Part shown: positions 1-64,000 of the stretch, piece by piece | Layout of the letters: every line of letters starts with the position of its first letter | How positions within the stretch are numbered: position 1 is the stretch's first letter | Assembly (NCBI RefSeq): GCF_000027125.1 | Contig: NC_017626.1 | Origin: Escherichia coli 042 | Lineage (GTDB): Bacteria; Pseudomonadota; Gammaproteobacteria; Enterobacterales; Enterobacteriaceae | Direction: 5' to 3' (one strand) | Length of the DNA stretch: 64,000 bases | Notes under the pieces: model-generated | What the model saw: only the letters and a program-made list of their open reading frames with translations | Databases searched by the model: none | What the model was told of the DNA's origin: nothing | Translations under genes and position numbers: made by a program

Positions 1-9
1 GGATCTGCA

Positions 10-1554
10 TTATTCGCCCTCCGCTTTGTCGCGTACTTCGGTGATGTTGATGGCATCGATACGGCTACTGTTGAACAGGTTGAATTTGCTGTCCGAGCCG
101 TGGCAACCGTCGCCAAAGGTAAAACCGCAGCCATTGCGTTCTGCGAAGGCATCGCCCGCCATTTCCCGATGACTGGTTGGAATGACAAAACGGTCTTCAT
201 AGTTGGCAATGGCGAGGTAGCGATACATCTCTTCGACCTGGCCGACGCTCAGGCCTACTTCGTCAATGGCGCGGGTATCGGTAACGCCTTCCACGGTTTG
301 TGAACGCATATAGTGGCGCATCGCCATCATCCGTTTTAGCGCCCGCAGTACCGGACCGGTATCGCCGGCACTTAACATATTGGCGAGATATTGCACAGGA
401 ATACGCAGGCTCTCGATGGCTGGCAGCACGCCTTCGCTTTTCGGCAAACCGCCCGCATCTGCGTAGGACTGAATCGGTGACAGCGGAGGAACGTACCAGA
501 CCATCGGCAGGGTGCGGTATTCAGGGTGCAGCGGTAGCGCCAGTTTCCAGTCCATCGCCATTTTGTAGACTGGCGAACGCTGGGCAGCTTCAATCACGTT
601 TTGTGGAATACCTTGTTTCAGGGCTTCCTCGATCACTGAGGGATCGTGTGGATCGAGGAATACTTCGCACTGGCGTTCATAGAGGTCAACTTCACGCTCG
701 GTGCTCGCCGCTTCCTCGATGCGGTCAGCGTCGTAAAGCAGCACGCCCAGATACCGGATGCGACCCACGCAGGTTTCTGAGCACACGGTGGGTTGGCCTG
801 ACTCAATTCGTGGGTAACAGAAGATACATTTTTCTGACTTGCCGCTTTTCCAGTTGAAGTAGATTTTTTTGTACGGACAACCGCTAATGCACAAACGCCA
901 GCCACGGCATTTATCCTGATCGATCAGCACAATGCCGTCTTCTTCGCGTTTGTAGATAGCGCCGCTTGGGCAGGTCGCCACGCAACTGGGATTGAGGCAG
1001 TGTTCGCACAAGCGCGGCAGGTACATCATGAAGGTGTTTTCAAACTGCCCGTACATCTCCTTTTGCATGGCCTCGAAGTTGCGGTCACGGGCGCGTTTTT
1101 CGAATTCGCCGCCCAACAATTCTTCCCAGTTTGGCCCCCAGATCACTTTGTCCATCCGTTTGCCGTCAATCAGTGAACGCGGACGAGCAGTAGGGATATG
1201 TTTGCCTTCCGGTGCGCTATGCAAATGTTCGTAGTCGAAGGTGAAAGGTTCGTAGTAATCATCAATCTGCGGCACCACCGGGTTAGCGAAGATTTTGGTT
1301 ATTACGCCCATCTTGCTGCCCAGACGCGGGCGGATCTTGCCATTCACATCACGCACCCAGCCGCCTTGCCACTCTTCCTGATCTTCCCAGTTTTTCGGAT
1401 AACCAATGCCCGGTTTGGTTTCGACGTTGTTAAACCATGCGTACTCCATGCCTTCGCGTCCGGTCCAGACGTTTTTACAGGTCACCGAACAGGTATGGCA
1501 GCCGATACATTTATCGAGGTTAAGCACCATGCCGACTTGCGAACGTATTTTCAT
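10..1554 (-). CDS. narY: Respiratory nitrate reductase Z beta subunit (Fe-S)
   Basis: 514-aa ORF starting MKIRSQVGMVLNLDKCIGCHTCSVTCK with multiple Cys clusters typical of NarH/NarY; start overlaps narZ stop (ATGA). Confidence 0.93.
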   Translation of the reverse strand: MKIRSQVGMVLNLDKCIGCHTCSVTCKNVWTGREGMEYAWFNNVETKPGIGYPKNWEDQEEWQGGWVRDVNGKIRPRLGSKMGVITKIFANPVVPQIDDYYEPFTFDYEHLHSAPEGKHIPTARPRSLIDGKRMDKVIWGPNWEELLGGEFEKRARDRNFEAMQKEMYGQFENTFMMYLPRLCEHCLNPSCVATCPSGAIYKREEDGIVLIDQDKCRGWRLCISGCPYKKIYFNWKSGKSEKCIFCYPRIESGQPTVCSETCVGRIRYLGVLLYDADRIEEAASTEREVDLYERQCEVFLDPHDPSVIEEALKQGIPQNVIEAAQRSPVYKMAMDWKLALPLHPEYRTLPMVWYVPPLSPIQSYADAGGLPKSEGVLPAIESLRIPVQYLANMLSAGDTGPVLRALKRMMAMRHYMRSQTVEGVTDTRAIDEVGLSVGQVEEMYRYLAIANYEDRFVIPTSHREMAGDAFAERNGCGFTFGDGCHGSDSKFNLFNSSRIDAINITEVRDKAEGE

Positions 1555-4500
1555 TTTTTCGCCTCCTGTACCTGATCGCGACCTTCATCATCCAGCCAGT
1601 TAACGTTCTTCATCTTGCGGATCATGATGAATTCGTCGCGGTTCGAGCCGACGGTGCCGTAGTAGTTAAAGCCCCAGGCCAGCTGCGCGTAACCGCCAAT
1701 CATATGCGTTGGTTTCGGACAAACGCGGGTGACCGAGTTATGAATGCCGCCGCGCATGCCAGTTACTTCCGAACCAGGAATATTCATAATGCGTTCCTGG
1801 GCGTGATACATCATGGTCATACCCGGCGGTACACGTTGGCTGACCACCGCGCGGGCAGTCAGCGCGCCGTTGGCGTTAAACACTTCCACCCAGTCGTTAT
1901 CGACAATGGTCAGTTCACGGGCATCGGTTTCGCTGATCCAGACAATTGGTCCACCGCGAGAGAGCGTCAGCATTAGCAGGTTTTCACTGTAGGTTGAGTG
2001 AATGCCCCATTTCTGGTGCGGCGTCAGGAAGTTAAGTGCTTTTTCCGGGAAGCCGTTTGGCGGTATCTGGCGCATTTCACTGACGCTACGGGTGTCGATA
2101 GGCGGGCGATAAGCCACCAGGCTTTCACCAAAAGCACGCATCCACGGATGATCCTGATAAAGCTGCTGGCGTCCCGACAGCGTGCGCCACGGAATTAACT
2201 CATGAACGTTGGTGTATCCCGCGTTATAGGAGACGTGATCGCTTTCCAGACCAGACCATGTGGGGCTGGAGATAATTTTACGTGGCTGCGCCTGAATATC
2301 GCGAAAGCGAATCTTCTCGTCCTCTTTGTGCAGCGCCAGATGGGTATGTTCGCGTCCGGTGATCTCGCCCAGCGCCTGCCACGCTTTGACTGCAACATGA
2401 CCGTTGGTTTCCGGTGCCAGCGCCAGAATCACTTCTGATGCGTCAATGGCGGTGTCAATCAGCGGACGCCCCTGTGCTGGGCCTTCACGCTTGGTGTAGT
2501 TGAGTTTGCCGAGGAAATCGATTTCATCCTGGGTATTCCACGAAATCCCTTTACCGCCGTTGCCAAGTTTGTCCATCAATGGCCCGAGCGAGGTAAAGCG
2601 TTCATAGGTAGCAGGGTAGTCGCGTTCCACCGCCACAATATTGGGCGCAGTTTTACCTGGAATCAGATCGCATTCGCCTTTGCGCCAGTCGAGCACTTCA
2701 CACGGCTGTGAGAGTTCTGCCGGAGAGTCATGCAGCAGTGGTTGTAATACCACGTCGGTTTCTTTGCCAAGATGGCCCACGCACGCTTGCGAAAAGGCTT
2801 TGGCAATACCTTTGTAGATTTCCCAGTCGCTGCGTGATTCCCACGCCGGATCGACCGCCGCAGATAGGGGATGAATAAACGGATGCATATCCGAGGTGTT
2901 CATATCGTCTTTTTCGTACCAGGTGGCGGTGGGCAGAACGATATCGGAGAACAGGCAGGTACTGGACATACGGAAGTCGAGCGTCACCAGCAGGTCGAGC
3001 TTGCCTTCAATCGCCGCAGTTTGCCACTCGACTTCTTCTGGTTTGATCCCGTCGCTGGCACCGAGTTCCTGACCCTGAATCCCACTTTCGGTTCCCAGCA
3101 GATACTTCTGCATATACTCGTGGCCTTTGCCGGAGGAGCCAAGCAGGTTAGAACGCCAGACAAACAAATTACGCGGATGATTGCTGCCGCTATCTGGTTG
3201 TTCGCAGGCCATGCGTAAATCGCCCGAATTCAGCGCCTGGGCGGTAAATTCTGTGGGGGATAATCCGGCCTTGTCGGCTTCAGCTTTAATCCCGAGCGGG
3301 TTACGCCCCAGCTGCGGCGCAGAAGGTAGCCAGCCCATACGTTCGGCACGAACGTTGAAATCAATCAGATGACCGCTGTACTTACTGGCATCGGCGAGCG
3401 GTGAAAGTAACTCCTGAGCAGAGACTTTTTCATAGCGCCATTGGCTGGAATGATTGTAGAAAAACGAGGTGCTGTTCATCTGGCGCGGTGGTCGGTTCCA
3501 ATCGAGCGCAAAGGCCAGCGGCAACCAGCCGGTTTGCGGGCGCAGTTTTTCCTGACCGACATAGTGTGCCCAGCCGCCACCGCTTTGCCCGACACAACCG
3601 CAGAAGATCAGCATGTTGATCATTCCCCGGTAGTTCATGTCCATGTGGTACCAGTGGTTAACACCTGCGCCGAGGATAATCATCGAGCGTCCATGCGTTT
3701 TATGGGCAGTATCGGCAAATTCACGAGCGATGGTTTCAATATACTGGCGCGGCACACCGGTAATTTGCTCACCCCAGGCTGGGGTGTACGGTTTGATTTC
3801 AGCGTAATCTTTCGCGCTGTTTTCATCTTCCAGCCCGCGATCGAGGCCGTAATTCGCCAGTACCAAATCATAAACGCTGACCACCGGACAGGTGTTGCCA
3901 TCGGCTAATGTCAGGTTTTTAACGGGCAATTGGCGCACCTGGACCGGATTGTGTTTTACGCTGCGAAAATGCGGATTTTCAATGCCGCCAAAGTAGGGGA
4001 AGGCCACGCCTGCAACGGCATCATGTTGACCGAGCAGGGTTAATGACAATTCGGTTTCCGTACCGGCGGCAATAGATTCCAGATTCCATTTGCCTTTTTC
4101 TCCCCAGCGAAAACCAATCGAACCGTTCGGCACCACCAGTTCACCTGCGGTATTAACTGCCACGGTTTTCCACTGCGGATTATTGCTTTCGCCCAGTCCA
4201 TCCACCAGGTCAGATGCGCGGACCATGCGCCCGGGAACGTAGCTGCCGTCGTCGCGAGGTTCCAGCATTACCAGCATCGGCATGTCGCTGTAGCGGCGGC
4301 AGTAGTTGATAAAATAATCGCTGGGATTATCGAGATGAAACTCTTTTAAAATGACATGGCCCATTGCCATTGCCAGGGCACTATCAGTGCCTTGTTTCGG
4401 TGCCAGCCACTGGTCGCACAATTTGGCCACTTCAGAGTAGTCAGGGGTAATGGCGATGGTTTTAGTGCCTTTGTAGCGTACTTCGGTAAAGAAGTGGGCG

Positions 4501-5291
4501 TCCGGCGTACGTGTCTGAGGTACGTTAGACCCCCAGGCGATGATGTAGCTGGAGTTATACCAGTCGGCAGATTCTGGCACGTCGGTTTGCTCGCCCCAGG
4601 TCATCGGCGAGGCAGGCGGCAGGTCGCAATACCAGTCATAGAAACTTAAACAGGTGCCACCTAACAGCGACAGATAACGTGTTCCGGCGGCGTAAGAAAC
4701 CATCGACATCGCCGGGATCGGCGAGAAACCGGCAACGCGATCCGGGCCGTAAGTTTTGATGGTCCAGACGTTAGCGGCAGCAATCAGCTGATTTAGCTCC
4801 TGCCAGTTAGAGCGGATAAAGCCGCCGCGTCCACGTACTTGTTTGTAGCTCAGGCACTTTTGCGGATCGTTCATAATCGATGCCCACGCCAGTACCGGAT
4901 CGCTGTGTTGCTTGAGGGCTTCGCGCCACAGTTCAATCAGTCGTTTACGAATGAGCGGGTATTTCAGACGGTTAGCGCTGTAGAGATACCAGGAGTAACT
5001 TGCGCCACGCGGGCAGCCGCGAGGTTCATGATTGGGCAGGTCAGGGCGAGTGCGCGGGTAGTCGGTCTGTTGGATTTCCCAGGTCACCAGACCATTTTTA
5101 ACGTAGATTTTCCAGCTACAGGAGCCTGTACAGTTAACACCGTGGGTGGAACGCACGATTTTGTCGAACTGCCAACGCTGGCGATAGCTGTCCTCCCAGT
5201 CGCGGTTGCTATGCATCACCTGTCCGTGACCATCGGCAAAGGTTTCGCCCTTTTGTTTGAAGTAGCGAAAGCGATCCAAAAGTTTACTCAT
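1551..5291 (-). CDS. narZ: Respiratory nitrate reductase Z alpha subunit (molybdopterin)
   Basis: Track ORF is 1287 aa; start moved to internal ATG at 5289-5291 giving MSKLLDRFRYFKQKGETF (1246 aa), the NarG/NarZ N-terminus with the HGVNCTGSCSW Fe-S motif. Confidence 0.93.
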   Translation of the reverse strand: MSKLLDRFRYFKQKGETFADGHGQVMHSNRDWEDSYRQRWQFDKIVRSTHGVNCTGSCSWKIYVKNGLVTWEIQQTDYPRTRPDLPNHEPRGCPRGASYSWYLYSANRLKYPLIRKRLIELWREALKQHSDPVLAWASIMNDPQKCLSYKQVRGRGGFIRSNWQELNQLIAAANVWTIKTYGPDRVAGFSPIPAMSMVSYAAGTRYLSLLGGTCLSFYDWYCDLPPASPMTWGEQTDVPESADWYNSSYIIAWGSNVPQTRTPDAHFFTEVRYKGTKTIAITPDYSEVAKLCDQWLAPKQGTDSALAMAMGHVILKEFHLDNPSDYFINYCRRYSDMPMLVMLEPRDDGSYVPGRMVRASDLVDGLGESNNPQWKTVAVNTAGELVVPNGSIGFRWGEKGKWNLESIAAGTETELSLTLLGQHDAVAGVAFPYFGGIENPHFRSVKHNPVQVRQLPVKNLTLADGNTCPVVSVYDLVLANYGLDRGLEDENSAKDYAEIKPYTPAWGEQITGVPRQYIETIAREFADTAHKTHGRSMIILGAGVNHWYHMDMNYRGMINMLIFCGCVGQSGGGWAHYVGQEKLRPQTGWLPLAFALDWNRPPRQMNSTSFFYNHSSQWRYEKVSAQELLSPLADASKYSGHLIDFNVRAERMGWLPSAPQLGRNPLGIKAEADKAGLSPTEFTAQALNSGDLRMACEQPDSGSNHPRNLFVWRSNLLGSSGKGHEYMQKYLLGTESGIQGQELGASDGIKPEEVEWQTAAIEGKLDLLVTLDFRMSSTCLFSDIVLPTATWYEKDDMNTSDMHPFIHPLSAAVDPAWESRSDWEIYKGIAKAFSQACVGHLGKETDVVLQPLLHDSPAELSQPCEVLDWRKGECDLIPGKTAPNIVAVERDYPATYERFTSLGPLMDKLGNGGKGISWNTQDEIDFLGKLNYTKREGPAQGRPLIDTAIDASEVILALAPETNGHVAVKAWQALGEITGREHTHLALHKEDEKIRFRDIQAQPRKIISSPTWSGLESDHVSYNAGYTNVHELIPWRTLSGRQQLYQDHPWMRAFGESLVAYRPPIDTRSVSEMRQIPPNGFPEKALNFLTPHQKWGIHSTYSENLLMLTLSRGGPIVWISETDARELTIVDNDWVEVFNANGALTARAVVSQRVPPGMTMMYHAQERIMNIPGSEVTGMRGGIHNSVTRVCPKPTHMIGGYAQLAWGFNYYGTVGSNRDEFIMIRKMKNVNWLDDEGRDQVQEAKK

Positions 5292-5385
5292 GACATAACT
5301 CCTGCTCCAGGAATGAATTGGGATCTGATGCCTTGTCGGGTGCGACACGGTTGTAGCCTGATAAGACGTGTCAGGCATCGATCTC

Positions 5386-6774
5386 TTATTTTTGGCTGAA
5401 CTTCCGCCGACCATAAACCAGCCAGGTCAGCAGCACACAAACGATGTAGAAGATTAAAAACACTTTCATCGCGCCTACCGGAGAGCCGGTCATATTGAGC
5501 GACATGCCAAACGCCTGCGGAATGAAAAAGCCGCCCACTGCGCCAATGGCTGAGATAAAGCCCAGAGCCGCCGCCGTTTCGGTGACGGCTTCTCTCTGAG
5601 CTTGCTCATCACTACCGCCTTTCATCTTCACCCGATAAATGGTTATCTGGCGAAAGATGACGGCGATCATCTGGAAAGTAGAACCACTTCCCAGACCTGC
5701 GGTCAGAAACAACCCCATAAATACGGCGTAAAATGCGATGAAATTACCGGAGCCTGTGCCCGGTAAGGTAAGGAACAGCAGGGCGCTGAAAATCGCCATA
5801 AAAATGAAGTTGATCAACGTCACCCGCACGCCGCCGAATTTATCGGAAATAGCACCACCAACCGACCGCGCGATGGCACCAATAAATGGGCCAAAGAACG
5901 CCAGGCGCAGAATATTCACATCAGGGAACTGAGTTTTCGCCAGCATGGCAAAACCCGCAGAAAAACCGATAAACGAACCGAAGGTGGCAAGGTAAAGCAG
6001 GCTCAGCAGCCAGAGATGCAGGCGTTGTAACACTGGCAGCTGGTCGGCAATTGACGCGCGTGAACTGGCGATATCATTCATCCCTGACCAGGCGGCGATC
6101 GTGGCAATCGCCAGTAATGGCACCCAAATCCATGCGGCATTCGCCAGCGACATCACCGAACCGTCGGCCTGCGGTACGCCATTGACGCCGAGAAAGGCAA
6201 ATACGGGTACAAAAATGACCAGCGGTGCAACCAGCTGCATCACACTTACACCTAAGTTTCCTAATCCGCCATTAATCCCAAGTGCGCTCCCTTGTTTGGC
6301 TTTTGGGAAGAAGAAACTGATATTGCCCATGCTCGAAGCAAAGTTCGCACCTGCAAAACCGCATAGCAAAGCGATAACGATAAATATCCCAAAAGGAGTA
6401 TTCGGATTCTGCACGGCAATTCCGAGCCAGACGCAAGGAATAATCAGGATTGCAGTACTAAAAACCGTCCATCGGCGTCCACCAAATATAGGCACCATAA
6501 AGGAGTAGGGGACACGCAATAATGCGCCAGAAACGGAGGGTAATGCGGTTAATAAAAAGAGTTGATCGGTAGTGAAATTAAAACCGATTTTATTGAGATT
6601 AACAGTAACTGCGCTAAATAGCATCCAGACACAGAAGGCAAGAAGTAGACAACTGACTGATATCCAGAGGTTTCTTCGAGCAATATGTTTTCCTTTATTT
6701 TCCCAGAAGGCCGGATTTTCTGGTTTCCAGTCGCGCAAAAGATAACGACTAGTTTTCTCATTTTGCAGTGCCAT
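5386..6774 (-). CDS. narU: Nitrate/nitrite transporter (MFS, NarK family)
   Basis: Start taken at internal ATG 6772-6774 (MALQNEKTSRYLLRDWKPENPAFW), 462 aa; multi-TM hydrophobic profile; sits immediately upstream of narZ. Confidence 0.9.
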   Translation of the reverse strand: MALQNEKTSRYLLRDWKPENPAFWENKGKHIARRNLWISVSCLLLAFCVWMLFSAVTVNLNKIGFNFTTDQLFLLTALPSVSGALLRVPYSFMVPIFGGRRWTVFSTAILIIPCVWLGIAVQNPNTPFGIFIVIALLCGFAGANFASSMGNISFFFPKAKQGSALGINGGLGNLGVSVMQLVAPLVIFVPVFAFLGVNGVPQADGSVMSLANAAWIWVPLLAIATIAAWSGMNDIASSRASIADQLPVLQRLHLWLLSLLYLATFGSFIGFSAGFAMLAKTQFPDVNILRLAFFGPFIGAIARSVGGAISDKFGGVRVTLINFIFMAIFSALLFLTLPGTGSGNFIAFYAVFMGLFLTAGLGSGSTFQMIAVIFRQITIYRVKMKGGSDEQAQREAVTETAAALGFISAIGAVGGFFIPQAFGMSLNMTGSPVGAMKVFLIFYIVCVLLTWLVYGRRKFSQK

Positions 6775-7085
6775 ATTGTTCCTCACATGTACACATTGGT
6801 AATGAAAAAAAGACAAAACAGGAGGTAAGGCGCAATAGCCAGTTATTAGAATTAAGGATGAATTGGGTGAAGTGCTGATTGAAAGAATAGATAAGAAAGC
6901 GTAACCGCGGGGGCAGAATGGGGATTAAACAGACAGATATGTGTTACTAAATGTAACTAACAAGCTAACCATTAAACGGATGTTAAGCTATGTATGCATG
7001 TCATGATCCAACCCTTCAGATGATGAATCCAAAGGGTTTATATTTTTAACAAGACCAGACACTTATAGAATTAGTGATGATTTAT

Positions 7086-8342
7086 TCACTGAAAAGGCCA
7101 TGAGCTGGAGGAAAACGATCTGTCCAGAAAGTCTATCGGTTCCTCTCTTATCGCCTCATTGTAATAATCGTTATTACAGTAAGTATTGTTTATTTCATCT
7201 AATGTCATATTTTTAATTTTTATATTCATCTGATTTACAACTTCTTCTGTTTTATAAGTGTGTATATTATATGGGGTATATGCTTCTTTAATAGTATAGT
7301 GAAACAATTCGTTATCCACATCTACTCCGTCAGAGTGAACTTCAAATGCACCAGGCGAAAGAATTGCCAGGCCAGTATTAAGCTTAAGTGCTGGGGAAAA
7401 TAAATTAAATAACATGAGCTGGATAGTAGGGCAATTGTTCTTCCCAGAAACATTTAAAAAATTTAAGTTTTTGCTCTGTTTTATTATGGGGAATAAAGTT
7501 CCAATATCGGACGTATTCTTAGTGTCAATGCGGGTTATTTTATTATTGTCCAGCCTTAAACTTTTGATAGATGAAAGATAAGTCAGGAAATGAAGGTTTA
7601 TTTTTTCCAACTGATTGTTCGCAGCGTTTAATGTCTGAATATTGCAGAAGTTGCTAAAGAATATTTTAATTTCAGAAAGCAAGTTGTTGTTGATAAGTAA
7701 CGTATTCAAGTTGGGAAAAAAGGTATTATGTAAACTTGTTAGTTTATTATGGGATAGATCCAGAAGTAAGAGTTCATCTTTATTTCCTGCAACAATATCA
7801 GTTAATTGATTGTGGCTGAGATTCAGGTACTGCAGCCTTTCGCAACATTCTAATTGCACAAACTCTAGTTGATTATGTGCCGCACTAAAATAAGTAATTG
7901 ATGAAAGCCTATCTATATCAATATTTCTGAGAGAATTATTATTCATAGATATATGTGTAATGCTTACATTTCTACCTTGAGGAAAATTTATTGACTCAAG
8001 AGCATTACTATTCAGACTAAGGTTGATGAGTCTATCGTAGGTGGTTGCATCAAAATGTTTGAGTTGGTTCTCATCAAGATTGATAGAGGTGAAGTTTTGC
8101 AGTCCTGGTGGTTGAGTAGTTAAATTAAGCCCTGATAAATCAATATTATTCTGTTTCGACAAAAAAGCACAATTTATCCTTTTAGCGGCTTCGTTTCGGC
8201 ATTCCGGACGATGGATTTCACCTGTAAGTATGCGTTCTGCTTTCCATTGATTTAATTCGAGCATCCAGTTAAGTTCATTTTTTTCTGGATGTTGCTGTAT
8301 GGATTGTGGATTTATTTTATTAAATATTGAAGGGAATTTCAT
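7086..8342 (-). CDS. Leucine-rich repeat protein (YopM/IpaH-like N-terminal region plus about 10 LRRs, no recognisable catalytic domain)
   Basis: Track ORF begins at GTG 8381; preferred start is ATG 8340-8342 (MKFPSIFNKI) preceded by GGAG. Tandem ~22-residue LxxLxLxxNxL repeats; very AT-rich coding sequence. Occupies the yddJ/yddK position of K-12. Confidence 0.8.
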   Translation of the reverse strand: MKFPSIFNKINPQSIQQHPEKNELNWMLELNQWKAERILTGEIHRPECRNEAAKRINCAFLSKQNNIDLSGLNLTTQPPGLQNFTSINLDENQLKHFDATTYDRLINLSLNSNALESINFPQGRNVSITHISMNNNSLRNIDIDRLSSITYFSAAHNQLEFVQLECCERLQYLNLSHNQLTDIVAGNKDELLLLDLSHNKLTSLHNTFFPNLNTLLINNNLLSEIKIFFSNFCNIQTLNAANNQLEKINLHFLTYLSSIKSLRLDNNKITRIDTKNTSDIGTLFPIIKQSKNLNFLNVSGKNNCPTIQLMLFNLFSPALKLNTGLAILSPGAFEVHSDGVDVDNELFHYTIKEAYTPYNIHTYKTEEVVNQMNIKIKNMTLDEINNTYCNNDYYNEAIREEPIDFLDRSFSSSSWPFQ

Positions 8343-8403
8343 AACTGCTCCGTAGTAATACTTTCTTTTCTGATTTATCACCCTTGATAAATCAGGATGT
8401 GTT

Positions 8404-9663
8404 TTATAACTCTGTAGAAAAGGATTGGCTTAACCAATTATTGGGTGTTGAACCATAACCTAAGGAAGGTTTATCCTCATTATGAATATAATAACAGACG
8501 GGTGTGCCCGTTGGGTCCTTTAGCCCCGAGTGTGAGGGTAGAGAAGAGGAATTTGACTTATAGTCACCAACCCCGTACATGCGATGCATAGGCAGAATGG
8601 CTTTTAGTTCTGCGTCAGAAAATATTGTTTCTTCTTCTATTAAAGCGTACTCTCTGGAATAATATTTTGATCTATAACGAATAGACATTGAGTCATTGTC
8701 TTTTATATGATTTCCTTCGGAATTCTCGCTTACTTCTACAAGATGTTCATCGCTGGTATCGATATTTGTGATTGCCAGGTTATAAGATAATTCAATGGTC
8801 ACTTCATTAGTGTCATCAATTATATTTCTTACTGCAGTCCAGTACTGCATTTGGGCAAGTGGATCATTGTTGATGCCGTTAACTAATACATGCCAAAGAT
8901 GTTTTGATGATATTAATTGATCAATGTCATCTGTTGGCAATAAATTGTTATTGCTTAAGTTTAAATATTCCAGTTTTGTAGTGGTTTTCGCGTTTAAGTG
9001 TGCAATATGGTTGTCGTTTAAAGTGATTTTTTTCATCCTGGGATGATTGTGTAATATAAGGTCAGTGATCATATTGTGATGGGCACTTAACTCAATCAGA
9101 GATTCTTGCCGGGAGAGATCCAGCGATGCTAGCTTGTTATAATCAAGATTAAGAAATTTCAGTTTATAACTATCAGAAATATTAATTTTTGTCAGGTTGT
9201 TATTTTGCGCTTCCAGGTTAACCAATGAATACTGATTTTTTAAATCCAAATTTTCCAGATTGTTGTGATCAATATAAATATTTTCCAGTTTTGATTCATT
9301 TGGAAAGGTTATCGTTTTAATTTTATTAAAGCTGAGGTTGATATTGACGAGGCTGGCATTGTCAGTAAAGTCAAGACAAGTGAGACAATTTTTTTCCAGA
9401 TTTAACGTGTTAACTGTCGAGGGGATAGGCGGTAACTCACTCAAATCAAGATATGACAAATCAAGAGATGCCATGTTCGAATTGTAAGCTTCTTTAATTC
9501 GCTCTACGGCAATAGCTCTTTCTTCACCATTATTAAGCGACTTATTACCCCATTGTGCCAGTCGTTCACAAAAATTGCTGGAGATGGTTTCTTTGTTAGG
9601 TAATGCGTTATTTAATTGATAACTGGCATTATTTTTTACACAAGCTGTATTAATATTGGTCAT
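8404..9663 (-). CDS. Leucine-rich repeat protein, paralogous architecture to the adjacent LRR gene
   Basis: ORF begins MTNINTACVKNNASYQL (ATG 9661-9663; an upstream GTG at 9669 is also possible). N-terminal ERLAQWGNK...GEERAIAVERIKEA segment followed by LRRs (LDLSELPPIPSTVNTLNLEKNCLTCL...), then a ~130-aa C-terminal region of unknown type. Confidence 0.8.
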   Translation of the reverse strand: MTNINTACVKNNASYQLNNALPNKETISSNFCERLAQWGNKSLNNGEERAIAVERIKEAYNSNMASLDLSYLDLSELPPIPSTVNTLNLEKNCLTCLDFTDNASLVNINLSFNKIKTITFPNESKLENIYIDHNNLENLDLKNQYSLVNLEAQNNNLTKINISDSYKLKFLNLDYNKLASLDLSRQESLIELSAHHNMITDLILHNHPRMKKITLNDNHIAHLNAKTTTKLEYLNLSNNNLLPTDDIDQLISSKHLWHVLVNGINNDPLAQMQYWTAVRNIIDDTNEVTIELSYNLAITNIDTSDEHLVEVSENSEGNHIKDNDSMSIRYRSKYYSREYALIEEETIFSDAELKAILPMHRMYGVGDYKSNSSSLPSHSGLKDPTGTPVCYYIHNEDKPSLGYGSTPNNWLSQSFSTEL

Positions 9664-9790
9664 AATCACTCATCAATAAATATTATAGTAAGATGTCCCC
9701 GGAGGGTATGGAATAATATTAATTGAGGTGAATGACCAGAAATATCAAAAATTGCTCATTTTTACTTAAGGAGTCATACAGCAGCACTTA

Positions 9791-9819
9791 AATCAAAAAC
9801 CAGCCCAGAGAAGGGCTGG
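9791..9819 (-). terminator. Rho-independent terminator downstream of the porin gene
   Basis: Minus-strand RNA: CCAGCCC-UUCUCU-GGGCUGG hairpin followed by UUUUUGAUUU, beginning 14 nt after the porin stop codon. Confidence 0.6.
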
Positions 9820-9832
9820 TCAGGAGAGGATG

Positions 9833-20868: not shown

Positions 20869-21006
20869 TTACTTTTCAGCGGGGCGTTTTCTGCCGGTTG
20901 GGTTATTTACCACGCTGGATTTGTCACCTTCGGTAACTATTTTGCGCTGGTTAGAAATTTTATGGTCCAGTCCAAGAATATGACGTGCCTGACGGTTCGA
21001 TTTCAT
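20869..21006 (-). CDS. sra: Stationary-phase-induced ribosome-associated protein (small protein, below ORF-track cutoff)
   Basis: Hand translation of the minus strand from ATG 21004-21006: [45 protein letters not shown] then stop; GAGGAG RBS. Confidence 0.85.
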
Positions 21007-21107
21007 TTTAACTCCTCAATCCTGTTGCTAGTTTTAAGGACAACATCGCCGTAGCGAAGAAACACGTGCTAAACCCCTAAATTAGGTTGCCGATCAAGCA
21101 TAGCACC

Positions 21108-21323
21108 TTAAAGCGTAGGGTGCTGGCCACTGACCACATAATTGATCGTTTGCTGGTAGATATCACTGAGGATGTCGTTATCAGAAGCTTCCACCCATTT
21201 GGTCAGCTCCATGAGAATGTCATCTTCAGTGACAACACCGTGCTCTGCCCGAAGGCCTTGCTCAATGGCATTAACCAGAGCGGGTTCTGCTGTTGAATTT
21301 TCTGCCTGATAATAAGTAAACAT
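21108..21323 (-). CDS. bdm: Biofilm-dependent modulation protein
   Basis: Start at internal ATG 21321-21323 (MFTYYQAENSTAEPALVNAIEQGL), 71 aa; divergent from osmC. Confidence 0.85.
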   Translation of the reverse strand: MFTYYQAENSTAEPALVNAIEQGLRAEHGVVTEDDILMELTKWVEASDNDILSDIYQQTINYVVSGQHPTL

Positions 21324-21667
21324 AGCGATTCTCCGTGTCTGTGTATTTTTGGTGTCTGCTACGGATCGCAGATATATAAAGCACATTCAGCATGGCAAAT
21401 ATTTGCCGCTTCGTTGTTAAGATTAGTCCTGGTTGATAATTTTTATATTATAACACCATGATATTCATAGGGATTGTAATTGGGGCGATCCGATTAATAT
21501 TGATACAATATCTTTTGGATTATATATTCCCCGTTATCTATTGTGGGAATTTAATTTAAGTACAGAGATAATGTTTTCGCCGGATTTTATTCGGAATATC
21601 CTGCTTATCCTCGTGCGGTTTCTCACGTAGTCTATAATTTCCTTTTTAAGCCCACAGGAGAGCAACA

Positions 21668-22099
21668 ATGACAATCCATAAGAAAGGTCAGGCACACTGG
21701 GAAGGCGATATCAAACGCGGGAAGGGAACTGTATCCACCGAGAGCGGCGTGCTGAACCAACAGCCGTATGGATTTAACACGCGTTTTGAAGGCGAAAAAG
21801 GAACCAACCCTGAAGAACTGATTGGCGCAGCGCATGCCGCATGTTTCTCAATGGCGCTTTCATTAATGCTGGGGGAAGCGGGATTCACGCCAACATCGAT
21901 TGATACCACCGCCGATGTGTCGCTGGATAAAGTGGATGCAGGTTTTGCGATTACTAAAATCGCACTGAAGAGCGAAGTTGCGGTGCCGGGTATTGATGCC
22001 TCTACTTTTGACGGCATTATCCAGAAAGCAAAAGCAGGATGCCCGGTTTCTCAGGTACTGAAAGCTGAAATTACGCTTGATTACCAGTTGAAATCGTAA
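21668..22099 (+). CDS. osmC: Osmotically inducible peroxiredoxin (OsmC/Ohr family)
   Basis: 143 aa, MTIHKKGQAHWEGDIKRGKGTVSTESGVLN; preceded by about 340 bp of AT-rich promoter region. Confidence 0.93.
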   Translation: MTIHKKGQAHWEGDIKRGKGTVSTESGVLNQQPYGFNTRFEGEKGTNPEELIGAAHAACFSMALSLMLGEAGFTPTSIDTTADVSLDKVDAGFAITKIALKSEVAVPGIDASTFDGIIQKAKAGCPVSQVLKAEITLDYQLKS

Positions 22100-22154
22100 A
22101 GCGTTGCCGGATGACGCGTCAGGCGCGTGATTGCCTGATGCGTTGTTAGCGTCT

Positions 22155-23081
22155 CTACAGCGCCCGCCAGCACCGGATCTCACGTCCGTCCTCCCTTATT
22201 GTTAATGATTGCCGGACTTCACATCCGTGGGTTGCCAGAGGGCAGCGTTCGCGGAAAAAACAGCCTTGTGGCAACGTGCGGTTTCCTGGTAGATCCGTTT
22301 TACGTAATGCCCATTCTTCCTCCAGCGGTTTATCAATGGCGGGGAGGGAATCCAGCAATAATCGGGTGTATGGATGTGCCGGAGCTGTCAGCACCTGTTG
22401 CGCGTCTCCTAGTTCCACAATCTGTCCGAGATACATCACCGCCACCCGATCGCTCATATGACGTATCACCGAGACATTGTGTGAAATCAGCACATAAGTC
22501 AGCCCGCGATTTTCCTGTAGCGTTACCAGTAAATTGAGGATCTGCGCCTGCACGGAGATATCCAGCGCCGAGGTTGGTTCATCAAGCACAATCACGTCAG
22601 GCTGCGAAGAGAGTGCTCTGGCAATGGCGATACGTTGCCGCTGCCCGCCTGAGAACGCATGAGGCAAGCGATCGAGATACTCCGGACGAATACCCACCTG
22701 CACAGCCAGCTCCTCTGCCAACGCTCGCCGCTGTTGTTCACTACTACGCTTAGCTATCCAGAGCGGTTCTGTGATGATGCGCCACACCGGTAAGCGCGGA
22801 TTGAGCGAAGAGAGCGGGTCCTGAAACACCATCTGCATAATGCGTTGTGATCTTGAACGGATGTACTGCCCGTGGCTCGGTTGCAGCATACCCATTAAAA
22901 GCTGTGCGAGGGTGCTTTTGCCGCAGCCTGACTCACCGACGATCCCTAAGGTTTCACTACGACGGATCTGTAAATCAATACCATTGATGGCATGAACATG
23001 TTCCGTAGTTTTACCAAGCCAGTTTTTTCGGGCCGGGAAATTGATATGGACGTCGCGTAACGTTAATAACGTGTCAGACAC
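22155..23081 (-). CDS. ddpF: D,D-dipeptide ABC transporter ATP-binding protein
   Basis: Walker A GESGCGKST and ABC signature LSGGQRQR; start assigned to GTG at 23079-23081 (MSDTLLTLRDVHINF, 308 aa), overlapping the ddpD 3' end. Confidence 0.88.
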   Translation of the reverse strand: MSDTLLTLRDVHINFPARKNWLGKTTEHVHAINGIDLQIRRSETLGIVGESGCGKSTLAQLLMGMLQPSHGQYIRSRSQRIMQMVFQDPLSSLNPRLPVWRIITEPLWIAKRSSEQQRRALAEELAVQVGIRPEYLDRLPHAFSGGQRQRIAIARALSSQPDVIVLDEPTSALDISVQAQILNLLVTLQENRGLTYVLISHNVSVIRHMSDRVAVMYLGQIVELGDAQQVLTAPAHPYTRLLLDSLPAIDKPLEEEWALRKTDLPGNRTLPQGCFFRERCPLATHGCEVRQSLTIREDGREIRCWRAL

Positions 23082-24060
23082 TAATGACCTCCTGCTGAGG
23101 ATACCAACAGGCGCAGCGGTGGTTGTTGTCACCATACGCTGTTAGCGCCGGGACGTTTTCACACTGTGCACCTGCCGCATAGCAACGATCGCGAAAAGCG
23201 CAGCCGTCAGGCAAATGGGTGAGGTTTGGTACCGTCCCCGGAATAGCGGGTAATGGCTGGCGCGGTATTCCATGTTCCGGTGCGCATTGCAGCAAACCAA
23301 TGGTATACGGATGCCGGGGATGATGGATAACGTCTGCCGTCACGCCGCTCTCAATCACGCTTCCGGCATACATCACGTAAACGCTATCGCACAGTTGCGA
23401 CACCACGGCCATATCATGGCTGATGAACAGTACCGCAGTTCCACTGGCGCGGGCTTTATGTTTAAGCAGACGCAGTACCTGCAACTGTACCGTGACGTCC
23501 AGCGCCGTAGTCGGTTCGTCGGCAATAATCAATTGCGGCTCGCAGGAGAATGCCAGCGCAATCATTACCCGCTGTCGCATACCACCTGAAAGCTCAAACG
23601 GATAGCGCGACATAACTTCCACGGCATCCGGGATTTGCATCTCTTCCAGCAGGGCAATCGCTTTAGCTCTGGCTTCCCGACGACTTTTTGGTTGATGATG
23701 GCGGATCACGTCCATCATCTGAAGACCTATTCGACGTGTCGGATTAAGGGCGGTCATCGGTTCCTGAAAGATCATCGCCACTCGTGCGCCGCGCCACTGA
23801 CGAAGCTGTTTTTCCCGAGCGTTAAGAGCATCTTCTCCCAGCAGTGAAATATGTCCCCGATGTACGCAATAACTGCCCGTCGGTAACAGACGCATAATCA
23901 ACATTGCAGTGACTGATTTACCCGAGCCGGATTCTCCCACCAGACCGACAATTTCACCGCGGTTGATTTTCAATGACACATTGTTGAGCGCGTGAACATC
24001 ACCGTTAAAACCGGGGAAACTCAAATGCAGTTGTTGAATGTCCAGAACGGGTTGGGTCAT
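23074..24060 (-). CDS. ddpD: D,D-dipeptide ABC transporter ATP-binding protein
   Basis: 328 aa with GESGSGKS Walker A and LSGGMRQR signature; start overlaps ddpC stop. Confidence 0.9.
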   Translation of the reverse strand: MTQPVLDIQQLHLSFPGFNGDVHALNNVSLKINRGEIVGLVGESGSGKSVTAMLIMRLLPTGSYCVHRGHISLLGEDALNAREKQLRQWRGARVAMIFQEPMTALNPTRRIGLQMMDVIRHHQPKSRREARAKAIALLEEMQIPDAVEVMSRYPFELSGGMRQRVMIALAFSCEPQLIIADEPTTALDVTVQLQVLRLLKHKARASGTAVLFISHDMAVVSQLCDSVYVMYAGSVIESGVTADVIHHPRHPYTIGLLQCAPEHGIPRQPLPAIPGTVPNLTHLPDGCAFRDRCYAAGAQCENVPALTAYGDNNHRCACWYPQQEVISV

Positions 24061-24953
24061 GACTGCTTTCCTCCTGCTTTCGGGTCAAGCAGATCGCGAA
24101 TACCATCACCAAAGAGATTAAACCCGACGGCGGTAAGCAAAATCGCTGCCCCCGGAAATGCGCAATACCACCATTGATCGAGCACATAGTTGCGACCATT
24201 CGCCACCATCGCCCCCCATTCAGCACTTGGTTGTTGAGCACCCAGGCCAATAAATCCCAACGTGGCGGCCATTAAAATCGCGCTACCGATATCCAGCGAT
24301 GCCTGCACAATCAGCGGCGGCAGGGAGTTACGTAAAATATGCCAGTTGATCAGATGCCAACGCGACGCACCAAAGGTTTTCGCCGCCTGAACATAGGTAT
24401 ACTGGCGAACAACTAATGTTTGCCCCCGCGCCAGGCGCACATAAAAGGGAATTCGCACAATAGCAATCGCCAGCATGGCGTTAAACAAACTCGGCCCGAG
24501 AGCGGCTGCCAGTGCCATTGTCAGCACCAGCGAAGGAATCGACAGCATAATGTCCATGATGCGCATGATAATCGCGTCTGCGCGTCCGCCAAGCACACCG
24601 GATAGACACCCGAGTAGCGACCCCATCATACCTGCAATGGCGACCACCACTAATCCGGCGAGAATTGATTGCTGACTGCCGACCAGTACGCGGCTAAACA
24701 GATCGCGTCCCACTTCATCGGTGCCAAACCAGTGCGCCGCAGAAGGCGGCAAAAGGCGGGCGGTTAAATCAATGGCGTTGGGATCATGCGTCGCCAGCCA
24801 CGGTGAAAAAATCATCATCAGTAGCATTAATACAATGATGACTGCGCCGGTCACGGTAAGCGGGCTGCCTTTCAGCATCCATACCAGTTTTGCACCGTTA
24901 AATCGCGTTTGTTTTGGTGGGCGCACGGCTGACGTTTCCTCGCTTAGCATCAT
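24057..24953 (-). CDS. ddpC: D,D-dipeptide ABC transporter permease
   Basis: 298-aa polytopic membrane protein of the DppC/OppC type; 4-nt overlaps with both neighbours. Confidence 0.9.
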   Translation of the reverse strand: MMLSEETSAVRPPKQTRFNGAKLVWMLKGSPLTVTGAVIIVLMLLMMIFSPWLATHDPNAIDLTARLLPPSAAHWFGTDEVGRDLFSRVLVGSQQSILAGLVVVAIAGMMGSLLGCLSGVLGGRADAIIMRIMDIMLSIPSLVLTMALAAALGPSLFNAMLAIAIVRIPFYVRLARGQTLVVRQYTYVQAAKTFGASRWHLINWHILRNSLPPLIVQASLDIGSAILMAATLGFIGLGAQQPSAEWGAMVANGRNYVLDQWWYCAFPGAAILLTAVGFNLFGDGIRDLLDPKAGGKQS

Positions 24954-25972
24954 TCACCACCTCCACGTCCGATACGCGGATCAATCCACAAATAGAGCAA
25001 ATCCACCACCAGGTTGACCAGCACATAAGCAAACGAAACCACGACGGCAAATCCCATCACCGCAGGGAAGTCGAGCGCCTGTATTGATGTCACTACCCAT
25101 GCCCCCATTCCGGGCCAGGCAAAAACGGTTTCGGTGAGCACTGCGCCATACAACAAATCGCCCAGCGCCAGACCCAATACGGTAATCGAGGGGATCAACG
25201 CATTGGGTAGCGCATAACATAAAACGATATACCAGCCGGGCAAGCCGCTGGCCCGGGCGGTACGAATGTAATCTTCACTCAATTGTTCCAGCATAGCTGA
25301 GCGGATCTGGCGAGCGACAATTCCCAGGTGAACGAACGCCAGCGTTAATGCCGGTAAGATGAGATGTTGCAGCGCATTGAAGAAGACTTCACCGTTGCCT
25401 TCAAGCAGCGCATCGAGCAGATAAAAGCCGGTAACGTGCGTTGGTGGATCCAGCCAGTCATCAAGCCTTCCGCCGCCGGGAAGAATTTGCAGATGACCAT
25501 AAAACAGCACAATGACGCCCAGCCCAAGCCAGAACGCAGGTGTGGAGATTCCGGTAATGGCCATTATTCGCACCAGATGATCCAGCCAGCGATTTCGCCA
25601 GACTGCAGAGAGTATGCCCAGCGGGATGCCAATCAGGAGTGCCAGCAGCAGGGCACAAAAAGCCAGTTCCAGCGTCGCCGGGAAAAATATACGCAACTCT
25701 TCCAGCACCGGACGCCCGGTACGAATGGATGTTCCCAGGTCACCCTGAAACAGGTCGCTGACGTAGCGGTAAAACTGTACGTACAGTGGCTGGTCCAGTC
25801 CCAGTTGCTGGCGAATATTATCCACGATAGCATCGCTGGCGCGGTCACCCGCCAGTAACCGCGCCGGATCGCCGGGGATCAGGTGCGAGATAATAAACGT
25901 TATCACACAGACGCCCGCCACCACGAGCACCAGCCCCCAGCAGCGTTGGCGTAAAATACTCCAGAAGGTCAC
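24950..25972 (-). CDS. ddpB: D,D-dipeptide ABC transporter permease
   Basis: 340-aa DppB/OppB-type permease. Confidence 0.9.
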   Translation of the reverse strand: MTFWSILRQRCWGLVLVVAGVCVITFIISHLIPGDPARLLAGDRASDAIVDNIRQQLGLDQPLYVQFYRYVSDLFQGDLGTSIRTGRPVLEELRIFFPATLELAFCALLLALLIGIPLGILSAVWRNRWLDHLVRIMAITGISTPAFWLGLGVIVLFYGHLQILPGGGRLDDWLDPPTHVTGFYLLDALLEGNGEVFFNALQHLILPALTLAFVHLGIVARQIRSAMLEQLSEDYIRTARASGLPGWYIVLCYALPNALIPSITVLGLALGDLLYGAVLTETVFAWPGMGAWVVTSIQALDFPAVMGFAVVVSFAYVLVNLVVDLLYLWIDPRIGRGGGE

Positions 25973-25973
25973 G

Positions 25974-27524
25974 TTATTTACTCATGGTATTGATATTGAA
26001 GACCTGTTCCAGCATGGGATTGAACACAAAACCTTTCACCTCTTTGTTCATCGCCAGTTGGTAGTTTTTCTGGAACAGGTACACATAAGCAGCGTCATCA
26101 ATGACGATTTTCTGTGCCTGCTGGTAGTCCCGAGTACGCTGCGTCTGGTCGGTGGTCGCTAGCGCATTGCGCAGTAACTTATCGACCTCACTGTTTTCAT
26201 AGAACGAGCGGTTACCCGGCAGACCTTTTTTGTCTGACTCAAACCAGTAATTCATAAACATATACGGGTCGGCAAAATCCGGACTCCAGTTGCCAATCGC
26301 AATGTCATAATCACCTTTTCCCACTCTGTCGCGCATGGTGGCGTTCGCCAGCTTTTCCAGCTTCACGTTGATGCCCAGCTTGTTGAGACTGGATTGTGTC
26401 GCCAGAGCAATAGGCTCCCAGTTCGGATCATTATCAGAATAGAGAAACGTCAGGCTGGTGGGTTTGCTCGTCACTTTATCCCATTCGGCTTTGGCTTTCG
26501 TTTCGTCATGGTTGTATTGCATTGCCGTCGCATCGTATCCCCACATGCCTTCCGGAATCGGGCCGCGCATTTGTTTTCCGTTACCACTCAGAATGCCGTT
26601 AACCATACCCTGATAATCGGTAGACCAGGAAATGGCCCGACGCAGATCCGCCTGATTAAGTGGCGCTTTGCTGTTATTCAGATACAGATAGGTGACGCGC
26701 AGTGACGGATACTCTGCCACATTGACTTTGTTTTCCTGCTTCAGTGCGTTGAGTTGATCCACCGGCAGCGCATCGGCAATGTCAATGTCGCCACGGGAGA
26801 GCTGCAGGCGACGGGAAGCACTTTCACCGATAATTTTTACCGATACCCGTTTGAAATTCGGTTTATTGCCGGGGTAATGCGGATTTGGCACCAGAACTAA
26901 TTGCTGACCTTTTTGCCAGCTTTTCAGCATAAACGGTCCGGAGCCAGCGGTATTTTGCGCGAGGAAACCACGTGCATCATCCGCCGCATGCTCCTTTAAG
27001 ACCGCCGGATTGATAATGGATGCACCGTCATTCGCCAGCGTGTAGAGGAACGGTGCGAATGGCTGGCTAAGGGTAAACCTCACTGTATGTTCGTCGGGAG
27101 CATCAATCTTTAAATCTTTGGGAAATGCTTCTGCTGGCCCCTGGCCGATTTTTAGTAACCGCTCAAAAGAGAGTTTTACTGCTTCGGCAGTGACAGGAGT
27201 GCCATCGGCAAATTTAGCATTATCCTTCAGGGTGAATGTCCACTCTTTTTGATCGTCAGACGCTTTCCAGCTACTCGCCAGATCGCCTTCAACGTCGGTT
27301 GAGCCTTTATCACCGTCCGTTTTGTACTGAACCAGTCGCTGATAAGACGGGTAGGTCACTGTCCAGTCGTTATTATCAATTGTCACCGCTGGGTCGAGGG
27401 TTTGTGGGTCGGCAGCTTTACCGATCACCAGCATATCTTTCGGTACGGCGGCGTGCGCAACCGGCATTGTTGTGGCAAGGACGATCGCGAGCAATGTAGG
27501 ACGAAACAAAATCGATCTCTTCAT
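25974..27524 (-). CDS. ddpA: D,D-dipeptide periplasmic substrate-binding protein
   Basis: Start moved to ATG 27522-27524 (MKRSILFRPTLLAIVLATTMPVAHA, signal peptide) with AGGAAA RBS; 516 aa, family 5 solute-binding protein. Confidence 0.9.
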   Translation of the reverse strand: MKRSILFRPTLLAIVLATTMPVAHAAVPKDMLVIGKAADPQTLDPAVTIDNNDWTVTYPSYQRLVQYKTDGDKGSTDVEGDLASSWKASDDQKEWTFTLKDNAKFADGTPVTAEAVKLSFERLLKIGQGPAEAFPKDLKIDAPDEHTVRFTLSQPFAPFLYTLANDGASIINPAVLKEHAADDARGFLAQNTAGSGPFMLKSWQKGQQLVLVPNPHYPGNKPNFKRVSVKIIGESASRRLQLSRGDIDIADALPVDQLNALKQENKVNVAEYPSLRVTYLYLNNSKAPLNQADLRRAISWSTDYQGMVNGILSGNGKQMRGPIPEGMWGYDATAMQYNHDETKAKAEWDKVTSKPTSLTFLYSDNDPNWEPIALATQSSLNKLGINVKLEKLANATMRDRVGKGDYDIAIGNWSPDFADPYMFMNYWFESDKKGLPGNRSFYENSEVDKLLRNALATTDQTQRTRDYQQAQKIVIDDAAYVYLFQKNYQLAMNKEVKGFVFNPMLEQVFNINTMSK

Positions 27525-27537
27525 GACAGTTTCCTGA

Positions 27538-28119
27538 TTAACTGGCGTGCTGTGTGCCAGGGGATATAAAACAGGTGAATTGATCAGCGAGTAGTGGGTA
27601 ACTCGCTGCCTGGGGTAATTCGAAGTGCCACCATTCGCTCGGGATACCGACAAAGCCACCGCCAGTCATAATCGCATTCAGCAACAGCCGATTGCGCTGA
27701 GCGGCGGGCGGGACGGAAGGGTGATAAGCATGGGAACGTTCGTGCATTTCATCGAACTCTGCACCCATATCCAGGATGTTCCCGTGCTCATCACGAAGCG
27801 TCAGGTCGATCGCCGTGCCACGGCTGTGATTAGAACCGACCGTCACATCAACAACATATTGCGGGTCTGGGCAGGTTTGCCACAACATCGCCTGTGCTTG
27901 TTGTGGGCGATACGCATCGTAAATCACCAGTTGTAAGCCTGACAGCTGGGCGATACTGATACTTTTCGCCAGCGCAGTAATCGCATCCTTGTGTAACAGA
28001 CAACGCGCTTGCTGATAAATAGCTTTGCCTGTGATGTTATCAGCGCAGGCGTATTTCAGTTCGATCTCCAGATCAGGGAAGATCACGGCTAAATCAACCA
28101 GTTCGGTGGTATCCGACAT
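27538..28119 (-). CDS. ddpX: D-Ala-D-Ala dipeptidase (VanX homologue)
   Basis: 193 aa, MSDTTELVDLAVIFPDLEIELKYACADNITGK with the VanX-type Zn-binding pattern; first gene of the ddp operon. Confidence 0.9.
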   Translation of the reverse strand: MSDTTELVDLAVIFPDLEIELKYACADNITGKAIYQQARCLLHKDAITALAKSISIAQLSGLQLVIYDAYRPQQAQAMLWQTCPDPQYVVDVTVGSNHSRGTAIDLTLRDEHGNILDMGAEFDEMHERSHAYHPSVPPAAQRNRLLLNAIMTGGGFVGIPSEWWHFELPQAASYPLLADQFTCFISPGTQHAS

Positions 28120-28376
28120 AAACGGTTCCTGTATAAGACAAAAATTGCTGCGCTTTCCGCTTATGCAGATCTCATGCCATGCCGGGATAAGCGCCAGAAT
28201 GCTGGCTTAAAGTTATATTTTTTAACTTTTGATCAACATTTGTGCAGCGTAGTGCAGTTTTGGTGCAAGAGGGGAAGTTAAGGAAGGAATCTCCCGGAAT
28301 CGTAGCTGAAATCACAGTATTTAAGTGACAGTGTCACTTTAAAGGAAAACCCGCGAGTGCGGGCGAGAGGAATTTG

Positions 28377-30776
28377 TCAGATTTTCAGCGGTAACACACT
28401 GCTCATCCAGCCTGGAATTTCTTCGGCGGGCAGGGGGCGGGAAAAGAAATATCCCTGAATAACGCGACAGTGGATCTTGCGTAGCATCTCAAATTGCTCT
28501 TTGGTTTCGACGCCTTCCGCCACGACGGTTAAATTAAGGCTTTGCCCAATGCTGGTAATGGCTTCAAGTAAGGCAAGGATGCGTTTTTCGGTCAGACAAC
28601 GATCGACAAAACTTTTGTCAATTTTGATTTCCGTTACCGGAAGACTGACTAAGCGGGATAATCCGGAAAAGCCCGTGCCAAAATCATCTACCGATAAACC
28701 CACGCCCATATCGCGCAGGATCTGAATGCGCTTAAAGATTTCGGTATCGTGTTCCATCATCATGCTTTCCGTGATTTCCACCGTCAGCTGGTGGCCGTCA
28801 ATACCCCAGGCGTGCATTGCATCAGACACCTGATTAGGCAGTTGATTACTGCGAAAGTGCAGCGCCGACAAGTTAACGGATAACGCCGGGATATGAATAT
28901 TCTGGCTACGCCATTCTGCTAACTGACGGCAAGCTTCCGCGATGACCCAGCGCCCAATATTTTCGATTTCACCGATCTCTTCTGCGAGAGGAATAAACCG
29001 TGAAGGGGGCACATGACCATGCAGGGGATCGTGCCAGCGAGCAAGGGCTTCGATGCCGTACAGTTCACCCGTTTCTGCGAAGATTTGCGGCTGGTAAACC
29101 AGTTTCAGTTGGTTATTGCTAATTGCTTCTTTCAGCGCCGCGCCTAAAACCAAACGCTCTTTTACCATTTCGTTCATCGCCGGGCTGAAGAACTGCCAGC
29201 CGTTACCGCCATTTTTGCGAATAAAATCCATTGCATTGTGAGCAGTGGAGAGCAGGTAATCGCGGTTTTTACCCACGTCGTAGCTGATGCCAATGCTCAA
29301 GGTGAGCGGGAATGGCTTATCGTCAATCATTATCGGCTTGCTGACCACATTCCGTAGCTCATCGGCGATTTGCGTAATGTTACTGACGTCGTTTTCCAGG
29401 CTCACGAGGACAAACTGCGTACCTTCGATACGACAGAGATATTGATCCGGTTTGAGTTTTTCACGAAAGCGATTGACCACTTCCAGCAATGCCTGATCGG
29501 CCCACGCATAGCCAAGGCTATCAATCACATCCTGAATATGGTCAACACTGATGAGATAGACCACCGGAGAGACGGCTTTGTCGACCAGGTCATCGAGGTA
29601 ATTGTGCAGGTTATTGCGATTTGGCAGACCGGTCATCGGATCAAATTGGATGAGTTGTTCAATATGCTGACGGCTTTTTTCCTGTTCCAGCGCCAGCGCG
29701 GCCATATGCTGGCTGATATCTGCCACGCGTTCGATAAAGGCGCTGGTTTCTGCTCCTGACGAGGTTTTAATTTGCAGGATCCCCGCAGGCGCACCATCAC
29801 GCTGACGAATGGTCGCTGACCAGCTTTGCGCATTTTGAACTTCTGCACCGTGCGAAGATGACGCCCAGTGTATCGGCATCCCGTTGCGCAGCGCGAACAG
29901 CGAAACATGCGATTCGTTGAGTACAGATTCGATGTTACGACAAATGATTTCCCCCATTTCATGAAATGGCGGGCTGCTGCACATGGCGGCGAGAATATTG
30001 CCTTCAAGCTGGCGGATTTGCCGTTCTTCGGTGATATCCGAGAAGGTCATTACCAGGTTCTGCAGATGCGCGAGCACGTCATAAACCGGGCTGATAGAGG
30101 CTTTAATCCAGATTTTTTCACCGGTGCGCGTCAATAGCAGAAATTCGTCCTGATCGCGGGCGGTTTTCCAAAGCAACTGTTGTAAACGAATGCGGTTATC
30201 GGCAGGGAATTCAGGAATGTTCAGGAGTGAATCGGGCTGCATACCGCTGGCTTCGCTAATGCAGTAACCAAACATTTCGGTAAATGCGCGATTGCACTGC
30301 ACAATATGGCGTTCCGGATCGAGGACAATCACCGGTCGGTCGAGATGGTCAACGGCAATAATCAATTGTCGGGTCTGTTCTTTTTGCGCCATTTCTACGC
30401 TGGCATCCCGTACCAGCGCCAGGTAATAAATTTTACCCTCGGCGCTCACTTTCGATAGCGCAAAACGGGTCCAGATTTTACTGCCGTCTTTTTTCTCCAG
30501 CTGCAGCTCCCGACTCATCCCCTCGACGCGCGCTTTACCGCCTTCACGGTTGTGACGGATGTATTCAGGATGCGCGGGACGCAAATCCCGTGGAATCAGC
30601 ATATCAATGTTATTGCCAATGACTTCTTCACGTTTGTACCCCCAGAGCTTCTCTGCGGCGGGGTTGAAAAACATCACTTCATCATTTTCGTTAATTAACA
30701 CCGCGCCCATCATATTTTGCTCAAGGGCGGGGAAAAAAATGCCATCGGCGGCATTATCCGCATCGGTTAGCTTCAT
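28377..30776 (-). CDS. dosP: Heme/oxygen-sensing c-di-GMP phosphodiesterase (PAS-GGDEF-EAL)
   Basis: Start moved to ATG 30774-30776 (MKLTDADNAADGIFFPALEQ) with GAGG RBS; 799 aa. Confidence 0.92.
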   Translation of the reverse strand: MKLTDADNAADGIFFPALEQNMMGAVLINENDEVMFFNPAAEKLWGYKREEVIGNNIDMLIPRDLRPAHPEYIRHNREGGKARVEGMSRELQLEKKDGSKIWTRFALSKVSAEGKIYYLALVRDASVEMAQKEQTRQLIIAVDHLDRPVIVLDPERHIVQCNRAFTEMFGYCISEASGMQPDSLLNIPEFPADNRIRLQQLLWKTARDQDEFLLLTRTGEKIWIKASISPVYDVLAHLQNLVMTFSDITEERQIRQLEGNILAAMCSSPPFHEMGEIICRNIESVLNESHVSLFALRNGMPIHWASSSHGAEVQNAQSWSATIRQRDGAPAGILQIKTSSGAETSAFIERVADISQHMAALALEQEKSRQHIEQLIQFDPMTGLPNRNNLHNYLDDLVDKAVSPVVYLISVDHIQDVIDSLGYAWADQALLEVVNRFREKLKPDQYLCRIEGTQFVLVSLENDVSNITQIADELRNVVSKPIMIDDKPFPLTLSIGISYDVGKNRDYLLSTAHNAMDFIRKNGGNGWQFFSPAMNEMVKERLVLGAALKEAISNNQLKLVYQPQIFAETGELYGIEALARWHDPLHGHVPPSRFIPLAEEIGEIENIGRWVIAEACRQLAEWRSQNIHIPALSVNLSALHFRSNQLPNQVSDAMHAWGIDGHQLTVEITESMMMEHDTEIFKRIQILRDMGVGLSVDDFGTGFSGLSRLVSLPVTEIKIDKSFVDRCLTEKRILALLEAITSIGQSLNLTVVAEGVETKEQFEMLRKIHCRVIQGYFFSRPLPAEEIPGWMSSVLPLKI

Positions 30777-30800
30777 GATTACCTCTGCATCCTGGCGCAT

Positions 30801-32183
30801 CTAAAGACTGGCTTTCCAGAGTTCAACACGGTTTCTACCTCGTCTTTTGGCGATATACAGAGCTTCATCGGCTATTTGAATGAGGCGCTCATAGTCAGGA
30901 TGACCATTAAACATGGCGGCACCGATGGAAAGTGAGAGGGCAATATCTTCGCCGTTCGCGGCTTTCAGTTTGGTTTTCTCTACCCGACTGCGAATACGTT
31001 CTGCGGTACGTAACGTTTCGTTTTCAGATGCTTCAGTCAAAACAATGATAAATTCATCGCCCCCGTAGCGGAAAACATAATCACTACTGCGGACGTTGTC
31101 ATAAAAGGCCTGAGAGACTTTACGCAGAATTTCATCGCCAGTGTTATGGCCCCACGTATCGTTGATCTCTTTGAATTTATCAACGTCAATAATCAGCACT
31201 GACAGCGGTGTACCGGTCCGGTTGGCATGGGCAATTTCGCGTTTGAAGATCGTCGGTAGGAAACGGCGGTTAAGTAATTTCGTCAGGACATCCATACCGA
31301 CTTCGTGGCGCGATACTTCTTCAAACAATTCACGCAGCAAGGTAATAATCTGCGATACAGTATTTCTTATCTGTAATAGAAACTTCACCCGAAGACTTCT
31401 GTTATTCAAATTCCTGGTGTTACGCATGGTTTGATTGAAAATACCGTCGAAATCCTGAATCAGACGGGAGATATGGCCCACTTCGGCTATGCCGCTAAAA
31501 TAATGTCGACCTTTATGGTTAAACCACAGGCCAAAATCAGCCTGGCTTAAAGGCAAACTACTGCCTAAATCAGAATCCAGCAGGACTTTATAGATAATAT
31601 CTATTTCCCATGAAAGTAATGAGGCTATTTGCCGTTCTTTTTCTTCTTCGGCATTTTCCAGTAACGAGAAGATACGATAGTTTTCATCTTCCTTTGAGGC
31701 ACTACTGTCACTAAAGGTAAACGCGCGGGTCATCACTTCCATAGCGATATCAATACTGTTAATAGAGAAATGGTAGACCTGAAGTTTTTCTGCGGCGGAA
31801 TAATCCGAAGAGAAGATGACTGGATAGAGGATTTTTTTCAGCACCCGAAACCCCATCTCGACAATTTCTACCGGAATTCCTATGCGGGCATGCACTTCCG
31901 CGACGGTATGCTGGATTTGTATTAGCCTTTCGACATCGTCAACCTGGGCAGAAAGCACGTTAATAATCCAGCGTTCCATCGCACTTTTCAACTGCCGCTC
32001 AACTTGTTCATTACTCAAGAATTCTTCGGCATGCGGGTCGATACGGACAATTCGGTAAAACTCAATACTCAGATAATGGGCATGCGCAACGGCAATTTCC
32101 GCGGCTTTAGCACGAATGAGCGGATCTGCTTGTTCGACAAGCCCGGTCCACTCATCTTTCATTCTTTTAAAATACATCTCCAT
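30801..32183 (-). CDS. dosC: Heme-sensing diguanylate cyclase (globin-coupled sensor)
   Basis: 460 aa; C-terminal GGDEF domain (RYGGDEFIIV); immediately upstream of dosP. Confidence 0.92.
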   Translation of the reverse strand: MEMYFKRMKDEWTGLVEQADPLIRAKAAEIAVAHAHYLSIEFYRIVRIDPHAEEFLSNEQVERQLKSAMERWIINVLSAQVDDVERLIQIQHTVAEVHARIGIPVEIVEMGFRVLKKILYPVIFSSDYSAAEKLQVYHFSINSIDIAMEVMTRAFTFSDSSASKEDENYRIFSLLENAEEEKERQIASLLSWEIDIIYKVLLDSDLGSSLPLSQADFGLWFNHKGRHYFSGIAEVGHISRLIQDFDGIFNQTMRNTRNLNNRSLRVKFLLQIRNTVSQIITLLRELFEEVSRHEVGMDVLTKLLNRRFLPTIFKREIAHANRTGTPLSVLIIDVDKFKEINDTWGHNTGDEILRKVSQAFYDNVRSSDYVFRYGGDEFIIVLTEASENETLRTAERIRSRVEKTKLKAANGEDIALSLSIGAAMFNGHPDYERLIQIADEALYIAKRRGRNRVELWKASL

Positions 32184-32507
32184 AATTCACACCCTTATAA
32201 GGCTGGGAAAGCAGACGGAATCAAAACGAAACGCAACGTGCGAGGTCGACTAACTGCACCATATTCTCCTGAAATATGAAGATATACTGAAAACAAATAA
32301 GCGACTTAGGACAGTTTCAATCTACGCTACTGTTCTTCAGAAGAGTATAGCCCATCGTAATTATTTTTCGGTGACAGCGAATATCGTATGTTTTTTCATA
32401 TTCATACATTTTTATTAGGGGATTTATGACTGTTTAACTAAGTGTGGTTAATTGCGTAGTTAATTTGACTTAAGTAAGCATGATTACTAGTGGGATATTT
32501 CAAGAGG

Positions 32508-32541
32508 GTAACAAGCCGGGGGAAAAGCACCGGCTTGTTAC
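32508..32541. other. Perfect 12-bp stem-loop downstream of yddW
   Basis: GTAACAAGCCGG-GGGAAAAGCA-CCGGCTTGTTAC, 18 nt past the yddW stop on the minus strand; no adjacent U-tract. Confidence 0.5.
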
Positions 32542-32558
32542 AAAGTAAGAATGGGAGT

Positions 32559-33878
32559 TTAACTGCCCCAACGACTTTGCAGATAGCTGACCGCTTGTTG
32601 AGTCTGTGGCTTATTCAGATAGTCCTCACGGAACAAGATTGTGCCGCTAATTTCTGGCACGGCATCGTTAAGATCGAGCTGCTTTTTCAGTTCCGGTACG
32701 CCGCCGTTAATCATCCAGTCTGGCTCTATTTTTGAAGGTTCACCCACTTTATAGAAGGCGATACCGATATACAGGCGGGTCCTGGTCGGTTTAACGACAT
32801 CCGCCCACCATTTTGCCAAAACGTCATAACGTGCGGCACTCCGTGAGAACGGCCAGTAAATTTGGGGAGCAATGTAATCCAGCAATCCTTGTTCCACCCA
32901 TCGACGGGTGTCAGCGTAGGATTCGTCATAGGCTGCCGCGCCTCGGGTATCGGAACCGAGCGGATCGTGTGATCGGTTACGCCACACGCCTGCCGGGCTA
33001 ACGCCAAATTCGACTTCCGGCTTAATGCTTTTAATGGTGTGCGATACCTTCGCAATTAACTGCTGAGTATTGTTGCGCCGCCAGTCTGCTTTTGACGCAA
33101 ATGCGCCTCCGTATTTGCGGTACGTTTCGTTATCATTTAGCCGTGAACCCGGTGACTCAGTATAGAAATAGTCGTCAAACTGCACGCCATCTACCGGATA
33201 GCGGGAAACCACTTCCGCGACTATTGATGTGATCCAGTCCTGAACTTCAGGGATGCCCGGGTCGAGGACAAAGCGATCGCCGGACGTTCTGATCCAGTCG
33301 CGGTGTTGCACATAGACGCTCGCTGGTTGTTGAGCCAGAGTGCTATTCAGTTCCCTGATAGTACCGGGCTTCGTATTAACCGATACGCGATAGGGGTTAA
33401 ACCATGCGTGTACTTTCATCCCACGCTTGTGGGCTTCGTCGAGCATGAATTGCAGCGGATCGTAACCTGGATTTTCACCAATCTTTCCGGTCATAAGATC
33501 GGACCACGGCAAAATTTTTGATGGCCACAGGGCGGTACCGTCCGGCTTGACCTGGAAAAAGACCGTGTTTATGCCGAGACGTTGCAGATGATCCAGTTTG
33601 TCGATCATCGCCTGTTGTTGTACACGGGCCCGGCTGGTGGGGTTACTAATGTTAACCGAGGAAACCGGTGGCCAGTCGAGGCGAGACACCGTGGCCAGCC
33701 AGATGCCACGCATCGGTTGTGACGATTGTTGCGTCGTGGCTGGTGGCTTTGAACCCGCTGGTGGTGTCACCATGGACTCTGGAGGCGTGTTTTTACAACT
33801 ACACAGTAAAAGTGCCAGTGCAACCAGTATCGCTGGTCTTCTAATCGCTAATTTCTCGTTTCGGGAGCAGATATCCAT
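32559..33878 (-). CDS. yddW: Putative glycoside-hydrolase-like lipoprotein
   Basis: 439 aa with lipoprotein signal MDICSRNEKLAIRRPAILVALALLLCSCKN. Confidence 0.85.
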   Translation of the reverse strand: MDICSRNEKLAIRRPAILVALALLLCSCKNTPPESMVTPPAGSKPPATTQQSSQPMRGIWLATVSRLDWPPVSSVNISNPTSRARVQQQAMIDKLDHLQRLGINTVFFQVKPDGTALWPSKILPWSDLMTGKIGENPGYDPLQFMLDEAHKRGMKVHAWFNPYRVSVNTKPGTIRELNSTLAQQPASVYVQHRDWIRTSGDRFVLDPGIPEVQDWITSIVAEVVSRYPVDGVQFDDYFYTESPGSRLNDNETYRKYGGAFASKADWRRNNTQQLIAKVSHTIKSIKPEVEFGVSPAGVWRNRSHDPLGSDTRGAAAYDESYADTRRWVEQGLLDYIAPQIYWPFSRSAARYDVLAKWWADVVKPTRTRLYIGIAFYKVGEPSKIEPDWMINGGVPELKKQLDLNDAVPEISGTILFREDYLNKPQTQQAVSYLQSRWGS

Positions 33879-34008
33879 ATGTGCTGGTTTCCGGTAAACA
33901 GATGTGCGCTCATTCTCGTACTTATCCCGGTTAAGTCAATACGACAGCAAGCACGAAAAAGGGAGCGATGAATTATCGCTCCCTTATCTTATAACCATTC
34001 AGACATGG

Positions 34009-35544
34009 TTAGTGTTTCTTGTCATTCATCACAATATAGTGTGGTGAACGTGCACGCGGGTGCAGGAAGAAGTGACCTTTTGGTGCGTTCTGACTGTTGA
34101 TTGGCTCCAGAGTGACGCCGGTATTCCCTTTGCCTTTACGATCATGAACAGCATAGAGAATAAAGGGCAGGGCAAGTACCACCAGGAAACTAACGACCAG
34201 TAATTCAACATACATATCGGTAGAGTCACCCTGGATGTTATCCGGCGGCAGGAAGGAAACAATAAACGCCATAATTGAAGTCAGCAGACCGACAACAGCC
34301 ACGACCAGTTTCACCCCTTTACCACCAGGGATATTAAATGTGCGTTTTAAGTCAGGATGTTTAAGAACCAACACAATGTAGCCAATAAACAGCATGAAAT
34401 AAGCACACAGATAAATCACCACCGTCAGCGCCAGTGCGATCAGGAAGGACATGTTGTTACCGCCACCGGTATTGGTGAGGATGATCAACGCGATAGAAGT
34501 AATCACCAGCTGCGAAATGACCAGCGTTACCGGTACGCCATTTTTGTTCATTTTAGCGAATGCTGCTGGCAGCAGGTTTTTCTGCGCTGTGACATACATC
34601 CCGCGAGAAGGACCAACAATCCAGGAGGCGATTTCCGCCAGAACACCCAGCAACAGCAGTGCGGAGATCACGCGAACCGTCCACTCAATTTCCGGTGCCA
34701 CATGGGACATCAGAACGGTAAAGGTTTGCATTACACCTGCGGAGAGGTTGATTTCATTACCCGGAATGACCATCGCAATAGACAAACCGCCAACAGAGCT
34801 TAAGCAGATTGCCGCCACCATCAGCAGTAACATAGCCAGTGGATAGTCGCGCCCTGGATTGCTCATTTCATTGACGTGGGTTGCGGAAGCTTCAACGCCC
34901 ATATAACTCAAAATGAAGGCAACAAATACAACCAGGGTGCCCACTTTAGAGAAGTCAGGGAAGAAGGTCTTCGAATCCATTTCGATAGCAACGGGGGCAC
35001 CGGAGTGCAGATAAATAGCCGCTAATGCGATCAAAATAAATGCAGGTAACAGGATACCGGCGAAGAAGCCAACTTTAGCAATTCGCGCCGTGTATTTCGT
35101 GCCACCAAACTGCGTTAATGCCAGCGCCCAAAGAATGATGAGTGCTGCAATAGTTTTGGTAATGGGGTCTTCATTCAGCGCTGGCCATTTCAGGATGTAG
35201 GAGAGTGCCCCTAACACGAAATAGAGCATCGGAATAAAACCAATGGCGATTTGCAGATAGCCAAATGAGATCGCTGCAAATCCCCACCTCGGCCCCAGAG
35301 TATTTGATACCCAGGCGAAGACACCACCTTCTTCCCAGCCGTCGACGGTGGCCATTTCCGCAGCACAAAGTCCCACGGGAATAAACCATAAAATCCCGCC
35401 TAATAGCAGGAAGAAGACTAATGAAAAGCCCGATGTTGCGAAGGTAGGGTATTCATAAACAGCCATTACCATCGATGCCGTTATGGCAAAGAATCCGAGT
35501 AATGTGAGCTGCTTAGCTTTACCTGTCTGTACTGATGTAGCCAT
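34009..35544 (-). CDS. gadC: Glutamate:GABA antiporter (APC family)
   Basis: 511-aa polytopic membrane protein immediately downstream of gadB. Confidence 0.92.
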
Positions 35545-35653
35545 ATTATCCCCCTAAAACGGTATTCCTGTCGGAACCGCACCTGTTTTGTTCTGAAGCG
35601 TATTCAGAACAATATTTTCCGTTGCTAATGCCAGTGAACAGACTTTGGAAATT

Positions 35654-35679
35654 GTCCCGAAACGGGTTCGTTTCGGGAC
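35654..35679 (-). other. Intercistronic hairpin between gadB and gadC
   Basis: GTCCCGAAACG-GGTT-CGTTTCGGGAC, perfect 11-bp stem 20 nt after the gadB stop; no U-tract. Confidence 0.5.
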
Positions 35680-35699
35680 ACCGTTACCGTTAAACGTTA

Positions 35700-37100
35700 T
35701 CAGGTATGTTTAAAGCTGTTCTGCTGGGCAATACCCTGCAGTTTCGGGTGGTCGCTGAGATATTTCAGGGAGGCTTTGTAGTCTTCCAGCAACAGTTCAG
35801 CAAAGTCCATTTCGAAGCCGCGACGACACATAATGCGCATCACCACGATGTCGGTGGCTTCACCGCCAAGAGTGAAGGCCGGAACCTGCCAGCCGCGCAG
35901 ACGCAGACGTTCAGAGAGGTCGTACAGGGTGTATCCCGGATCTTCACCATCTTTCAGTTTGAAGCAAACCGCCGGGATGCCTTCGTCCGGGCGACCGGTA
36001 CAGATGAACTCATACGGCCCCAGTTTGGCGATTTCATCCGCCAGATAAGCGGCAACCTGGTAAGAGGCGTTCTGTACTTTGGTATAGCCTTCACGACCGA
36101 GGCGCAGGAATTCATAGTACTGTGCAATTACCTGACCCGCCGGGCGGGAGAAGTTGATGGCGAAAGTCCCAATCTGACCACCGAGGTAGTCAACGTTGAA
36201 CACCAGTTCCTGCGGCAGCGCTTCTTCATCACGCCAGATAACCCAGCCGCAGCCCAGCGGAGCCAGACCGAATTTATGGCCTGAAGCACTGATCGATTTC
36301 ACACGCGGCAGGCGGAAGTCCCAGACGATATCCGGGGCGACGAACGGTGCCAGGAAGCCACCGCTGGCGGCGTCGATGTGCATGTCGATGTCGATACCGG
36401 TGTCGGCCTGGAATTTATCCAGCGCATCGTGCAGCGGTTGCGGGAACTCATAGTTACCGGTGTAGGTCACGCCGAAAGTCGGCACCACGCCGATGGTGTT
36501 TTCGTCGCAGGCTTCAATCATGCGTTTCGGGTCCATAAACAACTGACCGGGGCGCATAGGGATCTCACGCAGCTCCACATCCCAGTAGCGGGCGAATTTA
36601 TGCCAGCAGATTTGCACCGGACCGCACACCAGGTTTGGTTTATCCGTTGGTTTGCCTGCAGCTTCCATACGCTTGCGCCAACGCCATTTCATCGCCATCC
36701 CGCCGAGCATACAGGCCTCGGAAGAACCAATGGTGTTGGTGCCAACGGCCTGACCATTTTTCGGCGCAGGCGCATGCCACAGATCGGCAACCATGTTTAC
36801 GCAACGCAGGTCGATGGCTGCAGATTGCGGATATTCTTCTTTGTCGATCCAGTTTTTGTTAATGGATAAATCCATCAACTTGTGGACATTTTCGTCGTCC
36901 CAGGTCTGGCAGAAAGTGGCCAGGTTCTGACGAGCGTTGCCATCAAGATATAATTCGTCATTGATAATCTGAAATGCGACATCGTCGCGCATTTCGTGCA
37001 GCGGAAAACGTTTTGATTCTGCGATAGTGGAAATAGACTTCGCACCAAAACGTGAATCGAGTAGTTCCGACCTTAAATCCGTTACTAGCTTCTTATCCAT
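35700..37100 (-). CDS. gadB: Glutamate decarboxylase (PLP-dependent)
   Basis: Start moved to ATG 37098-37100 ([24 protein letters not shown]) with AAGGAG RBS; 466 aa. Confidence 0.93.
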
Positions 37101-37179
37101 TTTAAACTCCTTAAAATGATTGGATCGCATTAAAAAAGTAGGATTTATCGATAAAGTAAGCAAGTGCAAAGGACTCGTG

Positions 37180-37199
37180 TTTAAATAACAAAATCCTAA
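37180..37199 (-). promoter_or_regulatory. GAD box (GadE-type binding site) in the gadB promoter
   Basis: Minus strand reads TTAGGATTTTGTTATTTAAA, the 20-bp GAD box, about 80 bp upstream of the gadB ATG in an AT-rich region. Confidence 0.6.
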
Positions 37200-37461
37200 T
37201 GTTATTTATCGTGAGATATTATGCGAATAATGTTTTTTCATTGAAAATCAATACATTATTGAATTATTGGGTGGTAGCAAGGTGTTTTGTGTTGTTATTT
37301 TTATGCACTTTCTACGCCTCCTGAATTATCACGTAAAAATCAGACCTTAAAATATCACTATTAGTACTTGGTTATTATTTTGAACGCATTTATAAAATTA
37401 TTACATAAAAATAGCGAATATTGATAAAATCCCCGCCAACGATGTGTTGACGGGGCTGTTA

Positions 37462-40245
37462 TTATTTTGGCAATAATACTCCGGTATAGGTATTCACCGG
37501 ATGAGAAAGATATTGTTTAACGGCAGTGTTAACATTCTCTACCGTCATTTGTTTCAATAATTGCTCCTGCTCAGTCCATGCTGCAGGATCGTCATATTGA
37601 ATAAGACTATTTACAATGGTGTTCGCTAATTGTTGAACGCTACGCTGTTGGATATCGAGGCTGCGCTGAACGTTTTGCTGGTATTCGTTCAGTTCTTGCT
37701 CACTGATCCCTTTAGCCAGACGCTTAACCATCACTTCATTCGCTAACGTTAACAGTTCATCATGTCGTTCCGGTTGACAAGTAAAAGCCAGCAAATGACT
37801 GATATCTTTGGCCTGAGGATCAACCGAGAGGCGAGAAGAAACGCTGTATGCCCCAGAGGCCTGTTCACGAATATTAACGCGTAGATCTTTTGCCAGTGCG
37901 ACGTTAAAAGCATCGAGCGCCATACGCGTCTCCAGATTAACCGGTGTCCGGGAATCATAACGCTTCCACTGTGAAACCTGTGCCACAGGTTCATTTTGTT
38001 CTTTTACAGTAACCGATGCGTTGTCCGTCGCGCGAGTTAATGGTTTACCTGCGGCTAATGGCGAATCAGAGTGTTTGATTGATCCTAAGTAAAGCGTAAT
38101 TAACGGCAGGAGTTTGTCTTCTGCGACATTACCGACAATGACAAACGTGATATCCGCTGGAGATGAAAACAACTGGCGATCGGCAGCCAGCGCATCTGCG
38201 GCAGTAAACTGTGCAATCTGATTTTCTTGCAGTAATTTCGTGCGGTCATCAGCATAGCGCGTCTCATACATCTGCTGGGCGAATTTCTCCGCTGGACGCT
38301 GGTCGAGCGTTTTCAACGCCTGAATTTGAGCATTTTGTAGCGATGCCCAAATATTATCGTTAATCGTGCTGTGGGTGATTCGCTGGTTAATCAACTGGAA
38401 ACCAGGTTCAGGGTTATTAGTCCGCGCGCTAACAGAGAGCAATGTATTCATGCCACTGACTTTACTGCTCAAGGTTACCGAGTTTTCCGCACTCCAGCGT
38501 TTCAGGCTGGAAGAGGAGAGTTCACCAACGCCGCTTCCGCTTACTGCTTTATTTGCCAGCGCGATAAGTGATTTTTGCTGCGCAGGGAAACTTAAATCGC
38601 CTTTATAAGATACGGCAGTAATTTGTAGCTTTTGCTCTTCACCCGCGGATTTTGCCAGAATAACCCTGGCACCATTGGAAAGTGTTAATGATGTCAGATT
38701 CTCAGCCAGCGTTTCTTTGCTGCTAATTTCCGCCTGTGGGTCAGCGTCTACTGTTAACGATAAATTTCTGCCTGGGAAGATGTAAGCCGCCAGCTTTTTG
38801 TTGGCGTACTCTTTTTCCAGCGCCAGGATAGCCGCAGGAGACAATGCTTTTTTGGCAGCAACCTCATTGTTTACCATTTGCTCCCAAAATGCATCCTGGT
38901 TCTTTCTTAACTGCTGCCATTTTTCCGCCAGACTTTGCACGGTAATTTGCTGCCACAGACGTTTCGAAAGTTGATATGTCTCTTCCGGCGACAAGAACGG
39001 CGTATTATTTAATGAGCTGGATGCCAGGCGACTGGTCAGCATACGTAAATCACGTTCAGCTTGCTGATCAACCGCATTTTTCAGCCAGGTGAGGCGGGTA
39101 GATTTGACATCATCGAGTTCTTCAGCAGAAAAACCATGCTGATCAATAGTTGCCAACTCTGCCATTAATGCATTCGCAGCATCCTGCATATTATCGTCTC
39201 GTGCATTTACACGGAAAAACAGCGACTGATAATCGGGTGCAATTTTAACGCTGCGCGCAGTGCCGCCAGAAATAGTCTTCAACTCGCCCGACTGTATGCG
39301 TTCCTGCAGACGCTGATTGAACAGCTGAACCAACATGCTCCATTCAGCTTGTTCGATAAAGCTTTGCTCATCGCTCACTTGCACCATTGGCAGGCGATAA
39401 TAGAGTGCGATGCCGTTCACCCGGTTTTCTTTATCATTAATGATATTAAAGCGCAGGTGGTTTTCGGCTTTTGTCGGCCAGACGCGATTTTCAGCTGCTT
39501 TGTTAGCCGGAAGCTTACTTAAATTATCCTTAATCAGCGCCAGCGCTTCTTTACTGTCGATATCGCCGACCACGATAAAGGTCATATTATTTGGTTGATA
39601 CCAGCGTTGATAAAATTGGCGCAATTGTGCCGGTGTGACCGTAGCGACAGTATCCATCACGCCGATAGGTTCACGGTCTAAATTACGGGTATTTGCCAGC
39701 AGGAAAGGGCGGCGCGCCTGAGAGGTGCGCCATTTCGCATCCTGATGGGCACGCCATTCCTCAGTAATTACGCCGCGTTCAGCGTCTACTTCGAGTTTTT
39801 CAAAGCTTGCGGCATTACTCCATTCACTAAAGATTGCCATCACTTGTTGCAGATTTTGTTTCTGCGTAGTCGGCAAACTCACCTGATACACCGTTTCGTC
39901 ATAGCTGGTATAGGCATTAACATCGCGACCAAAACGCAGGCCCATTGACTCAAATGTTTCGATGACTTTATTACCCGGCCATGTTTTTGTGCCGTTAAAC
40001 ATCATATGTTCTACAAAATGAGCCACGCCGCGCTCATTGTCCTCTTCCTGCAATGAACCGGTATGAATTTGCAGCCATAAATTTACCTGATCCTTTGGTT
40101 GAGCATGCGGATAAATCATATATCGCAAGCCATTGTCCAGTTGCCCGGTAATTAACTTTTCATCCTGCGGTAAGGCGGCGGCAATCAGTCGCCCGGGGAG
40201 CAACAGAGTTGCCACTAACGTCAGTAAGAAACAGAGGTTTCTCAT
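37462..40245 (-). CDS. pqqL: Periplasmic M16-family zinc protease
   Basis: Start at ATG 40243-40245 (MRNLCFLLTLVATLLLPGRLIAA, signal peptide) with GGAGA RBS; HFVEHMMF inverzincin motif (HxxEH). Confidence 0.9.
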   Translation of the reverse strand: MRNLCFLLTLVATLLLPGRLIAAALPQDEKLITGQLDNGLRYMIYPHAQPKDQVNLWLQIHTGSLQEEDNERGVAHFVEHMMFNGTKTWPGNKVIETFESMGLRFGRDVNAYTSYDETVYQVSLPTTQKQNLQQVMAIFSEWSNAASFEKLEVDAERGVITEEWRAHQDAKWRTSQARRPFLLANTRNLDREPIGVMDTVATVTPAQLRQFYQRWYQPNNMTFIVVGDIDSKEALALIKDNLSKLPANKAAENRVWPTKAENHLRFNIINDKENRVNGIALYYRLPMVQVSDEQSFIEQAEWSMLVQLFNQRLQERIQSGELKTISGGTARSVKIAPDYQSLFFRVNARDDNMQDAANALMAELATIDQHGFSAEELDDVKSTRLTWLKNAVDQQAERDLRMLTSRLASSSLNNTPFLSPEETYQLSKRLWQQITVQSLAEKWQQLRKNQDAFWEQMVNNEVAAKKALSPAAILALEKEYANKKLAAYIFPGRNLSLTVDADPQAEISSKETLAENLTSLTLSNGARVILAKSAGEEQKLQITAVSYKGDLSFPAQQKSLIALANKAVSGSGVGELSSSSLKRWSAENSVTLSSKVSGMNTLLSVSARTNNPEPGFQLINQRITHSTINDNIWASLQNAQIQALKTLDQRPAEKFAQQMYETRYADDRTKLLQENQIAQFTAADALAADRQLFSSPADITFVIVGNVAEDKLLPLITLYLGSIKHSDSPLAAGKPLTRATDNASVTVKEQNEPVAQVSQWKRYDSRTPVNLETRMALDAFNVALAKDLRVNIREQASGAYSVSSRLSVDPQAKDISHLLAFTCQPERHDELLTLANEVMVKRLAKGISEQELNEYQQNVQRSLDIQQRSVQQLANTIVNSLIQYDDPAAWTEQEQLLKQMTVENVNTAVKQYLSHPVNTYTGVLLPK

Positions 40246-40301
40246 AATTATCTCCATGCGAAAACCGGGCAAATTTACCCGGTTAAGTAAAATCCGAACT
40301 A

Positions 40302-42674
40302 TTAAAATTTCATGCTGACATCAAGCCAGAAAGTACGGCCACTGGCGTAGGTCGCCACACCGGTATTCGTTGTATCAACCGCGGTTTTGCTATCCAGTAC
40401 ATTGAGAATATCGGCACTGATCGTCAGGTTTTGTTGTTTCAGAAATTGTGGCGTCCAGGACAAGCGGGTGTCCCAGGTCAGGCTGCTATCCAGTTTTTCG
40501 TCAACATACTGCTTGTAATCTGAATATTCGCTGATGTATTGCGCATTCGTCTTACCCAGGATAATGCGAGCTTTACGCGCTTCTTGCCAGGTCAGCGTAT
40601 TCGCCCACACCAACCCGCTCGGTTGATGCGTGAAATCCATGTTTAAGGAGATCTTTAGTGGATTATTAAAATCCGCCACTGGAACGCTATCGTAAGAGAC
40701 CAGATTACCGTTATAAACCACCCGGTTATCACCGGTATTGCTCTCCTCATAACCATTGTTTAACGACAAGTTGCCCTTGCTCTTGATATAGCTAAAGACA
40801 ATTTGCGGGTTAATATCTACCTGGCTGATATGCAGGGGTTCGGCCAGTTCAAAACTGAGGTTGAACGAATGCGTTTTGGTTTTGCCGTCGTTGTTATATT
40901 CAGTAATGGTGGTTTTAGTCGCGCTGTCGGTACGACTGCTTTTGCTGATTTGATCATGCGCTTCACGGTAAACATAGTTTGCGCGCGCAATAACGTTCTT
41001 ACCGATTTTTTGCTGCAATCCCATTGCCAGTTCATCGTTATAAGGCGTTTTCAAATCCTGATAACGCGTCAGGGTTTTATTGCCTGATACCGATTCCGTC
41101 CAGCTATTGCGGATATCACGTAATCCCATATCAAGAATATTCCCGCCATAGTAACGGTTATAACCGGCGGTAATCATTGAGGTTTGATCAGCAAAAATAT
41201 CCCATTCCGTCATAAAGCGCGGGGAGATATTGTGGTTTGACAGATAGTTGTCATAGTCATACCGCACGCCGGGCATTAATGACACATTACGCCAGCTAAT
41301 ACGATCCGCCATATACAGCGTGTAGTTGTCAATTCCCAGGCTGCCTTTACCTTTATGGTAAATGGTATGGTTAGTTTTCTTTCCGGCAGCATTAATCACA
41401 TAGGATTCAGACTGGTTATGGCGTTCAGTCCATGCATCGGAATAGATGTATTCCGCGCCGAAGTAGGGTTGATGCGAAACATTACCCACGGTGAATTTTT
41501 GCCAGTCCAGGCGTGTTTTGAAGGTGTAATTATCTACAGCCTGGGAAATGTGTCCTAATCCGCCACGGGTGCAACGCCCTGTAATATCACCATATGTACA
41601 TGAAAGTTCGGTGTACCAGATGTCATGATCGTGACGGGTATAATCACTAATATGATCCCAACCAACGGTGGTACGTAGTTTGGCCCATGCGAGCTGCGTA
41701 TCCATATCCCATGCCAGACCGTAGGATTTATTACCCATTTCGCGATCAGACTGCGGGAAGGTGCTGGTATTATAATCACGACTGGAGCCGGTATATTTTA
41801 ATGTTAAATCGTGGGTAAAGCGGTCGCTGGCAAACCAGGTAAATTTGCTCACTGCGGTATCGATAACGTTTTTATACTGTGCCCGACCGGCGACAATGCC
41901 GTCATTCGAAACATAATCCGCGCGGGTGATATCAGACTGGCGGCGCGATAAACCGGCGGTAACGCCGAAGTTATCAGCGAGTTCCTGATTAAACGCCAAA
42001 GTATAAAAGTTCTTTTTAAAATCTGGAGAGTAATAAGTACTTCCTGAAGAACCTTGATTAAATGCGCTCTTGTTATTCTCATCGATATGCGATGTTAACC
42101 AGTCCGAACGCGTAGTGCGATAACCCAGTTCCACGCTGCTATCATCAGCATTGAAGCGTTTGATCTTTGCATCAATTACCCCGCCATTGAAGCGACCAAA
42201 TTCAACCGGCACAAAACTGTCATAAAGCGTCACATTGTCCAGTAAGCTGACATCTAGATAATACCCCTGTGACATCCCGCTAATATTGGTTGCACTACTG
42301 GCATCGGACTCATTCGCTGGGTTCAGGTTATTAGTTGCACTAATACCATCAATCAAATAGGCATTCTGGTAGGGCGACGCACCGTGAATAGAGATTTTCT
42401 CCGGGCGAATATCTCCCTGGTTCAACGAGGTACTTTGCGTTGAATCCATGCGCACAGCAGGGTTGGTTCTCAGCAGATCGCTGATATTGCCATTCCCGGT
42501 CGGTAAACGCTCGATGCTTTCACTGGTGTAATGCGTATTGCCGTTTACGGGTACAGGGACAGGAGCATAGACCGTCATCTCTTCAAAAACATGCATGTAC
42601 ATGTTTTTGTCATCGACGGCCTGCGCCACATCAGCGCCACATAAAATGACGCCAGGAATAAGAACTCGCTTCAT
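40302..42674 (-). CDS. yddB: TonB-dependent outer-membrane receptor-like protein
   Basis: 790 aa with signal peptide, plug and beta-barrel character, C-terminal aromatic (…LDVSMKF). Confidence 0.9.
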   Translation of the reverse strand: MKRVLIPGVILCGADVAQAVDDKNMYMHVFEEMTVYAPVPVPVNGNTHYTSESIERLPTGNGNISDLLRTNPAVRMDSTQSTSLNQGDIRPEKISIHGASPYQNAYLIDGISATNNLNPANESDASSATNISGMSQGYYLDVSLLDNVTLYDSFVPVEFGRFNGGVIDAKIKRFNADDSSVELGYRTTRSDWLTSHIDENNKSAFNQGSSGSTYYSPDFKKNFYTLAFNQELADNFGVTAGLSRRQSDITRADYVSNDGIVAGRAQYKNVIDTAVSKFTWFASDRFTHDLTLKYTGSSRDYNTSTFPQSDREMGNKSYGLAWDMDTQLAWAKLRTTVGWDHISDYTRHDHDIWYTELSCTYGDITGRCTRGGLGHISQAVDNYTFKTRLDWQKFTVGNVSHQPYFGAEYIYSDAWTERHNQSESYVINAAGKKTNHTIYHKGKGSLGIDNYTLYMADRISWRNVSLMPGVRYDYDNYLSNHNISPRFMTEWDIFADQTSMITAGYNRYYGGNILDMGLRDIRNSWTESVSGNKTLTRYQDLKTPYNDELAMGLQQKIGKNVIARANYVYREAHDQISKSSRTDSATKTTITEYNNDGKTKTHSFNLSFELAEPLHISQVDINPQIVFSYIKSKGNLSLNNGYEESNTGDNRVVYNGNLVSYDSVPVADFNNPLKISLNMDFTHQPSGLVWANTLTWQEARKARIILGKTNAQYISEYSDYKQYVDEKLDSSLTWDTRLSWTPQFLKQQNLTISADILNVLDSKTAVDTTNTGVATYASGRTFWLDVSMKF

Positions 42675-42702
42675 TTATTTTTATCTCCGTACAGCAGGGC
42701 TT

Positions 42703-44397
42703 TTATTGTTTTTTTAAAACCGCGCTAATGTCACAAATATCATCGGCCAGGTTCCAGACACCGGGTTGATGTGTAACCATAATGACGCCGCTTGAGGGTA
42801 GTTTTTCACGCACTAAACGCAGTAAGCGGATAGCCTCTTGTTCCTCAAAATGAGAGGTAGTTTCGTCAAGAAATATCCATTTCGGACGTCGTAAAATTAA
42901 TCGTGCCAGCGCGATACGTTGTTTTTCGCCGCTGGAAAGAATATCGCCCCAGCGATCGTGGTCATGAATACGCGCAGCCAATTTCCCCAGACCAACCTGA
43001 TGCAGTACTTCGCTCAACGATTTATCGTCTACGGACAGGGGAAGTGCTTTACAAATTATCTCTTTCAGTAAGCCGGTTTTGATTAACGGTGTTTGTGACA
43101 CATACCAACTGTCAGCAGGAGAAGAAATATCACCTTTAAACCACGGCCAGCAGTGGGATAATGTTTTAAGCAGTGTGGTTTTTCCCGCACCTGAGTAACC
43201 TTTCAGTAATAGCCATTTGCCTGGCGAAACATGAAAGTTTAGGTTCTCTAATATGATCTTATTATCAGGAGTACGAATACTCGCGTCAGCCACTTGTACC
43301 GCATGTTGGCAATTTTTAGGCTTATTCGTAGGGCGCTGTTCGGTGAGTTGATGGAACTCATACAAGCGATCGATAACCGCAGCCAGTTCAGCAAGTTCAT
43401 CATATTTATAAATAAACCAGCTTAAATTGTTCGATACCAGCATAAATGCCTGGCGCGATTTCATCAGTCCGCCCAGATTGATCTGTCCGCTAATAAACTG
43501 CGGCAATAACAGAAAGTAGGGAAGAACGCTAAGCGAGCGCGAATAAATATTCTGCCAGTAATCAAGCCACCGCTGACGATTCATTAAACGATGCCAGTTA
43601 TCTTTAATGGTATGAAAATTGTCGCTCAACTCCTGGCGTTGTAGAGACTCAGCATTGCTTAGCGCAATCAGTTCAGCCTGCTTATTATGCTGCACAAGAT
43701 TAGTTCGAAATGTCGCTTCGCTACGTTGTTTTTCCACATTAAGCGGACGAATACGTTTACCAACCTTATGAGTAAATAAAGTTCCACCGATCACAATGAG
43801 CACGACGGTATAGACCATATACCCCTGGATATTCCATTCTGTTCCACCAACAGTGAATGAGAGCGTACCCGCGCTTTGCCAAAGAATAACGGTAAAGGTG
43901 ATCAACATGCTAAGTGACTGGATGAAGCCAAATGAAAGACTGAGCGTTTTGCTGATCAGTAAGAGAATGTCTTCAGCGATACGTTGGTCAGGGTTATCTG
44001 TATTTTTATGCTCACCGTAGATCTGCGTGAAGTAGTAGTTTTTATCTGCAAACCAGCGATTAAGGTAGTAATCTGTTAACCATTCGCGCCAGCGAATAGT
44101 CAGTAGTTTAATTAACCATGTTTTGTTTACGGATATTAATACAAAGATCCCCAGCAGGGCAGGGAACCAAAGGACAAGCTGCCAAAGCTTATCGGTTTCT
44201 TTCTGGCTTAGCGCATTGAAAAAATCATTATTCCAGTCGTTTAACCAGACCTGAATTTTAACCACGCCAAGGATCATGGCGAGGATAATAATGATTAACA
44301 GCACTGAAGTTTTATTATTCTTACGCAGCCAAAAGGGCTTCAGCAGACAGAGATACTTTGCTATCAACATACGAAACGTAATGGGAATGGTTATCAT
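42703..44397 (-). CDS. yddA: Inner-membrane ABC transporter (fused TMD-NBD)
   Basis: 564 aa; N-terminal TM helices, C-terminal NBD with Walker A GYSGAGKTT and signature SSGEKQR; first gene of the yddA-yddB-pqqL cluster. Confidence 0.9.
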   Translation of the reverse strand: MITIPITFRMLIAKYLCLLKPFWLRKNNKTSVLLIIIILAMILGVVKIQVWLNDWNNDFFNALSQKETDKLWQLVLWFPALLGIFVLISVNKTWLIKLLTIRWREWLTDYYLNRWFADKNYYFTQIYGEHKNTDNPDQRIAEDILLLISKTLSLSFGFIQSLSMLITFTVILWQSAGTLSFTVGGTEWNIQGYMVYTVVLIVIGGTLFTHKVGKRIRPLNVEKQRSEATFRTNLVQHNKQAELIALSNAESLQRQELSDNFHTIKDNWHRLMNRQRWLDYWQNIYSRSLSVLPYFLLLPQFISGQINLGGLMKSRQAFMLVSNNLSWFIYKYDELAELAAVIDRLYEFHQLTEQRPTNKPKNCQHAVQVADASIRTPDNKIILENLNFHVSPGKWLLLKGYSGAGKTTLLKTLSHCWPWFKGDISSPADSWYVSQTPLIKTGLLKEIICKALPLSVDDKSLSEVLHQVGLGKLAARIHDHDRWGDILSSGEKQRIALARLILRRPKWIFLDETTSHFEEQEAIRLLRLVREKLPSSGVIMVTHQPGVWNLADDICDISAVLKKQ

Positions 44398-44420
44398 TAG
44401 CGAAAATTGATTGTGCCATC

Positions 44421-44447
44421 CAATGATTATCTATGGCAATGATTTAC
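44421..44447. promoter_or_regulatory. Candidate Fur box upstream of yddA
   Basis: CAATGATTATCTATGGCAATGATTTAC contains AATGATTATC, 9/10 to the Fur hexamer-repeat core; within 50 bp of the yddA start. Confidence 0.35.
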
Positions 44448-44516
44448 TGATGAAATTTATTTAAGTGTCATTTAACATTTTGAAATATAAAGAAATTTTT
44501 TATTTTCAATGGTTAC

Positions 44517-44538
44517 GATTATGCTATTGATAATCAAG
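44517..44538. promoter_or_regulatory. Second candidate Fur box upstream of yddA
   Basis: GATTATGCTATTGATAATCAAG contains TGATAATCA, matching the Fur core. Confidence 0.3.
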
Positions 44539-44687
44539 GGTATTGCTAATGCCCTGACGCATGCCACGTAAGCCAGAATTTTCGCAAGGGAAGATGATGA
44601 TGACGAAACACCCAACAGGAATTTATGTCGGGTGCTTTGTTAAGGTCATAAGACGGAGGCTAAGACTGGAGCAAAGAAGGAGCGTTA

Positions 44688-45845
44688 TTAATTATTCTCC
44701 ATTTGTTTTGCAACATCCATAATGTGGTAAAGCGGTACTCTGTTCTTGGCTAACTCCACCATGGCGTTCATATAAGGTACCATGGTTGAAAAAAGGATTT
44801 TATAACCTTCGCAAAAATAGGAAACAGTCTCATTGTTTACTTTAGTAATACGATGCTTAGGGCAACCGCCATTGCAGATAGGTTTATATGCACATTGCTG
44901 ACATTTCGCTGAAATCCGTTTTTTTTGCGCTGTCAGTTGTACACTGTTCATCGTTTTAAGTTCAGATTTATTAATGTTTCCAATTTTGTACTGTGGATAG
45001 ACAAAATGGTCGCATTCGTAAATGTCTCCATTACTTTCAACAACCAGATTATCCTTGCAGGACTCCTGGAAAATACAACTGGTATGCCCATTCCCCAAAA
45101 AACGGCTGACAAAACTTTCAAACTGACGGATGAAAATTTCACCCACATCGTTTTTAACCCATTGCATAAAAATGGTCGACATAAACTTGCCATAAGCCGT
45201 AGGAGGCACAGAAAAATCAATGATACGGAATGTGTTCTCACTATGACCACTGAAATCAATATTCGGCGTCCCGGTTTCGAGCAATTCGATAAATTGCATA
45301 TGTTTACTGCCGATAGATTTTAAAAAATGATAAACCTCAAGAGGGTAATGGACATTAACGTTATTAATGACGGTTAACGTATTAAACTCTACTTGATATG
45401 ATTTCAGACGCTCGATGGCTGCTATCACTTTTGCAAAAGTACCGTTACCAGAATTACTGCGTCTGTAACGGTCATGTAGCTCCTGGGGTCCATCGATCGA
45501 GATACCAACCAGAAACTCATGTTCTTTGAGAAAGGCACACCATTCATTATTCAATAAAATGCCATTCGTTTGTAATGCATTAAAAATACGTTTTTGGCCT
45601 GCATAGCGTTGTTGATAGTGAATAACTTTACGGAAAAAATCCAGACCAGCCAGAGTGGGTTCACCGCCTTGCCACGTAAAATAGACCTGATTGCCAGACG
45701 CTGCGATATATTGTTTGATGAACTCTTTCAGAGTGCTGTCATCCATCCATTTTTCATGAGTAAACTGCGACTCTTTTTCAAGGTAAAAACAGTAATCACA
45801 TTTGAGATTACATTGAAAACTGGAGGGCTTGGCTGTAACGTGCAT
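44688..45845 (-). CDS. ydeM: Radical-SAM anaerobic sulfatase-maturating enzyme homologue
   Basis: Start at ATG 45843-45845 ([21 protein letters not shown]); CxxxCxxC radical-SAM cluster plus C-terminal Cys-rich SPASM-like region. Confidence 0.9.
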
Positions 45846-45896
45846 CGCTATCTCGCTCAATAAGGCGGCGGAAAAATCCGCCGCATGAAGGTTTAG

Positions 45897-47579
45897 TTAT
45901 TTCGCTTCGCTTAGTGCTTTCTTGATATTGTTAAACTTCTCCTGATTTACCTCGCTAAGCGGTGGCTGGCTGCTGTCGATAAACTCTCTTACCACGCCTT
46001 GCATCTCTTTAACGACCTGTGGATTGGCGGCGGCAAGGTTATCTTTTTGCTGTAGATCCGTCAGTTTGTATAGACCTAACTGATTGTTTTCTACTGTATA
46101 GACAAGCGAATAATCGTTATTTCTCACCGTATAAGAGAATTGGCTTAAGTCCTCGGTATTGGGGTTATGCGGGTAATCGTCTGACTGATGGCGGACAAAT
46201 TTGTGGTAATTATCCCAGAATGGAATATTTTCCTCGTCAAACCAGTGAGAATAAGAGGTTATCCAGGTCAGATTTTTATGTGGCTCGCCTTGTTTCTTAT
46301 CTTGCAACCACGGCAGCAAGGAAACGCCATCCAGCTTAAGGTCTTTTGGAATGCTGATATCGGCTGCATCAAGAGCTGTCGGGTAGAAATCCATTGCGGA
46401 AATCAGCTTGTCATAATTACCTGGTTGAAGTTTTCCTTTCCACCACATAAACATTGGGGTGTGAGTACCGCCAGGATAAGTCTGACTCTTATAGCCTTTT
46501 TGCGCCCCGTTCAGCGGCAGAGGACCATCGATAACCGCACCATTATCGGAGGTAAAGAGAATAATAGTATTGTCATACTGTCCGTTTTTCTTCAGTTGTT
46601 CGAGAATGCGTTTTACACCCTGATCAACAGAATAAACGGAAGCGTAGTAGTTATCTGCTGTTTGACTACCGGTATTAAATTGCTTCTGATATTGCTCCGG
46701 TGCAGGATTATCATTTGGCAGGTGCGGAGCATTATAAGCCAGGTAAAGCATAAAAGGCTGGTCAAGTGTTTTGGCACGATCAACAACGCCAATTGCCTCA
46801 TCGGTTAACTGATCGCTGATATAACCTTTTGCGGGGACGCGTTCACGATTTTTGAACAGTGAAGGGGAGTTGTAATATGCCGTTCCTGCAGCGTGGAATC
46901 CCATAAAGTAATCAAAGCCACGGTTTTGAGGTTGCCATTCTTCCGCAGAAAATGTGGTGAAGTTGTCATGATAGTCACGCGTTTGTTTATCTTCCGGTAC
47001 TGGCACATTACTGATTTTTGACAAGTGCCATTTACCTACTGCTGCAGTGTAATAACCATGATTCTGGAATAATTCAGGCAAGAAAGTTTCTGTTAGCGGA
47101 ATACCATCCTGAGCATCGGTATTGGAATAGACACCAAAGCGGGCGGGCGCTCGACCGGTCATTATTGCGGCGCGGGAGGGGCCGGAAACACCGTGCGCCA
47201 CATAGCCGTTAGTAAAACGTACGCCTTCATCCATTAATGAAAGGAGCGTCGGCGTTGATTTTTGCGCAGCTTCAATGGCTTTATCTATCCCTATTTTGTA
47301 GGTATCGACAACTTCACGATTTTCCATTGTTTTTGGGTCAAAAGATTCCTTATCAAAAGGAAGTTGTCCATAACCAAGATCATCCATGGTCAGTACGATA
47401 ATATTTGGCTTTCCTTTGGTACTGTATTCAGTCGGCGTAAAGTCTGAGAAAGCAACGTTTGTTTTGGTTGCTTTCAGCTTTACATCATCTGCCGCATGAG
47501 CAGCAAATGCAGCCATACCAGATGCCAGTATCAAAGATATCGAGGTACTTACGACACTTTTCTTTAATGCAGACTTCAT
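45897..47579 (-). CDS. ydeN: Periplasmic sulfatase (arylsulfatase family)
   Basis: Start at ATG 47577-47579 (MKSALKKSVVSTSISLILASGMAAFAAHA) with GAGGAA RBS; 560 aa; GVSGPSRAAIMTGR active-site segment with Ser in the modified position. Confidence 0.9.
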   Translation of the reverse strand: MKSALKKSVVSTSISLILASGMAAFAAHAADDVKLKATKTNVAFSDFTPTEYSTKGKPNIIVLTMDDLGYGQLPFDKESFDPKTMENREVVDTYKIGIDKAIEAAQKSTPTLLSLMDEGVRFTNGYVAHGVSGPSRAAIMTGRAPARFGVYSNTDAQDGIPLTETFLPELFQNHGYYTAAVGKWHLSKISNVPVPEDKQTRDYHDNFTTFSAEEWQPQNRGFDYFMGFHAAGTAYYNSPSLFKNRERVPAKGYISDQLTDEAIGVVDRAKTLDQPFMLYLAYNAPHLPNDNPAPEQYQKQFNTGSQTADNYYASVYSVDQGVKRILEQLKKNGQYDNTIILFTSDNGAVIDGPLPLNGAQKGYKSQTYPGGTHTPMFMWWKGKLQPGNYDKLISAMDFYPTALDAADISIPKDLKLDGVSLLPWLQDKKQGEPHKNLTWITSYSHWFDEENIPFWDNYHKFVRHQSDDYPHNPNTEDLSQFSYTVRNNDYSLVYTVENNQLGLYKLTDLQQKDNLAAANPQVVKEMQGVVREFIDSSQPPLSEVNQEKFNNIKKALSEAK

Positions 47580-47981
47580 AAATGTTCCTCTTCTTATTGT
47601 ACTTAATTCCAAAGTAATTTTACGAAGAGAAATAAGTGAATGTAAGTGAAGTTAGTCACATAAAGAGATAGCAGATTTAGCTAAAAAAAGGGAAATAACA
47701 GTCCATGAAGCGTTGACATTACTTTCTATTCTACTAAGTAATTTCTCGACGATAAACAACTAATCTATTGATATTTAATAAATTATTGTATTTTACTGAC
47801 AAAATGCCGAATTGAGATCATAAATAATCATGCAACAGGTTATGCAAATGCATAAATATGTGATGAATGTCACTTATTTATTTCAATAAATATATCGCCT
47901 AAAAACAACGCGGGGCAGGGAATGGCTGCCCCATTTTAATTTTTACGTAGGGTGCGTGGTTGACTACTCGTTAGCAAATAA

Positions 47982-48743
47982 TCAAATAGCTAAAGCATTC
48001 ATCGTGTTGCCCTTATTCATACCCGTGTGCCTTTGACAACGGTACTCCTTAGAAACTCTCTTTGGACTGTTGCCAAAATGTTTGCGGAACGCATAAATAA
48101 AATAAGATGTACTCGCATAACCACATTGTTCGGCAATTTTATTGACTGAACCTTCTACGCGTATCAAATTTTTTGCGTGCTGCATTCTGGCATCTAAAAG
48201 AATCTGTGAGAATGTCGTTTGCTCTTGCTTTAGTTTTTTCTTCAACAGGCTTTCACTAATGTACAGGCAGTCACAAATATCTTTCAGCTTCCATGGGTGC
48301 GCCAGCTTCATGTTGACAATATTTCTAACTTTCCCAGAAACGGATAGCACACCGTTAGTTAATAGTGTAATGAAACCTTTGCATGCGGCAAAAATAGACA
48401 GGCAAGAAAAAAGCAAAAGTTCTGAAAAATTATGATGATTGCGTTCTTCCGAGTTGAGATAAGCAATCATTTCATTAAGCAATCCAGTCGGTACATTTGA
48501 AGCACGTAAAAACTTCGCAGGAACAGGCACCGTCACTGTCTGGATGTTAGTGCATTGTAGATATTTTTTAATGGTATTTTCATTAAATCCGATTTCTTTG
48601 AAATGCCGCTCATAAGGTTCAAAATGCGTACGAACAGCGTTATCTACCATCAGGATCTCGCCGTCAGAGAAGGCGTAATCTTTATCTAAAATGTTAGCGT
48701 TGAAGGCATGATGAATAAATATAACAGAACAAACGAGCGACAT
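47982..48743 (-). CDS. ydeO: AraC-family acid-resistance regulator
   Basis: 253 aa with C-terminal AraC HTH (…QCGYASTSYFIYAFRKHFGNSPKR); downstream of safA. Confidence 0.9.
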   Translation of the reverse strand: MSLVCSVIFIHHAFNANILDKDYAFSDGEILMVDNAVRTHFEPYERHFKEIGFNENTIKKYLQCTNIQTVTVPVPAKFLRASNVPTGLLNEMIAYLNSEERNHHNFSELLLFSCLSIFAACKGFITLLTNGVLSVSGKVRNIVNMKLAHPWKLKDICDCLYISESLLKKKLKQEQTTFSQILLDARMQHAKNLIRVEGSVNKIAEQCGYASTSYFIYAFRKHFGNSPKRVSKEYRCQRHTGMNKGNTMNALAI

Positions 48744-48817
48744 TTTATCTCCTTAAAACAATAAAGTTTTTATCGATACTTTTTTAACATTTCACATTTA
48801 TAATTTGCTGTTTATTT

Positions 48818-49015
48818 TCAGTCTTGCAAACTATTGATAATGAAATGTGTAAGATCCCTTGCAATGCGACCCATTTCTGAAATACCCAGCTGATCAATTG
48901 CCGAAAACATGGCTATCAACGTAAGTGTCAGTAATAAGACAACCACAATTACAGACATGATTTCTTTATAGTTGTCTCTTTGCGTGATTTTGTTTTTCAC
49001 TGTGGTCGCATGCAT
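48818..49015 (-). CDS. safA: Small membrane protein linking EvgS/EvgA to PhoQ
   Basis: 65 aa, MHATTVKNKITQRDNYKEIMSVIVVVLLLTLTLIAMFSAIDQ, single TM helix. Confidence 0.85.
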   Translation of the reverse strand: MHATTVKNKITQRDNYKEIMSVIVVVLLLTLTLIAMFSAIDQLGISEMGRIARDLTHFIINSLQD

Positions 49016-49126
49016 TTCAAATATGTTTATTTAGCGGATAACGTTAAAAATCGTTAATCAGTATGCTTAATATAACAGGCTGGAGAATAGAGGAAATAGG
49101 ACTGGCGCTTCAGTACTGAGCGGAGT

Positions 49127-49142
49127 TTCTTACAGCTGTAGG
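49127..49142. promoter_or_regulatory. Candidate EvgA box upstream of safA
   Basis: TTCTTACAGCTGTAGG, an imperfect inverted repeat within a longer block shared with the ydeP upstream region; 112 bp upstream of the safA start. Confidence 0.5.
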
Positions 49143-49262
49143 CGGAGGTATATATCTTATAACGAGCAGTTTAATTTAGCACATGTGAGTAAATTGCGCG
49201 ACAATGGTCAATGAGGAATTCTTCTGCTGTGCGGATGACAGCAGAAGAAATGAGGAGGCGAA

Positions 49263-51542
49263 TTAATTTGATGGTTCTAATTCAACCGGAATACTTTTAT
49301 AGCCAGGAATGCCACTTAATGGATCGTGGTTATCAAGTGTTAGCATGTGATTCGATTCTGGAAAATAGGTCACCAGTGAGCGGTCAGCCATAGGGTAAAT
49401 GACCACTTTTAATCTATCCATGCGGCGTGAGCTTCGCTTACCGTCTGGCGTAAGCGCAATAAGATTAACTCTTTCGCCGTTTTTTACACGGCAAATTTTA
49501 GCTTGTTTAGCACTCATAAAGACCACATCTCGTTGACCGAATACCCCTCGATAGCGATCATCCATACCATAAATCGTCGTGTTGTACTGATCGTGACTGC
49601 GTACTGTCGCCATGACTAGCTTACTGTTAAACGCTGAAGAGGGATCTTCTAACAGCCCTTTACTGGTAATGAAATTAGCCTTACCTGACGGCGTCATCCA
49701 GCGCCTTTCAGCAGCTGCATTTATCAGGTGAAAACCACCGGGATGACGGATGCGCTGGTTATAGTCGGCGAACTCTGGCAGCACAGCTTCAATGTCATTG
49801 CGAATGCGATCATAATCTTCCACCAGATACTCCCAGGCTACCACGCTCTGGGGTAGTGCAGCCTGCGCGATTCCCGCGACCACTGCACACTCTGATTTCA
49901 GCATTACACCGGCGGGTTTTAACACGCCACGCGAGGCATGAATCATCGACATTGAATCCTCAACGGTTACCGCCTGCGCACCACTTTTTTGCATGTCAAT
50001 CTCGCTACGTCCCAGAACCGGCAGAATATAGCTATGCTGTGCGGTCAGCAGATGAGAGCGGTTAAGCTTAGTGGCTACGTGTACCGCCAAATCTAATTGC
50101 GTTAACGGTACAGCGCTCGCTTCCCGATCTGGCATTGCCAGTGCAAAGTTGCCCCCCATGCAGATCAATGCTCGAGCCTGCCCCGTACATATTGCTTGCA
50201 TGCTGGCAATTGCAGCATGTCCAGGTGCATGAGGTGGGGTGAAACCATAGCGCTCACCCAGGCGAGCCAGAAACTCTGCAGACGGTTTCTCGGTGATACC
50301 GACGGTTCGGTCGCCCTGTACATTAGAGTGACCACGTAGTGGGCAGATACCTGCACCAGGCTTGCCAATGTTACCTTTCATCAACAGCAGATTGACCAGT
50401 TGCTGTACGTTTTGGGTACCATGTTCGTGCTGAGTGATCCCCATTCCGTAACAGATAATGGTGCGTTCGGCAGCGGCATATGCATCAGCCAGTTCGGCGA
50501 TTTGGGTCTGACTTAGTCCAGAAATACGTTCGATATCTTTCCACTCGGAATTGAGAACGTCACGGCGTAGCTCGTCAAAGCCGACGGTATGCGTTTGAAT
50601 AAATTCGTCATCCAGCAATGAGGGCCGACCTGCGGCGCTTGCAGCATCATCGCGCTCAATTAACAGGCGCATCATCCCCTTGAGCAACGCCATATCGCCA
50701 CCAATGCGCACGTTATAGTAGGCACTGGCCAACTGAGTCTCAGAGTTCGTCAGCATTTCAAACGGATTTTGCGGTGCGGTAAATCGCTCCAGGCCACGTT
50801 CCTGTAGAGGGTTGATGGCGATCATTTTCGCTCCCCGTTTCACTAAAGCGCGCAACGAAGTCAGCATGCGAGGGTGGTTTGTACCAGGGTTATGCCCAAT
50901 GCAAATGACTAAATCGCATTTCTCAAAGTCTTCCAGCAACACGGTGCCTTTACCCACACCGATACTCGCTGCCAAACCCACGCTGGTCGGTTCATGGCAC
51001 ATGTTGGAACAGTCGGGAAAGTTATTGCTCCCGTATTCACGGGCAAAAAGCTGATAAAGAAAGGCAGCTTCATTGGAAGTGCGCCCCGAAGTATAGAATT
51101 CAACCTGATTGGGATCACTATAGCTTTGAAGGCGTGCGCCTATTTCGTCGAAAGCTTGTTGCCAGCTTAATGGCTTGTAACAGTCGCTGACGGCATCATA
51201 TTTCAAAGGCTGAGTGAGACGCCCCGCAGCTTCAAGCTCGTGATCTCCCCAGGTAAGTAATGATTGAACCGTATTCTCAGCAAAGAAAGAGGCATTTACC
51301 TGCTTATCCGTGACTTCCCAGGCGATTGCTTTTGCGCCGTTTTCACAAATGTCGAATGACGCACTGTGCTTAGGATCTGGCCATGCACATCCAGGACAGT
51401 CAAAGCCCTCTGGCTTATTCATGTCAAACATGGCAATAACATCCTGGCGTATATCCATCTGCTTACGTACTGCATTCGCTACGGATTTAACAGCACCCCA
51501 ACCACCGGCAGCACCCTGGTAGGATTCAATTTTTTTCTTCAT
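49263..51542 (-). CDS. ydeP: Molybdopterin oxidoreductase family protein (FdhF-like), acid-resistance associated
   Basis: 759 aa, [20 protein letters not shown]; N-terminal Cys cluster (CPGCAW) and molybdopterin-binding domains. Confidence 0.9.
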
Positions 51543-51790
51543 CTGCTTATCCTGTGTGGAAATGAATTATTAGGATTTGTAATAGCGATGATGCACAGTA
51601 TATACAAAGGGATTATCGTCAATATGGATATATAAGAGTAGGGGACTACTCTCTATCTATTTTTAACCTATTATCGTTAAATAATAGAATGGTATAAATA
51701 CGATAAGTTAAGCATCATCTCTCATAGTGTTTAAATTAACATATTTTTCAATATAAAAAATAAGACTCTGGCTTCAATTGTGCGCGGATT

Positions 51791-51806
51791 TTCTTACAGG
51801 TGTAGG
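51791..51806. promoter_or_regulatory. Candidate EvgA box upstream of ydeP
   Basis: TTCTTACAGGTGTAGG, same motif as upstream of safA, with conserved flanks (GCGGAtTTTCTTACAGgTGTAGG). Confidence 0.5.
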
Positions 51807-51880
51807 ATAATAGCCTTCACAAAATAATTATCCGCGCAATTTCCGTGAATGGAGCGCATAGACTAAGATCAAAATCACAA

Positions 51881-52795
51881 TTATTCATAGATAAAAGTGA
51901 CACCAATGACTGACTGGACGGTTCCGGCTGAAACCTTGTTTCCTGTTTGTCCATAGGTTGCGCTTAAACCCAGAGGTACTTTGCTTTTATTTACTGTCCC
52001 CAGGGAGACATTTTCTCCCGTAGCCAGTATTTTTCCATTACGCATCAGAGAGACACCCACTCCCGATGCTTTTGTCGCATCAGGTGCTGTGTTAGCAAAC
52101 ACTTGTCGGGCACTGTCAGTGGTGGCACCCGAAAGATAAAATGAGAGCTTTTGTTCGCTTGAGCAATATACGCCAAGGGGTATTTCTGCGCTTCCAGGAA
52201 AGTCCGGGAGATTCACGGTGACATTACGACTATCAACAGTGCAGCCGCCTGTTGGCATAACAACACTGTTATTTGAAATAATATTCCACGTAAAATTACG
52301 CGGATTTCCGCTTCCTAACGTGGCAATTTTATACATATGAATACGGGCAATGACTTCCCCCGCTTTTATGACAACTCCACCGGCTGCACCAACTGGGGTA
52401 ATATAGAGTTTTAACGGTAATGGCATCGGTGTCTTATCACCAATATCCAATACGTTGGTATTTGTCGTCAACGGGAAGGGGTAGGTTACATTATTCCAGT
52501 ACAGCGATCCTTTATATGACTGTAGGGAGCCTGCGAAAGCTGAGCCTTGTACCAGGTTTATATGATCGGTGTCGTACCAGCCGCCGTAATCATTCCAGCA
52601 ACTTATATGCTGAGACAAGTCTACAACCAGATTCTGGCCCGGTTGTATTACAGGGTCGAGATTAACATAAACAGAGGTTGTACCTGCTCCAATACTTGAC
52701 CCGCCATCGACATTACAACTGAAGGCAAAAACTTTGCCTGCCATTAATAGAAGATAAATACCGAACAGGACCTTTATACTGAATGTTTTACCCAT
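51881..52795 (-). CDS. ydeQ: Fimbrial tip adhesin (FimH-like, two-domain)
   Basis: 304 aa with signal peptide [24 protein letters not shown]; last gene of the chaperone-usher operon. Confidence 0.85.
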
Positions 52796-52854
52796 GATAT
52801 ATCCTAAGGTTAAGAAATTGATTTAAAAAGGAGGCTAAGAAAATCGAATCGACG

Positions 52855-53358
52855 TTATTGCCAGGTGTAGATCACATTGATTAGCGCCTCGATCGTTCCC
52901 TGGCTTGCATTTCCATTCACCGTGATAGCTCTTGCCTTAAGTGGAAACTGTGCATTACGAGTGATCTCATCAACAATAACCGTTTTGCTATCGCCATTTT
53001 TTAACGTCGCATCCTGGTCATCCCTCAGCTCTATCTGAATATTTTCGGCACTACCTTCATTTTTGTAATAACCCGTATTGTCAGTTGAACCTGTCACGAT
53101 TGCCGTCACTGCACTTGTTTCAACCGGACAATCGGTTAATGACAAAGTAATATTGTGCCAGCCAGATGCAGAGCCAGGTTGTTGCAGATTGCGTGTATAA
53201 AGATCCCCGAGATTAACGTTAGCTTCTTTGGTTTGAATAGTGCAGGGTTTAGCGACTACCCGACCATTAACAGTGATAGTGACATCGGCGGCCTGGAGAG
53301 TTGCTGTGAATAACGCGCAAAACGTAGCTAACAGGAACCTCTTGTGAAGTCTTTTCAT
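52855..53358 (-). CDS. ydeR: Minor fimbrial subunit (FimG-like)
   Basis: 167 aa, signal peptide, pilin-fold minor subunit. Confidence 0.85.
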   Translation of the reverse strand: MKRLHKRFLLATFCALFTATLQAADVTITVNGRVVAKPCTIQTKEANVNLGDLYTRNLQQPGSASGWHNITLSLTDCPVETSAVTAIVTGSTDNTGYYKNEGSAENIQIELRDDQDATLKNGDSKTVIVDEITRNAQFPLKARAITVNGNASQGTIEALINVIYTWQ

Positions 53359-53370
53359 ATCTGACTCTGA

Positions 53371-53901
53371 TTATTGAAATTCAAGGGTAAAGGTTGCCGA
53401 AGCCCTCACCAGTCCCGGATTGACGGACTTCTGAGTTGACTTCAGACGAGCGGAGTAAGGCAAAATATTGTTCTGTTCTGGTACCAGTGGGATCCACTGC
53501 ATCCCGGCATGAAGGTCATTCAATTTCACCGGACGCATATTTCCGTCCAGTATTTCTATACCCAAACCGGAGGCCGTATTGCTTCCTTCATCCAGTTTCA
53601 ACAGAGTATTATTTTCTGCATCCTCAATACCGTTAAATGCAACTCGAACCCCCGTTGTCCCTTTGCTGCATTCACTTAACGTAATCTGAAAAGGGACGGC
53701 TGGACTTGTGCTACCGGTCGTTGGAAATTGTCTGGCACTGTTTTTTTGGAGATCTACGGTAAAATTAAGCGAATCCGATGAGACTGTGCAGCCATAATCG
53801 AGGACGCGCCCGCTAATTTTAATAACGCTATCTGCGGATAAAGCAGAATAGGTGGTTAACCCCAGACATAAACCGAGGAAAATAATGTTATTGTATTTCA
53901 T
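53371..53901 (-). CDS. ydeS: Minor fimbrial subunit (FimF-like)
   Basis: 176 aa, signal peptide MKYNNIIFLGLCLGLTTYSALSA. Confidence 0.85.
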   Translation of the reverse strand: MKYNNIIFLGLCLGLTTYSALSADSVIKISGRVLDYGCTVSSDSLNFTVDLQKNSARQFPTTGSTSPAVPFQITLSECSKGTTGVRVAFNGIEDAENNTLLKLDEGSNTASGLGIEILDGNMRPVKLNDLHAGMQWIPLVPEQNNILPYSARLKSTQKSVNPGLVRASATFTLEFQ

Positions 53902-53914
53902 AATCTCTTGTTCC

Positions 53915-56530
53915 TTAGCGACAGATTGCTGTCTGCTGGTTCAGTAAGGTTCCAGGAGAGACTTCAGGAAGCTTGTAATCGACTATACAGTTTGAGTTTT
54001 TATCATTGCCCCATGAAACCTGTAATTTCCCTGACTGTGGAAGTCCAGTCAGATAAACCTGACCGTTTTCTGCGACAATGCTGCCATTTTTATTCTCTCC
54101 GTGTGTGACAATTGCACCGAATGGAACGCTCTTATTACCGTACTTCAACGTCATTAATACTTTCCCGCCGATTTGTGCATTAAATGTTGCTCTGGCAATA
54201 GCACCGTGAGTTGGGATGACAGTGACTACGGTTTCATCCAGTTCAACATTATCTGCAAGGGAATTCGCGTTAAGAGCGACACGATTTTCTCTATATTCTG
54301 TCGCAAATGGTAATATGGCATAGCCACGCCAGTCGGTATGAATTCCGGTCTGGTTCTCTATTTTGACATTATCAGCGCCAGGAGCCTTAACCAGAACCAT
54401 TGTGTCGCCCAGCGGCTGTCCAAAGGTGATGCCATCAGCATGAGCAATAATCCCACCACTCATTCCGTAATAAATCTGGCTGCTGTCACCACTCCGACTG
54501 TAACCGACATTCGTATTACCGTAAGCTCCACGATAATTAAGAGAACTGTAACCACTGGTGCCAGACGATGTATTACCTCCGTGGGTGTTACCGACCTGAA
54601 CGCTATAATTCAGGTTATTATCCGGCAGCAGAGTGCCATAAACTCCCGATAGATTGGTCATGCCACCTTTCAAATCGTTTGACATACTGTAACTGGCGTT
54701 TGAATTACGAAATGCCGACTGACTGTCTGTACGCATCCAATGACTGAAGGGAACATTAAGCGTAAAAGCGAGTAAATGATCCCGATCGTTTTGCCATATA
54801 TTATTGGAATAGCTGTAATTCAGCGAAGTCGTAATATCACCAAACGGCACATTTAATCCAAATGATATTTGCTGGTCGCTGCGTGACGTGTTCCAGTAAC
54901 TTTGGCGACTGGCACTGAAAAATGTCGTACCGTAATTTCCAAGCTGCTGAGAGATGCTTATTTGTTCCTGACCACGCTTACTGTAGAACAGATTAAAATA
55001 ATCAATAAATTGTGTCTGCTCATTGGTGTCTCCGGTAGGAGGCTTGACGGTGTAACCACTCATTCGACTGTAGGCACTGTCGGATAAGTTATAAAAACCT
55101 TGCGTAGAATAGCGATATCCTGCGACCTGGATATTGGTTCCTGTCTGGTAGAAGGATTTGCTGTAGACGGATTTAACCGATTGCCCGCTGTGACGGGTGT
55201 CATCTGCAAGCGTCGTATTGGCTTGCGTGATATCGAAAGAAAAGGCACCAAACAGTCCCAAATCTTTACCAATACCAAGGTTGAAGGCCTGATAATTTTC
55301 TGCAATTTGCATTCCGCCATAAGGTGTCCAGTTTCCTTCCAGTCCATGCATCAAGCTACCTTGTATGAACTTGGGAGAGCTTTGCAGGTTATTTCCACTA
55401 CGATATTCCCCCATGGCAAGCGCATAACGCGTATATCCAGCACGTTGGAGAACCGGAACAGACGAATAAGGAACATATAATGTCTGAATACTGCCGTCTG
55501 CCTCTTTTATGGTTACTTGCAGATCACCACCATTGGCCGCAGAGTTGATATCATCAATAGTAAAAGGGCCGGGTGGGACAGTAGTCTGATAAACATCGTA
55601 TCCATTCTGTTTTACACTCACTTGTGCGGTGCCGCGGGCAATACCATGAATCACCGGAGCGAAACCATGTTGGCTATCGGGCAACATCGCTTCTGTTGAA
55701 TTTATTTTGAGGCCACGAAAGTTCACACTATCAAAAATATCGCCATCGGTATAACTATCACCTACCGTTAAGCGTGAGCGTAAGGGAATAATGTCACGTT
55801 CAGCCGACGTATTGATATGCTGCCATTTATTGCTGTCAGATGAATTGCTACTCCCACTGTTATAACTCCACGTTGAGTTATCGCGCAGTCGCCAACTACC
55901 AATGTTGATGCCACTCTGTAAATTCAAATATGCATAGTTGGATTTTCCTGCATTATGGTTACTACGATTATTAATAGAATTACCATTAAAACTATAGTTT
56001 AGAAGCCCAGCATTTATTCCTTCTTCCCACAGATCAGGAGAAACATAGCCGCGAGCCATTCTGCCAACATAAATTTGCGGAACGGAGAGTGACAGATGTT
56101 GCTGACCAACATCAAACTCAGTTGATGCGTCGGCCAAACGATCCTGAAGTGGTGTGCATGTGCTGTTGTCCGGCACATGTTTTTCTGCCGAATGTTCCTT
56201 ATTGTCCAATAACGCAGATTTTTTTATGCCAAGACTGACAAGAAGCTCTGTACTCAGGCATGGGATGAGATCTGCGTTATTATCATCTGCAATAAAAGTA
56301 ATATCCCGACTAGTCATAAATTCGTCGTTCAAATAAATGTCGACCCGATATGTACCAGGTGGTGCCTCGCGTCCCTTAGTAAAGGCGGATAAATCGACAG
56401 ATTCAGCAAGATCATTGCTTAAAAACCGTGGATTAAAATAATACTCTGCGTCAACGGGAAAAACCGCAGTTGCTAAGCCAAGGGCAATGGTAAGCCGTGC
56501 AAAGCGAGGCAGTAGTAACACCTGATGCAT
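53915..56530 (-). CDS. ydeT: Fimbrial outer-membrane usher (FimD-like), full length
   Basis: Track ORF starts at 56566; likely start ATG 56528-56530 (MHQVLLLPRFARLTIALGLATAVFPVDAEYYFNPRFL). Long FimD-like segments such as TVPPGPFTIDDIN...GDLQVTIKEADGS. Confidence 0.85.
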   Translation of the reverse strand: MHQVLLLPRFARLTIALGLATAVFPVDAEYYFNPRFLSNDLAESVDLSAFTKGREAPPGTYRVDIYLNDEFMTSRDITFIADDNNADLIPCLSTELLVSLGIKKSALLDNKEHSAEKHVPDNSTCTPLQDRLADASTEFDVGQQHLSLSVPQIYVGRMARGYVSPDLWEEGINAGLLNYSFNGNSINNRSNHNAGKSNYAYLNLQSGINIGSWRLRDNSTWSYNSGSSNSSDSNKWQHINTSAERDIIPLRSRLTVGDSYTDGDIFDSVNFRGLKINSTEAMLPDSQHGFAPVIHGIARGTAQVSVKQNGYDVYQTTVPPGPFTIDDINSAANGGDLQVTIKEADGSIQTLYVPYSSVPVLQRAGYTRYALAMGEYRSGNNLQSSPKFIQGSLMHGLEGNWTPYGGMQIAENYQAFNLGIGKDLGLFGAFSFDITQANTTLADDTRHSGQSVKSVYSKSFYQTGTNIQVAGYRYSTQGFYNLSDSAYSRMSGYTVKPPTGDTNEQTQFIDYFNLFYSKRGQEQISISQQLGNYGTTFFSASRQSYWNTSRSDQQISFGLNVPFGDITTSLNYSYSNNIWQNDRDHLLAFTLNVPFSHWMRTDSQSAFRNSNASYSMSNDLKGGMTNLSGVYGTLLPDNNLNYSVQVGNTHGGNTSSGTSGYSSLNYRGAYGNTNVGYSRSGDSSQIYYGMSGGIIAHADGITFGQPLGDTMVLVKAPGADNVKIENQTGIHTDWRGYAILPFATEYRENRVALNANSLADNVELDETVVTVIPTHGAIARATFNAQIGGKVLMTLKYGNKSVPFGAIVTHGENKNGSIVAENGQVYLTGLPQSGKLQVSWGNDKNSNCIVDYKLPEVSPGTLLNQQTAICR

Positions 56531-56607
56531 ACGATATGCCTTAAATGCGGCACGAAAGGCTGTCATTATTTATTCCGATTGAGTTTATTATTAATTAGGT
56601 CACTGGC

Positions 56608-57327
56608 TTACTGCATGGTTGCCTTAATACGCGGAGTTAATGCACCGTAATCATTGATCGTCTGAAAACTGATATCCCCGGTTGCAGCATGCGGGATATC
56701 CACCGATACTTCACCTTTTGGCGGCACCATGGTGTTTGGGAGATTGCTATTTCCTGCTTTCATATTTGTTACGGTAATGAAGTAGGGCGTTGGATTAATA
56801 AGAGTGAGTTTGCTACCGCTGCGACGAAACCGAAGCATTGCTGGCGCTTCTTCAGGTGCCATTGCCAGGTTAGTGGGGCGATAAAACATTTTTATGCGGC
56901 TAATAATTGCCAGCTGTAATGTATTCTCATTCTTCTGGTCTTTTTCCATAGCAGGAATAGCTTTAACATTAACCCAGAACAGGCTTTCACGGTCGCCTGG
57001 TAACTGATGATTAGTGGCGTTGATTATCCGCAGCGTATTCTCTTTTTTACCTTGCATGGAAAAAAGCGGTGGAGTAATGACAAACTGGGTGTCTTTTTGG
57101 TCACCTGCATTTTCTATCCATGACTGAATGAGATAGACACTGGCAGGATCATTATTCGTGACAGGCAATAAAACCTGTTTCTGGTTTGCCGGATAAATTA
57201 CCCGCGTCGCACCCAGTGCGACAGCTGCGTTGGCAACGGTGCTATGGCAAGCAAAGAGCAATAAAAGTAACACTGTCGCCATAAAGGAAATAGAGTAGGG
57301 GGTACGCGTAGTTTGCATCTGATGCAT
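56608..57327 (-). CDS. Periplasmic fimbrial chaperone (FimC-like)
   Basis: 239 aa with signal peptide and PapD-like fold; start may be one of the internal ATGs. Confidence 0.8.
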   Translation of the reverse strand: MHQMQTTRTPYSISFMATVLLLLLFACHSTVANAAVALGATRVIYPANQKQVLLPVTNNDPASVYLIQSWIENAGDQKDTQFVITPPLFSMQGKKENTLRIINATNHQLPGDRESLFWVNVKAIPAMEKDQKNENTLQLAIISRIKMFYRPTNLAMAPEEAPAMLRFRRSGSKLTLINPTPYFITVTNMKAGNSNLPNTMVPPKGEVSVDIPHAATGDISFQTINDYGALTPRIKATMQ

Positions 57328-57678
57328 TCTCCATGTGTTAAGAGGATAAGCGGGAAAACCGTTACATCAGACAATCGATAAATGTTGCTAATACATTGGC
57401 GAGTCGCCGGGTTTCCAGACTTAATGCGTTTGTAATAAATGTTGGTTCTCTTTTAATAGGAAAACCTTGCTACAAAGTAAATATTTTAAATAACAGTAAG
57501 TTTAACTACTGTTGTTTATTGATCGTTTAGATATTATGTGATTTTTCATAGTGCTCCAAATACAAACCATTCCTCATTAATAATGAGATTCACATTGGCG
57601 AATTGCTCGGGTGTGCGTAGCCATGCCACACACACCCTGTTTCAATTTCAGATGACGTATAGCCACCTTAAGATTGAA

Positions 57679-58242
57679 TTATAGATATTGAACTTTGAAG
57701 GTCGCATCAGCGTTTGCAGTACCAGCTACTGACTGCCCGAGAGCAATATAACGAGCCTGGAATGGCAGTATATTCGTGCCATCAATCAAGTCGGTTTTAG
57801 CGCTAAAAGTGCCACCATCAAGTATTAATACCTCCCCCGTACGGTCCAAAATTTGAATACCAACATTTTGGGCAGAGCCTGCCGCTGAACTCTGCAGCGC
57901 TAAGGTATCGTCATTACTGGTGACAGTAGTACCCAGGAATGCAACAGCTGCATTACTGGAAACATTGGTATCACAATCATTCAGCTTGATATTGAAGCCA
58001 ACGGCGGAGCTGAGGTCACCCGCTTTAGCCAGACGAGAAGAGCGAACCTGACCCAGCTCAACCGTTTGGTTCATTGATTCTGAATCAATCGCACAAGCGG
58101 CATTTACCACTTCACCTTTAAAATGAATAACACCGCCATTAACAGTGGTCGTTACTGATTCATCACCCTCGGCTGCGCTTACCGCAGCAGACGACATCGC
58201 CAACACAGAAACGACAATCATACCGACATGTTTGAGTTTCAT
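57679..58242 (-). CDS. Major fimbrial subunit (FimA-like pilin)
   Basis: Start at ATG 58240-58242 ([23 protein letters not shown]) with GGAGAA RBS; 187 aa ending ...DATFKVQYL. Confidence 0.8.
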
Positions 58243-58675
58243 AATTCTCCAAAATTTATATTTAAGTAGCTGAATAAAGAGAGTTAACAATTAAGTCATT
58301 CTGTTATTGCTTATAAAACAAGAATCATTCTTGATGGGATATTGCCCTGAAAATATAGTTTCCAGGGTTATTACATTTCACGAAGAACGATAATATCTTT
58401 AAATTACAAGGACACCTAATCACAACAAGTTTATTGCAGCACTTGTTGTAGAGAGTAGTTGCAAAAACATTTTATGTCGCTAAATAACATGACGATTTCA
58501 TTATGCATGATGTTTATAAACAGCGACTAAACAGAATATTATTGCGAACAAGGGAAGTGTCAGGAAAGGTCAAGAGCGACTAATGGTTTATATGGCTATA
58601 AATTATTAGCTATGGTTAATGTTTGCATGGTGAAACTAACGCCGAAATGCTCTAACCAGATAAGTGCAGGGTTTA

Positions 58676-58930
58676 TTAAAGCTGACCAAGAGGCTTTCTT
58701 AATTTAGTAATATCTCTCTTAGGTGGCTCTCCAAATATCCGCGAATATTCCCGACTGAAATGAGATAAGCTTTCGTAACCGACAGCATAGGCTGCAGTGG
58801 TGACATCGTAATGTTCATTCAGCATCAGTCGCCTGGCTTCACTGAGGCGTAGCCATTTCTGATACCGGAGTGGACTCATTCCCGCAAGCTGTCTGAAGTG
58901 TTGATGGAAAGAGGGTGTGTTCATTTGCAC
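58676..58930 (-). pseudogene. yneL: AraC-family regulator, C-terminal HTH fragment only
   Basis: 84-aa ORF covering only the second HTH of an AraC/XylS domain (…GMSPLRYQKWLRLSEARRLML…SLSHFSREYSRIFGEPP); no room upstream for an N-terminal domain before hipA. Confidence 0.6.
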
Positions 58931-59211
58931 GCGGTTTGCCAGCCTGACTCTTCAACGCAGGGAAGATGCGGCAAACGGCAAACCTGCATACCAGCCAGCC
59001 TATATCCGGTATGCACAGGCCAATTATGAAAGAGGAGAGGCTTTATGTTCTGGAACCCTGAAGTAATAACGACGACCGGAAAATCGCTTCGCATCACTCA
59101 AATTCCATTTAACATAATATACATTATGCGCACTAATATAAACCAAGGGAGAATCCAGTCGTTGGCGGTCATGATTGTCCTGCTCATTAACAACGACCAA
59201 AACCCCATATC

Positions 59212-60478
59212 TTACTTAATACCGTATTCTCGGCTTAACCGGCCGTGCAACCTCAACACATTGGTTTCAACTGCCGTCACCACGTTCTCCGGAAAATCTG
59301 TCGGTAATGAAGTCTTCACGTTATCCAGTGCTGCCGGAATCATTCTGGCAAAGTCACTCAGGATTTCATGCATCTGCACTTCCGGAAATTTCAGCAACTT
59401 TGCTGTCGCCAGAAAATGTCGCGGATAAATTTTATCGATTGCCGTTTTTTTGCCTTTGGATGCGTTAAGCCCCATTGCCAGTTTGAGATCGCTGATGTGT
59501 ATTCCTGCGCCACCCAATACCGGAAATGCTGAAATGATGTCGTAAAATGGCGTGAGTCGATAACTGCCGCCAGCCTGAATAAATACGGAGAAGTTTTTTG
59601 CATGGCCATCCGTTGCGCCAATCAACCACTGGAACACCTGAAACTTCATAAAATCATAGCGATCTTTCAGCGCCTCGCTGGACCCCATCAAAAAAGCCAT
59701 GATCCGCGCGATGCCTGGGCCTCCATCTGATTCATATTTCACCGATGAAGTTAAACCGAATGTCTGACACATATCCTCCTGTGGCAAGCGAAGTAAAACC
59801 GTTCGCTCAGCATTCCAACGCCTGTCAAAACGTTCGACCGCTAACGCGCGCACATTCCCCGCTTTAATGATTTCTGCGTCCGGCACATTCAACCCAAGTT
59901 CTTTCGCCAGCAGCAGACAGTAATACTCATTATCAACGCTTTGGCTGAGATCGAGCGTCGCATTGGGCTGCCTGATTTCGCCAATCGGTAATTTAATGAT
60001 GTGCGTCGTCGGCGTTATTCCTTTCGGAATGCACCAGTCATTGCCTATTCTGAGCAGCGCTGTCTTCTCCTGCGCGCCAGCAACCGAGATGCGAAAGTCA
60101 TTTTCTTCTCTAATCATGCCCAGAGGGATATCTGCTTTATAAGCCGTTAATACTTCTTCAAGTCTGGCTTCAGTAAGCTTTTCCCATGCCATTATCGGAT
60201 GCGTTACGGTTTCGTCTTCGGGTATTAACGTCACGGCACCAACGCTGTCTCGCCCTATTTCTGACAATAAATCAAACGGTTGTCTGGATTTGGCATGATA
60301 ACGTTTAACGATCCGGTCACGTACAATCGGGCTATCGGGTAACAGATTATCGAAGAAGTTAAATACGGCATCAGAGGTGATATTCCCCCTCTGCAATGGC
60401 AGCGAAAGTGACAACGGTCTGGCATAACGGCTGGCTAACCACTCCGGTGCATACTTAAAGGTGTGCGCGCCGTTGGCT
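59212..60478 (-). pseudogene. hipA: hipA toxin kinase remnant, 5'-truncated, no hipB
   Basis: HipA-type sequence from about residue 19 (LANGAHTFKYAPEWLASRYARPLSLSLPLQRGNITSDAVFNFF...) to the stop at 59212. An in-frame TGA lies three codons upstream of the first homologous codon. No hipB, promoter or RBS upstream. Confidence 0.75.
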
Positions 60479-63400
60479 AGCGAGAATCATAGTCGTCAGC
60501 AGAACGGTTATCGGAACTGACGCTGTTATCAAACCAGTTATACAGCGCCCAGCTGTCAACATAAGCGCCGGTCTTATTCGCATCGTTCTGATACCAGGTC
60601 GCGTACAGTCCTGCGCTGTAACCGCTGATGCGCCCATCCGATTTATAACCCACACGATTACTCTGAGTATTACTGTGCTGATTGGCGTAGCCTGCCATCA
60701 CGCCAAGATGCCAGCGATCCTGCGCGTTGCTACTCCACTGCGCCAAATCGCCTCCTAGCTGCAATACATAGCGGTTAGCCTGAGTATTTAGCTGGCCGTC
60801 ACCGGTCCTGAAACGTTCGTGCCCCCCGACATGACGCATCCACATACTGCTTGCCGAACCCTGAGAATGCAGTGAATCTGTATACTGCGGCTCACCCAGA
60901 CGGTCGTGTAAGCGATGGCTAAACAGCGAGTTGGCTGCGGCAATGTTGCTGATATAGCTTCCGGCCTCCGGGCGATAAACTGATGGGCCTTCCGGATCCA
61001 CAACAGGGGGATTATTGATGGGATCGGGTGTATCCGGTGGCGTTACGCCTTCCCATTTACTGGTCAGATACCAGTTTTTCTCGTCATTCCCCTTCCCTTT
61101 AGCCAGCGTGTAGACGTAAGCCCCAGCTTCGACAGTTCCGGTGGTCAGCGCGAAGTTACCTGCAGAATTACCGCCAACCTCAATGAGTTCAATACCGTTG
61201 ACCGTTTGTGCACCGACGCCGCCAATGTTATCAACCCGAACGCGAGTGTTCCCTTGGGTATCGCCTTTCACGTTCATCTTATCGGTGGGCGAATTATCGC
61301 CGCCCAGCGTCGCGTTGAACGTCATCAGGCCATTGTTTCCGTTATAGTTACCGTTAACGGTCAGTACATTCCCCGGTTTCCCCCCTTCGCTGTTCATTTG
61401 AACCGTGCCACCATTCTCCAGGTTACCGCCGACAGTGGTTTTAGCGACACGCAGTGTCCCCCCTGGCATAACGTTCACATCACCTGCAGTGGTGACATTT
61501 CCCGACATCACACCGCTGTTATGGATATTAATGTGCTGACTTGCCATATTAATGGCAGAGTCGGAACCGAAAGCAATTTCACCACCCACGATATCCGTCG
61601 TACCCTGATACGCCGCGGAATCGTTGTTAAGAGTCAGGATCCCGGTACCCAGTTTTGTCACATCACCGCTACCGCTGATACTGTGCGTCATCGCCCAGCT
61701 ACGCTCAGTGGAGATGGTGAGCAGGCCATTATTGATAACGGAAGCATCACCCAGGTTTTTCTGCTCGTTGACGCTGAGCGCGCTGCCTGTATCAATGTTG
61801 AATTGCCCCACAAAGCGGCTATTATCGCCATCCAGCTCTACATCTGTCCTGGCGGTTGCGCTCACGATACCCTTCCCGCTTATGCTATTACGCAGTTCTC
61901 CAGTCACGTTTTTTAGCGTTAACAGACCGTCATTGGCAATATTTCCTCTGCCTAACCCCTGCGTATTATCGAGGCTGACTTCCGCATTTGGGCTAATGCT
62001 GGTTAACGCATTGTAGCGTGCATTAAGCCCCTCGATAGCCAGTGTTCCCCCTGTAACATTCAGGTTTCCGCCACCTGTCAGTTCACCCTGACTGATCCCA
62101 CCTTTATTTACCGTGAGCGCCCCCTCTTTGAACAAAACAGTCGAACCCATCTGCCCGGTGAATGTCTCTACCGTCTGCGTCGATCCATTAAGATCGACGA
62201 TGGCCGCGTTGCTGATGTTCAGTTCCCGGGTGTTGCCAAGTGCACCATCCGCATCGGTACGTAATGTCCCCATCTGAACGTAGGTTGCCCCCTGATAGTC
62301 GTTCTGACCGTTGGAAAGCGAAACCTGTCGTACCGTATTGATTGCCAGATCCCCTTCACCACCGATTTTTGCCGACATATCGGCTGTTGCGCCATAGGCT
62401 CCGCCATGTTCGGCTAACGTCAGCTTTTGCCCACCATGGATGTTCAGCGCTTTCAGCCCATAGTTAACGTACAAACCATCACCTGGTGCGGTCGTGAGGC
62501 GGAATCCATAATCACCCTCGGCGACCACTGTTCCGTTTTGTGCAATGTGTAACTTTTTGTCCGCTTCCACCGCGTCGCCCTGTAAATCACGTAACGTTAA
62601 TGAGCCACCCGATCCAATAACCGTTTGCGCCTTCACCAGTTGAACGCCGACATGGCTATCATCGTGTTCCAGCAAATTGAGCGTCGTCAGAGGGTTATTC
62701 GCCATGGGATCATTCCACGGTTTAGGCACGTCGATAAGCACGTCGCCCATCCCGTTTACCTGATAGTTACGGCCTTTCCAGGTGTAGTCACCCGTGCCGA
62801 CAACCAGCGTATCGACGCTGATATATCCCTCCGCAAGCGTCGCAGCAGGTATATCCGTATCGAAAGTGAGCGTACCGCCATTCATGGCTAGTCCACCAAT
62901 GGATTGCTCTCCCACTTTTACCGATGTGGTATTTTCACTGTCAGACTGAAGCATCGCGTGAGTAAGCGCAGCGGTGTTGTCGCGTTCCAGTGTGAAGGTA
63001 CTGTCTTTCAGTTGGGCAACACCGGCGAATTCAGTTCCTGTTGCATGGGTAAAGCCAAACATTTTGTCGGAGGATGACAGCTGCACTCGCATCAAGCCAT
63101 CGCCTTTGAGCGCATTGGTCAGCGTGTAATCTCCTGCACTGTTCGTTGATGCGAGAATGTCGAGCGTACCGGGGCTTGCAATGGTTACTTCACTCGAACC
63201 CATGCCTGTTACCCCATCTGCCGTATGTGACGCAATAGTCAGGAGGCCGTCATTGACCAGCGTTTTACCACTATAAGTATTCCCTGCATTGAACACCGTA
63301 TGGCCTGCATCATGCATCACTTTTCCGTCTTTATCGTCACCCGTAATCAGCATATCGACCTGGTAGCCGGCATCACTGTTATTAGTATGATTAAAGACAA

Positions 63401-64000: not shown

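Follow-up and report, generated by a model that had tools for sequence, protein, structure and literature searches.

A 45-codon open reading frame hidden below a 60-residue listing floor in Escherichia coli 042 corresponds to the known gene sra

Does a 45-codon open reading frame (ORF) in the gap between maeA and bdm encode a protein, which protein would that be, and do neighbouring gaps conceal others like it? The question arises in a 64,000-nucleotide stretch of the Escherichia coli 042 chromosome (the window, here meaning everything that was analyzed), where an initial annotation made from the letters alone had placed the small gene sra at 20869-21006 behind a strong GAGGAG ribosome-binding site. 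The gene itself has been on record since 2001, and practically every E. coli genome has it annotated; a further older name of its product is protein D.

Signals and identity of sra

A listing of ORFs returned a 45-codon frame at exactly this position. The initial annotation had given no strand; the gene lies on the minus strand, and its translation there matches the 45-residue peptide proposed earlier letter for letter. Taking the plus-strand frame across 20869-21006 as sra was rejected, as its translation is unrelated. The locus comprises the following features:

20869..21006, minus strand: sra coding sequence (ORF listing, Pfam, NCBIfam, RefSeq coding sequence in strain 118UI, identity to K-12 b1480)
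21012..21017, minus strand: Shine-Dalgarno (SD) sequence GAGGAG of sra (read from the sequence)
20802..20839, minus strand: intrinsic terminator of sra (terminator scan)
21007..21107, minus strand: bdm-sra spacer, 101 nt, 99% identical to K-12, holding sra's own promoter according to the literature
21108..21323, minus strand: bdm, 71 aa, upstream of sra and co-transcribed with it (RefSeq annotation; Pfam PF10684 BDM, 175 bits)
20858..20983, plus strand: antisense ORF in sra, 41 aa from an ATG, with GAGGA 3 nt upstream

The sense codons of sra run from an ATG (complement of 21004-21006) to a TAA stop (complement of 20869-20871). The GAGGAG motif, correctly read in the initial annotation, is separated from the ATG by a 5-nt spacer (TTAAA), and our scan scored it as AGGAG with a spacer of 5. 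Beginning 29 nt past the stop is the stem of the terminator (hairpin at 20839..20812), which has 12 bp (five of them G-C pairs), a 4-nt loop and a T-rich tail. With 101 nt between it and bdm, sra forms a stand-alone small cistron downstream of bdm and upstream of maeA; the three genes share a strand, and osmC diverges from bdm (annotations of 118UI and K-12). A sigma-70 consensus scan of the minus strand of the bdm-sra spacer found no promoter match, which might be expected if the sra promoter is RpoS-dependent, as predicted.

Short ORFs are common in such DNA, with 51 of at least 20 aa overlapping the 3-kb surroundings of sra, and the frame could in principle be an untranslated product of chance in an intergenic spacer. 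Indeed, about 6% of 300 dinucleotide shuffles of the sra gap contained an ATG ORF of 10-59 codons preceded by an SD match of at least 5 nt, so the start and SD signals are by themselves suggestive, not decisive. The protein family models, however, leave chance almost no room. Against Pfam PF08136 (SRA_like, 'Ribosome hibernation factor SRA') the translation reaches 108.2 bits (E = 2.6e-31, cut-off 25), with residues 1-44 aligned to profile positions 1-46 of 46, and against the NCBIfam equivalog NF007473 it reaches 74.5 bits (cut-off 35), both far over the curated thresholds. Further arguments against a chance frame are the strong SD at ideal spacing, the dedicated terminator, the synonymous nature of the sole coding difference from K-12, and the repeated detection of the identical protein on ribosomes (PMC9959377; PMC10502375; PMC6904343; bioRxiv 10.1101/2020.09.04.282723). 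A chance origin is already refuted, and the probability we attach to it is negligible.

Comparison with other genomes identifies the gene. K-12 Sra (b1480, NP_415997.1) has the same amino-acid sequence as the window protein; at the DNA level the two loci differ by the one synonymous base and by a single exchange in the 101-nt spacer upstream, which are functionally unremarkable. Gene order in K-12 MG1655 (maeA-sra-bdm-osmC) is that of the window, and sra length, SD and terminator context are alike. RefSeq places the sra coding sequence at 20869..21006 on the minus strand in strain 118UI, which is colinear with window positions 1-32000 (zero indels, 116 substitutions). Beyond 32000 this comparison contains 10 gap positions and the match stops at 59113, and coordinates of features in the second half were taken from the window sequence and not from 118UI. 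Of 5426 complete E. coli genomes, 5412 contain a 751-bp stretch from the end of maeA through sra to bdm (at least 80% covered in 5394), and sra is annotated beneath the match among the genome records listed.

By count, the peptide is strongly basic, with 6 Lys and 5 Arg against 2 Asp and 2 Glu in 45 aa. The marks of the SRA family that a sequence can show (a match to the profile, small size, basic charge and synteny) are thus all present, and the window protein is the type member of the family and no variant. Two family models above their cut-offs, identity to the K-12 protein, the RefSeq coordinates and the shared neighbourhood together leave no reasonable doubt that this ORF is sra. The assignment made in the initial annotation, a stationary-phase ribosome-associated protein, is therefore correct; it is also already known, and ordinary.

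The antisense ORF at 20858..20983 could be a real gene, either in place of sra or in addition to it. It passes the same filter (ATG plus an SD of at least 5 nt) that recovers sra and a second small gene, yddY, and its GAGGA motif also lies 9 nt before a second in-frame ATG two codons further in. But about 6% of shuffled gaps pass this filter by chance, and the ORF has no Pfam match, is unannotated in K-12 and 118UI, and has no promoter-like site upstream in a scan of the plus strand. Its transcription would proceed head-on towards the sra terminator, and a hydrophobic, low-complexity peptide like the one it encodes would be expected from the reverse frame of a Lys/Arg-rich gene. We consider an antisense gene highly improbable; most likely the ORF is a side effect of the sequence of sra.

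The Sra protein and its proposed role

Sra was first named S22 or RpsV, and its control by RpoS and ppGpp is predicted (PMC10502375; PMC6904343). It is a basic 45-aa protein that binds the 30S subunit (PMC10502375; bioRxiv 10.1101/2020.09.04.282723), and a pI of 11.04 is listed for the K-12 protein (PMC6904343). Its amount goes up in stationary phase and in persisters (PMC10502375; PMC6904343), with copies per cell rising from about 640 in growth to 5851 in stationary phase (PMC11102965). Two promoters, its own and that of bdm, drive the gene, which CsrA represses indirectly during exponential growth (PMC10746276). Direct binding of CsrA at two GGA motifs in the sra leader was considered and rejected, leader fusions being without CsrA regulation (PMC10746276).

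Could Sra be a true structural ribosomal protein (S22), and neither a regulatory nor a hibernation factor? Several published observations speak against this. Sra is dispensable and sub-stoichiometric on ribosomes (PMC10502375), its amount depends on growth phase (PMC10502375; PMC11102965), and it disappears from both ribosomes and proteome in about 6 days or less, keeping pace with RMF (PMC9959377). A preprint argues that sra was born de novo within the Enterobacteriaceae, to which it is restricted, and that it evolves fast (bioRxiv 10.1101/2025.11.04.686544). In addition, no deposited ribosome structure contains Sra: a sequence search of the PDB (2026 copy) found no chain at E <= 0.01 or E <= 10. 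We regard a structural role as quite unlikely. The absence of Sra from PDB chains by sequence is an observation in its own right, although the protein is described as tightly 30S-bound.

E. coli has another short ribosome binder of this type in RMF (ribosome modulation factor), which resembles Sra in being a small, basic, stationary-phase-induced binder of the small subunit with the same kinetics of loss from ribosomes (PMC9959377). RMF differs in belonging to an unrelated family, in having a solved binding site and in driving 100S dimer formation, whereas Sra leaves the distribution of ribosome states unaltered (PMC10746276) and matches no PDB chain. Deletion of sra lowers ampicillin tolerance, above all under HipA expression (bioRxiv 10.1101/2020.09.04.282723).

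From binding to the 30S subunit in stationary phase we infer a hibernation factor that may silence or protect idle ribosomes. Expression of sra is low in growing cells, through indirect CsrA repression, and rises on entry into stationary phase; in such a scheme, Sra would then act as an accessory ribosome-hibernation factor that keeps idle 30S or 70S particles silent or protected, possibly aiding RMF, and could in this way help non-growing cells to survive and to tolerate antibiotics. Taken as a whole, we are nearly certain of the reading of this locus as E. coli sra, encoding a basic stationary-phase ribosome-associated protein with a putative role in hibernation.

Differences between the window and reference strains

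Comparison of the window with reference strains brought up several observations outside the sra locus, which involve these features:

59212..60414, minus strand: hipA remnant ORF, 400 aa from a TTG
12887-12945, plus strand: SECIS element in fdnG (Rfam RF01989, 84.3 bits, cut-off 63)
17407-17685, minus strand: gene for a RelE/ParE-family toxin (from annotation), directly upstream of yddM with a one-base overlap
9833..10933, minus strand: porin gene annotated 'OmpC', intact in the window

Past about 59,113, where it departs from 118UI, the window resembles the hipA-autotransporter region of K-12 and strain GF43. About 1.0 kb of the K-12 and GF43 sequence is missing at 60479/60480 (context 59212-63992). 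The missing part takes in hipB entirely, together with the hipBA promoter region, about 55 nt at the start of hipA, and the 3' end of an autotransporter gene; the truncated autotransporter belongs to the ECSE_1600 family (yneO). Among 5426 complete E. coli genomes, not one has the two sides of the 60479/60480 junction contiguous. The junction leaves the toxin gene hipA without antitoxin and promoter, an unusual arrangement. Published work ties HipA-induced tolerance to Sra (bioRxiv 10.1101/2020.09.04.282723).

A second toxin-antitoxin locus also departs from K-12. There, yddM, encoding a HigA-family antitoxin, stands alone without a toxin gene, and K-12 lacks a counterpart to some 420 bp of the window (17413-17833). 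In the adjoining fdnI-yddM gap, positions 16969-17049 gave sub-threshold Rfam matches on both strands to naRNA4 (31.5 bits) and ES036 (30.1 bits); this may be a REP-type palindromic repeat. The narU-yddG region (7086-10933) is likewise unlike K-12, having a gene for a full-length leucine-rich-repeat protein and the intact porin gene where K-12 has yddJ (a pseudogene), yddK and a short yddL; parts of the window stretch are without a K-12 match. In fdnG, the in-frame TGA would split the gene in a plain ORF track.

Small genes and RNAs in the intergenic gaps

The initial annotation had further proposed that genes of fewer than 60 aa are invisible in its ORF track, in agreement with the default 60-aa floor of the listing program, and that four gaps (32184-32558, 47580-47981, 57328-57678 and 58243-58675) may hide small proteins or sRNAs. 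We scanned these four and, for reference, every gap of 100 bp or more in the window (25 in all) for ORFs that start at an ATG, span 10-59 codons and follow an SD match of 5 nt or more, a filter that about 4-7% of shuffled gaps pass. The elements of interest were:

32221..32262, minus strand: yddY, 13 codons, just upstream of dosC, with K-12 b4746 at the homologous place
44600..44722, plus strand: yneP, 40 codons, in the yddA-ydeM gap (K-12 b4747; Pfam PF23696)
37264..37308, minus strand: ORF of 14 codons from a GTG (VHKNNNTKHLATTQ), with a perfect AGGAGG at 8 nt
47911-47933: hairpin directly after the ydeO stop codon
32508-32541: hairpin directly after the digH stop codon
57487-57518 and 57609-57637: hairpins after a fimbrial major-subunit gene

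In the maeA-bdm gap the filter picked out sra and the antisense ORF inside it, and in the gap 32184-32558 it picked out yddY, so one of the four suspected gaps does hold a small gene. The other three did not bear out the suspicion: no ATG ORF with a strong SD was found in 47580-47981, 58243-58675 or 57328-57678, the last containing two weak candidates (12 aa from a TTG, and 15 aa with a 4-nt SD). The start of yddY is preceded by AGGAG at 3 nt; its peptide is identical to that of K-12, whose annotation has the gene between dosC and digH, and the two base differences from K-12 are both synonymous. Low Mg2+ induces yddY, an effect that depends on PhoQP (PMC11429745).

The filter is not exhaustive, as it missed yneP, which has no strong SD and lies in a gap that the initial annotation had not flagged. 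Its identity comes from the K-12 annotation, an alignment and the Pfam model (PF23696 YneP, 101.5 bits, cut-off 27). The 3' end of yneP overlaps the start of ydeM on the opposite strand, and an upstream in-frame ATG would yield 53 aa. Compared with K-12 YneP, 5 of 40 residues differ, the codon changes being 5 non-synonymous and 2 synonymous, suggesting that this validated small protein may be under weak constraint. Both YddY and YneP, known in K-12 from small-ORF tagging (VanOrsdel et al. 2018), occur at homologous places in the window, and both were detected in K-12 by a chromosomal epitope tag (PMC6001520). Like Sra, they are shorter than 60 aa and hidden by the listing floor. The GTG ORF at 37264..37308, upstream of gadB in the gadB-pqqL gap, is unannotated in K-12 and is probably a chance occurrence.

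Searches for RNAs gave a uniform result: neither Rfam nor terminator scans revealed an sRNA in any gap. An Rfam scan of the whole window at gathering thresholds returned nothing but the fdnG SECIS, while permissive scans of each gap reached only 18.7-24.5 bits against thresholds of 48-100 bits, the matches being to unrelated families (Listeria rli61, plastid psbJ, Streptococcus sRNA 34 and microRNAs). A permissive scan of the whole window likewise stayed far below threshold, with matches to unrelated families. The K-12 annotation of the homologous region lists no RNA genes. None of the hairpins in the flagged gaps is an orphan terminator of the stand-alone, sRNA-like kind; the two at 57487-57518 and 57609-57637 are probably attenuator-type structures of the sort that commonly follow a gene for a fimbrial major subunit. 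Identity to reference strains is lower in the flagged gaps (93.4-96.5%) than in flanking genes (97.6-98.2%), and these values give no sign of an unusually conserved element within them. There is a small chance that an unannotated gene or sRNA still hides in 47580-47981, 57328-57678 or 58243-58675, or that the ORF at 20858..20983 (plus) or 37264..37308 (minus) is one, since a gene without a strong SD could escape filters of this kind as yneP did.

For the biology of E. coli, sra itself brings very little news, and the value of the finding is methodological. A floor of 60 aa on listed ORFs conceals at least three real genes in a 64-kb window, namely sra (45 aa), yneP (40 aa) and yddY (13 aa), and a filter as simple as an ATG with a strong SD finds sra and yddY again while letting through few false positives.

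Follow-up and report, generated by a model that had tools for sequence, protein, structure and literature searches.

Introduction

The five-component ABC importers encoded by nikABCDE, oppABCDF and dppABCDF share the architecture of the ddp importer. Junctions within nikABCDE fall at −1, −4, −1 and −4 nt (negative values are overlaps), and the D/F pairs of both opp and dpp overlap at −4, while a long spacer follows their binding-protein genes (+85 and +307 nt, respectively) and gaps of 9–14 nt flank their permease genes. A stem–loop between binding-protein and membrane-component genes is a classic device for making binding protein in excess, and that neighbouring ABC-transporter subunit genes share short stop/start overlaps is textbook knowledge and calls for no new explanation. 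The closest described system is the E. coli K-12 ddpXABCDF operon, which we take to be b1488–b1483 and on which Lessard and Walsh reportedly worked in the late 1990s. Unlike opp and dpp, Escherichia ddp has its ddpA/ddpB spacer collapsed to 1 nt and a dipeptidase gene in front.

In prokaryotes, three spacing classes are enriched, namely −4, −1 and −8 nt, and 24% of co-directional E. coli gene pairs lie within −8 to +6 nt, where reinitiation is efficient and which is 4.5-fold enriched for heteromeric complexes (PMC10666635; PMC12548453). Pairs characterized for termination–reinitiation (Huber et al. 2019, 2023; Brown and Wade 2025) are, like ddp, co-directional subunit genes of one heteromeric complex; the likeness of ddp, seen from sequence alone, lies in spacings of −4, −4, −8 and +1 nt and in an intragenic Shine–Dalgarno (SD) motif at three of these four junctions. 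Here we describe the ddp locus of E. coli 042 within a window of 64,000 nucleotides, the whole stretch of DNA analysed (contig NC_017626.1).

Operon identity and transcription

Six intact ORFs, all on the minus strand, occupy the region in the order osmC, ddpF-D-C-B-A-X, dosP, which is syntenic with annotated E. coli chromosomes. The first to be transcribed, ddpX (27538–28119; ATG, 193 aa), matches Pfam Peptidase_M15 over its full length (E = 9.8e-79), and from this match its product is predicted to be a VanX-type zinc D-Ala-D-Ala dipeptidase. It is followed by ddpA (25974–27524; ATG, 516 aa), encoding a periplasmic substrate-binding protein (SBP_bac_5, E = 1.3e-101), the permease genes ddpB (24950–25972; GTG, 340 aa) and ddpC (24057–24953; ATG, 298 aa; OppC_N and BPD_transp_1), and the ATPase genes ddpD (23074–24060; ATG, 328 aa; ABC_tran and oligo_HPY) and ddpF (22155–23081; GTG, 308 aa; RefSeq protein WP_001285562.1). 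The PepT-family domain set is thus complete above Pfam cut-offs, with one SBP_bac_5 protein, two BPD_transp_1 permeases (one with OppC_N) and two ABC_tran ATPases with C-terminal oligo_HPY, and the gene identities in the initial annotation, a VanX-like dipeptidase ahead of transporter components, were right. Solved structures of DppF, OppF, DppD and OppD match the ddp ATPases (E = 1e-72 to 1e-74 for DdpF against DppBCDF/OppBCDF). The predicted importer substrate is D-Ala-D-Ala, as suggested by the annotation and by the literature name 'D,D-dipeptide ABC transporter'. These genes make up the familiar E. coli ddpXABCDF operon for a cytoplasmic D-Ala-D-Ala dipeptidase and a peptide ABC importer; this identity, the GTG start of ddpF and the working of termination–reinitiation together form a reading that we consider highly probable.

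All gene coordinates agree with those that PGAP assigned in NZ_AP022298.1, which is 100% identical over the 8 kb at 21000–29000, compared with 96.9% for K-12 strains. Against the whole window, identity to this record is limited to ~20–32 kb and colinearity is gone before ~8 kb and after ~48 kb, so published genome-wide spacing numbers, rather than local annotation, served as our baseline. The K-12 operon has the same genes, order, lengths (193, 516, 340, 298, 328 and 308 aa), junctions and GTG starts of ddpB and ddpF; its proteins are 97–99% identical to those encoded here, and the differences are allelic only.

A pattern search places a sigma-54 type promoter motif, TGGCATGAGATCTGCA, on the minus strand at 28164–28179, 45 nt 5′ of the ddpX ATG. 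The ddpX promoter is RpoN/NtrC dependent, and published work handles the operon as a single transcription unit (PMC8743547). Under nitrogen limitation, ddpX mRNA rises 104.5-fold and ddpF mRNA only 2.2-fold (PMC8743547), so that expression along the operon is not tightly co-ordinated overall, a point against coupling. A search for internal promoters gave a single weak sigma-70-like site where 5.7 were expected, and none was convincing; the 11 terminator-like sites (7.5 expected) include none at a gene junction, and the only convincing terminator, at 28349–28364, follows dosP. An Rfam search of 20500–29500 at gathering thresholds returned zero matches to hidden RNA elements. The operon transcript is presumably also under RpoS control, as has been reported. 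At the distal end, the convergent osmC/ddpF spacer (22100–22154) holds a REP-like palindrome and contains the left boundary, at 22143/22144, of an operon-sized presence/absence polymorphism, located by comparison with a ddp-less strain.

The ddpF start codon

The initial annotation had chosen for ddpF a GTG eight bases inside the 3′ end of ddpD, a position that we confirmed base for base. Here the longest open frame for ddpF (326 aa) instead opens at an ATG (minus strand, 23133–23135), on which the initial annotation was silent, so picking the GTG needed justification. Were the ATG used, the protein would begin with the peptide MVTTTTAAPVGILSRRSL and its first 54 nt would be dual-coding with ddpD. 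An AGGAGG motif (23088–23093, minus strand) lies 6 nt 5′ of the GTG in the non-conserved C-terminal tail of DdpD (ending CWYPQQEVISV), and its anti-SD duplex has a predicted dG of −11.0 kcal/mol, against −1.7 at the upstream codon, which has no SD. The homologous position to the GTG is an ATG in 31/31 syntenic orthologous operons, with the SD kept, and 12 of them have the 8-nt ddpD/ddpF overlap as ATGTCTGA or ATGACTGA; several orthologs have no in-frame start at all 5′ of ddpF.

The upstream codon is not conserved. In K-12-type strains it is a GTG, and the TTA codon directly 5′ of the ddpF GTG in this frame (23082–23084, minus strand) is a TAA stop in K-12 and in five of the six other sampled strains, which closes the longer frame in six of seven; the change is synonymous in ddpD (ATT/ATA, Ile). 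The TTA and ATG alleles of this strain thus create a longer but spurious ORF. Homology to the solved DppF and OppF structures sets in at positions 18 and 23 of the longer ORF, near residue 19, which the GTG encodes, and the N-terminal extension has no homology to either protein. Initiation at 23135 is therefore effectively refuted, its probability being close to nil, and the SD at the GTG, the ortholog ATG and the upstream TAA elsewhere mark the 326-aa ORF as a strain-specific accident. No other in-frame start occurs within 130 nt downstream of the GTG, and no experimental DdpF N-terminus was found among the matches listed in a general ddpF/ddpX literature search. That ddpF starts at the annotated GTG at 23081 and encodes a predicted protein of 308 aa is well supported.

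Junction spacing and proposed translational coupling

On the minus strand, the junctions measure +13 nt (ddpX/ddpA), +1 (ddpA/ddpB), −4 (ddpB/ddpC), −4 (ddpC/ddpD) and −8 (ddpD/ddpF), all in agreement with RefSeq and K-12 annotation. The 4-nt ATGA overlaps at 24950–24953 (ddpB/ddpC) and 24057–24060 (ddpC/ddpD), as well as the single nucleotide between ddpA and ddpB, agree base for base with the initial annotation, and the 8-nt ddpD/ddpF overlap at 23074–23081 reads GTGTCTGA. Like ddpF, ddpC and ddpD have a strong SD in the 3′ part of the preceding gene (dG −10.3 to −11.0 for the three), which is usual though not obligatory for coupled pairs in E. coli: GGAGGT at 24959–24964 for ddpC (minus strand; dG −10.6), within the Gly-Gly tail of ddpB, and AGGAGG at 24070–24075 for ddpD (minus strand; dG −10.3). 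The SD of ddpA is weak (dG −4.3).

Spacings of −8 to +1 nt are permissive for termination–reinitiation, and the tight translational coupling that the initial annotation drew from spacing alone is a reasonable inference, partly supported here. Ribosomes ending ddpB, ddpC and ddpD would halt 0–8 nt from the next start codon, adjoining a strong SD embedded in the C-terminal tail of the upstream gene, and these ribosomes or their 30S subunits most likely re-initiate locally. Such SD-assisted termination–reinitiation would help to balance the four membrane and ATPase subunits. A coupling mode based on RNA unfolding was considered and rejected: the energies predicted for opening the −18 to +12 stretch around each start are 8.6–14.3 kcal/mol and do not exceed those at 200 random positions in the operon (mean 13.4, sd 3.9), with no sign of sequestration, so nothing points to a block on de novo initiation.

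The same energies, together with SDs strong enough that they could support independent initiation of ddpC, ddpD and ddpF, fit a different account, in which the overlaps reflect compact packing and these three genes are translated without functional coupling. The −4 and −8 geometries are mutationally the easiest to reach (NTGA, NTGNNTGA), a review describes −4 as easily evolved (PMC12548453), and among five native E. coli −4 pairs tested, one, bioBF, is uncoupled (PMC6728339). In that set, however, three pairs are strictly coupled and one is coupled at ~60% (PMC6728339), and ddpB has no SD of its own to initiate from. Comparison with other genera also weighs against packing. Among the 31 orthologous operons, B/C and D/F spacings fall within −11 to +5 nt in all 31 and C/D in 30, the exception being an unreliable automatic start call. 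Distances at a few loci are approximate, where automatic start picking erred (in operon L011 an internal GTG was taken for ddpB, and in L025 the TTG of ddpD is doubtful). Across Enterobacterales, Pseudomonas and beta- and alpha-proteobacterial orthologs, junction sequences and overlap classes differ (−11, −8, −4, −1, +1 to +5), yet the tightness stays. We therefore regard packing without coupling as unlikely. The single junctions are not beyond chance, since these spacing classes are common; taken as a conserved feature, judging from the orthologs, the tight spacing is more than chance, and its conservation at B/C, C/D and D/F argues for selection.

The ddpA/ddpB junction

The X/A and A/B gaps behave differently, varying among orthologs up to 232 and 318 nt, respectively. 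In this strain, ddpB begins with a GTG 1 nt past the ddpA TAA stop, and no SD was found ahead of it (duplex dG −2.2); the initial annotation mentioned neither the GTG nor the missing SD. Given the GTG, the missing SD and the 1-nt gap, ddpB translation would be almost wholly reliant on ribosomes terminating at ddpA, and of all the junctions this one, which the initial annotation had not singled out, is the likeliest to be obligatorily coupled. Orthologous ddpB genes have an ATG and an SD after a spacer of 23–318 nt. A stable spacer hairpin followed by an SD and an ATG is kept in 29 of 30 non-Escherichia orthologs and has been lost in Escherichia, a mildly new detail.

Two readings of this loss may be weighed. 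In the first, which we offer tentatively as a minority possibility, Escherichia has retooled importer expression: deletion of the A/B spacer, an SD-less GTG 1 nt past the ddpA stop and the change of the ddpF ATG to GTG would leave the DdpA:DdpBCDF ratio set not by mRNA processing or stability but by inefficient termination–reinitiation. Alternatively, loss of the spacer may be a first step of operon decay, complete in the ~21% of complete E. coli genomes from which the operon is wholly absent; roughly 4,290 E. coli genomes are ddp-positive. In its broader form, this second reading attributes both GTG starts and the SD-less ddpB junction to relaxed selection rather than tuned coupling. Besides these absences and the lost hairpin, SD and ATG, it draws on the two GTGs standing where every non-Escherichia ortholog has ATG, and on damage among only seven sampled strains, one with a frameshifted ddpB and one with an in-frame ddpC deletion. 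However, all six reading frames are whole here, as they are in most strains, and the operon can still be induced (PMC8743547). Eight E. coli strains that diverge by ~3–4% elsewhere have identical junction sequences. GTG starts are in any case common in E. coli, at ~14% of genes. On balance, we think relaxed selection on a decaying operon quite improbable as the source of these features.

Discussion

The ddp overlaps and the GTG start of ddpF are already known, as annotated. Because the junctions were annotated before and belong to the commonest bacterial types, the observation is correct but ordinary, and its import goes little beyond annotation quality control: the database start of ddpF (GTG, 308 aa) is upheld. 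The modest added value is evolutionary and lies in the loss at the Escherichia ddpA/ddpB junction and in the presence/absence polymorphism of the operon in E. coli. If the retooling of importer expression is true, it would make ddpA/ddpB a natural case of obligatory, SD-independent coupling, and the loss makes this junction a convenient place to test SD-independent reinitiation in a natural setting.

Gene content of the ddp operon

Six intact, contiguous ORFs occupy 22155-28119 on the minus strand and bear the RefSeq names ddpX, ddpA, ddpB, ddpC, ddpD and ddpF; the RefSeq annotation flanks them with osmC (convergent) and dosP. The initial annotation described a VanX-like dipeptidase gene, ddpX, with transporter genes, and the Pfam domains agree. 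DdpX is a predicted D-Ala-D-Ala dipeptidase (Peptidase_M15, E = 9.8e-79), DdpA is a binding protein (SBP_bac_5), DdpB and DdpC are permeases (BPD_transp_1, with OppC_N in DdpC), and DdpD and DdpF are ATPases combining ABC_tran with a C-terminal oligo_HPY domain. The solved structures nearest to DdpF are E. coli DppF and OppF, ATPases of the paralogous Dpp and Opp importers, and the mycobacterial fused Dpp/Opp ATPases.

Positions 21000-29000, used as an 8-kb query, match the E. coli chromosome NZ_AP022298.1 with 100% identity and find at least a partial match in 5,413 of the 5,426 complete E. coli genomes. Identity to NZ_AP022298.1 is 100% over ~20-32 kb of the window, and register is lost before ~8 kb and after ~48 kb (1-8000 and 48000-64000, by indels or different content); the strain is thus mosaic when set against the chromosome that best matches its ddp region. 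In that chromosome's annotation, the antitoxin gene yddM and a RelE/ParE-family toxin gene share 1 nt (~17123-17685, minus strand); the K-12 annotation has yddM without an annotated toxin partner.

Tight junctions are conserved and routine

The annotated coordinates translate to clean ORFs, with the same operon architecture in K-12, and every junction previously claimed is reproduced to the nucleotide. On the minus strand, ddpX and ddpA are separated by 13 nt and ddpA and ddpB by 1 nt (TAAcGTG), ddpB/ddpC and ddpC/ddpD overlap by 4 nt (ATGA), and the ddpF GTG lies 8 nt inside the ddpD 3' end (GTGTCTGA). The GTG start of ddpB had gone unmentioned. GTG accounts for roughly 14% of E. coli starts, so two in six ddp genes are unremarkable.

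These junctions are already annotated, are of the most ordinary kind and are not unusual. The spacings enriched in E. coli and across prokaryotes are -4, then -1 and -8; the interval -8 to +6 holds 24% of co-directional E. coli pairs (707 of 2,987), and subunits of heteromeric complexes make up 30% of pairs spaced -8 to +10 vs 7% of those separated by more than 20 nt (PMC10666635, PMC12548453). The paralogous importer operons of K-12 resemble ddp, with spacings of -1, -4, -1 and -4 in nik, +85, +14, +11 and -4 in opp, and +307, +9, +10 and -4 in dpp. Junctions of the same classes in the fdn and nar operons likewise show the ddp geometry to be routine: in the matched annotation, fdnH/fdnI, from another heteromeric-complex operon of the window, is spaced -8 (~16242-16249), and narZ/narH and narH/narW are spaced -4 and -1 (~1550-1553, coordinates uncertain as the window and the record are not colinear here).

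Scanning species-representative genomes with DdpF yielded 31 loci in which ddpX-A-B-C-D-F synteny is complete; they belong to Citrobacter, Enterobacter, Pantoea, Tatumella, Pluralibacter, Serratia, Rahnella, Brenneria, Pseudomonas and some beta- and alpha-proteobacteria. Across these operons, spacing is -4 to +5 at B/C, -4 to +2 at C/D (one doubtful automatic call excepted) and -11 to -1 at D/F, with the overlap class differing between genera; the X/A distance lies between -4 and 232 nt and the A/B distance between 1 and 318 nt. The tight junctions are conserved, not accidental, and the pattern fits selection for stop/start juxtaposition in the genes of the four membrane-complex subunits. On a 484-bp low-coverage contig of a Terrisporobacter mayombei assembly (NZ_JAHZMP010000160.1), a fragment with 97% identity to E. 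coli DdpF is almost certainly E. coli contamination.

ddpF starts at GTG 23081

Four independent lines mark the GTG at 23081 as the real ddpF start, bearing out the earlier assignment. First, AGGAGG lies 6 nt upstream (duplex -11.0 kcal/mol), and the frame downstream holds no further start codon for >130 nt. The longest ddpF ORF in this strain, previously unmentioned, runs from ATG 23135 (326 aa); neither this ATG nor GTG 23132 has a Shine-Dalgarno sequence (SD; -1.7 kcal/mol). Second, all 31 syntenic loci have, at the homologous position, an ATG with an SD ahead of it; 12 of them keep the 8-nt overlap (ATGTCTGA or ATGACTGA), and several lack any alternative start codon in frame within 90 nt. 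Third, six E. coli strains (K-12, O157:H7 and four more) carry an in-frame TAA immediately 5' of the GTG, where the window has TTA, a difference synonymous in ddpD (ATA/ATT, Ile); the codon at the upstream ATG is GTG in those strains, which makes the 326-aa ORF an accident of this strain. Fourth, the 326-aa product is homologous to DppF and OppF from residues 18 and 23 onward, and the GTG encodes its residue 19. GTG occurs at both ddpB and ddpF in 8/8 E. coli sequences examined; a divergent Escherichia lineage (94% DdpF identity) has ATG at ddpF.

Expression and translational coupling

A sigma-54 type -24/-12 motif (TGGCATGAGATCTGCA, pattern match, 28164-28179, minus strand) precedes ddpX by 45 nt, in agreement with the published RpoN/NtrC dependence of the ddpX promoter (PMC8743547). 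The window holds 6 matches to the pattern vs 1.6 expected from shuffles, the other five being at 40199, 41014, 50130, 50352 and 58926. Under nitrogen limitation, ddpX mRNA rises 104.5-fold and ddpF mRNA 2.2-fold (PMC8743547), which implies that polarity, processing or attenuation acts strongly within the operon; no annotated terminator explains the disparity.

Juxtaposed stop and start codons are the configuration of efficient termination-reinitiation (PMC10666635, PMC12548453), and the tight coupling proposed in the initial annotation is reasonable to infer from the sequence. We hold it at that strength because the GGAGG-type SDs of ddpC, ddpD and ddpF, located in the final codons of the gene upstream (-10.3 to -11.0 kcal/mol), could recruit ribosomes de novo, because the predicted opening cost of these three initiation regions is not above that of random operon positions, because mRNA is far from uniform along the operon (PMC8743547), and because five tested native E. 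coli -4 pairs comprised three strictly coupled, one ~60% coupled and one uncoupled (PMC6728339). The proposal was also partly misdirected, as ddpA/ddpB is more telling than ddpD/ddpF.

The ddpA/ddpB junction in Escherichia

The sole ddp gene without a recognisable SD is ddpB (best anti-SD duplex -2.2 kcal/mol). Non-Escherichia orthologs have a ddpA-ddpB spacer of 23-318 nt, and in 29 of 30 it contains a stable GC-rich stem-loop (MFE <= -8 kcal/mol, typically -20 to -50) followed by an SD and ATG, as in Citrobacter (TAA...GCGGAGCCgatttGGCTCCGCaaGGGGaagccaATG). A hairpin after the gene for the substrate-binding protein is a classic means of making the binding protein exceed the membrane components, as in the mal and his operons. 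Escherichia lacks the entire spacer, leaving a 1-nt gap at 25973 (TAA-c-GTG) and no SD.

This change may alternatively reflect relaxed selection, for ddpXABCDF and its promoter show presence/absence polymorphism in E. coli. The operon is absent from ~21% of complete genomes: only 4,271 of 5,426 cover the 8-kb query to 80% or more, and the D/F junction is present in 4,292. In a ddp-less strain, 6,154 bp (22144-28297) are replaced by ~66 bp of unrelated sequence, so that osmC adjoins dosP, with the left boundary inside the REP-like osmC/ddpF spacer. Two of seven sampled strains (NZ_CP032426.1 and NZ_CP051158.1) may show erosion: in one, ddpB is annotated as frameshifted, and in the other, which also has a shorter osmC annotation, ddpC carries a 135-nt in-frame deletion.

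With the spacer lost and an SD-less GTG left, translation of E. coli ddpB most plausibly relies on ribosomes that terminate at the ddpA stop, making ddpA/ddpB, not ddpD/ddpF, the best candidate for obligatory coupling in the operon.

Follow-up and report, generated by a model that had tools for sequence, protein, structure and literature searches.

Between the stop codon of digH (yddW) and the ATG of dosC, the stretch of Escherichia coli 042 DNA analysed here (64,000 nt, hereafter the window) holds a gap of exactly 375 bp (32184-32558), with a hairpin next to its digH end. On the minus strand, the order of transcription is gadC (34009-35544), digH, the gap, dosC and dosP (28377-30800), and within this order the hairpin stands between digH and yddY, an annotated 13-codon ORF that the sequence-only reading of the locus had not mentioned. 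That reading had described the gap as the promoter region of dosCP, and had offered three options for the hairpin: a Rho-assisted or a stabilising element insulating dosCP from yddW read-through, or a protein-binding palindrome. Two questions follow: to which of the two flanking genes does the hairpin belong, and what does it do there?

We could confirm the size of the gap as well as its AT-rich character, with a GC content of 0.28-0.39 over 32240-32480. Its description as the dosCP promoter region stood only in part: a dosC promoter core does lie in it, together with the digH 3' UTR and its hairpin, yddY and ~150 nt of dosC 5' UTR (Table 1). Over 601 bp that include the hairpin, the window and strain Ecol_316 are 100% identical.

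Table 1. Features of the digH-dosC region, given in window coordinates, with mean pairwise identities among Escherichia species.
Feature	Coordinates	Strand	Description and basis	Mean pairwise identity
digH (yddW) CDS	32559..33878	minus	family-10-like glycosyl hydrolase; ORF, RefSeq name, Pfam GHL10 E = 1.6e-135	
digH stop-to-hairpin spacer (3' UTR)	32542..32558	minus	17 nt, ACUCCCAUUCUUACUUU, pyrimidine-rich, not A-rich, 3 A	0.87
Stem-loop	32508..32541	minus	5' arm 32541-32530, loop 32529-32520 (UGCUUUUCCC), 3' arm 32519-32508	arms 0.77 and 0.85; loop 0.67
C-rich, G-poor, unstructured untranslated tract, candidate rut region	32388..32507	minus	composition and predicted fold	
~85 columns after the hairpin			with indels	0.40
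Promoter-upstream region and -10				0.90
dosC promoter core	32330..32350	minus	sigma-S-like extended -10 CTATACT 32344-32350; approximate start 32330-32337	
Leader to yddY ATG				0.92
yddY	32221..32262	minus	13-codon upstream ORF in the dosC leader; AGGAG Shine-Dalgarno; PMC6001520	
dosC	30801..32183	minus	ORF, RefSeq; Pfam protoglobin, DosC_2nd, GGDEF	

Structure, copy number and related palindromes

By an inverted-repeat check, the arms GTAACAAGCCGG (32508-32519) and CCGGCTTGTTAC (32530-32541) were found to be complementary at 12 of 12 positions and 10 nt apart, so that the perfect 12-bp hairpin with an N10 spacer first noticed by eye is indeed present. With up to three mismatches allowed, the inverted repeat (32508-32541) had one match in the 64-kb window, and none of 100 shuffled controls gave such a match. 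Folded as digH-sense RNA, the hairpin reached -19.6 kcal/mol (z = -6.6), a stability attained by none of 200 shuffled sequences, and the RNA of the opposite strand folded at -22 kcal/mol. The base of the stem is AU-rich (GUAACAA/UUGUUAC) and its top GC-rich. RefSeq annotates no feature under the match, and a search of Rfam 15 over 31500-33200 at E <= 10 returned two chance-level matches only, of 20 bits each against a gathering threshold of 50 bits. Also, a literature search on yddW found no paper describing the hairpin or the digH 3' end.

We then counted how often such a sequence occurs. Of 5,426 complete E. coli genomes, 5,393 have a match to the 42-nt stretch around the hairpin, with a median of one place per genome and a maximum of two (E <= 10, 11-nt words). 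By offset from the yddY coordinates, the hairpin corresponds to about 1,567,452-1,567,486 on the minus strand of U00096.3. Looking for the palindrome elsewhere in the genome, as had been suggested, thus revealed no further family of copies. We considered a REP, MITE or similar repeat and rejected it, because the hairpin sequence is single-copy. Like REP/BIME elements, the hairpin is an extragenic palindrome at a gene 3' end with a possible exonuclease-blocking role; these elements differ in forming a multi-copy family with a shared consensus. A REP-like pair does occur in the window at 16994-17055 (CTTATCCGGCCTACAA), and its sequence is unrelated to that of the digH hairpin.

As a class, perfect 12-bp hairpins are over-represented in the window, with four seen against ~0.04 expected (a rough estimate, giving a ~100-fold excess), and three of the four lie close to a gene 3' end. 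Besides the one described here, these hairpins are found at 49219-49249, 14 nt past the stop codon of a minus-strand ORF of 759 aa (49263-51542), at 20812-20839, between two minus-strand ORFs, and at 35653-35680 (minus strand), where the spacer between gadB and gadC holds UGUCCCGAAACG-AACC-CGUUUCGGGACA. The gadB-gadC hairpin shares with that of digH a perfect 12-bp stem and a U-poor tail (AUUUCCAAAG), but differs in its 4-nt loop, its unrelated sequence and its place within an operon, between genes that are transcribed together. Acting as an attenuator or stabiliser inside the operon, it could adjust the gadB:gadC ratio.

Position of the hairpin relative to digH and dosC

In the digH-sense RNA, 17 nt separate the stop codon of digH from the stem, a distance large enough for the stem to escape the terminating ribosome. 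On the other side, a dosC 5' UTR of 147 nt has been reported in a transcriptome study of BL21(DE3) (PMC5435950). Mapped via the BL21 sequence, this UTR places the dosC start near 32330-32337, just downstream of CTATACT (32344-32350), a motif that is invariant across Escherichia species and is probably the sigma-S-type extended -10 of dosC. The hairpin is located ~170-180 bp upstream of this start. Given its distances from the digH stop and from the dosC start, we conclude that the hairpin is a feature of the digH 3' UTR, outside the dosC promoter and leader, and not an element of the dosC upstream region as had first been proposed.

Natural deletions agree with this assignment. First, in an Escherichia genome that lacks dosCP and in which osmC converges on digH (L010), the hairpin is still attached to digH, in a weaker form (-12.8 kcal/mol). 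Second, in ~20% of complete E. coli genomes (~1,070 of 5,413 records), the dosC end of the query was not covered, and the sampled records of this group (H25-H29, five of five) break at window position 32225, just after yddY. The hairpin was intact in N17 and Ecol_244, the two that were aligned among the records without the dosC end, where dosC is annotated only as a C-terminal remnant.

These genomes also bear on the fate of dosCP itself. In N17, the dosC remnant stands directly upstream of dosP, and in deletions of this type the conserved promoter and leader would drive dosP without DosC. The loss of dosC or dosCP has occurred repeatedly and by different routes, namely the break at 32225, the whole loss in L010 and a deletion in MS20673, where an IS1 sits inside the left arm of the hairpin and the associated deletion reaches sra. 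The dosCP deletion of L010 ends ~7 nt past the stem. That the hairpin might be a rearrangement hotspot was considered and rejected, as there are only two events (MS20673 and L010), with different mechanisms, which we judged to be a coincidence.

The dosC side of the gap has features of its own. The protein product of yddY, flanked by dosC and yddW, has been detected by chromosomal epitope tagging (VanOrsdel 2018, Table 1; PMC6001520), and the ORF lies inside the dosC 5' UTR. In four other Escherichia species or clades (L011-L014, at about 3085-3100), yddY has only 3 codons (MVP, MVL or MVR, followed by a stop), and its Shine-Dalgarno sequence and first seven bases (AGGAGAATATGGTGC) are invariant there too. 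A 3-codon ORF with invariant initiation signals suggests that translation initiation at yddY is conserved rather than the peptide. Between the yddY stop and the dosC ATG, and overlapping the ribosome-binding region of dosC, we noticed an imperfect palindrome, TTCACACCCTTATAAGGCTGGGAA (32186-32209, 88% complementary). The corresponding RNA, CCUUAUAAGG, could sequester the AAGGG Shine-Dalgarno sequence of dosC, and the palindrome might couple dosC translation to that of yddY.

Upstream of the dosC -10, Escherichia species share ~90% identity over 80-90 bp. We consider a short inverted repeat of this region, GTATG-N13-CATAC (within GTATGAATATGAAAAAACATACGATATT, at ~32380-32415 on the minus strand), a candidate regulator site for dosCP, and the region is far better conserved than the spacer adjacent to the hairpin. 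In a preprint, PhoQ/PhoP-dependent activity induced by low Mg2+ was reported for the yddY upstream region (PMC11429745). A search for PhoP boxes in the gap gave a sole match, with 3 mismatches, at chance level (74 matches vs 69 expected).

Tail sequence, conservation and competing readings

Intrinsic terminators have a U-rich tract of ~7-9 nt directly behind the stem. A stable stem-loop near the gene end is present (12-14 bp, -19.6 to -23.9 kcal/mol), without such a tract. The tails that follow the hairpin are CCCUCUUGAAAUAU on the digH strand and AAAGUAAGAAUG on the other strand, neither of them a U-tract, and a terminator scan of 31900-32900 found 0 sites, in line with the early remark that a U-tract was lacking. 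The E. coli tail CCCUCUUG has 3 U in 8 nt and starts with three C residues past the stem, and the tails CAUCAACG (L011-L013) and CCCUGCAA (L014) have 0-1 U in 8 nt. Since none of the lineages sampled has a U-tract, the hairpin lacks the defining trait of an intrinsic terminator.

Canonical terminators do occur nearby and in relatives. At the end of gadC, 1.4 kb away, GGGAGCGAU-N5-AUCGCUCCC is followed by UUUUU (33959-33985). The digH hairpin resembles this terminator in size, energy and closeness to the stop codon, but differs from it by the missing U-tract, the AU-rich base of its stem and a tail that starts with C. Moreover, digH orthologues in Enterobacter, Lelliottia and Rahnella have canonical terminators at the equivalent position, with GC stems and U6-U8. 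A crude look for hairpins behind digH at 80 Enterobacterales loci was noisy and yielded two clear cases only, these canonical terminators and the U-less hairpin of Escherichia.

A weak, non-canonical intrinsic terminator or pause hairpin would release part of the transcripts Rho-independently at the CCCUCUU tail, perhaps aided by NusA/NusG, with the rest reading on towards dosCP. Such an element would have the right location, an energy (-19 to -24 kcal/mol) typical of terminators, counterparts at the same site in Enterobacter, Rahnella and Lelliottia, and the 3 U of the E. coli tail in its favour. However, the tail varies in U content between lineages, its three leading C residues are expected to give a stable RNA:DNA hybrid, an AU-rich base below a GC-rich top is the reverse of what efficient terminators have, and the consensus scan finds none. 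We therefore regard this reading as unlikely.

To see what is kept in the hairpin, we compared nine E. coli lineages and five other Escherichia loci. The allele of the window, with 12 bp and N10, is rare, a match of >=99% to the 42-nt stretch being limited to 35 genomes. In K-12 and the majority of the sampled lineages, the loop is UGCUUUACCCA, an 11-nt spacer whose ends pair (U-A, G-C), so that the stem has 14 bp, the loop 7 nt and the fold an energy of -23.9 kcal/mol. Across the nine E. coli lineages, five loop/spacer variants were found on a nearly fixed stem. The four other dosC-adjacent species or clades (L011-L014) keep the hairpin 15-17 nt after the digH stop, with an A-U to G-C replacement at the third pair and several G.U wobbles, and with up to four extra inner pairs in L011. 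In all ten dosC-adjacent lineages, the minimum free energy ranges from -19.0 to -23.9 kcal/mol. K-12 (L001) also differs in the spacer downstream, where it lacks 12 bp (AATTAACTACGC, 32448-32459) located between two AATTAAC direct repeats of the window strain, apparently a slippage-type indel in a poorly conserved spacer.

In a hand-corrected alignment, pairing was kept in 171 of 182 cells when read as digH-sense RNA and in 162 of 182 as antisense RNA, with 12 G.U cells (~8 independent events) for the former and 3 (3 events) for the latter. In the uncorrected alignment, pairing was 93.9% in register and fell to 33-51% when the 3' partner columns were slid. Only two pairs changed on both sides, and the covariation score did not exceed its shuffle control (62 of 500 shuffles reached the observed value). 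Hence we rely on conservation relative to the flanks, on the kept stability and on the strand asymmetry. In strain 4069, the outer stem contains a wobble and a mismatch, and a loop C to G change adds an inner G-C pair, for a total of -23.2 kcal/mol. An in-register compensatory change from A-U to G-C in this strain was considered and rejected, since the positions examined pair by pair are a G.U wobble and an A.C mismatch. Strain MFDS1016424 (E. coli) has an A.G mismatch in the stem. Together, these data suggest that it is the structure of the hairpin that is kept rather than its sequence, and that it is selected as RNA of the digH strand, with thin covariation.

If the hairpin had no current function, being either a former terminator in decay or a palindrome that arose by chance and is carried along among closely related genomes, covariation statistics within the shuffle controls would be expected, as would the mismatches tolerated in MFDS1016424, 4069 and L014 and the much weaker copy (-12.8 kcal/mol) of the lineage that deleted dosCP. 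Against this, the adjacent 85 columns have diverged to an identity of 0.40 with indels over the same evolutionary distances and the hairpin has not, the stability of the strain 4069 hairpin is restored by a second-site change, and perfect 12-bp hairpins in the window show the ~100-fold excess and preference for gene 3' ends described above. We find it rather unlikely that the hairpin is idle.

The stem and the 17-nt spacer are conserved like coding sequence (0.77-0.87), which seems to exceed what a generic exonuclease block would need. Such conservation would suit a 3'-UTR regulatory or processing hairpin for an RNA-binding protein or nuclease (e.g. ProQ or RNase III), acting independently of Rho to set the fate of digH mRNA or to split a digH-dosCP co-transcript. 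In size, a near-perfect duplex of 14 bp falls among the structured 3' ends bound by ProQ/RNase III-type proteins. On the other hand, no Rfam family matches above threshold, the loop sequence is free to vary, and the conservation of the spacer may reflect the short evolutionary distances sampled. We hold this role to be quite improbable.

A palindrome of double-stranded DNA to which a dimer regulating dosCP or digH binds, as operator or far-upstream activator site, would account for the perfect 12-bp dyad of the window strain. The AT-rich gap does hold regulatory DNA, with PhoQ/PhoP-dependent promoter activity reported for the yddY upstream region (PMC11429745) and SELEX peaks of RNA polymerase holoenzyme reported in and near the yddV-yddW spacer (PMC5493296). 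But the hairpin is distant from both promoters, as it follows digH and stands ~170-180 bp away from the dosC start. Its arms are spaced by either 10 or 11 bp, with a variable sequence between them (five variants in nine E. coli lineages), and the stem stays at -19 to -24 kcal/mol where single arm bases change. The 12 G.U cells break the DNA dyad yet keep RNA pairing, vs 3 in the opposite direction, although these are few independent events. Its inner core GCCGG/CCGGC is GC-rich, as is typical of RNA stems, the palindrome is found nowhere else in the genome, and it is retained, though weaker (-12.8 kcal/mol), where dosCP is deleted. On balance these features weakly disfavour a protein-binding palindrome, and a regulator site of this kind seems very improbable to us.

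The downstream tract and the 3' end of digH

What follows the stem is a tract with a strand-specific excess of C over G. The first 80 nt after the hairpin contain 20 C and 7 G, and their C/G ratio of 2.86 is among the highest 0.3% when all 80-nt windows of both strands of the 64 kb are counted. K-12 reaches 5.5 and four other Escherichia loci 1.6-2.8, so that the excess is shared by these loci even though the sequence of the tract is poorly conserved (identity 0.40). Moreover, the predicted fold of the 120 nt behind the stem shows hardly any structure (-4.9 kcal/mol, open centroid, z = +0.9).

These properties recall a known class of transcript ends. Dar and Sorek (2018) described Rho-dependent transcripts whose precise steady-state 3' ends lie right after stable stem-loops, with reduced U, no upstream A-tract and a C-over-G composition downstream, and whose tails are trimmed to the stem by PNPase and RNase II (PMC6061677). 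For this class, rut sites have been localised to the C-over-G tract immediately downstream of such stem-loops. The digH hairpin has the sequence features of these protective stem-loops: a stable stem of terminator-range energy, neither a U-rich tail nor an A-tract, and a C-over-G tract downstream. It differs in the way it was assigned, namely by sequence, whereas the class was defined experimentally (3' end, bicyclomycin-sensitive read-through, trimming in pnp/rnb).

As a U-less stable stem followed by an unstructured C-over-G tract matches these features, we propose that the hairpin is the 3'-terminal stem-loop of digH mRNA, protecting a Rho-terminated transcript from exonucleases and insulating dosCP, a reading that we favour with modest confidence. 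RNA polymerase leaving digH would transcribe the stem-loop and then the untranslated, unstructured, C-rich and G-poor tract, onto which Rho could load. Transcription would stop diffusely in the ~100-170 nt that precede the dosC promoter, and PNPase and RNase II, working 3'-to-5', would trim the ragged tail to the base of the stem. By blocking the exonucleases, the stem would leave a stabilised message with a mature digH 3' end near 32505-32508, which is about 1,567,449-1,567,452 in U00096.3 by the offset used above. The net effect would be to keep digH transcription out of the dosCP unit, which would be transcribed from its own promoter, probably of sigma-S type. The sequences show how the hairpin is built, where it lies and how well it is conserved, as well as the missing U-tract and the downstream composition; from these we infer Rho loading, the termination zone, exonuclease trimming and insulation. 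Of the three options first offered, the Rho-assisted and the stabilising one, taken together, are thus favoured by the stable stem, the missing U-tract and the C-over-G tract, and the protein-binding one is weakly disfavoured.

Two considerations temper the proposed Rho-terminated, trimmed digH 3' end. First, the C-over-G tract is also AT-rich promoter-upstream DNA, so that its composition may have other causes. Second, digH transcription is perhaps too weak for termination or stabilisation to matter. Neither yddW nor digH or dosC turned up in the searched parts of the supplements to Adams 2021, TERMITe 2025 and SMRT-Cappable-seq 2018, and for Adams 2021 yddY and the coordinates gave no entry either. 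These absences are uninformative, because the tables searched may be truncated and digH is probably weakly expressed.

A complex in which DosC and DosP occur with Rho, PNPase and RNase E has been reported (Tuckerman 2011, cited in PMC12360218). One could imagine that the hairpin and its equally conserved 17-nt leader form a regulated gate, in which condition-dependent Rho/PNPase action sets digH read-through into dosCP and the oxygen/c-di-GMP sensor pair would feed back on its own upstream read-through, but we give this scenario hardly any weight.

The gap can now be described as a digH 3' UTR with its hairpin, a poorly conserved C-over-G spacer, and a highly conserved promoter and leader with yddY. 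The class of stem-loop is already known, and its digH instance is new and ordinary; judging from sequence and its evolution, it appears to be a clean, evolutionarily supported example of U-less protective stem-loops. Its importance beyond annotation is little, but it offers a test case for predictors of terminators and 3' ends, which mostly depend on U-tracts. If confirmed, the proposed Rho-terminated, stem-protected end would give a defined transcript end to digH, a cell-division glycosidase gene, and would mean that dosCP is insulated from digH by Rho, without an intrinsic terminator.

Follow-up and report, generated by a model that had tools for sequence, protein, structure and literature searches.

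A conserved RNA hairpin at a mapped transcript end between gadB and gadC of Escherichia coli

The stretch of DNA analysed here (64,000 nucleotides of one strand of Escherichia coli 042, contig NC_017626.1; hereafter the window) contains the gadBC operon, the central part of the most powerful acid-resistance system of E. coli and Shigella. The two genes are encoded on the minus strand, with pqqL upstream (37462-40272) and digH downstream, and GadB in the window is 99.8% identical to the annotated K-12 protein, for whose gene the MG1655 coordinates were checked against NC_000913.3 (1570645-1572045). A segment of 401 bases around the intercistronic hairpin described below has a match with at least 95% identity in 5,405 of 5,426 complete E. 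coli genomes, and the annotation beneath this match is gadC and gadB; the gadB-gadC spacer itself is found in the same number of these genomes at the same threshold. The positions of the features considered in this paper are collected in Table 1.

Table 1. Features of the gadBC locus, in window coordinates
Feature	Positions	Strand	Description
Operon intrinsic terminator	33959-33985	-	canonical; 11-bp stem, then UUUUU
gadC CDS	34009-35544	-	511 aa, glutamate/GABA antiporter; from the ORF list
gadB-gadC spacer	35545-35699	-	155 nt; gadC Shine-Dalgarno GGGGGA near the 3' end
Hairpin 2	35588-35612	-	perfect 10-bp stem, 5-nt loop, -10.9 kcal/mol
RNA 3' end	35649	-	MG1655 1570594 mapped to the window; 4 nt after hairpin 1, last U of AAUUU
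Hairpin 1	35653-35680	-	perfect 12-bp stem, AACC mRNA loop, -20.7 kcal/mol predicted
gadB CDS	35700-37100	-	466 aa, glutamate decarboxylase B; from the ORF list
pqqL-gadB spacer, AT-rich	37101-37461	.	361 bp, 29.9% GC vs 47.7% in the window
gadB core promoter, inferred	37135-37163	-	putative -35 TTGCTT 37163-37158, 17-nt spacer, putative -10 TACTTT 37140-37135
GAD box	37180-37199	-	20-bp GadE/RcsB activator site; exact match to TTAGGATTTTGTTATTTAAA

The original prediction placed an exact GAD box in a strongly AT-rich gadB promoter region of about 360 bp, and both parts of this description were confirmed. The sequence TTAGGATTTTGTTATTTAAA occurs once in the window with no mismatch, while shuffled sequences give 0.03 matches even if up to three mismatches are allowed, and the region upstream of gadB includes the 361 nt with the lowest GC content anywhere in the window (27.7%, start at 37070). 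The same 20-mer has been given as a characterised GadE site (Seo et al., PMC4918353). Castanie-Cornet et al. (PMC2887963) report that 16 bp separate the GAD box from the -35 element downstream of it, that the centre of the box is 63 bp upstream of the start site, and that the box is bound by the GadE/RcsB heterodimer, which is needed for activation; for gadBC its position has been given as -62.5 (PMC4918353). In the window the box is separated by 16 nt from the putative -35 hexamer, and with the start site that we predict from the sequence its geometry agrees with both accounts. Similarly, the -35 and -10 hexamers and their spacing are identical to those upstream of MG1655 gadA. Comparison with the published gadA and gadBC promoters (Castanie-Cornet and Foster 2001; PMC2887963; PMC4918353) revealed the same 20-mer, the same spacing to -35 and the gadA hexamers, and no difference. 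The GAD box and the AT-rich region are the known GadE/RcsB-activated and H-NS-silenced gadB promoter, which drives both genes. The identity of the locus, the GAD box and the promoter were read correctly from the start, and all three were already known.

The element of main interest is a hairpin-forming palindrome between the two genes (hairpin 1), described at first as a perfect 11-bp stem with a GGTT loop and no U-tract. Its arms (35653-35664 and 35669-35680) are complementary at 12 of 12 positions with 4 nt between them; the stem is indeed perfect, and an additional outer U-A pair extends it from 11 to 12 bp. GGTT is present on the plus strand, but because gadBC is transcribed from the minus strand the loop of the RNA is AACC, and the hairpin reads UGUCCCGAAACG-AACC-CGUUUCGGGACA, followed by AUUUCCAAAG. 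The base of the stem is GC-rich (GUCCCG/CGGGAC) and starts 20 nt past the gadB stop codon, a distance that, as estimated from ribosome size, a terminating ribosome would just fail to cover. The lack of a U-tract had been fairly stated: the tail AAUUUCCA (AAUUUCC) has three U in eight positions, and its score of -2.2 to -2.7 compares with -4.8 for the gadC terminator and -6.1 for gadY. Perfect hairpins of at least 12 bp with a loop of 3-8 nt number three in the window, against 0.01 expected from dinucleotide shuffles; this excess is not due to chance, but hairpins of this kind are a normal feature of bacterial gene ends.

Several known classes of element were considered for hairpin 1. The region is present in one copy per genome (5,407 genomes) and therefore does not represent a REP-like repeat, so that a REP- or BIME-type repeated extragenic palindrome is ruled out. 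A site for RNase III, which needs roughly 20 bp, is likewise ruled out, since the 12-bp stem is too short. Alternative pairing of the 3' arm with CCCGAAAC inside gadB (35741-35748) was rejected, as an 8-mer match within 250 nt is no more than chance would give. Rfam gave no match in 35545-35700 even at E values up to 10, in a permissive scan of 33500-38000; the same database has weak matches at the gadC terminator, far under the gathering scores. We found no description of hairpin 1 in the searchable literature, older papers in subscription journals lying outside that search.

Transcript ends have been mapped at this site in MG1655. The Term-seq data of Adams et al. 2021 (PMC7815308; supplementary file 1, sheet M63 glucose OD 0.4) list a 3' end at 1570594 on the minus strand, supported by 33,816.8 reads, with class 'orphan' and no gene named, and the flanking sequence listed for this end is exactly hairpin 1. 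The label 'orphan' arises because the end lies 51 nt past the gadB stop codon, 1 nt over the 50-nt limit that the paper sets for 'primary' ends (PMC7815308). In the same sheet the end at the gadC terminator (1568900) has 70,553 reads, so that roughly one third of the detected gadBC 3' ends are at hairpin 1 (33,817 vs 70,553 reads); each of the two is listed in one growth condition only, M63 OD 0.4. To judge how usual such an end is, we used a slice of 81 rows of this sheet, in which 62 ends lie at most 9 nt from a hairpin; 37 of these 62 have U-poor tails, with +4 nt as the commonest distance, and the hairpin 1 end therefore belongs to a very common class. The distance from stem to end, tried as a means of telling termination from trimming, was uninformative, with overlapping classes in the same slice (mean 4.5 nt for U-rich and 3.2 nt for U-poor tails).

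The amounts of RNA on either side of the hairpin appear to be uneven. In wild-type cells under acid stress gadB reaches 2532 FPKM and gadC 1189 (Seo et al., PMC4918353), a ratio of 2.1, in which the gadB value may be inflated by reads from gadA (~98% identical). The Term-seq ends imply an excess of gadB over gadC of about 1.5-fold. Coverage steps down across the gadB-gadC junction, with the caveat of gadA cross-mapping that applies to FPKM. On deletion of gadE the values are 29 for gadB and 21 for gadC (PMC4918353), i.e. gadC RNA drops about 58-fold without GadE, like gadB. This joint collapse means that gadC lacks a strong promoter of its own and relies on that of gadB. An internal gadC promoter was also rejected on the ground that the spacer has a single consensus match, which extends over the gadC start codon.

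Two explanations of the end at hairpin 1 have to be weighed above all others, the first being that transcription stops there. Hairpin 1 could be a leaky, non-canonical intrinsic terminator, i.e. an internal attenuator at which polymerase stops at the UUU in some rounds and otherwise reads on into gadC. We regard this as a possible but less probable account. The strong stem with its GC-rich base and predicted energy of -20.7 kcal/mol speaks for it, as do the exact coincidence of the 3' end with the last base of AAUUU, the borderline tail score obtained with the 12-bp stem (-2.7), and the 264 internal terminators with partial readthrough known from E. coli operons (Conway 2014, PMC4161252). Yet hairpin 1 combines the GC-rich stem-loop of an intrinsic terminator with a tail that is not a U-rich tract, having three U among the first 8 nt beyond the stem, and an upstream A-tract is absent. 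A consensus terminator scan moreover missed hairpin 1, yet called the terminators of gadC and pqqL. The location of the 35649 end, on the final U of a run of three and behind a stem with a GC-rich base, is also compatible with weak intrinsic termination.

The evolution of the spacer bears on this question. Outside E. coli a homologous spacer was found in Escherichia only; a genome scan contributed four Escherichia spacers to the comparison, and a metagenome scan, biased to stem variants, two more. Among E. coli copies of hairpin 1 variation is confined to the loop and the apical pair. In E. albertii, by contrast, there are nine substitutions in the 24 stem positions and a 2-nt insertion in the loop, and the hairpin still folds at -20.6 kcal/mol, compared with -20.7 in the window. 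When nine random substitutions were placed in the stem, a folding energy of -18 or lower was kept in 0.1% of 20,000 simulations. Three pairs have changed on both sides in E. albertii, a number reached in 33 of 500 shuffles, and the covariation comes essentially from one lineage. In strain E69 and in two metagenome contigs, A-to-G or C-to-U changes turn pairs into G.U on the mRNA strand and into C.A on the other strand; such sense-strand wobble changes occur in E69, in E. albertii and in one metagenome locus (L089). Since G.U is a valid pair on the mRNA strand only, they argue for a structure at the level of RNA and on the sense strand. The tails of the relatives, on the other hand, have lost U residues (AAAUUCC in E69, score -1.8; AAACUCC in E. 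albertii, score -1.6). That the hairpin persists although the U residues disappear suggests selection on the hairpin and not on a whole terminator, and this counts against leaky termination.

Hairpin 1 shares its spacer with a second palindrome (hairpin 2), missed at first reading, and the entire 155-nt spacer folds at z = -4.0 relative to shuffles. Hairpin 2 is weaker in the relatives (-5.5 kcal/mol in E. albertii and -6.6 in strain E69), and its loss in E. albertii is what random substitutions would give in simulation. From these comparisons, which cover few lineages, the stability of hairpin 1 looks selected and that of hairpin 2 does not.

This difference is also what weighs against the view that hairpin 1 is inert in regulation, a relic of a former gadB terminator left when gadB was joined to a gadC of other ancestry, with the 3' end as a harmless decay intermediate. 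Here, hairpin 2 would show how neutral sequence decays, while the stability of hairpin 1 has survived nine substitutions in E. albertii against the odds given above. Some observations would nevertheless fit a relic. The operon looks mosaic, GadB being 80-89% identical in Hafnia, Yersinia and Serratia while the neighbouring antiporter has only ~32% identity to E. coli GadC; gadA has its own post-stop hairpin, which is unrelated (15 bp, 19 nt past the stop codon, with a U tail that is likewise weak); in other genera the spacer between gadB and the antiporter gene is often short and unstructured; and U-poor hairpin ends are, as noted, very common in the Term-seq slice. We consider an inert relic unlikely. 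Of 30 gadB-antiporter spacers with a length of 40 nt or more in other genomes, six fold at z < -2, namely two from Escherichia and one each from Hafnia, Yersinia ruckeri, Serratia sp. Ag1 and Mesopusillimonas, and the short ones are mostly unstructured. As far as predicted folding goes, a structured spacer is thus a recurrent feature of gadBC operons but not a required part of them.

A palindrome may also act as DNA, for example as the site of a dimeric regulator or as an element of an internal gadC promoter. The perfect 12+12 inverted repeat would suit such a role, and so would the adjoining 24-nt block AAGTCTGTTCACTGGCATTAGCAA, situated just downstream of hairpin 1 on the mRNA, which is invariant in all eight aligned Escherichia spacers (including E. 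albertii, E69 and E1V33). The G.U wobbles, however, break the symmetry of the DNA and keep the pairing of the sense-strand RNA; the GadE, GadW and GadX ChIP-exo sites for gadBC found in a search of the supplement are all labelled upstream, with none in the spacer; and both the fall of gadC RNA in the gadE deletion and the position of the only promoter-like match, over the gadC start codon, run against an internal promoter. A function at the DNA level is accordingly the most improbable of the explanations, and we give it very little weight.

The reading that we favour over leaky termination is that hairpin 1 stands in the way of 3'-to-5' exonucleases, fixes and shields in this manner the 3' end of a gadB-only mRNA, and thereby modestly uncouples gadB from gadC; on balance we think it somewhat likelier true than false. 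Some transcripts would end 4 nt after hairpin 1 and constitute the gadB-only mRNA, and the rest would run through gadC to the terminator of the operon. PNPase and RNase II would trim transcripts that have been cleaved within the spacer or gadC, or that have terminated prematurely downstream, until hairpin 1 blocks them; because of this proposed block the gadB segment would outlast the gadC segment. Message levels would as a result be about 1.5- to 2-fold higher for the decarboxylase, which is soluble and abundant, than for the antiporter in the membrane. The cell requires much more GadB than GadC. We infer that trimming rather than termination is the source of the 35649 end, and that hairpin 1 is the cause of the imbalance between gadB and gadC RNA. 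A rut-like bias of C over G was not found in the 108 or 300 nt after hairpin 1 (C/G of 0.80 and 0.93, respectively), so that the spacer gives no positive indication of Rho loading.

The suggestion in the original prediction that the hairpin serves as an RNA stability or processing determinant that uncouples the levels of gadB and gadC thus stands in part. The 3' end 4 nt past the stem, the roughly twofold level of gadB RNA from the same promoter, the structure kept in E. albertii and the G.U pairs restricted to the sense strand are in its favour; the uncoupling is modest (about 1.5- to 2-fold), and weak intrinsic termination stays a rival.

A more elaborate arrangement would involve both hairpins. 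An endonuclease of the RNase E type might cut the single-stranded, AU-rich stretch between them, leaving a gadB half that ends in a protective 3' hairpin and a gadC half that starts with a 5'-terminal hairpin shielding it from 5'-end-dependent decay. A site resembling RN|WUU (AAAAU|AUUG) is located just 5' of hairpin 2. If this were true, the lifetimes of the gadB and gadC messages could be set independently, possibly by condition; we hold it to be rather doubtful, a shade more so than the inert relic. A small open reading frame in the spacer was looked for as well, and none is credible, the candidates being just 22-33 aa long and either GTG- or TTG-started or on the wrong strand.

Intercistronic hairpins that give segment-specific stability are known from the puf operon of Rhodobacter capsulatus, from the REP of E. 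coli malE-malF and from papB-papA. The gadBC operon has in common with these systems a stem-loop after the upstream cistron, an upstream segment that appears to be more abundant and an abundant soluble product encoded upstream of a membrane component; hairpin 1 differs in being single-copy, and not a REP, and in a presumed effect of only about 2-fold. In E. coli, stable stem-loops without U-rich tails have been found to set precise steady-state 3' ends and to shield the RNA from PNPase and RNase II (Dar and Sorek 2018, PMC6061677). Hairpin 1 shares with that class the stable hairpin, the U-poor tail and the precise in-vivo 3' end a few nucleotides downstream, whereas the members of the class are ends of Rho-dependent units with a C-over-G bias downstream, and hairpin 1 lies between co-transcribed genes and is followed by no such bias. 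With the internal partial-readthrough terminators (Conway 2014, PMC4161252) it shares a 3' end inside an operon and coverage that continues downstream, but it is without the U-tract that defines them, and its U residues are not conserved.

Taken together, hairpin 1 is a genuine, conserved RNA structure at a mapped transcript end, through which gadB message most likely comes to exceed gadC message by a modest margin. It is newly noted here, but belongs to a well-known and very common class and is an ordinary bacterial way to favour the message of a first gene. It would not change the understanding of operons, as protective hairpins without U-tracts and internal 3' ends are already widespread in E. 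coli. If the gadB:gadC ratio is set by a defined RNA element, knowledge of it would aid the reading of gad expression data and the engineering of strains that produce GABA.

The original prediction described one perfect hairpin between gadB and gadC and overlooked a second perfect one in the same spacer (hairpin 2; see the table). Hairpin 2 has lost some of its pairs, uncompensated, in both Escherichia strain E69 and E. albertii. On the plus strand our scan marked hairpin 2 as terminator-like, but no obvious transcript runs in that direction. A block of 24 nt shows no variation in any of the eight aligned Escherichia spacer sequences, that of E. albertii included, whereas sequence changes freely in the adjoining hairpin 1, the stem with a mapped RNA 3' end. 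The invariance of this block may, however, reflect nothing beyond the background identity of ~92%, and we suggest no function for it. Among the E. coli records bearing the spacer (window 35545-35702), 5 of 5,408 are annotated as plasmids, and a search with the same interval found no match at all in 19 of 5,426 E. coli genomes.

Hairpins and conserved block in the window and downstream of gadA in MG1655
Feature	Position	Strand	Location	Description
Hairpin 2	35588-35612		gadB-gadC spacer	perfect 10 bp, 5-nt loop, -10.9 kcal/mol
24-nt block	35621-35644		between hairpin 1 and hairpin 2	AAGUCUGUUCACUGGCAUUAGCAA
Terminator-like hairpin	37431-37455	minus	directly 3' of pqqL	10 pairs, then AUUUUAUC
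Hairpin	49219-49249	minus	just 3' of 759-aa ORF 49263-51542	perfect 12 bp, 7-nt loop
Hairpin	20812-20839	minus		perfect 12 bp, then UUGUUUUU
gadA hairpin	MG1655 3666100-3666180 region (L084)		19 nt past gadA stop codon	arms AACCGAATGCCCAGC / GCTGGGCATTCGGTT

The AT-rich region had been read entirely as the gadB promoter; the terminator-like hairpin that follows pqqL lies within it. Elsewhere in the window, the hairpin following the 759-aa ORF, which we take to be ydeP from its place in the K-12 gene order, has a U-poor tail (UUCCUCAU) and the same anatomy as hairpin 1. The remaining 12-bp hairpin matches in sequence an 'orphan' Term-seq end at MG1655 1555766, with 143,837 reads (Adams 2021, PMC7815308; M63, OD 0.4). 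Adams 2021 enters no Term-seq end at the gadA hairpin, whose 15-bp stem closes a loop of 13 nt and whose U tail is weak. This hairpin is unrelated to that of gadB; the homology between gadA and gadB stops at the stop codon.

Strong, unrelated hairpins that lack U tails were also observed in decarboxylase-antiporter spacers: in Yersinia ruckeri the stem has 14 bp (-25.6), and in Mesopusillimonas it has 17 bp (-31.9). In the same set of loci (L008, L079, L007, L019), the spacers of Hafnia and Serratia sp. Ag1 are likewise unusually structured (z below -2). The remaining Yersinia spacers are short and without structure.

Judged by sequence comparison, the gadBC operon itself looks mosaic. GadB identity is 80-89% in Hafnia, Yersinia and Serratia (gadB loci L007-L040 and L079), while the antiporter downstream shares only ~32% identity with E. 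coli GadC; the nearest GadC found (71%), in Mesopusillimonas faecipullorum, adjoins a GadB of 60% identity.

Follow-up and report, generated by a model that had tools for sequence, protein, structure and literature searches.

Results

Gene content and layout of the locus

The locus lies within a 64,000-nucleotide stretch of the genome of Escherichia coli 042, hereafter the window, whose minus strand carries three genes in close succession, yddA, yddB and pqqL (Table 1). These genes are 97.9-99.4% identical at the DNA level to the annotated pqqL-yddB-yddA of E. coli genomes. Their limits were taken from the list of open reading frames and from the PGAP annotation of a 99.4%-identical genome, and both agree exactly with an earlier reading of this DNA, the sequence-only reading, which had described a minus-strand trio with gaps of 28 bp (yddA-yddB) and 56 bp (yddB-pqqL). 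The second gap is based on the PGAP start of pqqL at 40245; with the UniProt start at 40257, it measures 44 bp. Each gap is followed by a Shine-Dalgarno sequence. The neighbours of the operon are gadB and ydeM, and no TonB-domain (FusB-like) gene adjoins it.

Table 1. Genes, promoter elements, Fur-box matches and hairpins of the yddA-yddB-pqqL locus, in window coordinates.
Feature	Position	Strand	Basis or remark
yddA, inner-membrane half-size type IV ABC transporter, SbmA/BacA/Rv1819c-like YddA family	42703..44397	-	Pfam and PDB matches
yddB, FusA-like TonB-dependent outer-membrane transporter with signal peptide and TonB box	40302..42674	-	Pfam Plug; PDB 6OFR
pqqL, periplasmic single-chain M16 zinc metalloprotease, FusC-like	37462..40245	-	Pfam Peptidase_M16 and M16_C
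Proximal Fur box GCTAATGATAACCATTCCC	44383..44401	-	15/19, joint best match in the 64-kb window
Distal Fur-box-like sequence GATTATCAATAGCATAATC	44517..44535	-	13-14/19; function doubtful
Fur-box-like sequence in the -35/-10 spacer	44419..44437	-	12/19, perfect GATAATCATT core
Fur-box-like sequence within yddA	44281..44299	-	14/19; beneath the second peak of Fur ChIP-exo in MG1655
yddA promoter, predicted -35 hexamer (TTGCCA)	44434..44439	-	Promoter scan
Extended -10 TGgCACAAT of the yddA promoter, predicted	44410..44418	-	Promoter scan
Hairpin past the ydeM stop codon	44606..44637	-	Fold -18.5 kcal/mol, z = -4.8
yddB-pqqL hairpin AACCGGGUA-AAUU-UGCCCGGUU, then UUCGC	40263..40284	-	Fold centroid -13.8 kcal/mol
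Intrinsic terminator closing the operon	37431..37455	-	7 nt past the pqqL stop; 10-bp stem with 7 G-C pairs, then AUUUUAU

The encoded proteins

YddB has a TonB box, EEMTVYA, at residues 31-37 and a Plug domain recognized by Pfam. A phmmer search of the PDB with YddB returned YddB itself (6OFR) and the ferredoxin receptor FusA (4ZGV/9RHR, 3.8e-80), and no other TonB-dependent transporter, siderophore receptors included, appeared at E <= 1e-3. YddB therefore belongs to the FusA clade of TonB-dependent transporters that characterizes Fus-like systems. The solved structure of this TonB-dependent transporter shows a barrel of 22 strands whose extracellular pocket is unusually wide (PMC6793856).

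PqqL carries an N-terminal signal peptide, MRNLCFLLTLVATLLLPGRLIAA, and the zinc-binding motif of its class as HFVEH, and a GGAG Shine-Dalgarno sequence precedes its start at 40245. PDB entries 6OFS and 6OFT are PqqL, and FusC (6B03, 6B05 and 6BRS) is among the closest solved relatives, matching over the full length at about 1e-59. The gene downstream of yddB thus encodes an exported FusC-type M16 protease with the HxxEH motif. Published work has solved the structure of PqqL, located the protein in the periplasm, demonstrated its proteolytic activity and its induction upon iron chelation, and found that it prefers F/Y-F/Y-V/A peptides (PMC6793856). In the same study, neither human ferredoxins nor globins nor plant ferredoxin were cut by PqqL, and yddB and pqqL deletion mutants showed no growth defect in iron-limited LB (PMC6793856).

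YddA matches the Pfam families SbmA_BacA and ABC_membrane_2 (5.5e-34 and 9.5e-44) and ABC_tran (1e-18), and the ABC_membrane domain of classical exporters was not found in the Pfam search. Among solved proteins, it is most closely matched by Rv1819c (8e-68, residues 35-553) and next by ABCD1 and ABCD4, and classical exporters match YddA only through the nucleotide-binding domain. The Walker A motif reads GYSGAGKT, and the alignment with Rv1819c also shows the LSSGE signature, the Walker B motif IFLDE and the H-loop. YddA is therefore a fusion in which an SbmA/BacA-type transmembrane domain is joined with a nucleotide-binding domain that is intact. Strain 042 has AAA in place of the usual TAA stop codon of yddA, and the protein gains three residues (KKQ).

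Promoter and Fur boxes

Candidate Fur boxes were scored over the 64-kb window by their matches, out of 19, to GATAATGATAATCATTATC. The 5′ end of yddA holds the densest cluster in the window, with six positions of at least 13/19 within 330 bp compared with at most two elsewhere. Among 2000 dinucleotide-preserving shuffles of 44358-44687, the probability of a maximum of at least 15/19 was 0.005, and that of two or more sites of at least 14/19 was 0.0015. The promoter thus carries a Fur-box match beyond chance, as expected of a member of the E. coli Fur regulon. The window's other 15/19 match, at 59916-59934 within hipA, was dismissed as a chance occurrence.

The MG1655 Fur ChIP-exo peaks were mapped onto the window with an offset between genome versions 2 and 3 that we take to be 1976 bp; the W3110 data confirm this value for the peak on the proximal box (44383-44401). 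The published peaks fall on the proximal box both in MG1655 (44378-44405) and in W3110 (44380-44392), and a second MG1655 peak, at 1577233-1577267 in version-2 coordinates, maps to 44264-44298, inside yddA (PMC10164565). The best-supported Fur box is the proximal one. The look-alikes at 44517-44535 and 44419-44437 have no published ChIP-exo peak of their own, and the latter may be covered by the proximal Fur footprint. The sequence-only reading had placed two Fur-box-like sequences just upstream of yddA and had directed attention to 44400-44560. Fur-box-like sequences do occur near yddA; however, the strongest overlaps the annotated start codon at the edge of that interval, and the pair that is truly upstream is weaker and lacks a ChIP-exo peak.

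In E. fergusonii, the proximal box is kept at 15/19, the -35 hexamer is kept as TTGCAA, and the 9-mer TGGCACAAT is identical despite diverged flanks; the spacer look-alike is not kept in the alignment. A 111-bp core that includes the -35 hexamer occurs in 4609 E. coli genomes, always with at least 95% identity, and the distal intergenic part containing 44517-44535 varies among E. coli genomes. We downgraded this distal sequence as a second operator because it has no ChIP-exo peak, lies in the variable intergenic half and cannot be aligned in E. fergusonii.

The predicted -35 and extended -10 elements are separated by 18 nt, and from the latter we infer that yddA transcription would start at approximately 44401-44403. 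The comparison with E. fergusonii suggests that the true start codon of yddA is probably the ATG at 44370 and that the annotated start at 44397 is 27 nt too far upstream. The proximal box was published as GGGAATGGTTATCATTAG and was said to overlap the yddA start codon (PMC3855560). If translation really begins at 44370, the box lies at the transcription start and not on the start codon, and it probably occupies about +1 to +19 of the transcript.

A single iron-regulated transcription unit

Published RT-PCR across both gene junctions yielded one transcript, and yddA, yddB and pqqL all rose in a fur mutant (PMC3855560). Fur ChIP detected binding upstream of the operon (PMC4676285). In fur-deletion RNA-seq, the log2 changes were +3.06 for yddA, +2.95 for yddB and +2.27 for pqqL, and the flanking genes did not rise (ydeM -0.30, ydeN +0.09, gadB -0.63) (PMC10164565). 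The operon belongs to the Fur-2 iModulon. In BW25113 and CFT073, PqqL protein was induced by bipyridine; growth in urine also induced it (PMC6793856). In an earlier study of CFT073, dipyridyl alone gave no induction, urine induced the operon > 30-fold, and the fur mutant was up (PMC3855560).

The terminator beyond pqqL (37431-37455) folds at -18.9 kcal/mol (z = -5.1), a value equalled by none of 200 shuffles. A second, terminator-like hairpin sits directly 5′ of the pqqL Shine-Dalgarno sequence (40263-40284), and E. fergusonii has at the same place an 11-bp stem followed by UUUUGU, of different sequence. Given the read-through in the published RT-PCR (PMC3855560), this hairpin is leaky, and as a positionally conserved element it may tune the expression of pqqL relative to that of yddA and yddB. 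Terminator-like matches inside the genes were rejected as operon breaks because their stems are weak and the published RT-PCR demonstrates read-through. Upstream of the operon, the hairpin past the ydeM stop codon (44606-44637), whose stem is fully Watson-Crick in K-12 and contains a G-U pair in this strain, shields the yddA promoter from upstream ydeMN transcription; ydeM and ydeN are unresponsive to fur deletion, whereas yddA, yddB and pqqL respond.

The short gaps with their Shine-Dalgarno sequences, the presence of a strong terminator only past pqqL, the published RT-PCR and the fur-deletion RNA-seq therefore identify the three genes as one unit. This result bears out the claim of a single transcription unit and contradicts independent transcription, and the proposed control by Fur and iron is likewise upheld by the rise of all three genes in the fur mutant (PMC3855560), by Fur ChIP (PMC4676285) and by ChIP-exo (PMC10164565).

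Conservation and loss of the module

Across genera, the genes for the ABC transporter, the TonB-dependent transporter and the M16 protease are inherited as a set and have diverged in parallel. The respective identities are 53/61/46% in a module on a metagenomic contig, which holds the closest relative of YddB outside Escherichia, 50/45/40% in an Orbaceae bacterium, and 36/30/27% in Morganella morganii, where the gene order is different. In each of the three, the transporter and protease genes are joined by one for an ABC protein with SbmA_BacA, ABC_membrane_2 and ABC_tran domains. Fur boxes of 16/19 lie upstream of the yddA orthologues in the Orbaceae and metagenomic-contig modules. The Morganella module is adjoined by a TonB gene and by an ECF sigma/FecR-type regulator pair, which is typical of iron-uptake loci. 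The neighbours of the orthologous modules vary by taxon and give no clue to the substrate, in keeping with the earlier statement that the substrate cannot be inferred from sequence. A relative of YddB with 70% identity (P0013) lies at a contig end beside IS66 elements; neither yddA nor pqqL is called in its vicinity, which makes it uninformative.

The system is deleted in approximately 15% of complete E. coli genomes, including ST131, by a loss of about 6.3 kb that runs from the ydeM stop codon into pqqL. Therefore, it is dispensable even in successful extraintestinal pathogens.

Discussion

Identity of the locus and proposed mechanism

This locus is the E. coli yddA-yddB-pqqL operon, which is repressed by Fur, and we consider it likely that it belongs to the Fus-like protease-associated import systems. 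Grinter 2016 matched YddB, PqqL and YddA to FusA, FusC and FusD, their homologues in the ferredoxin uptake system of Pectobacterium (PMC5095587), and the term "protease-associated import systems" was coined by Grinter et al., with a survey of the family in Grinter 2019 (PMC6793856). The import of an iron-containing protein, put forward in the sequence-only reading, is the published working model for this operon (PMC5095587, PMC6793856). The import and cleavage model is thus already in print, and the observation in itself adds nothing to it.

In the course of events that we propose, Fur-Fe2+ would occupy 44383-44401, just downstream of the conserved promoter, and a site about 100 bp into yddA when iron is plentiful, and transcription would be blocked. 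Upon derepression, a single mRNA would extend from yddA to the terminator at 37431-37455, past the leaky hairpin before pqqL. YddB, presumably powered by the housekeeping TonB, would bind a small protein and translocate it into the periplasm, where PqqL, a clam-shell M16 zinc protease, would engulf and cut it. YddA, an ATP-driven transporter of exporter fold from the peptide- and cobalamin-importing SbmA/BacA/BclA/Rv1819c lineage, would then move the freed cofactor or, more likely, a cofactor-bearing peptide fragment into the cytoplasm. No substrate had been identified for the system as of a December 2025 review.

Direction of transport and nature of the cargo

The sequence-only reading correctly recognized genes for an ABC transporter, a TonB-dependent receptor and an M16 protease; however, it called the first an exporter, and this direction is probably wrong. 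Judging from its relatives, YddA is probably an importer despite its exporter fold. This direction is suggested by the SbmA_BacA and ABC_membrane_2 domains, by the kinship with Rv1819c, by the requirement for B. cepacia YddA in the uptake of the lasso peptide ubonodin, and by the proposed descent of SbmA from a YddA-like ancestor. One paper reports drug efflux instead. In that study (Feng et al. 2020, PMC9728188), deletion of yddA in wild-type and acrB-deleted backgrounds lowered the MICs of fluoroquinolones, tetracyclines, rifampicin, ethidium and Hoechst 33342 and reduced the efflux of ethidium and norfloxacin, which vanadate and reserpine inhibited and CCCP did not; moreover, norfloxacin induced yddA. 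YddA might accordingly be read as a multidrug pump that discharges into the periplasm, with YddB perhaps serving as an outer-membrane exit channel and PqqL as a bystander, and the type IV fold, usually called the "exporter" fold, agrees with such a role. We regard this explanation as improbable. TonB-dependent transporters are plugged, energised importers and not exit ducts, and YddB has both the TonB box and the plug domain. In its transmembrane domain, YddA has matches in the SbmA/BacA/Rv1819c and ABCD lineage alone and none to the MsbA or ABCB type. Furthermore, efflux leaves the Fur repression and the strict linkage to an M16 protease across genera unexplained, Feng et al. left pqqL out of account and described a two-gene operon (PMC9728188), and the function of the YddA family is still given as unknown in a study from 2026, which we count against an efflux pump. 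The historical name of PqqL would imply a peptidase of PQQ biosynthesis with unrelated neighbours. E. coli pqqL was reported to complement Methylobacterium organophilum pqqE/pqqF mutants (cited in PMC3855560), and PqqF is an M16 peptidase too, but this explanation is effectively refuted: E. coli is unable to make PQQ (PMC3855560), PqqL is exported to the periplasm (PMC6793856) and has FusC as its closest characterised relative, and pqqL is co-transcribed and co-inherited with yddA and yddB, diverging in step with them across genera.

It is also conceivable that the unit imports and processes a protein or peptide that is not an iron source, such as a peptide nutrient, a signal, another cofactor or a bacteriocin on its route of entry, and that Fur control serves as a niche cue. 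The absence of an iron-limited growth phenotype (PMC6793856) and the behaviour of CFT073, which responded to urine and not to the chelator alone (PMC3855560), fit this possibility, as do the known substrates of the YddA and SbmA families, which are peptides, bleomycin and cobalamin and not iron, and the discovery of FusA as a bacteriocin (pectocin) receptor (PMC5095587). Nevertheless, we consider a cargo unconnected with iron unlikely, because orthologous modules of distant taxa likewise have Fur boxes upstream, the Morganella module adjoins the ECF sigma/FecR-type pair and a TonB gene, PqqL protein increases with bipyridine in both BW25113 and CFT073 (PMC6793856), and Fus, the one characterised member of the family, delivers iron from ferredoxin (PMC5095587, PMC6793856). 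Within the preferred model of iron-protein import, the cargoes of the YddA lineage, which are peptides and bulky hydrophilic cofactors, lead us to suggest, tentatively and with considerable doubt, that what crosses the inner membrane is a PqqL-made peptide still carrying its cofactor and not free iron or a naked Fe-S cluster. In such a protein-to-peptide relay, the imported protein need not be a ferredoxin, and the route might be an overlooked way in for bacteriocins or peptide antibiotics.

The operon contributes to the fitness of uropathogens in mouse bacteraemia (PMC3855560), and the locus bears on the question of which host or microbiota protein E. coli imports through YddB. For practical purposes, YddA is to be treated as a probable importer, the relevant Fur box is 44383-44401, and the start of yddA is probably the second ATG. 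The displaced annotated start of yddA and the positionally conserved leaky hairpin before pqqL are probably the small new points of this analysis.

Comparison with known systems

The founding member of the family, FusABCD of Pectobacterium/Dickeya (Grinter 2016, 2018, 2019; Mosbahi 2018), resembles the E. coli operon in keeping its components in one iron-regulated cluster. Its FusA-clade transporter, like YddB, has a wide extracellular pocket; its periplasmic M16 protease, like PqqL, is a single chain with an HxxEH motif and switches between an open and a closed state; and it includes a fused type IV ABC transporter, FusD, of which Grinter 2016 names YddA as a homologue (PMC5095587). The E. 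coli cluster differs in its gene order, which runs from the ABC transporter through the TonB-dependent transporter to the protease, and in its lack of a FusB-like TonB gene, which the Pectobacterium prototype has but the 2019 definition does not demand. In addition, YddB and FusA are only about 24% identical (PMC6793856), and PqqL leaves plant ferredoxin uncut and prefers its own class of peptides, with no growth phenotype found.

The YddA/BclA/Rv1819c and SbmA/BacA importers, among which Rv1819c is the cobalamin and bleomycin importer of M. tuberculosis and E. coli YddA gives the YddA family its name, share with YddA the SbmA_BacA and ABC_membrane_2 domains and the alignment to Rv1819c over residues 35-553. 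However, most of them have no linked TonB-dependent transporter and protease. The classical Fur-regulated loci by which E. coli takes up siderophores and haem (fepA-fes, fhuACDB and chuA) rely on a periplasmic binding protein and a separate-subunit ABC importer. The yddA-yddB-pqqL operon resembles them in its promoter Fur boxes, its TonB-dependent transporter, its derepression in a fur mutant and its place in the Fur-2 iModulon, but instead of a binding protein and a separate-subunit importer, it possesses a periplasmic protease and an SbmA-like half-transporter.

Organization and identity of the locus

Three consecutive ORFs on the minus strand make up the locus. In a megablast search of 5,426 complete E. 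coli genomes with 37300-44700 as the query, the locus was matched in 5,409, with 99.4% identity to the best match (strain THO-008) and 97.9% to K-12. The matched genomes name the genes pqqL, yddB and yddA, followed downstream by gadB and gadC and preceded upstream by ydeM and ydeN. With the PGAP start of pqqL (the ATG at 40245, preceded by GGAG), the ORF list gives intergenic gaps of 28 bp (yddA-yddB) and 56 bp (yddB-pqqL), exactly as the sequence-only reading had them. The first gap is 37 bp in THO-008 and K-12 and is shorter here because AAA replaces the usual TAA stop of yddA (42703-42714), which adds three residues (KKQ) to YddA before the next TAA.

According to Pfam, PqqL contains Peptidase_M16 and M16_C, YddB contains Plug, and YddA contains ABC_membrane_2, SbmA_BacA and ABC_tran. 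PqqL carries the zinc motif HFVEH and a typical signal peptide, YddB carries a signal peptide and the TonB box EEMTVYA, and the nucleotide-binding motifs of YddA (Walker A, signature, Walker B and H-loop) are intact. The 3′ end of ydeM is overlapped by a 40-codon antisense ORF on the plus strand (44600-44722), which the K-12 annotation names as the small protein YneP and many other genomes list as a "hypothetical protein".

Features of the yddA-yddB-pqqL locus (window coordinates; ORFs from the ORF list)
Feature	Position	Strand	Description
pqqL ORF	37462-40272	-	936 aa counted from TTG
yddB ORF	40302-42674	-	790 aa
yddA ORF	42703-44397	-	564 aa
Predicted yddA -35 hexamer TTGCCA	44439-44434	-	promoter scan
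Predicted yddA -10 element TGgCACAAT	44418-44410	-	promoter scan
Proximal Fur box GCTAATGATAACCATTCCC	44383-44401		15/19, joint best in the 64-kb window
Spacer Fur-box look-alike	44419-44437		12/19, core GATAATCATT perfect
Distal Fur-box look-alike	44517-44535		14/19
Fur-box-like site within yddA	44281-44299		14/19
Intrinsic terminator closing the operon	37431-37455	-	7 nt 3′ of pqqL stop; 10-bp stem
yddB-pqqL hairpin	40263-40284	-	9-bp stem, then UUCGC; centroid -13.8 kcal/mol
Hairpin after ydeM stop codon	44606-44637	-	strong fold, z = -4.8

Fur boxes, promoter and start codon of yddA

Both strands were searched for matches to the Fur-box consensus GATAATGATAATCATTATC (19 bp). When 44358-44687 was shuffled 2,000 times with its dinucleotide content preserved, the probability of a maximum of at least 15 was 0.005, and that of at least two sites scoring at least 14 was 0.0015. 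Six positions scoring at least 13/19 fall within 330 bp at the 5′ end of yddA, and at most two elsewhere in the window. The second 15/19 match, at 59916-59934, is isolated and intragenic (hipA) and was taken as chance.

The mapping of MG1655 peaks relies on the 1,976-bp shift in numbering from genome version 2 to version 3, on a correction for displaced gene labels in the source table (see below), and on the finding that K-12 and the window differ by no indels in the peak region. Fur ChIP-exo peaks at 1581039-1581051 in W3110 (yddA start 1581056) and at 1577347-1577374 in MG1655 correspond to window positions 44380-44392 and 44378-44405, and both fall on the proximal Fur box; the other MG1655 peak (1577233-1577267) maps to 44264-44298, at the site within yddA (PMC10164565). 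No Fur ChIP-exo peak is reported in that study for the spacer and distal look-alikes, the two that truly lie upstream. The sequence-only reading had placed two Fur-box-like sequences just upstream of yddA; the ChIP-exo data uphold the proximal box and the intragenic site and leave the two look-alikes further upstream unsupported. In the MG1655 sheet of Dataset 2 of the same study, which is numbered by genome version 2, the yddA peaks are P46 and P47; the neighbouring rows reveal that the gene and transcription-unit labels stand one row off the peak coordinates for at least P43-P48, and an adhP-proximal peak, for example, is labelled yddA.

The predicted yddA promoter has an 18-nt spacer between its two elements. 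Despite diverged flanks, E. fergusonii keeps TTGCAA, the 9-mer TGGCACAAT and, directly downstream, a 15/19 Fur box. Moreover, a 111-bp core (44360-44470) has at least 95% identity in each of the 4,609 E. coli genomes that have it, whereas the distal 130 bp are far more variable (picked up by megablast in only 2,629 genomes, for the most part at 90-95% identity), which makes it less likely that the distal look-alike has a role. This pattern points to the proximal promoter and proximal Fur box as the functional control region.

The annotated yddA start, the ATG at 44397, is very probably wrong. In E. fergusonii, whose yddA 5′ end lies at 3282-3311 of the comparison sequence, the frame from the first yddA ATG meets a TAG at codon 7, and the gene caller picks the second ATG (MLIAKYL...). 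The two species differ by 0 synonymous and 6 non-synonymous changes over codons 1-9, and by 23 and 3, respectively, over codons 10-66; furthermore, alignments of YddA with more distant orthologues begin at residue 12-18. These observations argue for the ATG at 44370, and YddA would then be nine residues shorter. The Fur box would in that case cover roughly nucleotides +1 to +19 of the predicted transcript, off the start codon.

Limits of the operon

The terminator closing the operon (-18.9 kcal/mol, z = -5.1, 0/200 shuffles as good) is the only strong intrinsic terminator, and the hairpin after the ydeM stop codon sets the yddA promoter apart from ydeMN transcription. Co-transcription, a Fur box and derepression in a fur mutant have been demonstrated (Subashchandrabose 2013, PMC3855560), and the published RT-PCR spans both gene junctions. 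Fur binding by ChIP and a positive effect of RyhB have also been described (Beauchene 2015, PMC4676285). In MG1655, deletion of fur raised yddA, yddB and pqqL (log2 +3.06, +2.95 and +2.27) and did not raise ydeM (-0.30), ydeN (+0.09) or gadB (-0.63) (RNA-seq, PMC10164565 supplement). Therefore, the Fur-responsive unit is exactly yddA, yddB and pqqL, and the RT-PCR and the joint rise bear out the earlier description of the three genes as one unit.

At the position of the yddB-pqqL hairpin, E. fergusonii has a different sequence (about 7391-7417 of the comparison sequence) that forms an 11-bp stem followed by UUUUGU. Rather than breaking the operon, the hairpin looks to be an attenuator that leaks or an element that stabilises the mRNA. 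The fold-change on fur deletion declines from yddA to pqqL, and by either route the hairpin may adjust the level of pqqL against that of yddA and yddB.

Loss and disruption in E. coli

Most of the locus is missing in 806 of the 5,409 matched genomes (~15%). ST131 is among the genomes with a clean loss of ~6.3 kb that extends from the ydeM stop codon to inside pqqL (window about 38376-44687); a 918-bp 3′ fragment is all that they retain of pqqL (6165-7088 of the sequence from ST131 NZ_CP051615.1). This loss is notable given the operon's reported role in uropathogen fitness.

Insertion sequences break the locus in scattered strains: IS1 between yddA and ydeM, IS3 within yddA, and IS5/ISKpn26 in pqqL. 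The protein database also holds "fusion" proteins, such as P0003-P0005, that combine Plug with M16_C or SbmA_BacA; many of these look like frameshift or gene-calling artefacts from this locus.

Discussion

The identities, structures and protease activity of these proteins are established. YddB, PqqL and YddA are homologues of FusA, FusC and FusD (Grinter 2016, PMC5095587). YddB has an extracellular pocket of 27.8 x 29.2 A, and PqqL is periplasmic, induced by bipyridine and urine, and active on F/Y-F/Y-V/A peptides; it cleaved none of human ferredoxins, globins or plant ferredoxin, and deletion mutants grew without defect in iron-limited LB (Grinter 2019, PMC6793856). The operon was reported to be induced more than 30-fold in urine, to contribute to fitness in mouse bacteraemia, and not to respond to dipyridyl alone in CFT073 (Subashchandrabose 2013, PMC3855560). 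In a review of M16 proteases dated December 2025, the PqqL substrate is still entered as not available. The observation of the sequence-only reading is therefore confirmed; its interpretation, a protease-associated import system for an iron-containing protein, is supported but already known, since with the Fus homology, structures and Fur control published, its wording and substrate caveat restate the literature. Regulation and co-transcription of the genes are likewise shown, but the mechanism is still a model: that a protein is imported, that it contains iron, what YddA carries and in which direction are inferred.

The term "ABC exporter" for YddA needs correcting. Its fold is type IV, usually named the exporter fold, and its transmembrane domain is, by sequence, of the SbmA/BacA/BclA/Rv1819c lineage, whose characterised members import peptides, bleomycin and cobalamin. 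In a PDB sequence search, the best match was Rv1819c (6TQE, 8e-68, residues 35-553), ABCD transporters came second, and classical exporters matched through the nucleotide-binding domain only. Lasso-peptide uptake requires YddA in B. cepacia, and import would also fit the logic of the operon. That E. coli YddA is instead a vanadate-sensitive multidrug exporter, as one paper claims (PMC9728188), is improbable: the proposal ignores pqqL and turns a plugged TonB-dependent transporter into an exit channel. We believe that import by YddA is the better reading.

The three-gene module with YddB homologues recurs in three further settings: an Orbaceae bacterium (YddA/YddB/PqqL identity 50/45/40%), an unassigned metagenomic contig (53/61/46%), which holds the closest YddB relative outside Escherichia, and Morganella morganii (36/30/27%), where the order is transporter, ABC, protease, with an ECF sigma/FecR pair and a TonB gene upstream. 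Thus, the three genes have been inherited and have diverged together. In the Orbaceae and metagenomic modules, Fur boxes matching at 16/19 precede the yddA orthologue by 55-70 bp; iron control is thus ancestral to the module. What our analysis adds is the corrected yddA start, the promoter/operator anatomy, the conserved yddB-pqqL hairpin and the observation that the locus is widely deleted.

Among known structures, YddB matched itself (6OFR) and one other chain only, the ferredoxin receptor FusA (4ZGV, 3.8e-80). PqqL matched itself (6OFS, 6OFT), then 9LDY (4e-82), and then FusC over its full length (6B03, 6B05, 6BRS; about 1e-59). The closer relative, 9LDY (916 aa), is labelled just "Peptidase, M16 family" in the PDB, and we located no publication on it; it could be a further protease of such import systems. 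Compared with FusABCD of Pectobacterium, the yddA-yddB-pqqL cluster contains no FusB-like TonB gene, so that YddB is presumably energised by the housekeeping TonB.

Follow-up and report, generated by a model that had tools for sequence, protein, structure and literature searches.

The response regulator EvgA is a member of the NarL/FixJ family with a LuxR-type helix-turn-helix, and its phosphorylated dimer binds an 18-bp inverted repeat, with one half-site taken by each monomer. The repeat reportedly follows the consensus TTCYTACA-NN-TGTARGAA, and it is said to be present at ydeP, b1500/safA, emrK, yfdX, frc, and yegR. The signal begins with the sensing of mild acidity by EvgS, which leads to the phosphorylation of EvgA and the activation of the target promoters, as described in excerpts of PMC9496106. 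It has also been stated that ydeP is activated directly by EvgA and that an EvgA site is present in all the directly regulated genes (excerpts of PMC4283999, PMC9496106, and PMC11210196), that the safA-ydeO promoter is bound directly by EvgA (excerpts of PMC9496106, citing Itou 2009), and that the transcription of both ydeP and ydeO is activated by EvgA (excerpts of PMC11210196). A full-text literature search for an EvgA consensus, footprint, or transcription start found no paper in which the motif is printed, the primary motif papers being outside its coverage.

The closest described system outside this regulon is that of the BvgA promoters of Bordetella (fha, ptx), where the half-site, TTTCCTA, closely resembles that of EvgA. 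Like the EvgA promoters, the BvgA promoters combine a high-affinity inverted repeat located well upstream with a poor -35 element. The two regulators are homologous, and EvgS/EvgA were named after BvgS/BvgA (excerpts of PMC9496106). Class I activation from a position near -72.5, as performed, for example, by CRP, offers a second parallel, given that the activator is likewise centred some 70–75 bp upstream, with a fixed helical phasing.

The nearest relatives of the sites described here are the EvgA boxes of E. coli K-12, TTCTTACAGCTGTAGGCA (safA) and TTCTTACAGGTGTAGGCT (ydeP), which are found at the same genes and in the same position as those of the window (i.e., the whole 64-kb stretch of DNA that was analysed), and which share an identical 16-bp core with them. 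The window is distinguished from K-12 by the two terminal bases at the distal end of each box and by a ydeP leader that is 5 nt longer, with nothing else that is essential being different.

Organization of the locus

The locus has the E. coli-type gene order, ydeO-safA-ydeP-ydeQ, with all the genes on the minus strand. A 4.5-kb query taken from it had matches in 5393 of the 5426 complete E. coli genomes, where the genes are annotated likewise, with a top identity of 98.7% (97.5% in the case of K-12). The genes and the paired motif are arranged as follows.

47982–48743, minus strand: ydeO, which encodes an AraC-type regulator and comes second in the safA-ydeO operon
48818–49015, minus strand: safA, 65-aa PhoQ connector
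49263–51542, minus strand: ydeP, 759-aa acid-resistance oxidoreductase
51881–52795, minus strand: ydeQ, open reading frame at the locus
49120–49142, plus strand: 23-mer GCGGAGTTTCTTACAGCTGTAGG upstream of safA, made up of 7 nt of pair-specific proximal flank and 16 nt of the EvgA box
51784–51806, plus strand: 23-mer GCGGATTTTCTTACAGGTGTAGG upstream of ydeP, exact match in the window
49127–49144: EvgA box of the safA-ydeO promoter, the 18-bp inverted repeat TTCTTACAGCTGTAGGCG, with 2 mismatches to TTCYTACANNTGTARGAA
51791–51808: EvgA box of the ydeP promoter, TTCTTACAGGTGTAGGAT, with 1 mismatch to TTCYTACANNTGTARGAA

The initial annotation of this DNA had quoted two near-identical 23-mers, described an imperfect inverted repeat within them, and assigned them to safA and ydeP, and these observations hold. 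Each quoted 23-mer was recovered from the window letter for letter, and the two differ from each other at 2 of their 23 positions. The repeat takes the form TTCTTACA-NN-TGTAGGnn, with a right arm that agrees with the complement, TGTAAGAA, at five of eight positions in the safA copy and six of eight in the ydeP copy. Given that the two genes are read from the minus strand, both motifs lie upstream of their genes, with a distance from the end of the box to the ATG of 111 nt for safA and 248 nt for ydeP. A search with the 23-mer, which had been proposed as a check, was run here within the 64 kb using the degenerate pattern, and returned only the safA and ydeP copies (two matches) at up to three mismatches, with no match in 100 dinucleotide-preserving shuffles.

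The EvgA box and its recurrence in the regulon

Each 23-mer holds 16 of the bases of the 18-bp inverted repeat TTCYTACA-NN-TGTARGAA, while the remaining part, GCGGA(G/T)T, is outside the EvgA box, and the other EvgA promoters carry unrelated bases at this point. The consensus was tested directly on the window and on approximately 55 kb of K-12 sequence around the EvgA-induced genes. In the 64-kb window, no further match was found at up to three mismatches beyond the safA and ydeP sites. In K-12, a box with no more than two mismatches was found upstream of safA, ydeP, emrK/evgA, frc, yfdX, and yegR, that is, of all the EvgA-induced genes checked. The number of mismatches to the consensus is two at emrK/evgA, where the box is located in the divergent intergenic region, zero at frc, and one at yegR, while yfdX has one box with a single mismatch and a second copy with three mismatches, 38 bp from the first. 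The validity of the consensus is based here on its recovery at the known K-12 targets. The half-sites of the K-12 safA box score 12.0 and 13.6 bits in the half-site matrix. One additional match, among the approximately 55 kb of K-12 sequence, is found inside the coding sequence of mdtE. At gadE, a gene frequently included among the EvgA targets, no box with up to four mismatches was found in the 800 bp upstream in K-12.

The boxes at PsafA and PydeP are real, functional, and already known EvgA sites, by means of which the acid-sensing phosphorelay EvgS/EvgA very probably controls ydeP and the safA-ydeO operon directly. The shared operator expected by the initial annotation does exist, then, in the form of an EvgA box at both promoters, although it is the site of an activator rather than an operator of the repressor type.

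It is highly improbable that the palindrome belongs instead to some other acid-network regulator, for which RcsB, GadE (with its GAD box), YdeO, and PhoP would be candidates. RcsB also belongs to the NarL family and has half-sites of the TAAGAA/TTCTTA type, but the half-sites found here appear to be arranged in the opposite manner, TTCTTACA-NN-TGTAAGAA in comparison with the TAAGAA-N-TTCTTA of the RcsB box. While several regulatory inputs do reach these promoters (excerpts of PMC11210196, among other sources), the promoters that bear the motif are exactly those of the EvgA-induced set, including the divergent region of evgA itself, and in the K-12 acid island (slp to mdtF, 10 kb) the sole match with up to two mismatches is that in the mdtE coding sequence, rather than upstream of a GadE-dependent gene.

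Architecture of the two promoters

The core promoter elements and transcription starts predicted for the two genes are as follows.

49069–49077, minus strand: putative extended -10 of PsafA, TGTTATATT (TGnTATATT), the best -10 score of the region, 53–58 nt after the box
51733–51741, minus strand: putative extended -10 of PydeP, TGTTAATTT (TGnTAATTT), in the safA register, with the published 5' end of the K-12 leader 7–8 nt farther downstream
51725, minus strand: predicted ydeP transcription start, homologous to K-12 position -178, with a 183-nt leader in this strain
49061–49064, minus strand: predicted safA transcription start, based on the homology with the ydeP module and the distance from the -10, with a leader of approximately 46–49 nt

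The anchor of this scheme is the K-12 ydeP leader transcript of Romeo and colleagues, the 5' end of which is at -178 from the start codon, a position that is not called a mapped start in the excerpts of PMC11210196. It falls 66 nt downstream of the box and 8 nt downstream of the -10 hexamer. In both modules, the extended -10 is found at 50–58 nt after the box, with a box-to-element distance of 52 nt, and in six EvgA-induced K-12 promoters, aligned by their boxes, the sum of the -10 scores was highest at 53/54 nt after the box. A -35-like hexamer was not found 17 bp upstream of the extended -10 in either promoter, where the sequence is ATTTCC in safA and ATTTTT in ydeP. Counted from the predicted start, the box would reach from -83 to -66 and be centred at approximately -74.5, some 2 bp off the canonical phase of the class I activators.

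A generic promoter scan of ydeP prefers another arrangement, TTGAAG followed by 16 nt and TATATT, with the -10 hexamer 36–41 nt after the box; if this is the true ydeP promoter, the centre of the box would be near -57. We prefer TGnTAATTT as the -10 of ydeP, given that its register agrees both with that of the -10 elements in the five remaining EvgA promoters and with the published end of the leader.

Between the box and the -35 region, five independent promoters have the same base at each of five positions (rotation null, p = 0.0002), these being C9, A10, T26, C27, and T31 after the box, which correspond to C-57, A-56, T-40, C-39, and T-35. They are 20 and 42 bp from the matching bases of the promoter-distal half-site, and are thus on the same helical face. 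They may mark extra EvgA protomers, a contact with the alpha C-terminal domain, or some other feature. The BvgA promoters have extra dimers at a periodicity of approximately 22 bp down to the -35, whereas in the EvgA promoters only the invariant CA (-57/-56) and TC..T (-40 to -35) were seen. A scan with the half-site matrix found no secondary EvgA half-site downstream of the box with at least 4 bits, nor any of positive score. In the summed scan, the forward half-site does best at 3 and 25 nt past the box, at distances of 20 and 42 bp relative to the primary forward half-site, but with negative summed log-odds. As no secondary site of positive score is present downstream of the box, the multi-dimer variant of the BvgA type is unsupported here.

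A terminator-like hairpin at 49106–49122 (plus strand), which overlaps the flank of the motif, was considered and rejected, given that there is no plus-strand gene and that it corresponds to the CGCTCAGTACTGAAGCG palindrome in the promoter module.

A shared 100-bp promoter segment

The 23-mers are the best-conserved end of a 100-base segment that is shared by the two promoters, and which was delimited by blastn in each of them.

49043–49142, minus strand: safA copy of the shared promoter module, from the core of the box through the -10 to approximately +19
51707–51806, minus strand: ydeP copy of the shared promoter module

The two copies have 68 identities in 100 positions (68%), with no gaps (E = 2e-13 in the pairwise comparison and 1.5e-11 against the whole window), and are 2664 bp apart in direct orientation. 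The similarity is one-sided, that is, it starts in the box and runs toward each gene through the extended -10 to approximately +19. The claim that the conservation extends into the flanks is therefore correct for the gene-proximal (low-coordinate) side, where some 85 further bases align without gaps, and fails on the side distal to the box, where safA and ydeP are identical at only 9 of 40 positions. In the gene-proximal flank, 54 of 90 positions are identical, in comparison with 24 ± 4 in shuffles, and no other non-self 90-mer in the window matches as well.

The similarity of this pair is also well above that found in the rest of the regulon. Among six K-12 EvgA promoters, the pairwise ungapped identity on the gene side is 25–35 of 85 positions, in contrast with the 52/85 of safA and ydeP, while the comparisons with the non-gene side or with the distal yfdX box gave 15–26 identities. 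In the 61 of the 85 columns in which the other four EvgA promoters disagree, safA and ydeP are identical at 35 (57%). Constraints that operate on the regulon as a whole do not account for the identity of this pair. The simplest reading of these alignments, and the most likely one, is that one of the promoter modules is a local tandem copy of the other. A more complete version of this reading would have PsafA and PydeP as paralogues, derived from the tandem copying, in the lineage of E. coli, of a cassette of approximately 100 bp that extends from the EvgA box through the extended -10, with no -35, to around the nineteenth transcribed base. In this version, the CA (-57/-56) and the TCY..T (-40 to -35), which are kept by all the EvgA promoters on the helical face of the primary half-site, hint at additional contacts of EvgA or of the alpha C-terminal domain, as at the BvgA promoters; this version can be held only tentatively, at somewhat short of an even chance. 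If it is true, the E. coli-specific safA-ydeO operon (or ydeP) would have been brought into the EvgA regulon through the copying of a promoter, and not through the de novo evolution of a site. When a mobile or repetitive element was looked for, only the two copies of the module were found in the 64 kb.

Variation among strains and the origin of the similarity

Promoter alignments were made of the window, K-12, eight other E. coli strains chosen across the range of identity, and two E. coli-like contaminant contigs. Both copies of the module are present in every E. coli strain aligned. The core positions of the half-sites of the box have no variation (9–11 strains). In the safA box, the sole variable position is position 1, the outermost distal base, while the ydeP box varies only at position 2, at its distal end, and at positions 9 and 10 (11 strains), where the central NN is GG, AG, or GA on the plus strand, equivalent to CC, CT, or TC in the orientation of the gene. 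The combination of fixed half-sites and a variable centre would be the pattern expected of a palindrome bound by a dimer that makes no contact with the spacer. The proportion of polymorphic sites is 20–23% on the distal side of the box, in comparison with approximately 11% from the box to +19, and this value for the module is close to the 11–15% of the leaders.

These data bear on two further explanations of the repeat. According to the first, the repeat is a mere remnant of a duplication that has no present role in protein binding, which would fit the existence of two copies in direct orientation, 2.66 kb apart, within a longer homologous segment. This is scarcely credible, however, given that four other, non-homologous EvgA-induced promoters carry the palindrome at an equal distance from the -10, that the variation among the strains affects the spacer and the distal flank but leaves the half-sites unchanged, and that direct control by EvgA has been reported (excerpts of PMC4283999 and PMC9496106).

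The second explanation is that the 100-bp similarity arose by convergence, without common ancestry, under additional regulators of this pair, such as repression by YdeO, H-NS, or PhoP, or a special contact surface for EvgA or the RNA polymerase. Both promoters are reported to be repressed by YdeO, directly or indirectly, and safA by PhoP (excerpts of PMC11210196, among other sources), and some of the positions in fixed register are common to the six EvgA promoters, so that constraint certainly explains part of the similarity. An identity of 57% in the 61 columns that this pair does not have in common with the rest of the EvgA promoters, together with an alignment over 100 bp without a gap, would be a rare outcome of convergence, however, and the module, with approximately 11% of polymorphic sites, is not noticeably less variable than the leaders. 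As the module is about as polymorphic as the leaders, most of its positions are therefore not under strong constraint. Given this, convergence is unlikely as the source of the similarity, and the local copying of one promoter module is the preferred reading.

Proposed mechanism and significance

In the mechanism that we propose, a phosphorylated EvgA dimer would occupy the palindrome of each promoter. The core promoters alone would be nearly silent, given that they have no recognisable -35, which agrees with the very low basal activity reported in the excerpts of PMC4283999. When bound at approximately -74.5, phosphorylated EvgA would recruit the RNA polymerase and turn the promoter on. This recruitment might proceed through the alpha C-terminal domain, contacted from the upstream site in a class I-like manner, or, alternatively, through additional EvgA protomers of weak specificity occupying the stretch between the box and the -35, as at the BvgA promoters. 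The outputs are YdeP, SafA, with the subsequent activation of PhoQ, and YdeO, with the subsequent activation of gadE.

It is through these two sites that the acid signal of EvgS/EvgA enters two branches of E. coli acid resistance, one represented by YdeP and the other by SafA-PhoQ/PhoP together with YdeO-GadE. As they are well described, their confirmation adds no new biology. The ungapped 100-bp homology is a minor detail that is possibly unreported, and the same may hold for the strict spacing that the regulon keeps from the box to the -10 and for the positions without variation that lie between the box and the -35. Together with the extended -10 that dispenses with a -35, these details could aid the engineering of acid-inducible promoters, as well as the study of the acquisition of a regulon by a lineage-specific two-component system.

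Range of the promoters outside E. coli

A collection of genomes at the species level was scanned with GGANTTTCTTACAGNTGTAGG, and the matches were two E. coli-like contaminant contigs and one site in Desulfosporosinus, with no Escherichia genome among them. The Desulfosporosinus match is inside an open reading frame and was rejected as a chance occurrence.

The nearest orthologues of YdeP outside E. coli and Shigella are those of Edwardsiella (85–87%), an ENA contig (75%), Hafnia (71%), and Providencia (approximately 68%). At the ydeP orthologues of Edwardsiella, Hafnia, and the ENA contig, neither an EvgA box (up to four mismatches, in the 500 nt upstream) nor any similarity to the E. coli promoter was found, and in these three the neighbourhood of the gene differs from that of E. 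coli. The presence of YdeP orthologues without a box outside Escherichia agrees with the reported confinement of evgAS and safA-ydeO to E. coli and Shigella (excerpts of PMC9496106).

Inferred transcript ends around ydeP and safA

ydeP has an unusually long inferred leader, whose length is polymorphic between strains through a 5-nt indel, the K-12 leader having 178 nt. The gene is followed, starting 14 nt past its stop codon, by a perfect hairpin that stands out in RNA folding (dG -17.5 kcal/mol, z = -4.1) and is trailed by only a weak U-tract. The features concerned are:

51543-51725, minus strand: inferred ydeP leader, about 183 nt
51656-51688, inside the leader: imperfect 16-nt inverted repeat
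49219-49249, past the ydeP stop codon: 12-bp hairpin, TTCTTCTGCTGT / ACAGCAGAAGAA, with a 7-nt loop

This hairpin is a putative terminator or attenuator of ydeP, which may partly shield PsafA from transcription running on out of ydeP. In some papers, the three genes are described as a ydeP-safA-ydeO operon.

A separate observation concerns the sequence TGATTAacgatTTTTAA (49044-49060, minus strand), located directly downstream of the inferred safA start, which resembles the PhoP direct-repeat box TGTTTA-5 nt-TGTTTA at 9 of 12 positions by eye. The ydeP copy of the promoter module shared with safA is degenerate at the equivalent position. Repression of safA by PhoP has been reported, and a putative PhoP box at this site would fit it.

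EvgA-regulated promoters in K-12

Among the K-12 stretches around EvgA-induced genes, the promoters of ydeP (stretch L001) and yegR (L004) have TTTAAACACTA..GAGAG in common, near the inferred start region, about 56-76 nt past their boxes and with a 5-nt offset. The frc and yfdX promoters both contain CTCTCTGATT, and its distance from the box is identical in the two. Given these common stretches, promoter-to-promoter homology may therefore exist elsewhere in the EvgA regulon, beyond the safA/ydeP pair.

In the 800 bp upstream of K-12 gadE, no EvgA box with up to four mismatches was found. Two boxes lie 38 bp apart at yfdX (L002, 16501-16556), an extra forward half-site, TTCTTACTA, occurs 9 nt upstream of the emrK box (L002, 5514-5540), and the mdtE coding sequence holds an EvgA-box-like sequence with two mismatches (L003, 7887-7904).

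Distribution and variants of the region

Among the best 120 matches listed for YdeP (gene at 49263-51542), the nearest orthologue not from E. coli/Shigella belongs to Edwardsiella (87%), and no Salmonella, Citrobacter or Klebsiella protein is named. The distribution of YdeP is patchy, which suggests that ydeP was acquired horizontally.

In strain N3, the complete genome closest to the window, ydeP is annotated as frameshifted, and strain T2 carries an IS903B-family insertion inside the matched ydeP-safA region. Finally, two contigs are E. coli contamination of their bins: JARKOR010000108.1 (13 kb, in a MAG of 'Candidatus Nanosynbacter'), which is 97.9% identical to the window, and USHE01000194.1 (uncultured bacterium UMGS1713), which is 97.5% identical to it.

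Follow-up and report, generated by a model that had tools for sequence, protein, structure and literature searches.

A complete chaperone-usher operon of Escherichia coli 042 identified as the F9 (Fml) pilus locus

The six minus-strand genes at 51881-58242 of the window, the 64,000-nucleotide stretch of Escherichia coli 042 DNA that was analyzed, are almost certainly an intact copy, in the ancestral state, of the F9 (Fml, or "yde") chaperone-usher pilus operon of E. coli. This identification follows from the position of the genes between ydeP and hipA, which matches the published layout, from the six-gene order with full-length products, and from a lectin domain that is the same as the FmlH crystal chains and retains every ligand-contact residue. 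It also follows from promoter hexamers, a spacer, and a start site equal to those mapped by 5′-RACE in CFT073, from a nucleotide identity of 95-99% with this locus across 5,325 E. coli records, and from a low dN/dS ratio together with the occurrence of the exact usher protein in public assemblies. No observation speaks against it. The identity of the operon was already known, and the finding is correct and ordinary, F9/Fml being well studied. A preliminary description of this DNA had reported a complete, type-1-like chaperone-usher operon, which is borne out by six minus-strand open reading frames (ORFs) free of stops and frameshifts, and had advised comparison with described E. coli chaperone-usher operons, which leads to the published F9 (Fml) operon (PMC3966885, PMC5866590). 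The other checks proposed at the same time, namely modelling of the lectin pocket, tests of temperature and of hns, and electron microscopy, have likewise been published for the F9 operon.

Gene Content and Products

The operon is flanked on its 3′ side by ydeP (49263-51542) and on its 5′ side by hipA sequence (59215-60480; listed ORF 59212-60414), the position at which the F9 locus has been mapped (Figure 1, PMC3966885). Its order of major pilin, chaperone, usher, two minor pilins, and adhesin is that of the published F9 operon (PMC3966885). The features of the chaperone-usher pathway are all found, namely a PapD-like chaperone, a three-domain usher, and Fimbrial-family pilins with signal peptides, and each of the six genes has the length annotated in RefSeq for strains KE55 and JSWP006.

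The major pilin (57679-58242, minus strand; 187 aa from the ATG at 58242) is the F9 major subunit, a homologue of CFT073 c1936. Its gene is preceded by a GGAG ribosome-binding site, and the protein scores 172.5 bits against the NCBIfam FimA model (cut-off 140) and differs from its counterparts by no residue in KE55 and by one in JSWP006. A longer, TTG-started version of this ORF reaching 58290 is a listing artefact. The periplasmic PapD-like chaperone (minus strand) extends from 56608 to 57327, giving 239 aa from the first ATG, or to 57318, giving 236 aa from the ATG used in RefSeq; it differs by 0-4 aa from the reference strains, and PapD_N and PapD_C are matched on the identical chaperone gene in strain L005. 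The outer-membrane usher (53915-56566, minus strand; 883 aa, or 871 aa if translation starts at the second Met) contains PapC_N (43-195), Usher (213-795), and PapC_C (804-868), each at full model length. Its best profile matches are FimD-type models, NF011740 (990.3 bits, just under the 995-bit equivalog cut-off) and NF011745 (857 bits), and the top NCBIfam match of the chaperone is FimC at 259 bits, under the 327-bit equivalog cut-off; the models missed by these two proteins are Fim/Salmonella-type rather than F9 models. In the scheme of Nuccio and Baumler, ushers that cluster phylogenetically with FimD-type ushers form the gamma-1 clade.

Downstream on the minus strand lie a FimF-like adaptor minor pilin (ydeS; 53371-53901, 176 aa), which scores 239 bits against NCBIfam FimF (cut-off 200) and is identical to the KE55 and JSWP006 proteins, and a FimG-like minor pilin (ydeR; 52855-53358, 167 aa), which scores 255.9 bits against NCBIfam FimG (cut-off 220) and differs by 1-3 aa from the reference strains. 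The last gene (ydeQ; 51881-52795, minus strand, 304 aa) encodes the tip adhesin FmlH. A hydrophobic N-terminal leader ending in a small-x-small cleavage motif can be read in each product, in agreement with the earlier claim of a signal peptide on every component.

By analogy with the known Fim and Pap pathways, Sec would export all six products, after which the PapD-like chaperone would fold and cap each pilin through donor-strand complementation. The usher would then polymerize the subunits by donor-strand exchange, beginning with FmlH at the tip, followed by the FimG-like and FimF-like pilins and then by the major-subunit rod.

Promoter, Leader, and Intergenic Sequences

In CFT073, the F9 promoter was located by 5′-RACE and consists of a TAGTCG -35 element, an 18-bp spacer, a CATAAT -10 element, and a start G lying 251 nt ahead of the ATG (PMC3966885). 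The window has exactly these hexamers, spacer length, and start site on the minus strand (58493-58529), with the -35 element at 58529-58524, the -10 element at 58505-58500, and the start G at 58493. The -10 element and the start G are invariant in five strains, and the -35 element is identical in four of the five, being TAGTCA in K-12; two substitutions in the spacer are specific to the window. A generic promoter and terminator scan, which yielded no more hits than shuffled sequence did, missed this promoter because its -35 element is weak, and in the same scan neither fmlA nor fmlH was followed by a canonical minus-strand terminator.

Between the promoter and the pilin gene lies an AT-rich 5′ leader of approximately 250 nt (58243-58492, minus strand), the region bound by H-NS in CFT073, which contains a 9-bp inverted repeat at 58422-58449. 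The G+C content is 32.6% in the upstream sequence 58243-58675, 44.2% in the operon, and 47.7% in the window. Silencing of H-NS type had been suggested from this AT-richness, and for the F9 locus it has been demonstrated: a 251-bp promoter fragment is bound by H-NS in gel-shift assays, and F9 is repressed by H-NS at 37°C and expressed at 20°C (PMC3966885). Since the promoter elements are identical, the regulation known from CFT073 can be inferred for the window. A sigma-70 promoter would drive transcription from the G at 58493, and H-NS on the AT-rich promoter and leader would silence F9 at 37°C, with relief at about 20°C.

The short intergenic gaps described earlier hold for four of them (41, 13, 12, and 59 bp) but not for the gap between the pilin and chaperone genes, which is non-coding and measures 351-360 bp (57328-57678 at its shorter reading). 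A tblastn search of this gap with the operon's own pilins returned only noise, and stop codons interrupt all frames with no long ORF, which rules out a degraded fimI-like gene or a small ORF. The gap does contain a hairpin on the minus strand (57609-57637), located about 40 nt past the pilin stop, with a 13-bp stem, a 3-nt loop, and no U tract. The region 57590-57660 folds at -27.4 kcal/mol (z = -3.3), and the stem is invariant in four strains, although conservation of both leader and hairpin was measured within one species of little divergence. The hairpin probably helps to maintain an excess of pilin, as transcript or protein, relative to the downstream genes, perhaps as a partial terminator or mRNA stabilizer. 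An Rfam search of the operon, leader, and gap found no known RNA family; the only hit, a sub-threshold OxyS match within fmlH (23 bits, gathering score 75), is due to chance. It is conceivable, if unlikely, that the leader with its repeat at 58422-58449 and the post-pilin hairpin form an undescribed post-transcriptional layer, such as an RNA thermosensor or a processing or attenuation site. Such a layer would set the pilin:usher stoichiometry atop H-NS control and could partly account for F9 being expressed at low temperature.

Conservation and the Possibility of a Silent Locus

An operon that is intact on paper may still be permanently silent and decaying, contributing no pili in this lineage. 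F9 is repressed in standard culture at 37°C (PMC3966885), and disruption of the locus is common: 3,570 of 5,426 complete E. coli genomes (~66%) hold at least 80% of the operon and the remaining ~34% hold less, the major subunit gene of ATCC 25922 is frameshifted, and the adhesin of L009 is cut to 226 aa. In the window, however, none of the six genes carries a stop or frameshift and the promoter elements are intact. The operon-wide dN/dS is 0.08-0.10, and the lectin domain is unchanged although dS is ~0.09. Moreover, wild-type CFT073 makes F9 pili at 20°C (PMC3966885). A permanently silent locus is thus very unlikely, and an intact F9 operon under temperature-dependent repression is the preferred reading.

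The Adhesin FmlH

FmlH is composed of a signal peptide (1-24), a lectin domain (25-184), and a pilin domain (185-304), and matches the Pfam families FimH_man-bind (PF09160) and Fimbrial. Its mature N-terminus, F25, is residue 1 of the crystallized protein, and residues 25-184 are 100% identical to PDB entries 6AOW and 5LNE. Identity to FimH is 46% for the lectin and 55% for the pilin domain.

The mannose pocket of FimH is formed by F1, N46, D47, D54, Q133, N135, D140, and F142. Four of these eight positions are changed in FmlH (Q133K, N135A, D140N, and F142R; K132, A134, N140, and R142 in FmlH numbering), whereas F1, N46, D47, Y48, and D54 of FimH are kept. The galactoside-pocket residues F1, Y46, D53, K132, N140, and R142 are all found in the window protein, and the identical lectin domain is inhibited by Gal and GalNAc and not by mannose (PMC5866590). 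The F9 pili of CFT073 and UTI89 have been reported to bind Gal(β1-3)GlcNAc/GalNAc glycans. The adhesin of the window is FmlH, by its sequence a Gal/GalNAc lectin with a FimH-like fold and without the specificity of FimH. It would bind terminal Gal or GalNAc, for example in Gal(β1-3)GalNAc, through F1, D53, K132, and N140 and, at the rim, Y46 and R142, and would not bind mannose, as was shown for the identical lectin domain. Its earlier description as a FimH-like two-domain adhesin is therefore right as to fold, but the specificity is not that of FimH.

These properties bear on whether the operon could be a second, mannose-binding and phase-variable type 1 operon, a functional duplicate of fim. 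The top Pfam and NCBIfam matches are indeed FimA, FimC, FimD, FimF, FimG, and FimH_man-bind, the pilin is labelled "fimA" in RefSeq, and the adhesin is 46-55% identical to FimH. Yet half of the mannose-pocket positions are substituted, the inhibition data on the identical lectin domain have already refuted such a role (PMC5866590), and the chromosomal locus is different. The type 1 switch is also missing. No fimB/fimE recombinase ORF lies adjacent to the operon, and no fimI was found between the major pilin and the chaperone, where the 351-bp gap has no significant pilin similarity. The fimS element is an invertible promoter flanked by 9-bp inverted repeats. No fimS-like pair spaced by about 300 bp around the promoter was found, the inverted-repeat search having returned nothing beyond a palindrome, a small hairpin, and a 10-bp pair separated by 542 nt, which rules out an invertible switch of this type. 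A duplicate of fim is accordingly next to impossible, and the operon is better read as F9.

Divergence and Neighboring Loci

An undescribed fimbrial type or a horizontally acquired variant would fit the observation that full-operon identity peaks at 98.4% among 5,426 complete genomes, against 99.8% for the backbone at 22000-44000, with divergence starting near 48200-49700; such an origin is nonetheless exceedingly improbable and a novel or divergent type is ruled out, since the divergence is ~2%, mostly synonymous, and reaches into ydeP, therefore indicating allelic recombination within E. coli, since the proteins differ by only 0-18 residues from known F9 proteins, and since 171 blocks of public assemblies contain the exact usher protein, one assembly being 100% identical over 18 kb.

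Upstream of the operon and outside it, at 58676-58930 on the minus strand, an 84-aa ORF matches only the C-terminal ~70 residues, the HTH part, of AraC-family models. It is annotated in RefSeq as "missing N-terminus" in KE55 and as the pseudogene yneL in K-12, confirming the truncated AraC fragment noted previously. Next door, a deletion of ~1 kb takes hipB, the 5′ end of hipA, and the terminal part of an autotransporter barrel. It is a case in which a well-known toxin-antitoxin module of persistence has been lost in nature.

As a discovery the operon has little value, as F9/Fml pili, the K-12 deletion, the H-NS and temperature control, and the structure, ligands, and inhibitors of FmlH are all published. 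The strain can, however, be scored as F9-intact, a status relevant to chronic urinary tract infection, kidney colonization, low-temperature biofilm, and plant attachment. Automated annotation names F9 genes fimA, fimF, and fimG, a possible source of error in fimbrial typing.

Comparison with Known Systems

The locus and six-gene order of the window are those of F9/Fml as described in CFT073 (c1931-c1936) and UTI89 (fml), with the adhesin FmlH represented by 6AOW and 5LNE, and the protein lengths are identical to those annotated at the F9 loci of KE55 and JSWP006. Relative to F9 in RefSeq complete genomes, the window carries an allelic variant with ~1.6-3% DNA divergence. Its usher differs at 11-18 positions from the three reference strains compared, with E107, T136, N424, N854, and D863 differing from all three, and a few further substitutions fall in the signal peptide and pilin domain of FmlH. 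In contrast to KE55 and JSWP006, the right flank is K-12-like, lacks their ~8-kb island, and has the hipB deletion.

K-12 ydeQRST is a deletion remnant of the F9 operon. K-12 lacks the equivalent of window positions 55142-58420. This 3,279-bp deletion takes out the major pilin and chaperone genes, usher codons 1-475, and 178 bp of leader sequence, just as had been stated earlier for the major subunit, the chaperone, and part of the usher. The right end of this deletion adjoins the leader repeat at 58421. In the remnant ydeQRST-yneL, ydeQ, ydeR, ydeS, and the C-terminal part of the usher are 98-99% identical to the window, and the promoter and first ~70 nt of the leader persist, whereas the window keeps the complete operon.

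With type 1 fimbriae (fimAICDFGH, with fimB/fimE and fimS), the window operon shares the assembly pathway, the subunit roles, and the PF09160 fold family of the two-domain adhesin, and its pilins pass the FimA, FimF, and FimG models at the NCBIfam cut-offs. The two systems differ in specificity, predicted to be Gal/GalNAc for the window adhesin and mannose for type 1, and in control, which depends on H-NS and temperature in F9 and on phase inversion in type 1.

Genes and Products of the Operon

Six consecutive open reading frames (ORFs) lie on the minus strand in the ORF listing of window 49000-62000, and all six are free of internal stop codons. They encode a major pilin (57679-58242, with its ATG at 58242; 187 aa), a chaperone (56608-57327; 239 aa, or 236 aa from the ATG at 57318 used by RefSeq), an usher (53915-56566; 883 aa, or 871 aa from the second Met), two minor pilins (53371-53901, 176 aa; 52855-53358, 167 aa), and an adhesin (51881-52795; 304 aa). 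A TTG at 58290, given as the pilin ORF start, is an artefact of the mechanical ORF list. The lengths of all six genes equal those annotated by RefSeq for the counterparts in strains KE55 and JSWP006. Three subunits pass the cut-offs of NCBIfam models, namely the major pilin for FimA (172.5 bits, cut-off 140), one minor subunit for FimF (239 bits, cut-off 200), and the other for FimG (255.9 bits, cut-off 220). FimC is the top profile match of the chaperone and FimD-type models are those of the usher, which also matches Pfam PapC_N, Usher, and PapC_C, each over the full model length. The adhesin carries the Pfam domains FimH_man-bind and Fimbrial. The uninterrupted six-gene chaperone-usher operon claimed in the preliminary description is borne out by these stop-free ORFs and profile matches, and that reading is supported overall. 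The one exception concerns its short intergenic gaps, which hold for four intervals (41, 13, 12, and 59 bp) and fail for the pilin-chaperone gap of 351-360 bp.

This gap (351 bp from the longer chaperone ORF; 36.5% G+C) is not a decayed fimI, since it has stops in all frames and its similarity to the operon's pilins is not significant. About 40 nt past the pilin stop codon, on the minus strand, lies a hairpin (57609-57637) with a 13-bp stem and a 3-nt loop, which with its flanks folds at -27.4 kcal/mol (z = -3.3) and is invariant in four strains while the rest of the gap varies. No U tract follows the hairpin, a generic terminator scan did not report it, and it has no Rfam match. By analogy with other pilus operons, we infer a putative partial terminator or mRNA-stabilising 3′ structure that would favour the major subunit.

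Identity as the F9/Fml Operon and Its Occurrence

The feature is the F9/Fml pilus operon, intact, already known, and well characterised. It is flanked by ydeP and hipA, with safA and ydeO beyond ydeP, and YdeP scores 1834 bits on its own equivalog model. From residue 25 to residue 184, the adhesin agrees at every position (100% identity) with the FmlH lectin domain solved by crystallography (PDB 6AOW and ten more entries; 5LNE, 5LNG). The residues that contact terminal galactose in FmlH structures (F1, D53, K132, and N140) and those of the rim (Y46 and R142; PMC5866590) are all kept in the window adhesin.

A 7.35-kb megablast query matched the locus in 5,396 of the 5,426 complete E. coli genomes; 3,570 of them (66%) contain 80% or more of the query sequence, which agrees with the published share of intact F9 operons of about 60% (PMC3966885). 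In K-12 MG1655, ydeQ, ydeR, ydeS, and a 382-aa ydeT are followed directly by yneL. By alignment, K-12 is without window 55142-58420 and so has none of the major pilin or the chaperone; codons 1-475 of the usher and 178 bp of leader sequence are gone too, but the promoter survives together with the initial ~70 nt of the leader. The K-12 operon is listed as "disrupted" (PMC3966885), and the preliminary description's statement that this counterpart lacks the major subunit, the chaperone, and part of the usher was correct by both the alignment and the K-12 annotation.

RefSeq/PGAP labels the F9 major subunit "fimA: type 1 fimbrial major subunit FimA" in KE55 (L001), ATCC 25922 (L003), JSWP006 (L004), and other matches, and in some genomes names ydeS and ydeR "fimF" and "fimG". 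F9 paralogues exceed the NCBIfam equivalog cut-offs of 140, 200, and 220 bits, and such labels on F9 genes are a trap for fimbrial typing. In ATCC 25922, a quality-control strain, the major subunit gene is annotated as frameshifted (L003 9081-9643). In LR134246.1 (L009 11772-12452), the annotated adhesin has 226 aa, ydeP is split, and the alignment has five gaps; the short adhesin and split ydeP possibly stem from assembly indels.

Promoter, Leader, and Regulation

The G+C content is 32.6% in the upstream region (58243-58675), 44.2% across the operon, and 47.7% across the window. In strain CFT073, transcription was mapped by 5′-RACE to a start G lying 251 nt before the pilin ATG, with -35 TAGTCG, an 18-bp spacer, and -10 CATAAT ahead of it (PMC3966885). 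On the minus strand of the window, the -35 hexamer is read at 58529-58524, the -10 hexamer 18 bp from it at 58505-58500, and the start G at 58493, which leaves precisely the CFT073 distance of 251 nt to the ATG at 58242. The -10 and start G are unchanged in the window, KE55, ATCC 25922, JSWP006, and K-12, and among these five only K-12 deviates in the -35 (TAGTCA); two spacer substitutions are private to the window. In CFT073, H-NS binds the 251-bp promoter fragment and represses F9 at 37 °C, and F9 pili are found at 20 °C in wild-type cells (PMC3966885). The earlier guess of H-NS silencing was therefore right for an operon in which it had already been demonstrated, and sequence identity suggests that the window allele would be silenced likewise.

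Two 9-bp arms in the leader, ACAACAAGT...ACTTGTTGT, form a perfect inverted repeat around a 10-nt loop (58422-58449, minus strand); the right end of the 3.3-kb K-12 deletion directly adjoins it at 58421. The 9-mer TTAGTCGCT, which includes the -35 hexamer, occurs twice on the minus strand, at 58575-58583 and, 53 bp away, at 58522-58530. Only the window has the upstream copy; the other strains have TTGGCCGCT, TTAGTACCT, or TTGGTAGCT in its place. An inverted-repeat search at the operon found no fimS-like invertible element, and the ORF listing of 49000-62000 contains no recombinase gene next to it.

Flanking Regions and Allelic Divergence

The truncated AraC fragment noticed beside the operon (58676-58930; 84 aa) is confirmed by a match to the C-terminal helix-turn-helix part of AraC-family models only; its counterparts are an N-terminally truncated pseudogene in KE55 and yneL in K-12. 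As in K-12, the fragment is followed directly by hipA, with window 58931-59211 between them. At this site, KE55 and JSWP006 have an ~8-kb island (regions compared: L001 10342-13349, L004 15034-23070) with genes for a carboxymuconolactone decarboxylase, a quinol monooxygenase, aldo/keto reductases, and a LysR regulator, and ATCC 25922 carries a different insert. Farther on, a deletion of about 1 kb has its junction at 60480/60481 (region 60415-60481); its size is 1,026 bp when K-12 is the reference and 987 bp when the nearest relatives (L006, L008, and L009) are. It took away the first 18 codons of hipA, the entire hipB gene and its promoter, and the final ~160 residues of an ECSE_1600-family autotransporter barrel, leaving a hipA remnant (59212-60480) and an autotransporter ORF (60477-63992) that matches profile positions 476-1646 of 1806. 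A TAG stop codon arises at the junction. Across the 5,426 complete E. coli genomes of RefSeq the junction is never contiguous, but the draft assembly GCA_049816985.1 (L005) has it in identical form.

Operon identity reaches at most 98.4% among complete RefSeq genomes, although several genomes attain 99.8% over window 22000-44000. By tiling, the window equals JSWP006 without differences from 44001 to about 48200, and from about 49700 on diverges by roughly 2% from each of the four genomes compared, a difference that continues across ydeP and the fml operon. The recombination boundary lies at about 48200-49700 (safA/ydeP) and the divergent stretch runs to about 58700, with the most mismatches (18-20 per 300 bp) in 58401-58700. 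The differences are chiefly synonymous, with dN/dS of 0.08-0.10 for the concatenated operon. The lectin domain has no substitutions relative to KE55, ATCC 25922, and JSWP006 and one (N177S) relative to K-12, despite a dS of about 0.09-0.10. The pattern is that of common allelic recombination, with purifying selection acting on the genes. An identical usher protein occurs in 171 blocks of public assemblies, and over window 46000-64000 GCA_049816985.1 is 100% identical and three further assemblies are 99.95-99.99% identical.

Relation to Type 1 Fimbriae

In full-length alignment, FmlH and FimH are 46% identical across their lectin domains and 55% identical across their pilin domains. Compared with the pocket residues of FimH structures, FmlH keeps F1, N46, D47, Y48, and D54, whereas Q133, N135, D140, and F142 of FimH are replaced by K132, A134, N140, and R142, and the tyrosine-gate residue Y137 by L136. 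The operon is type 1-like in assembly, yet it stands outside the type 1 system because the identical lectin domain is inhibited by Gal, GalNAc, and the TF disaccharide and not by mannose or glucose (PMC5866590).
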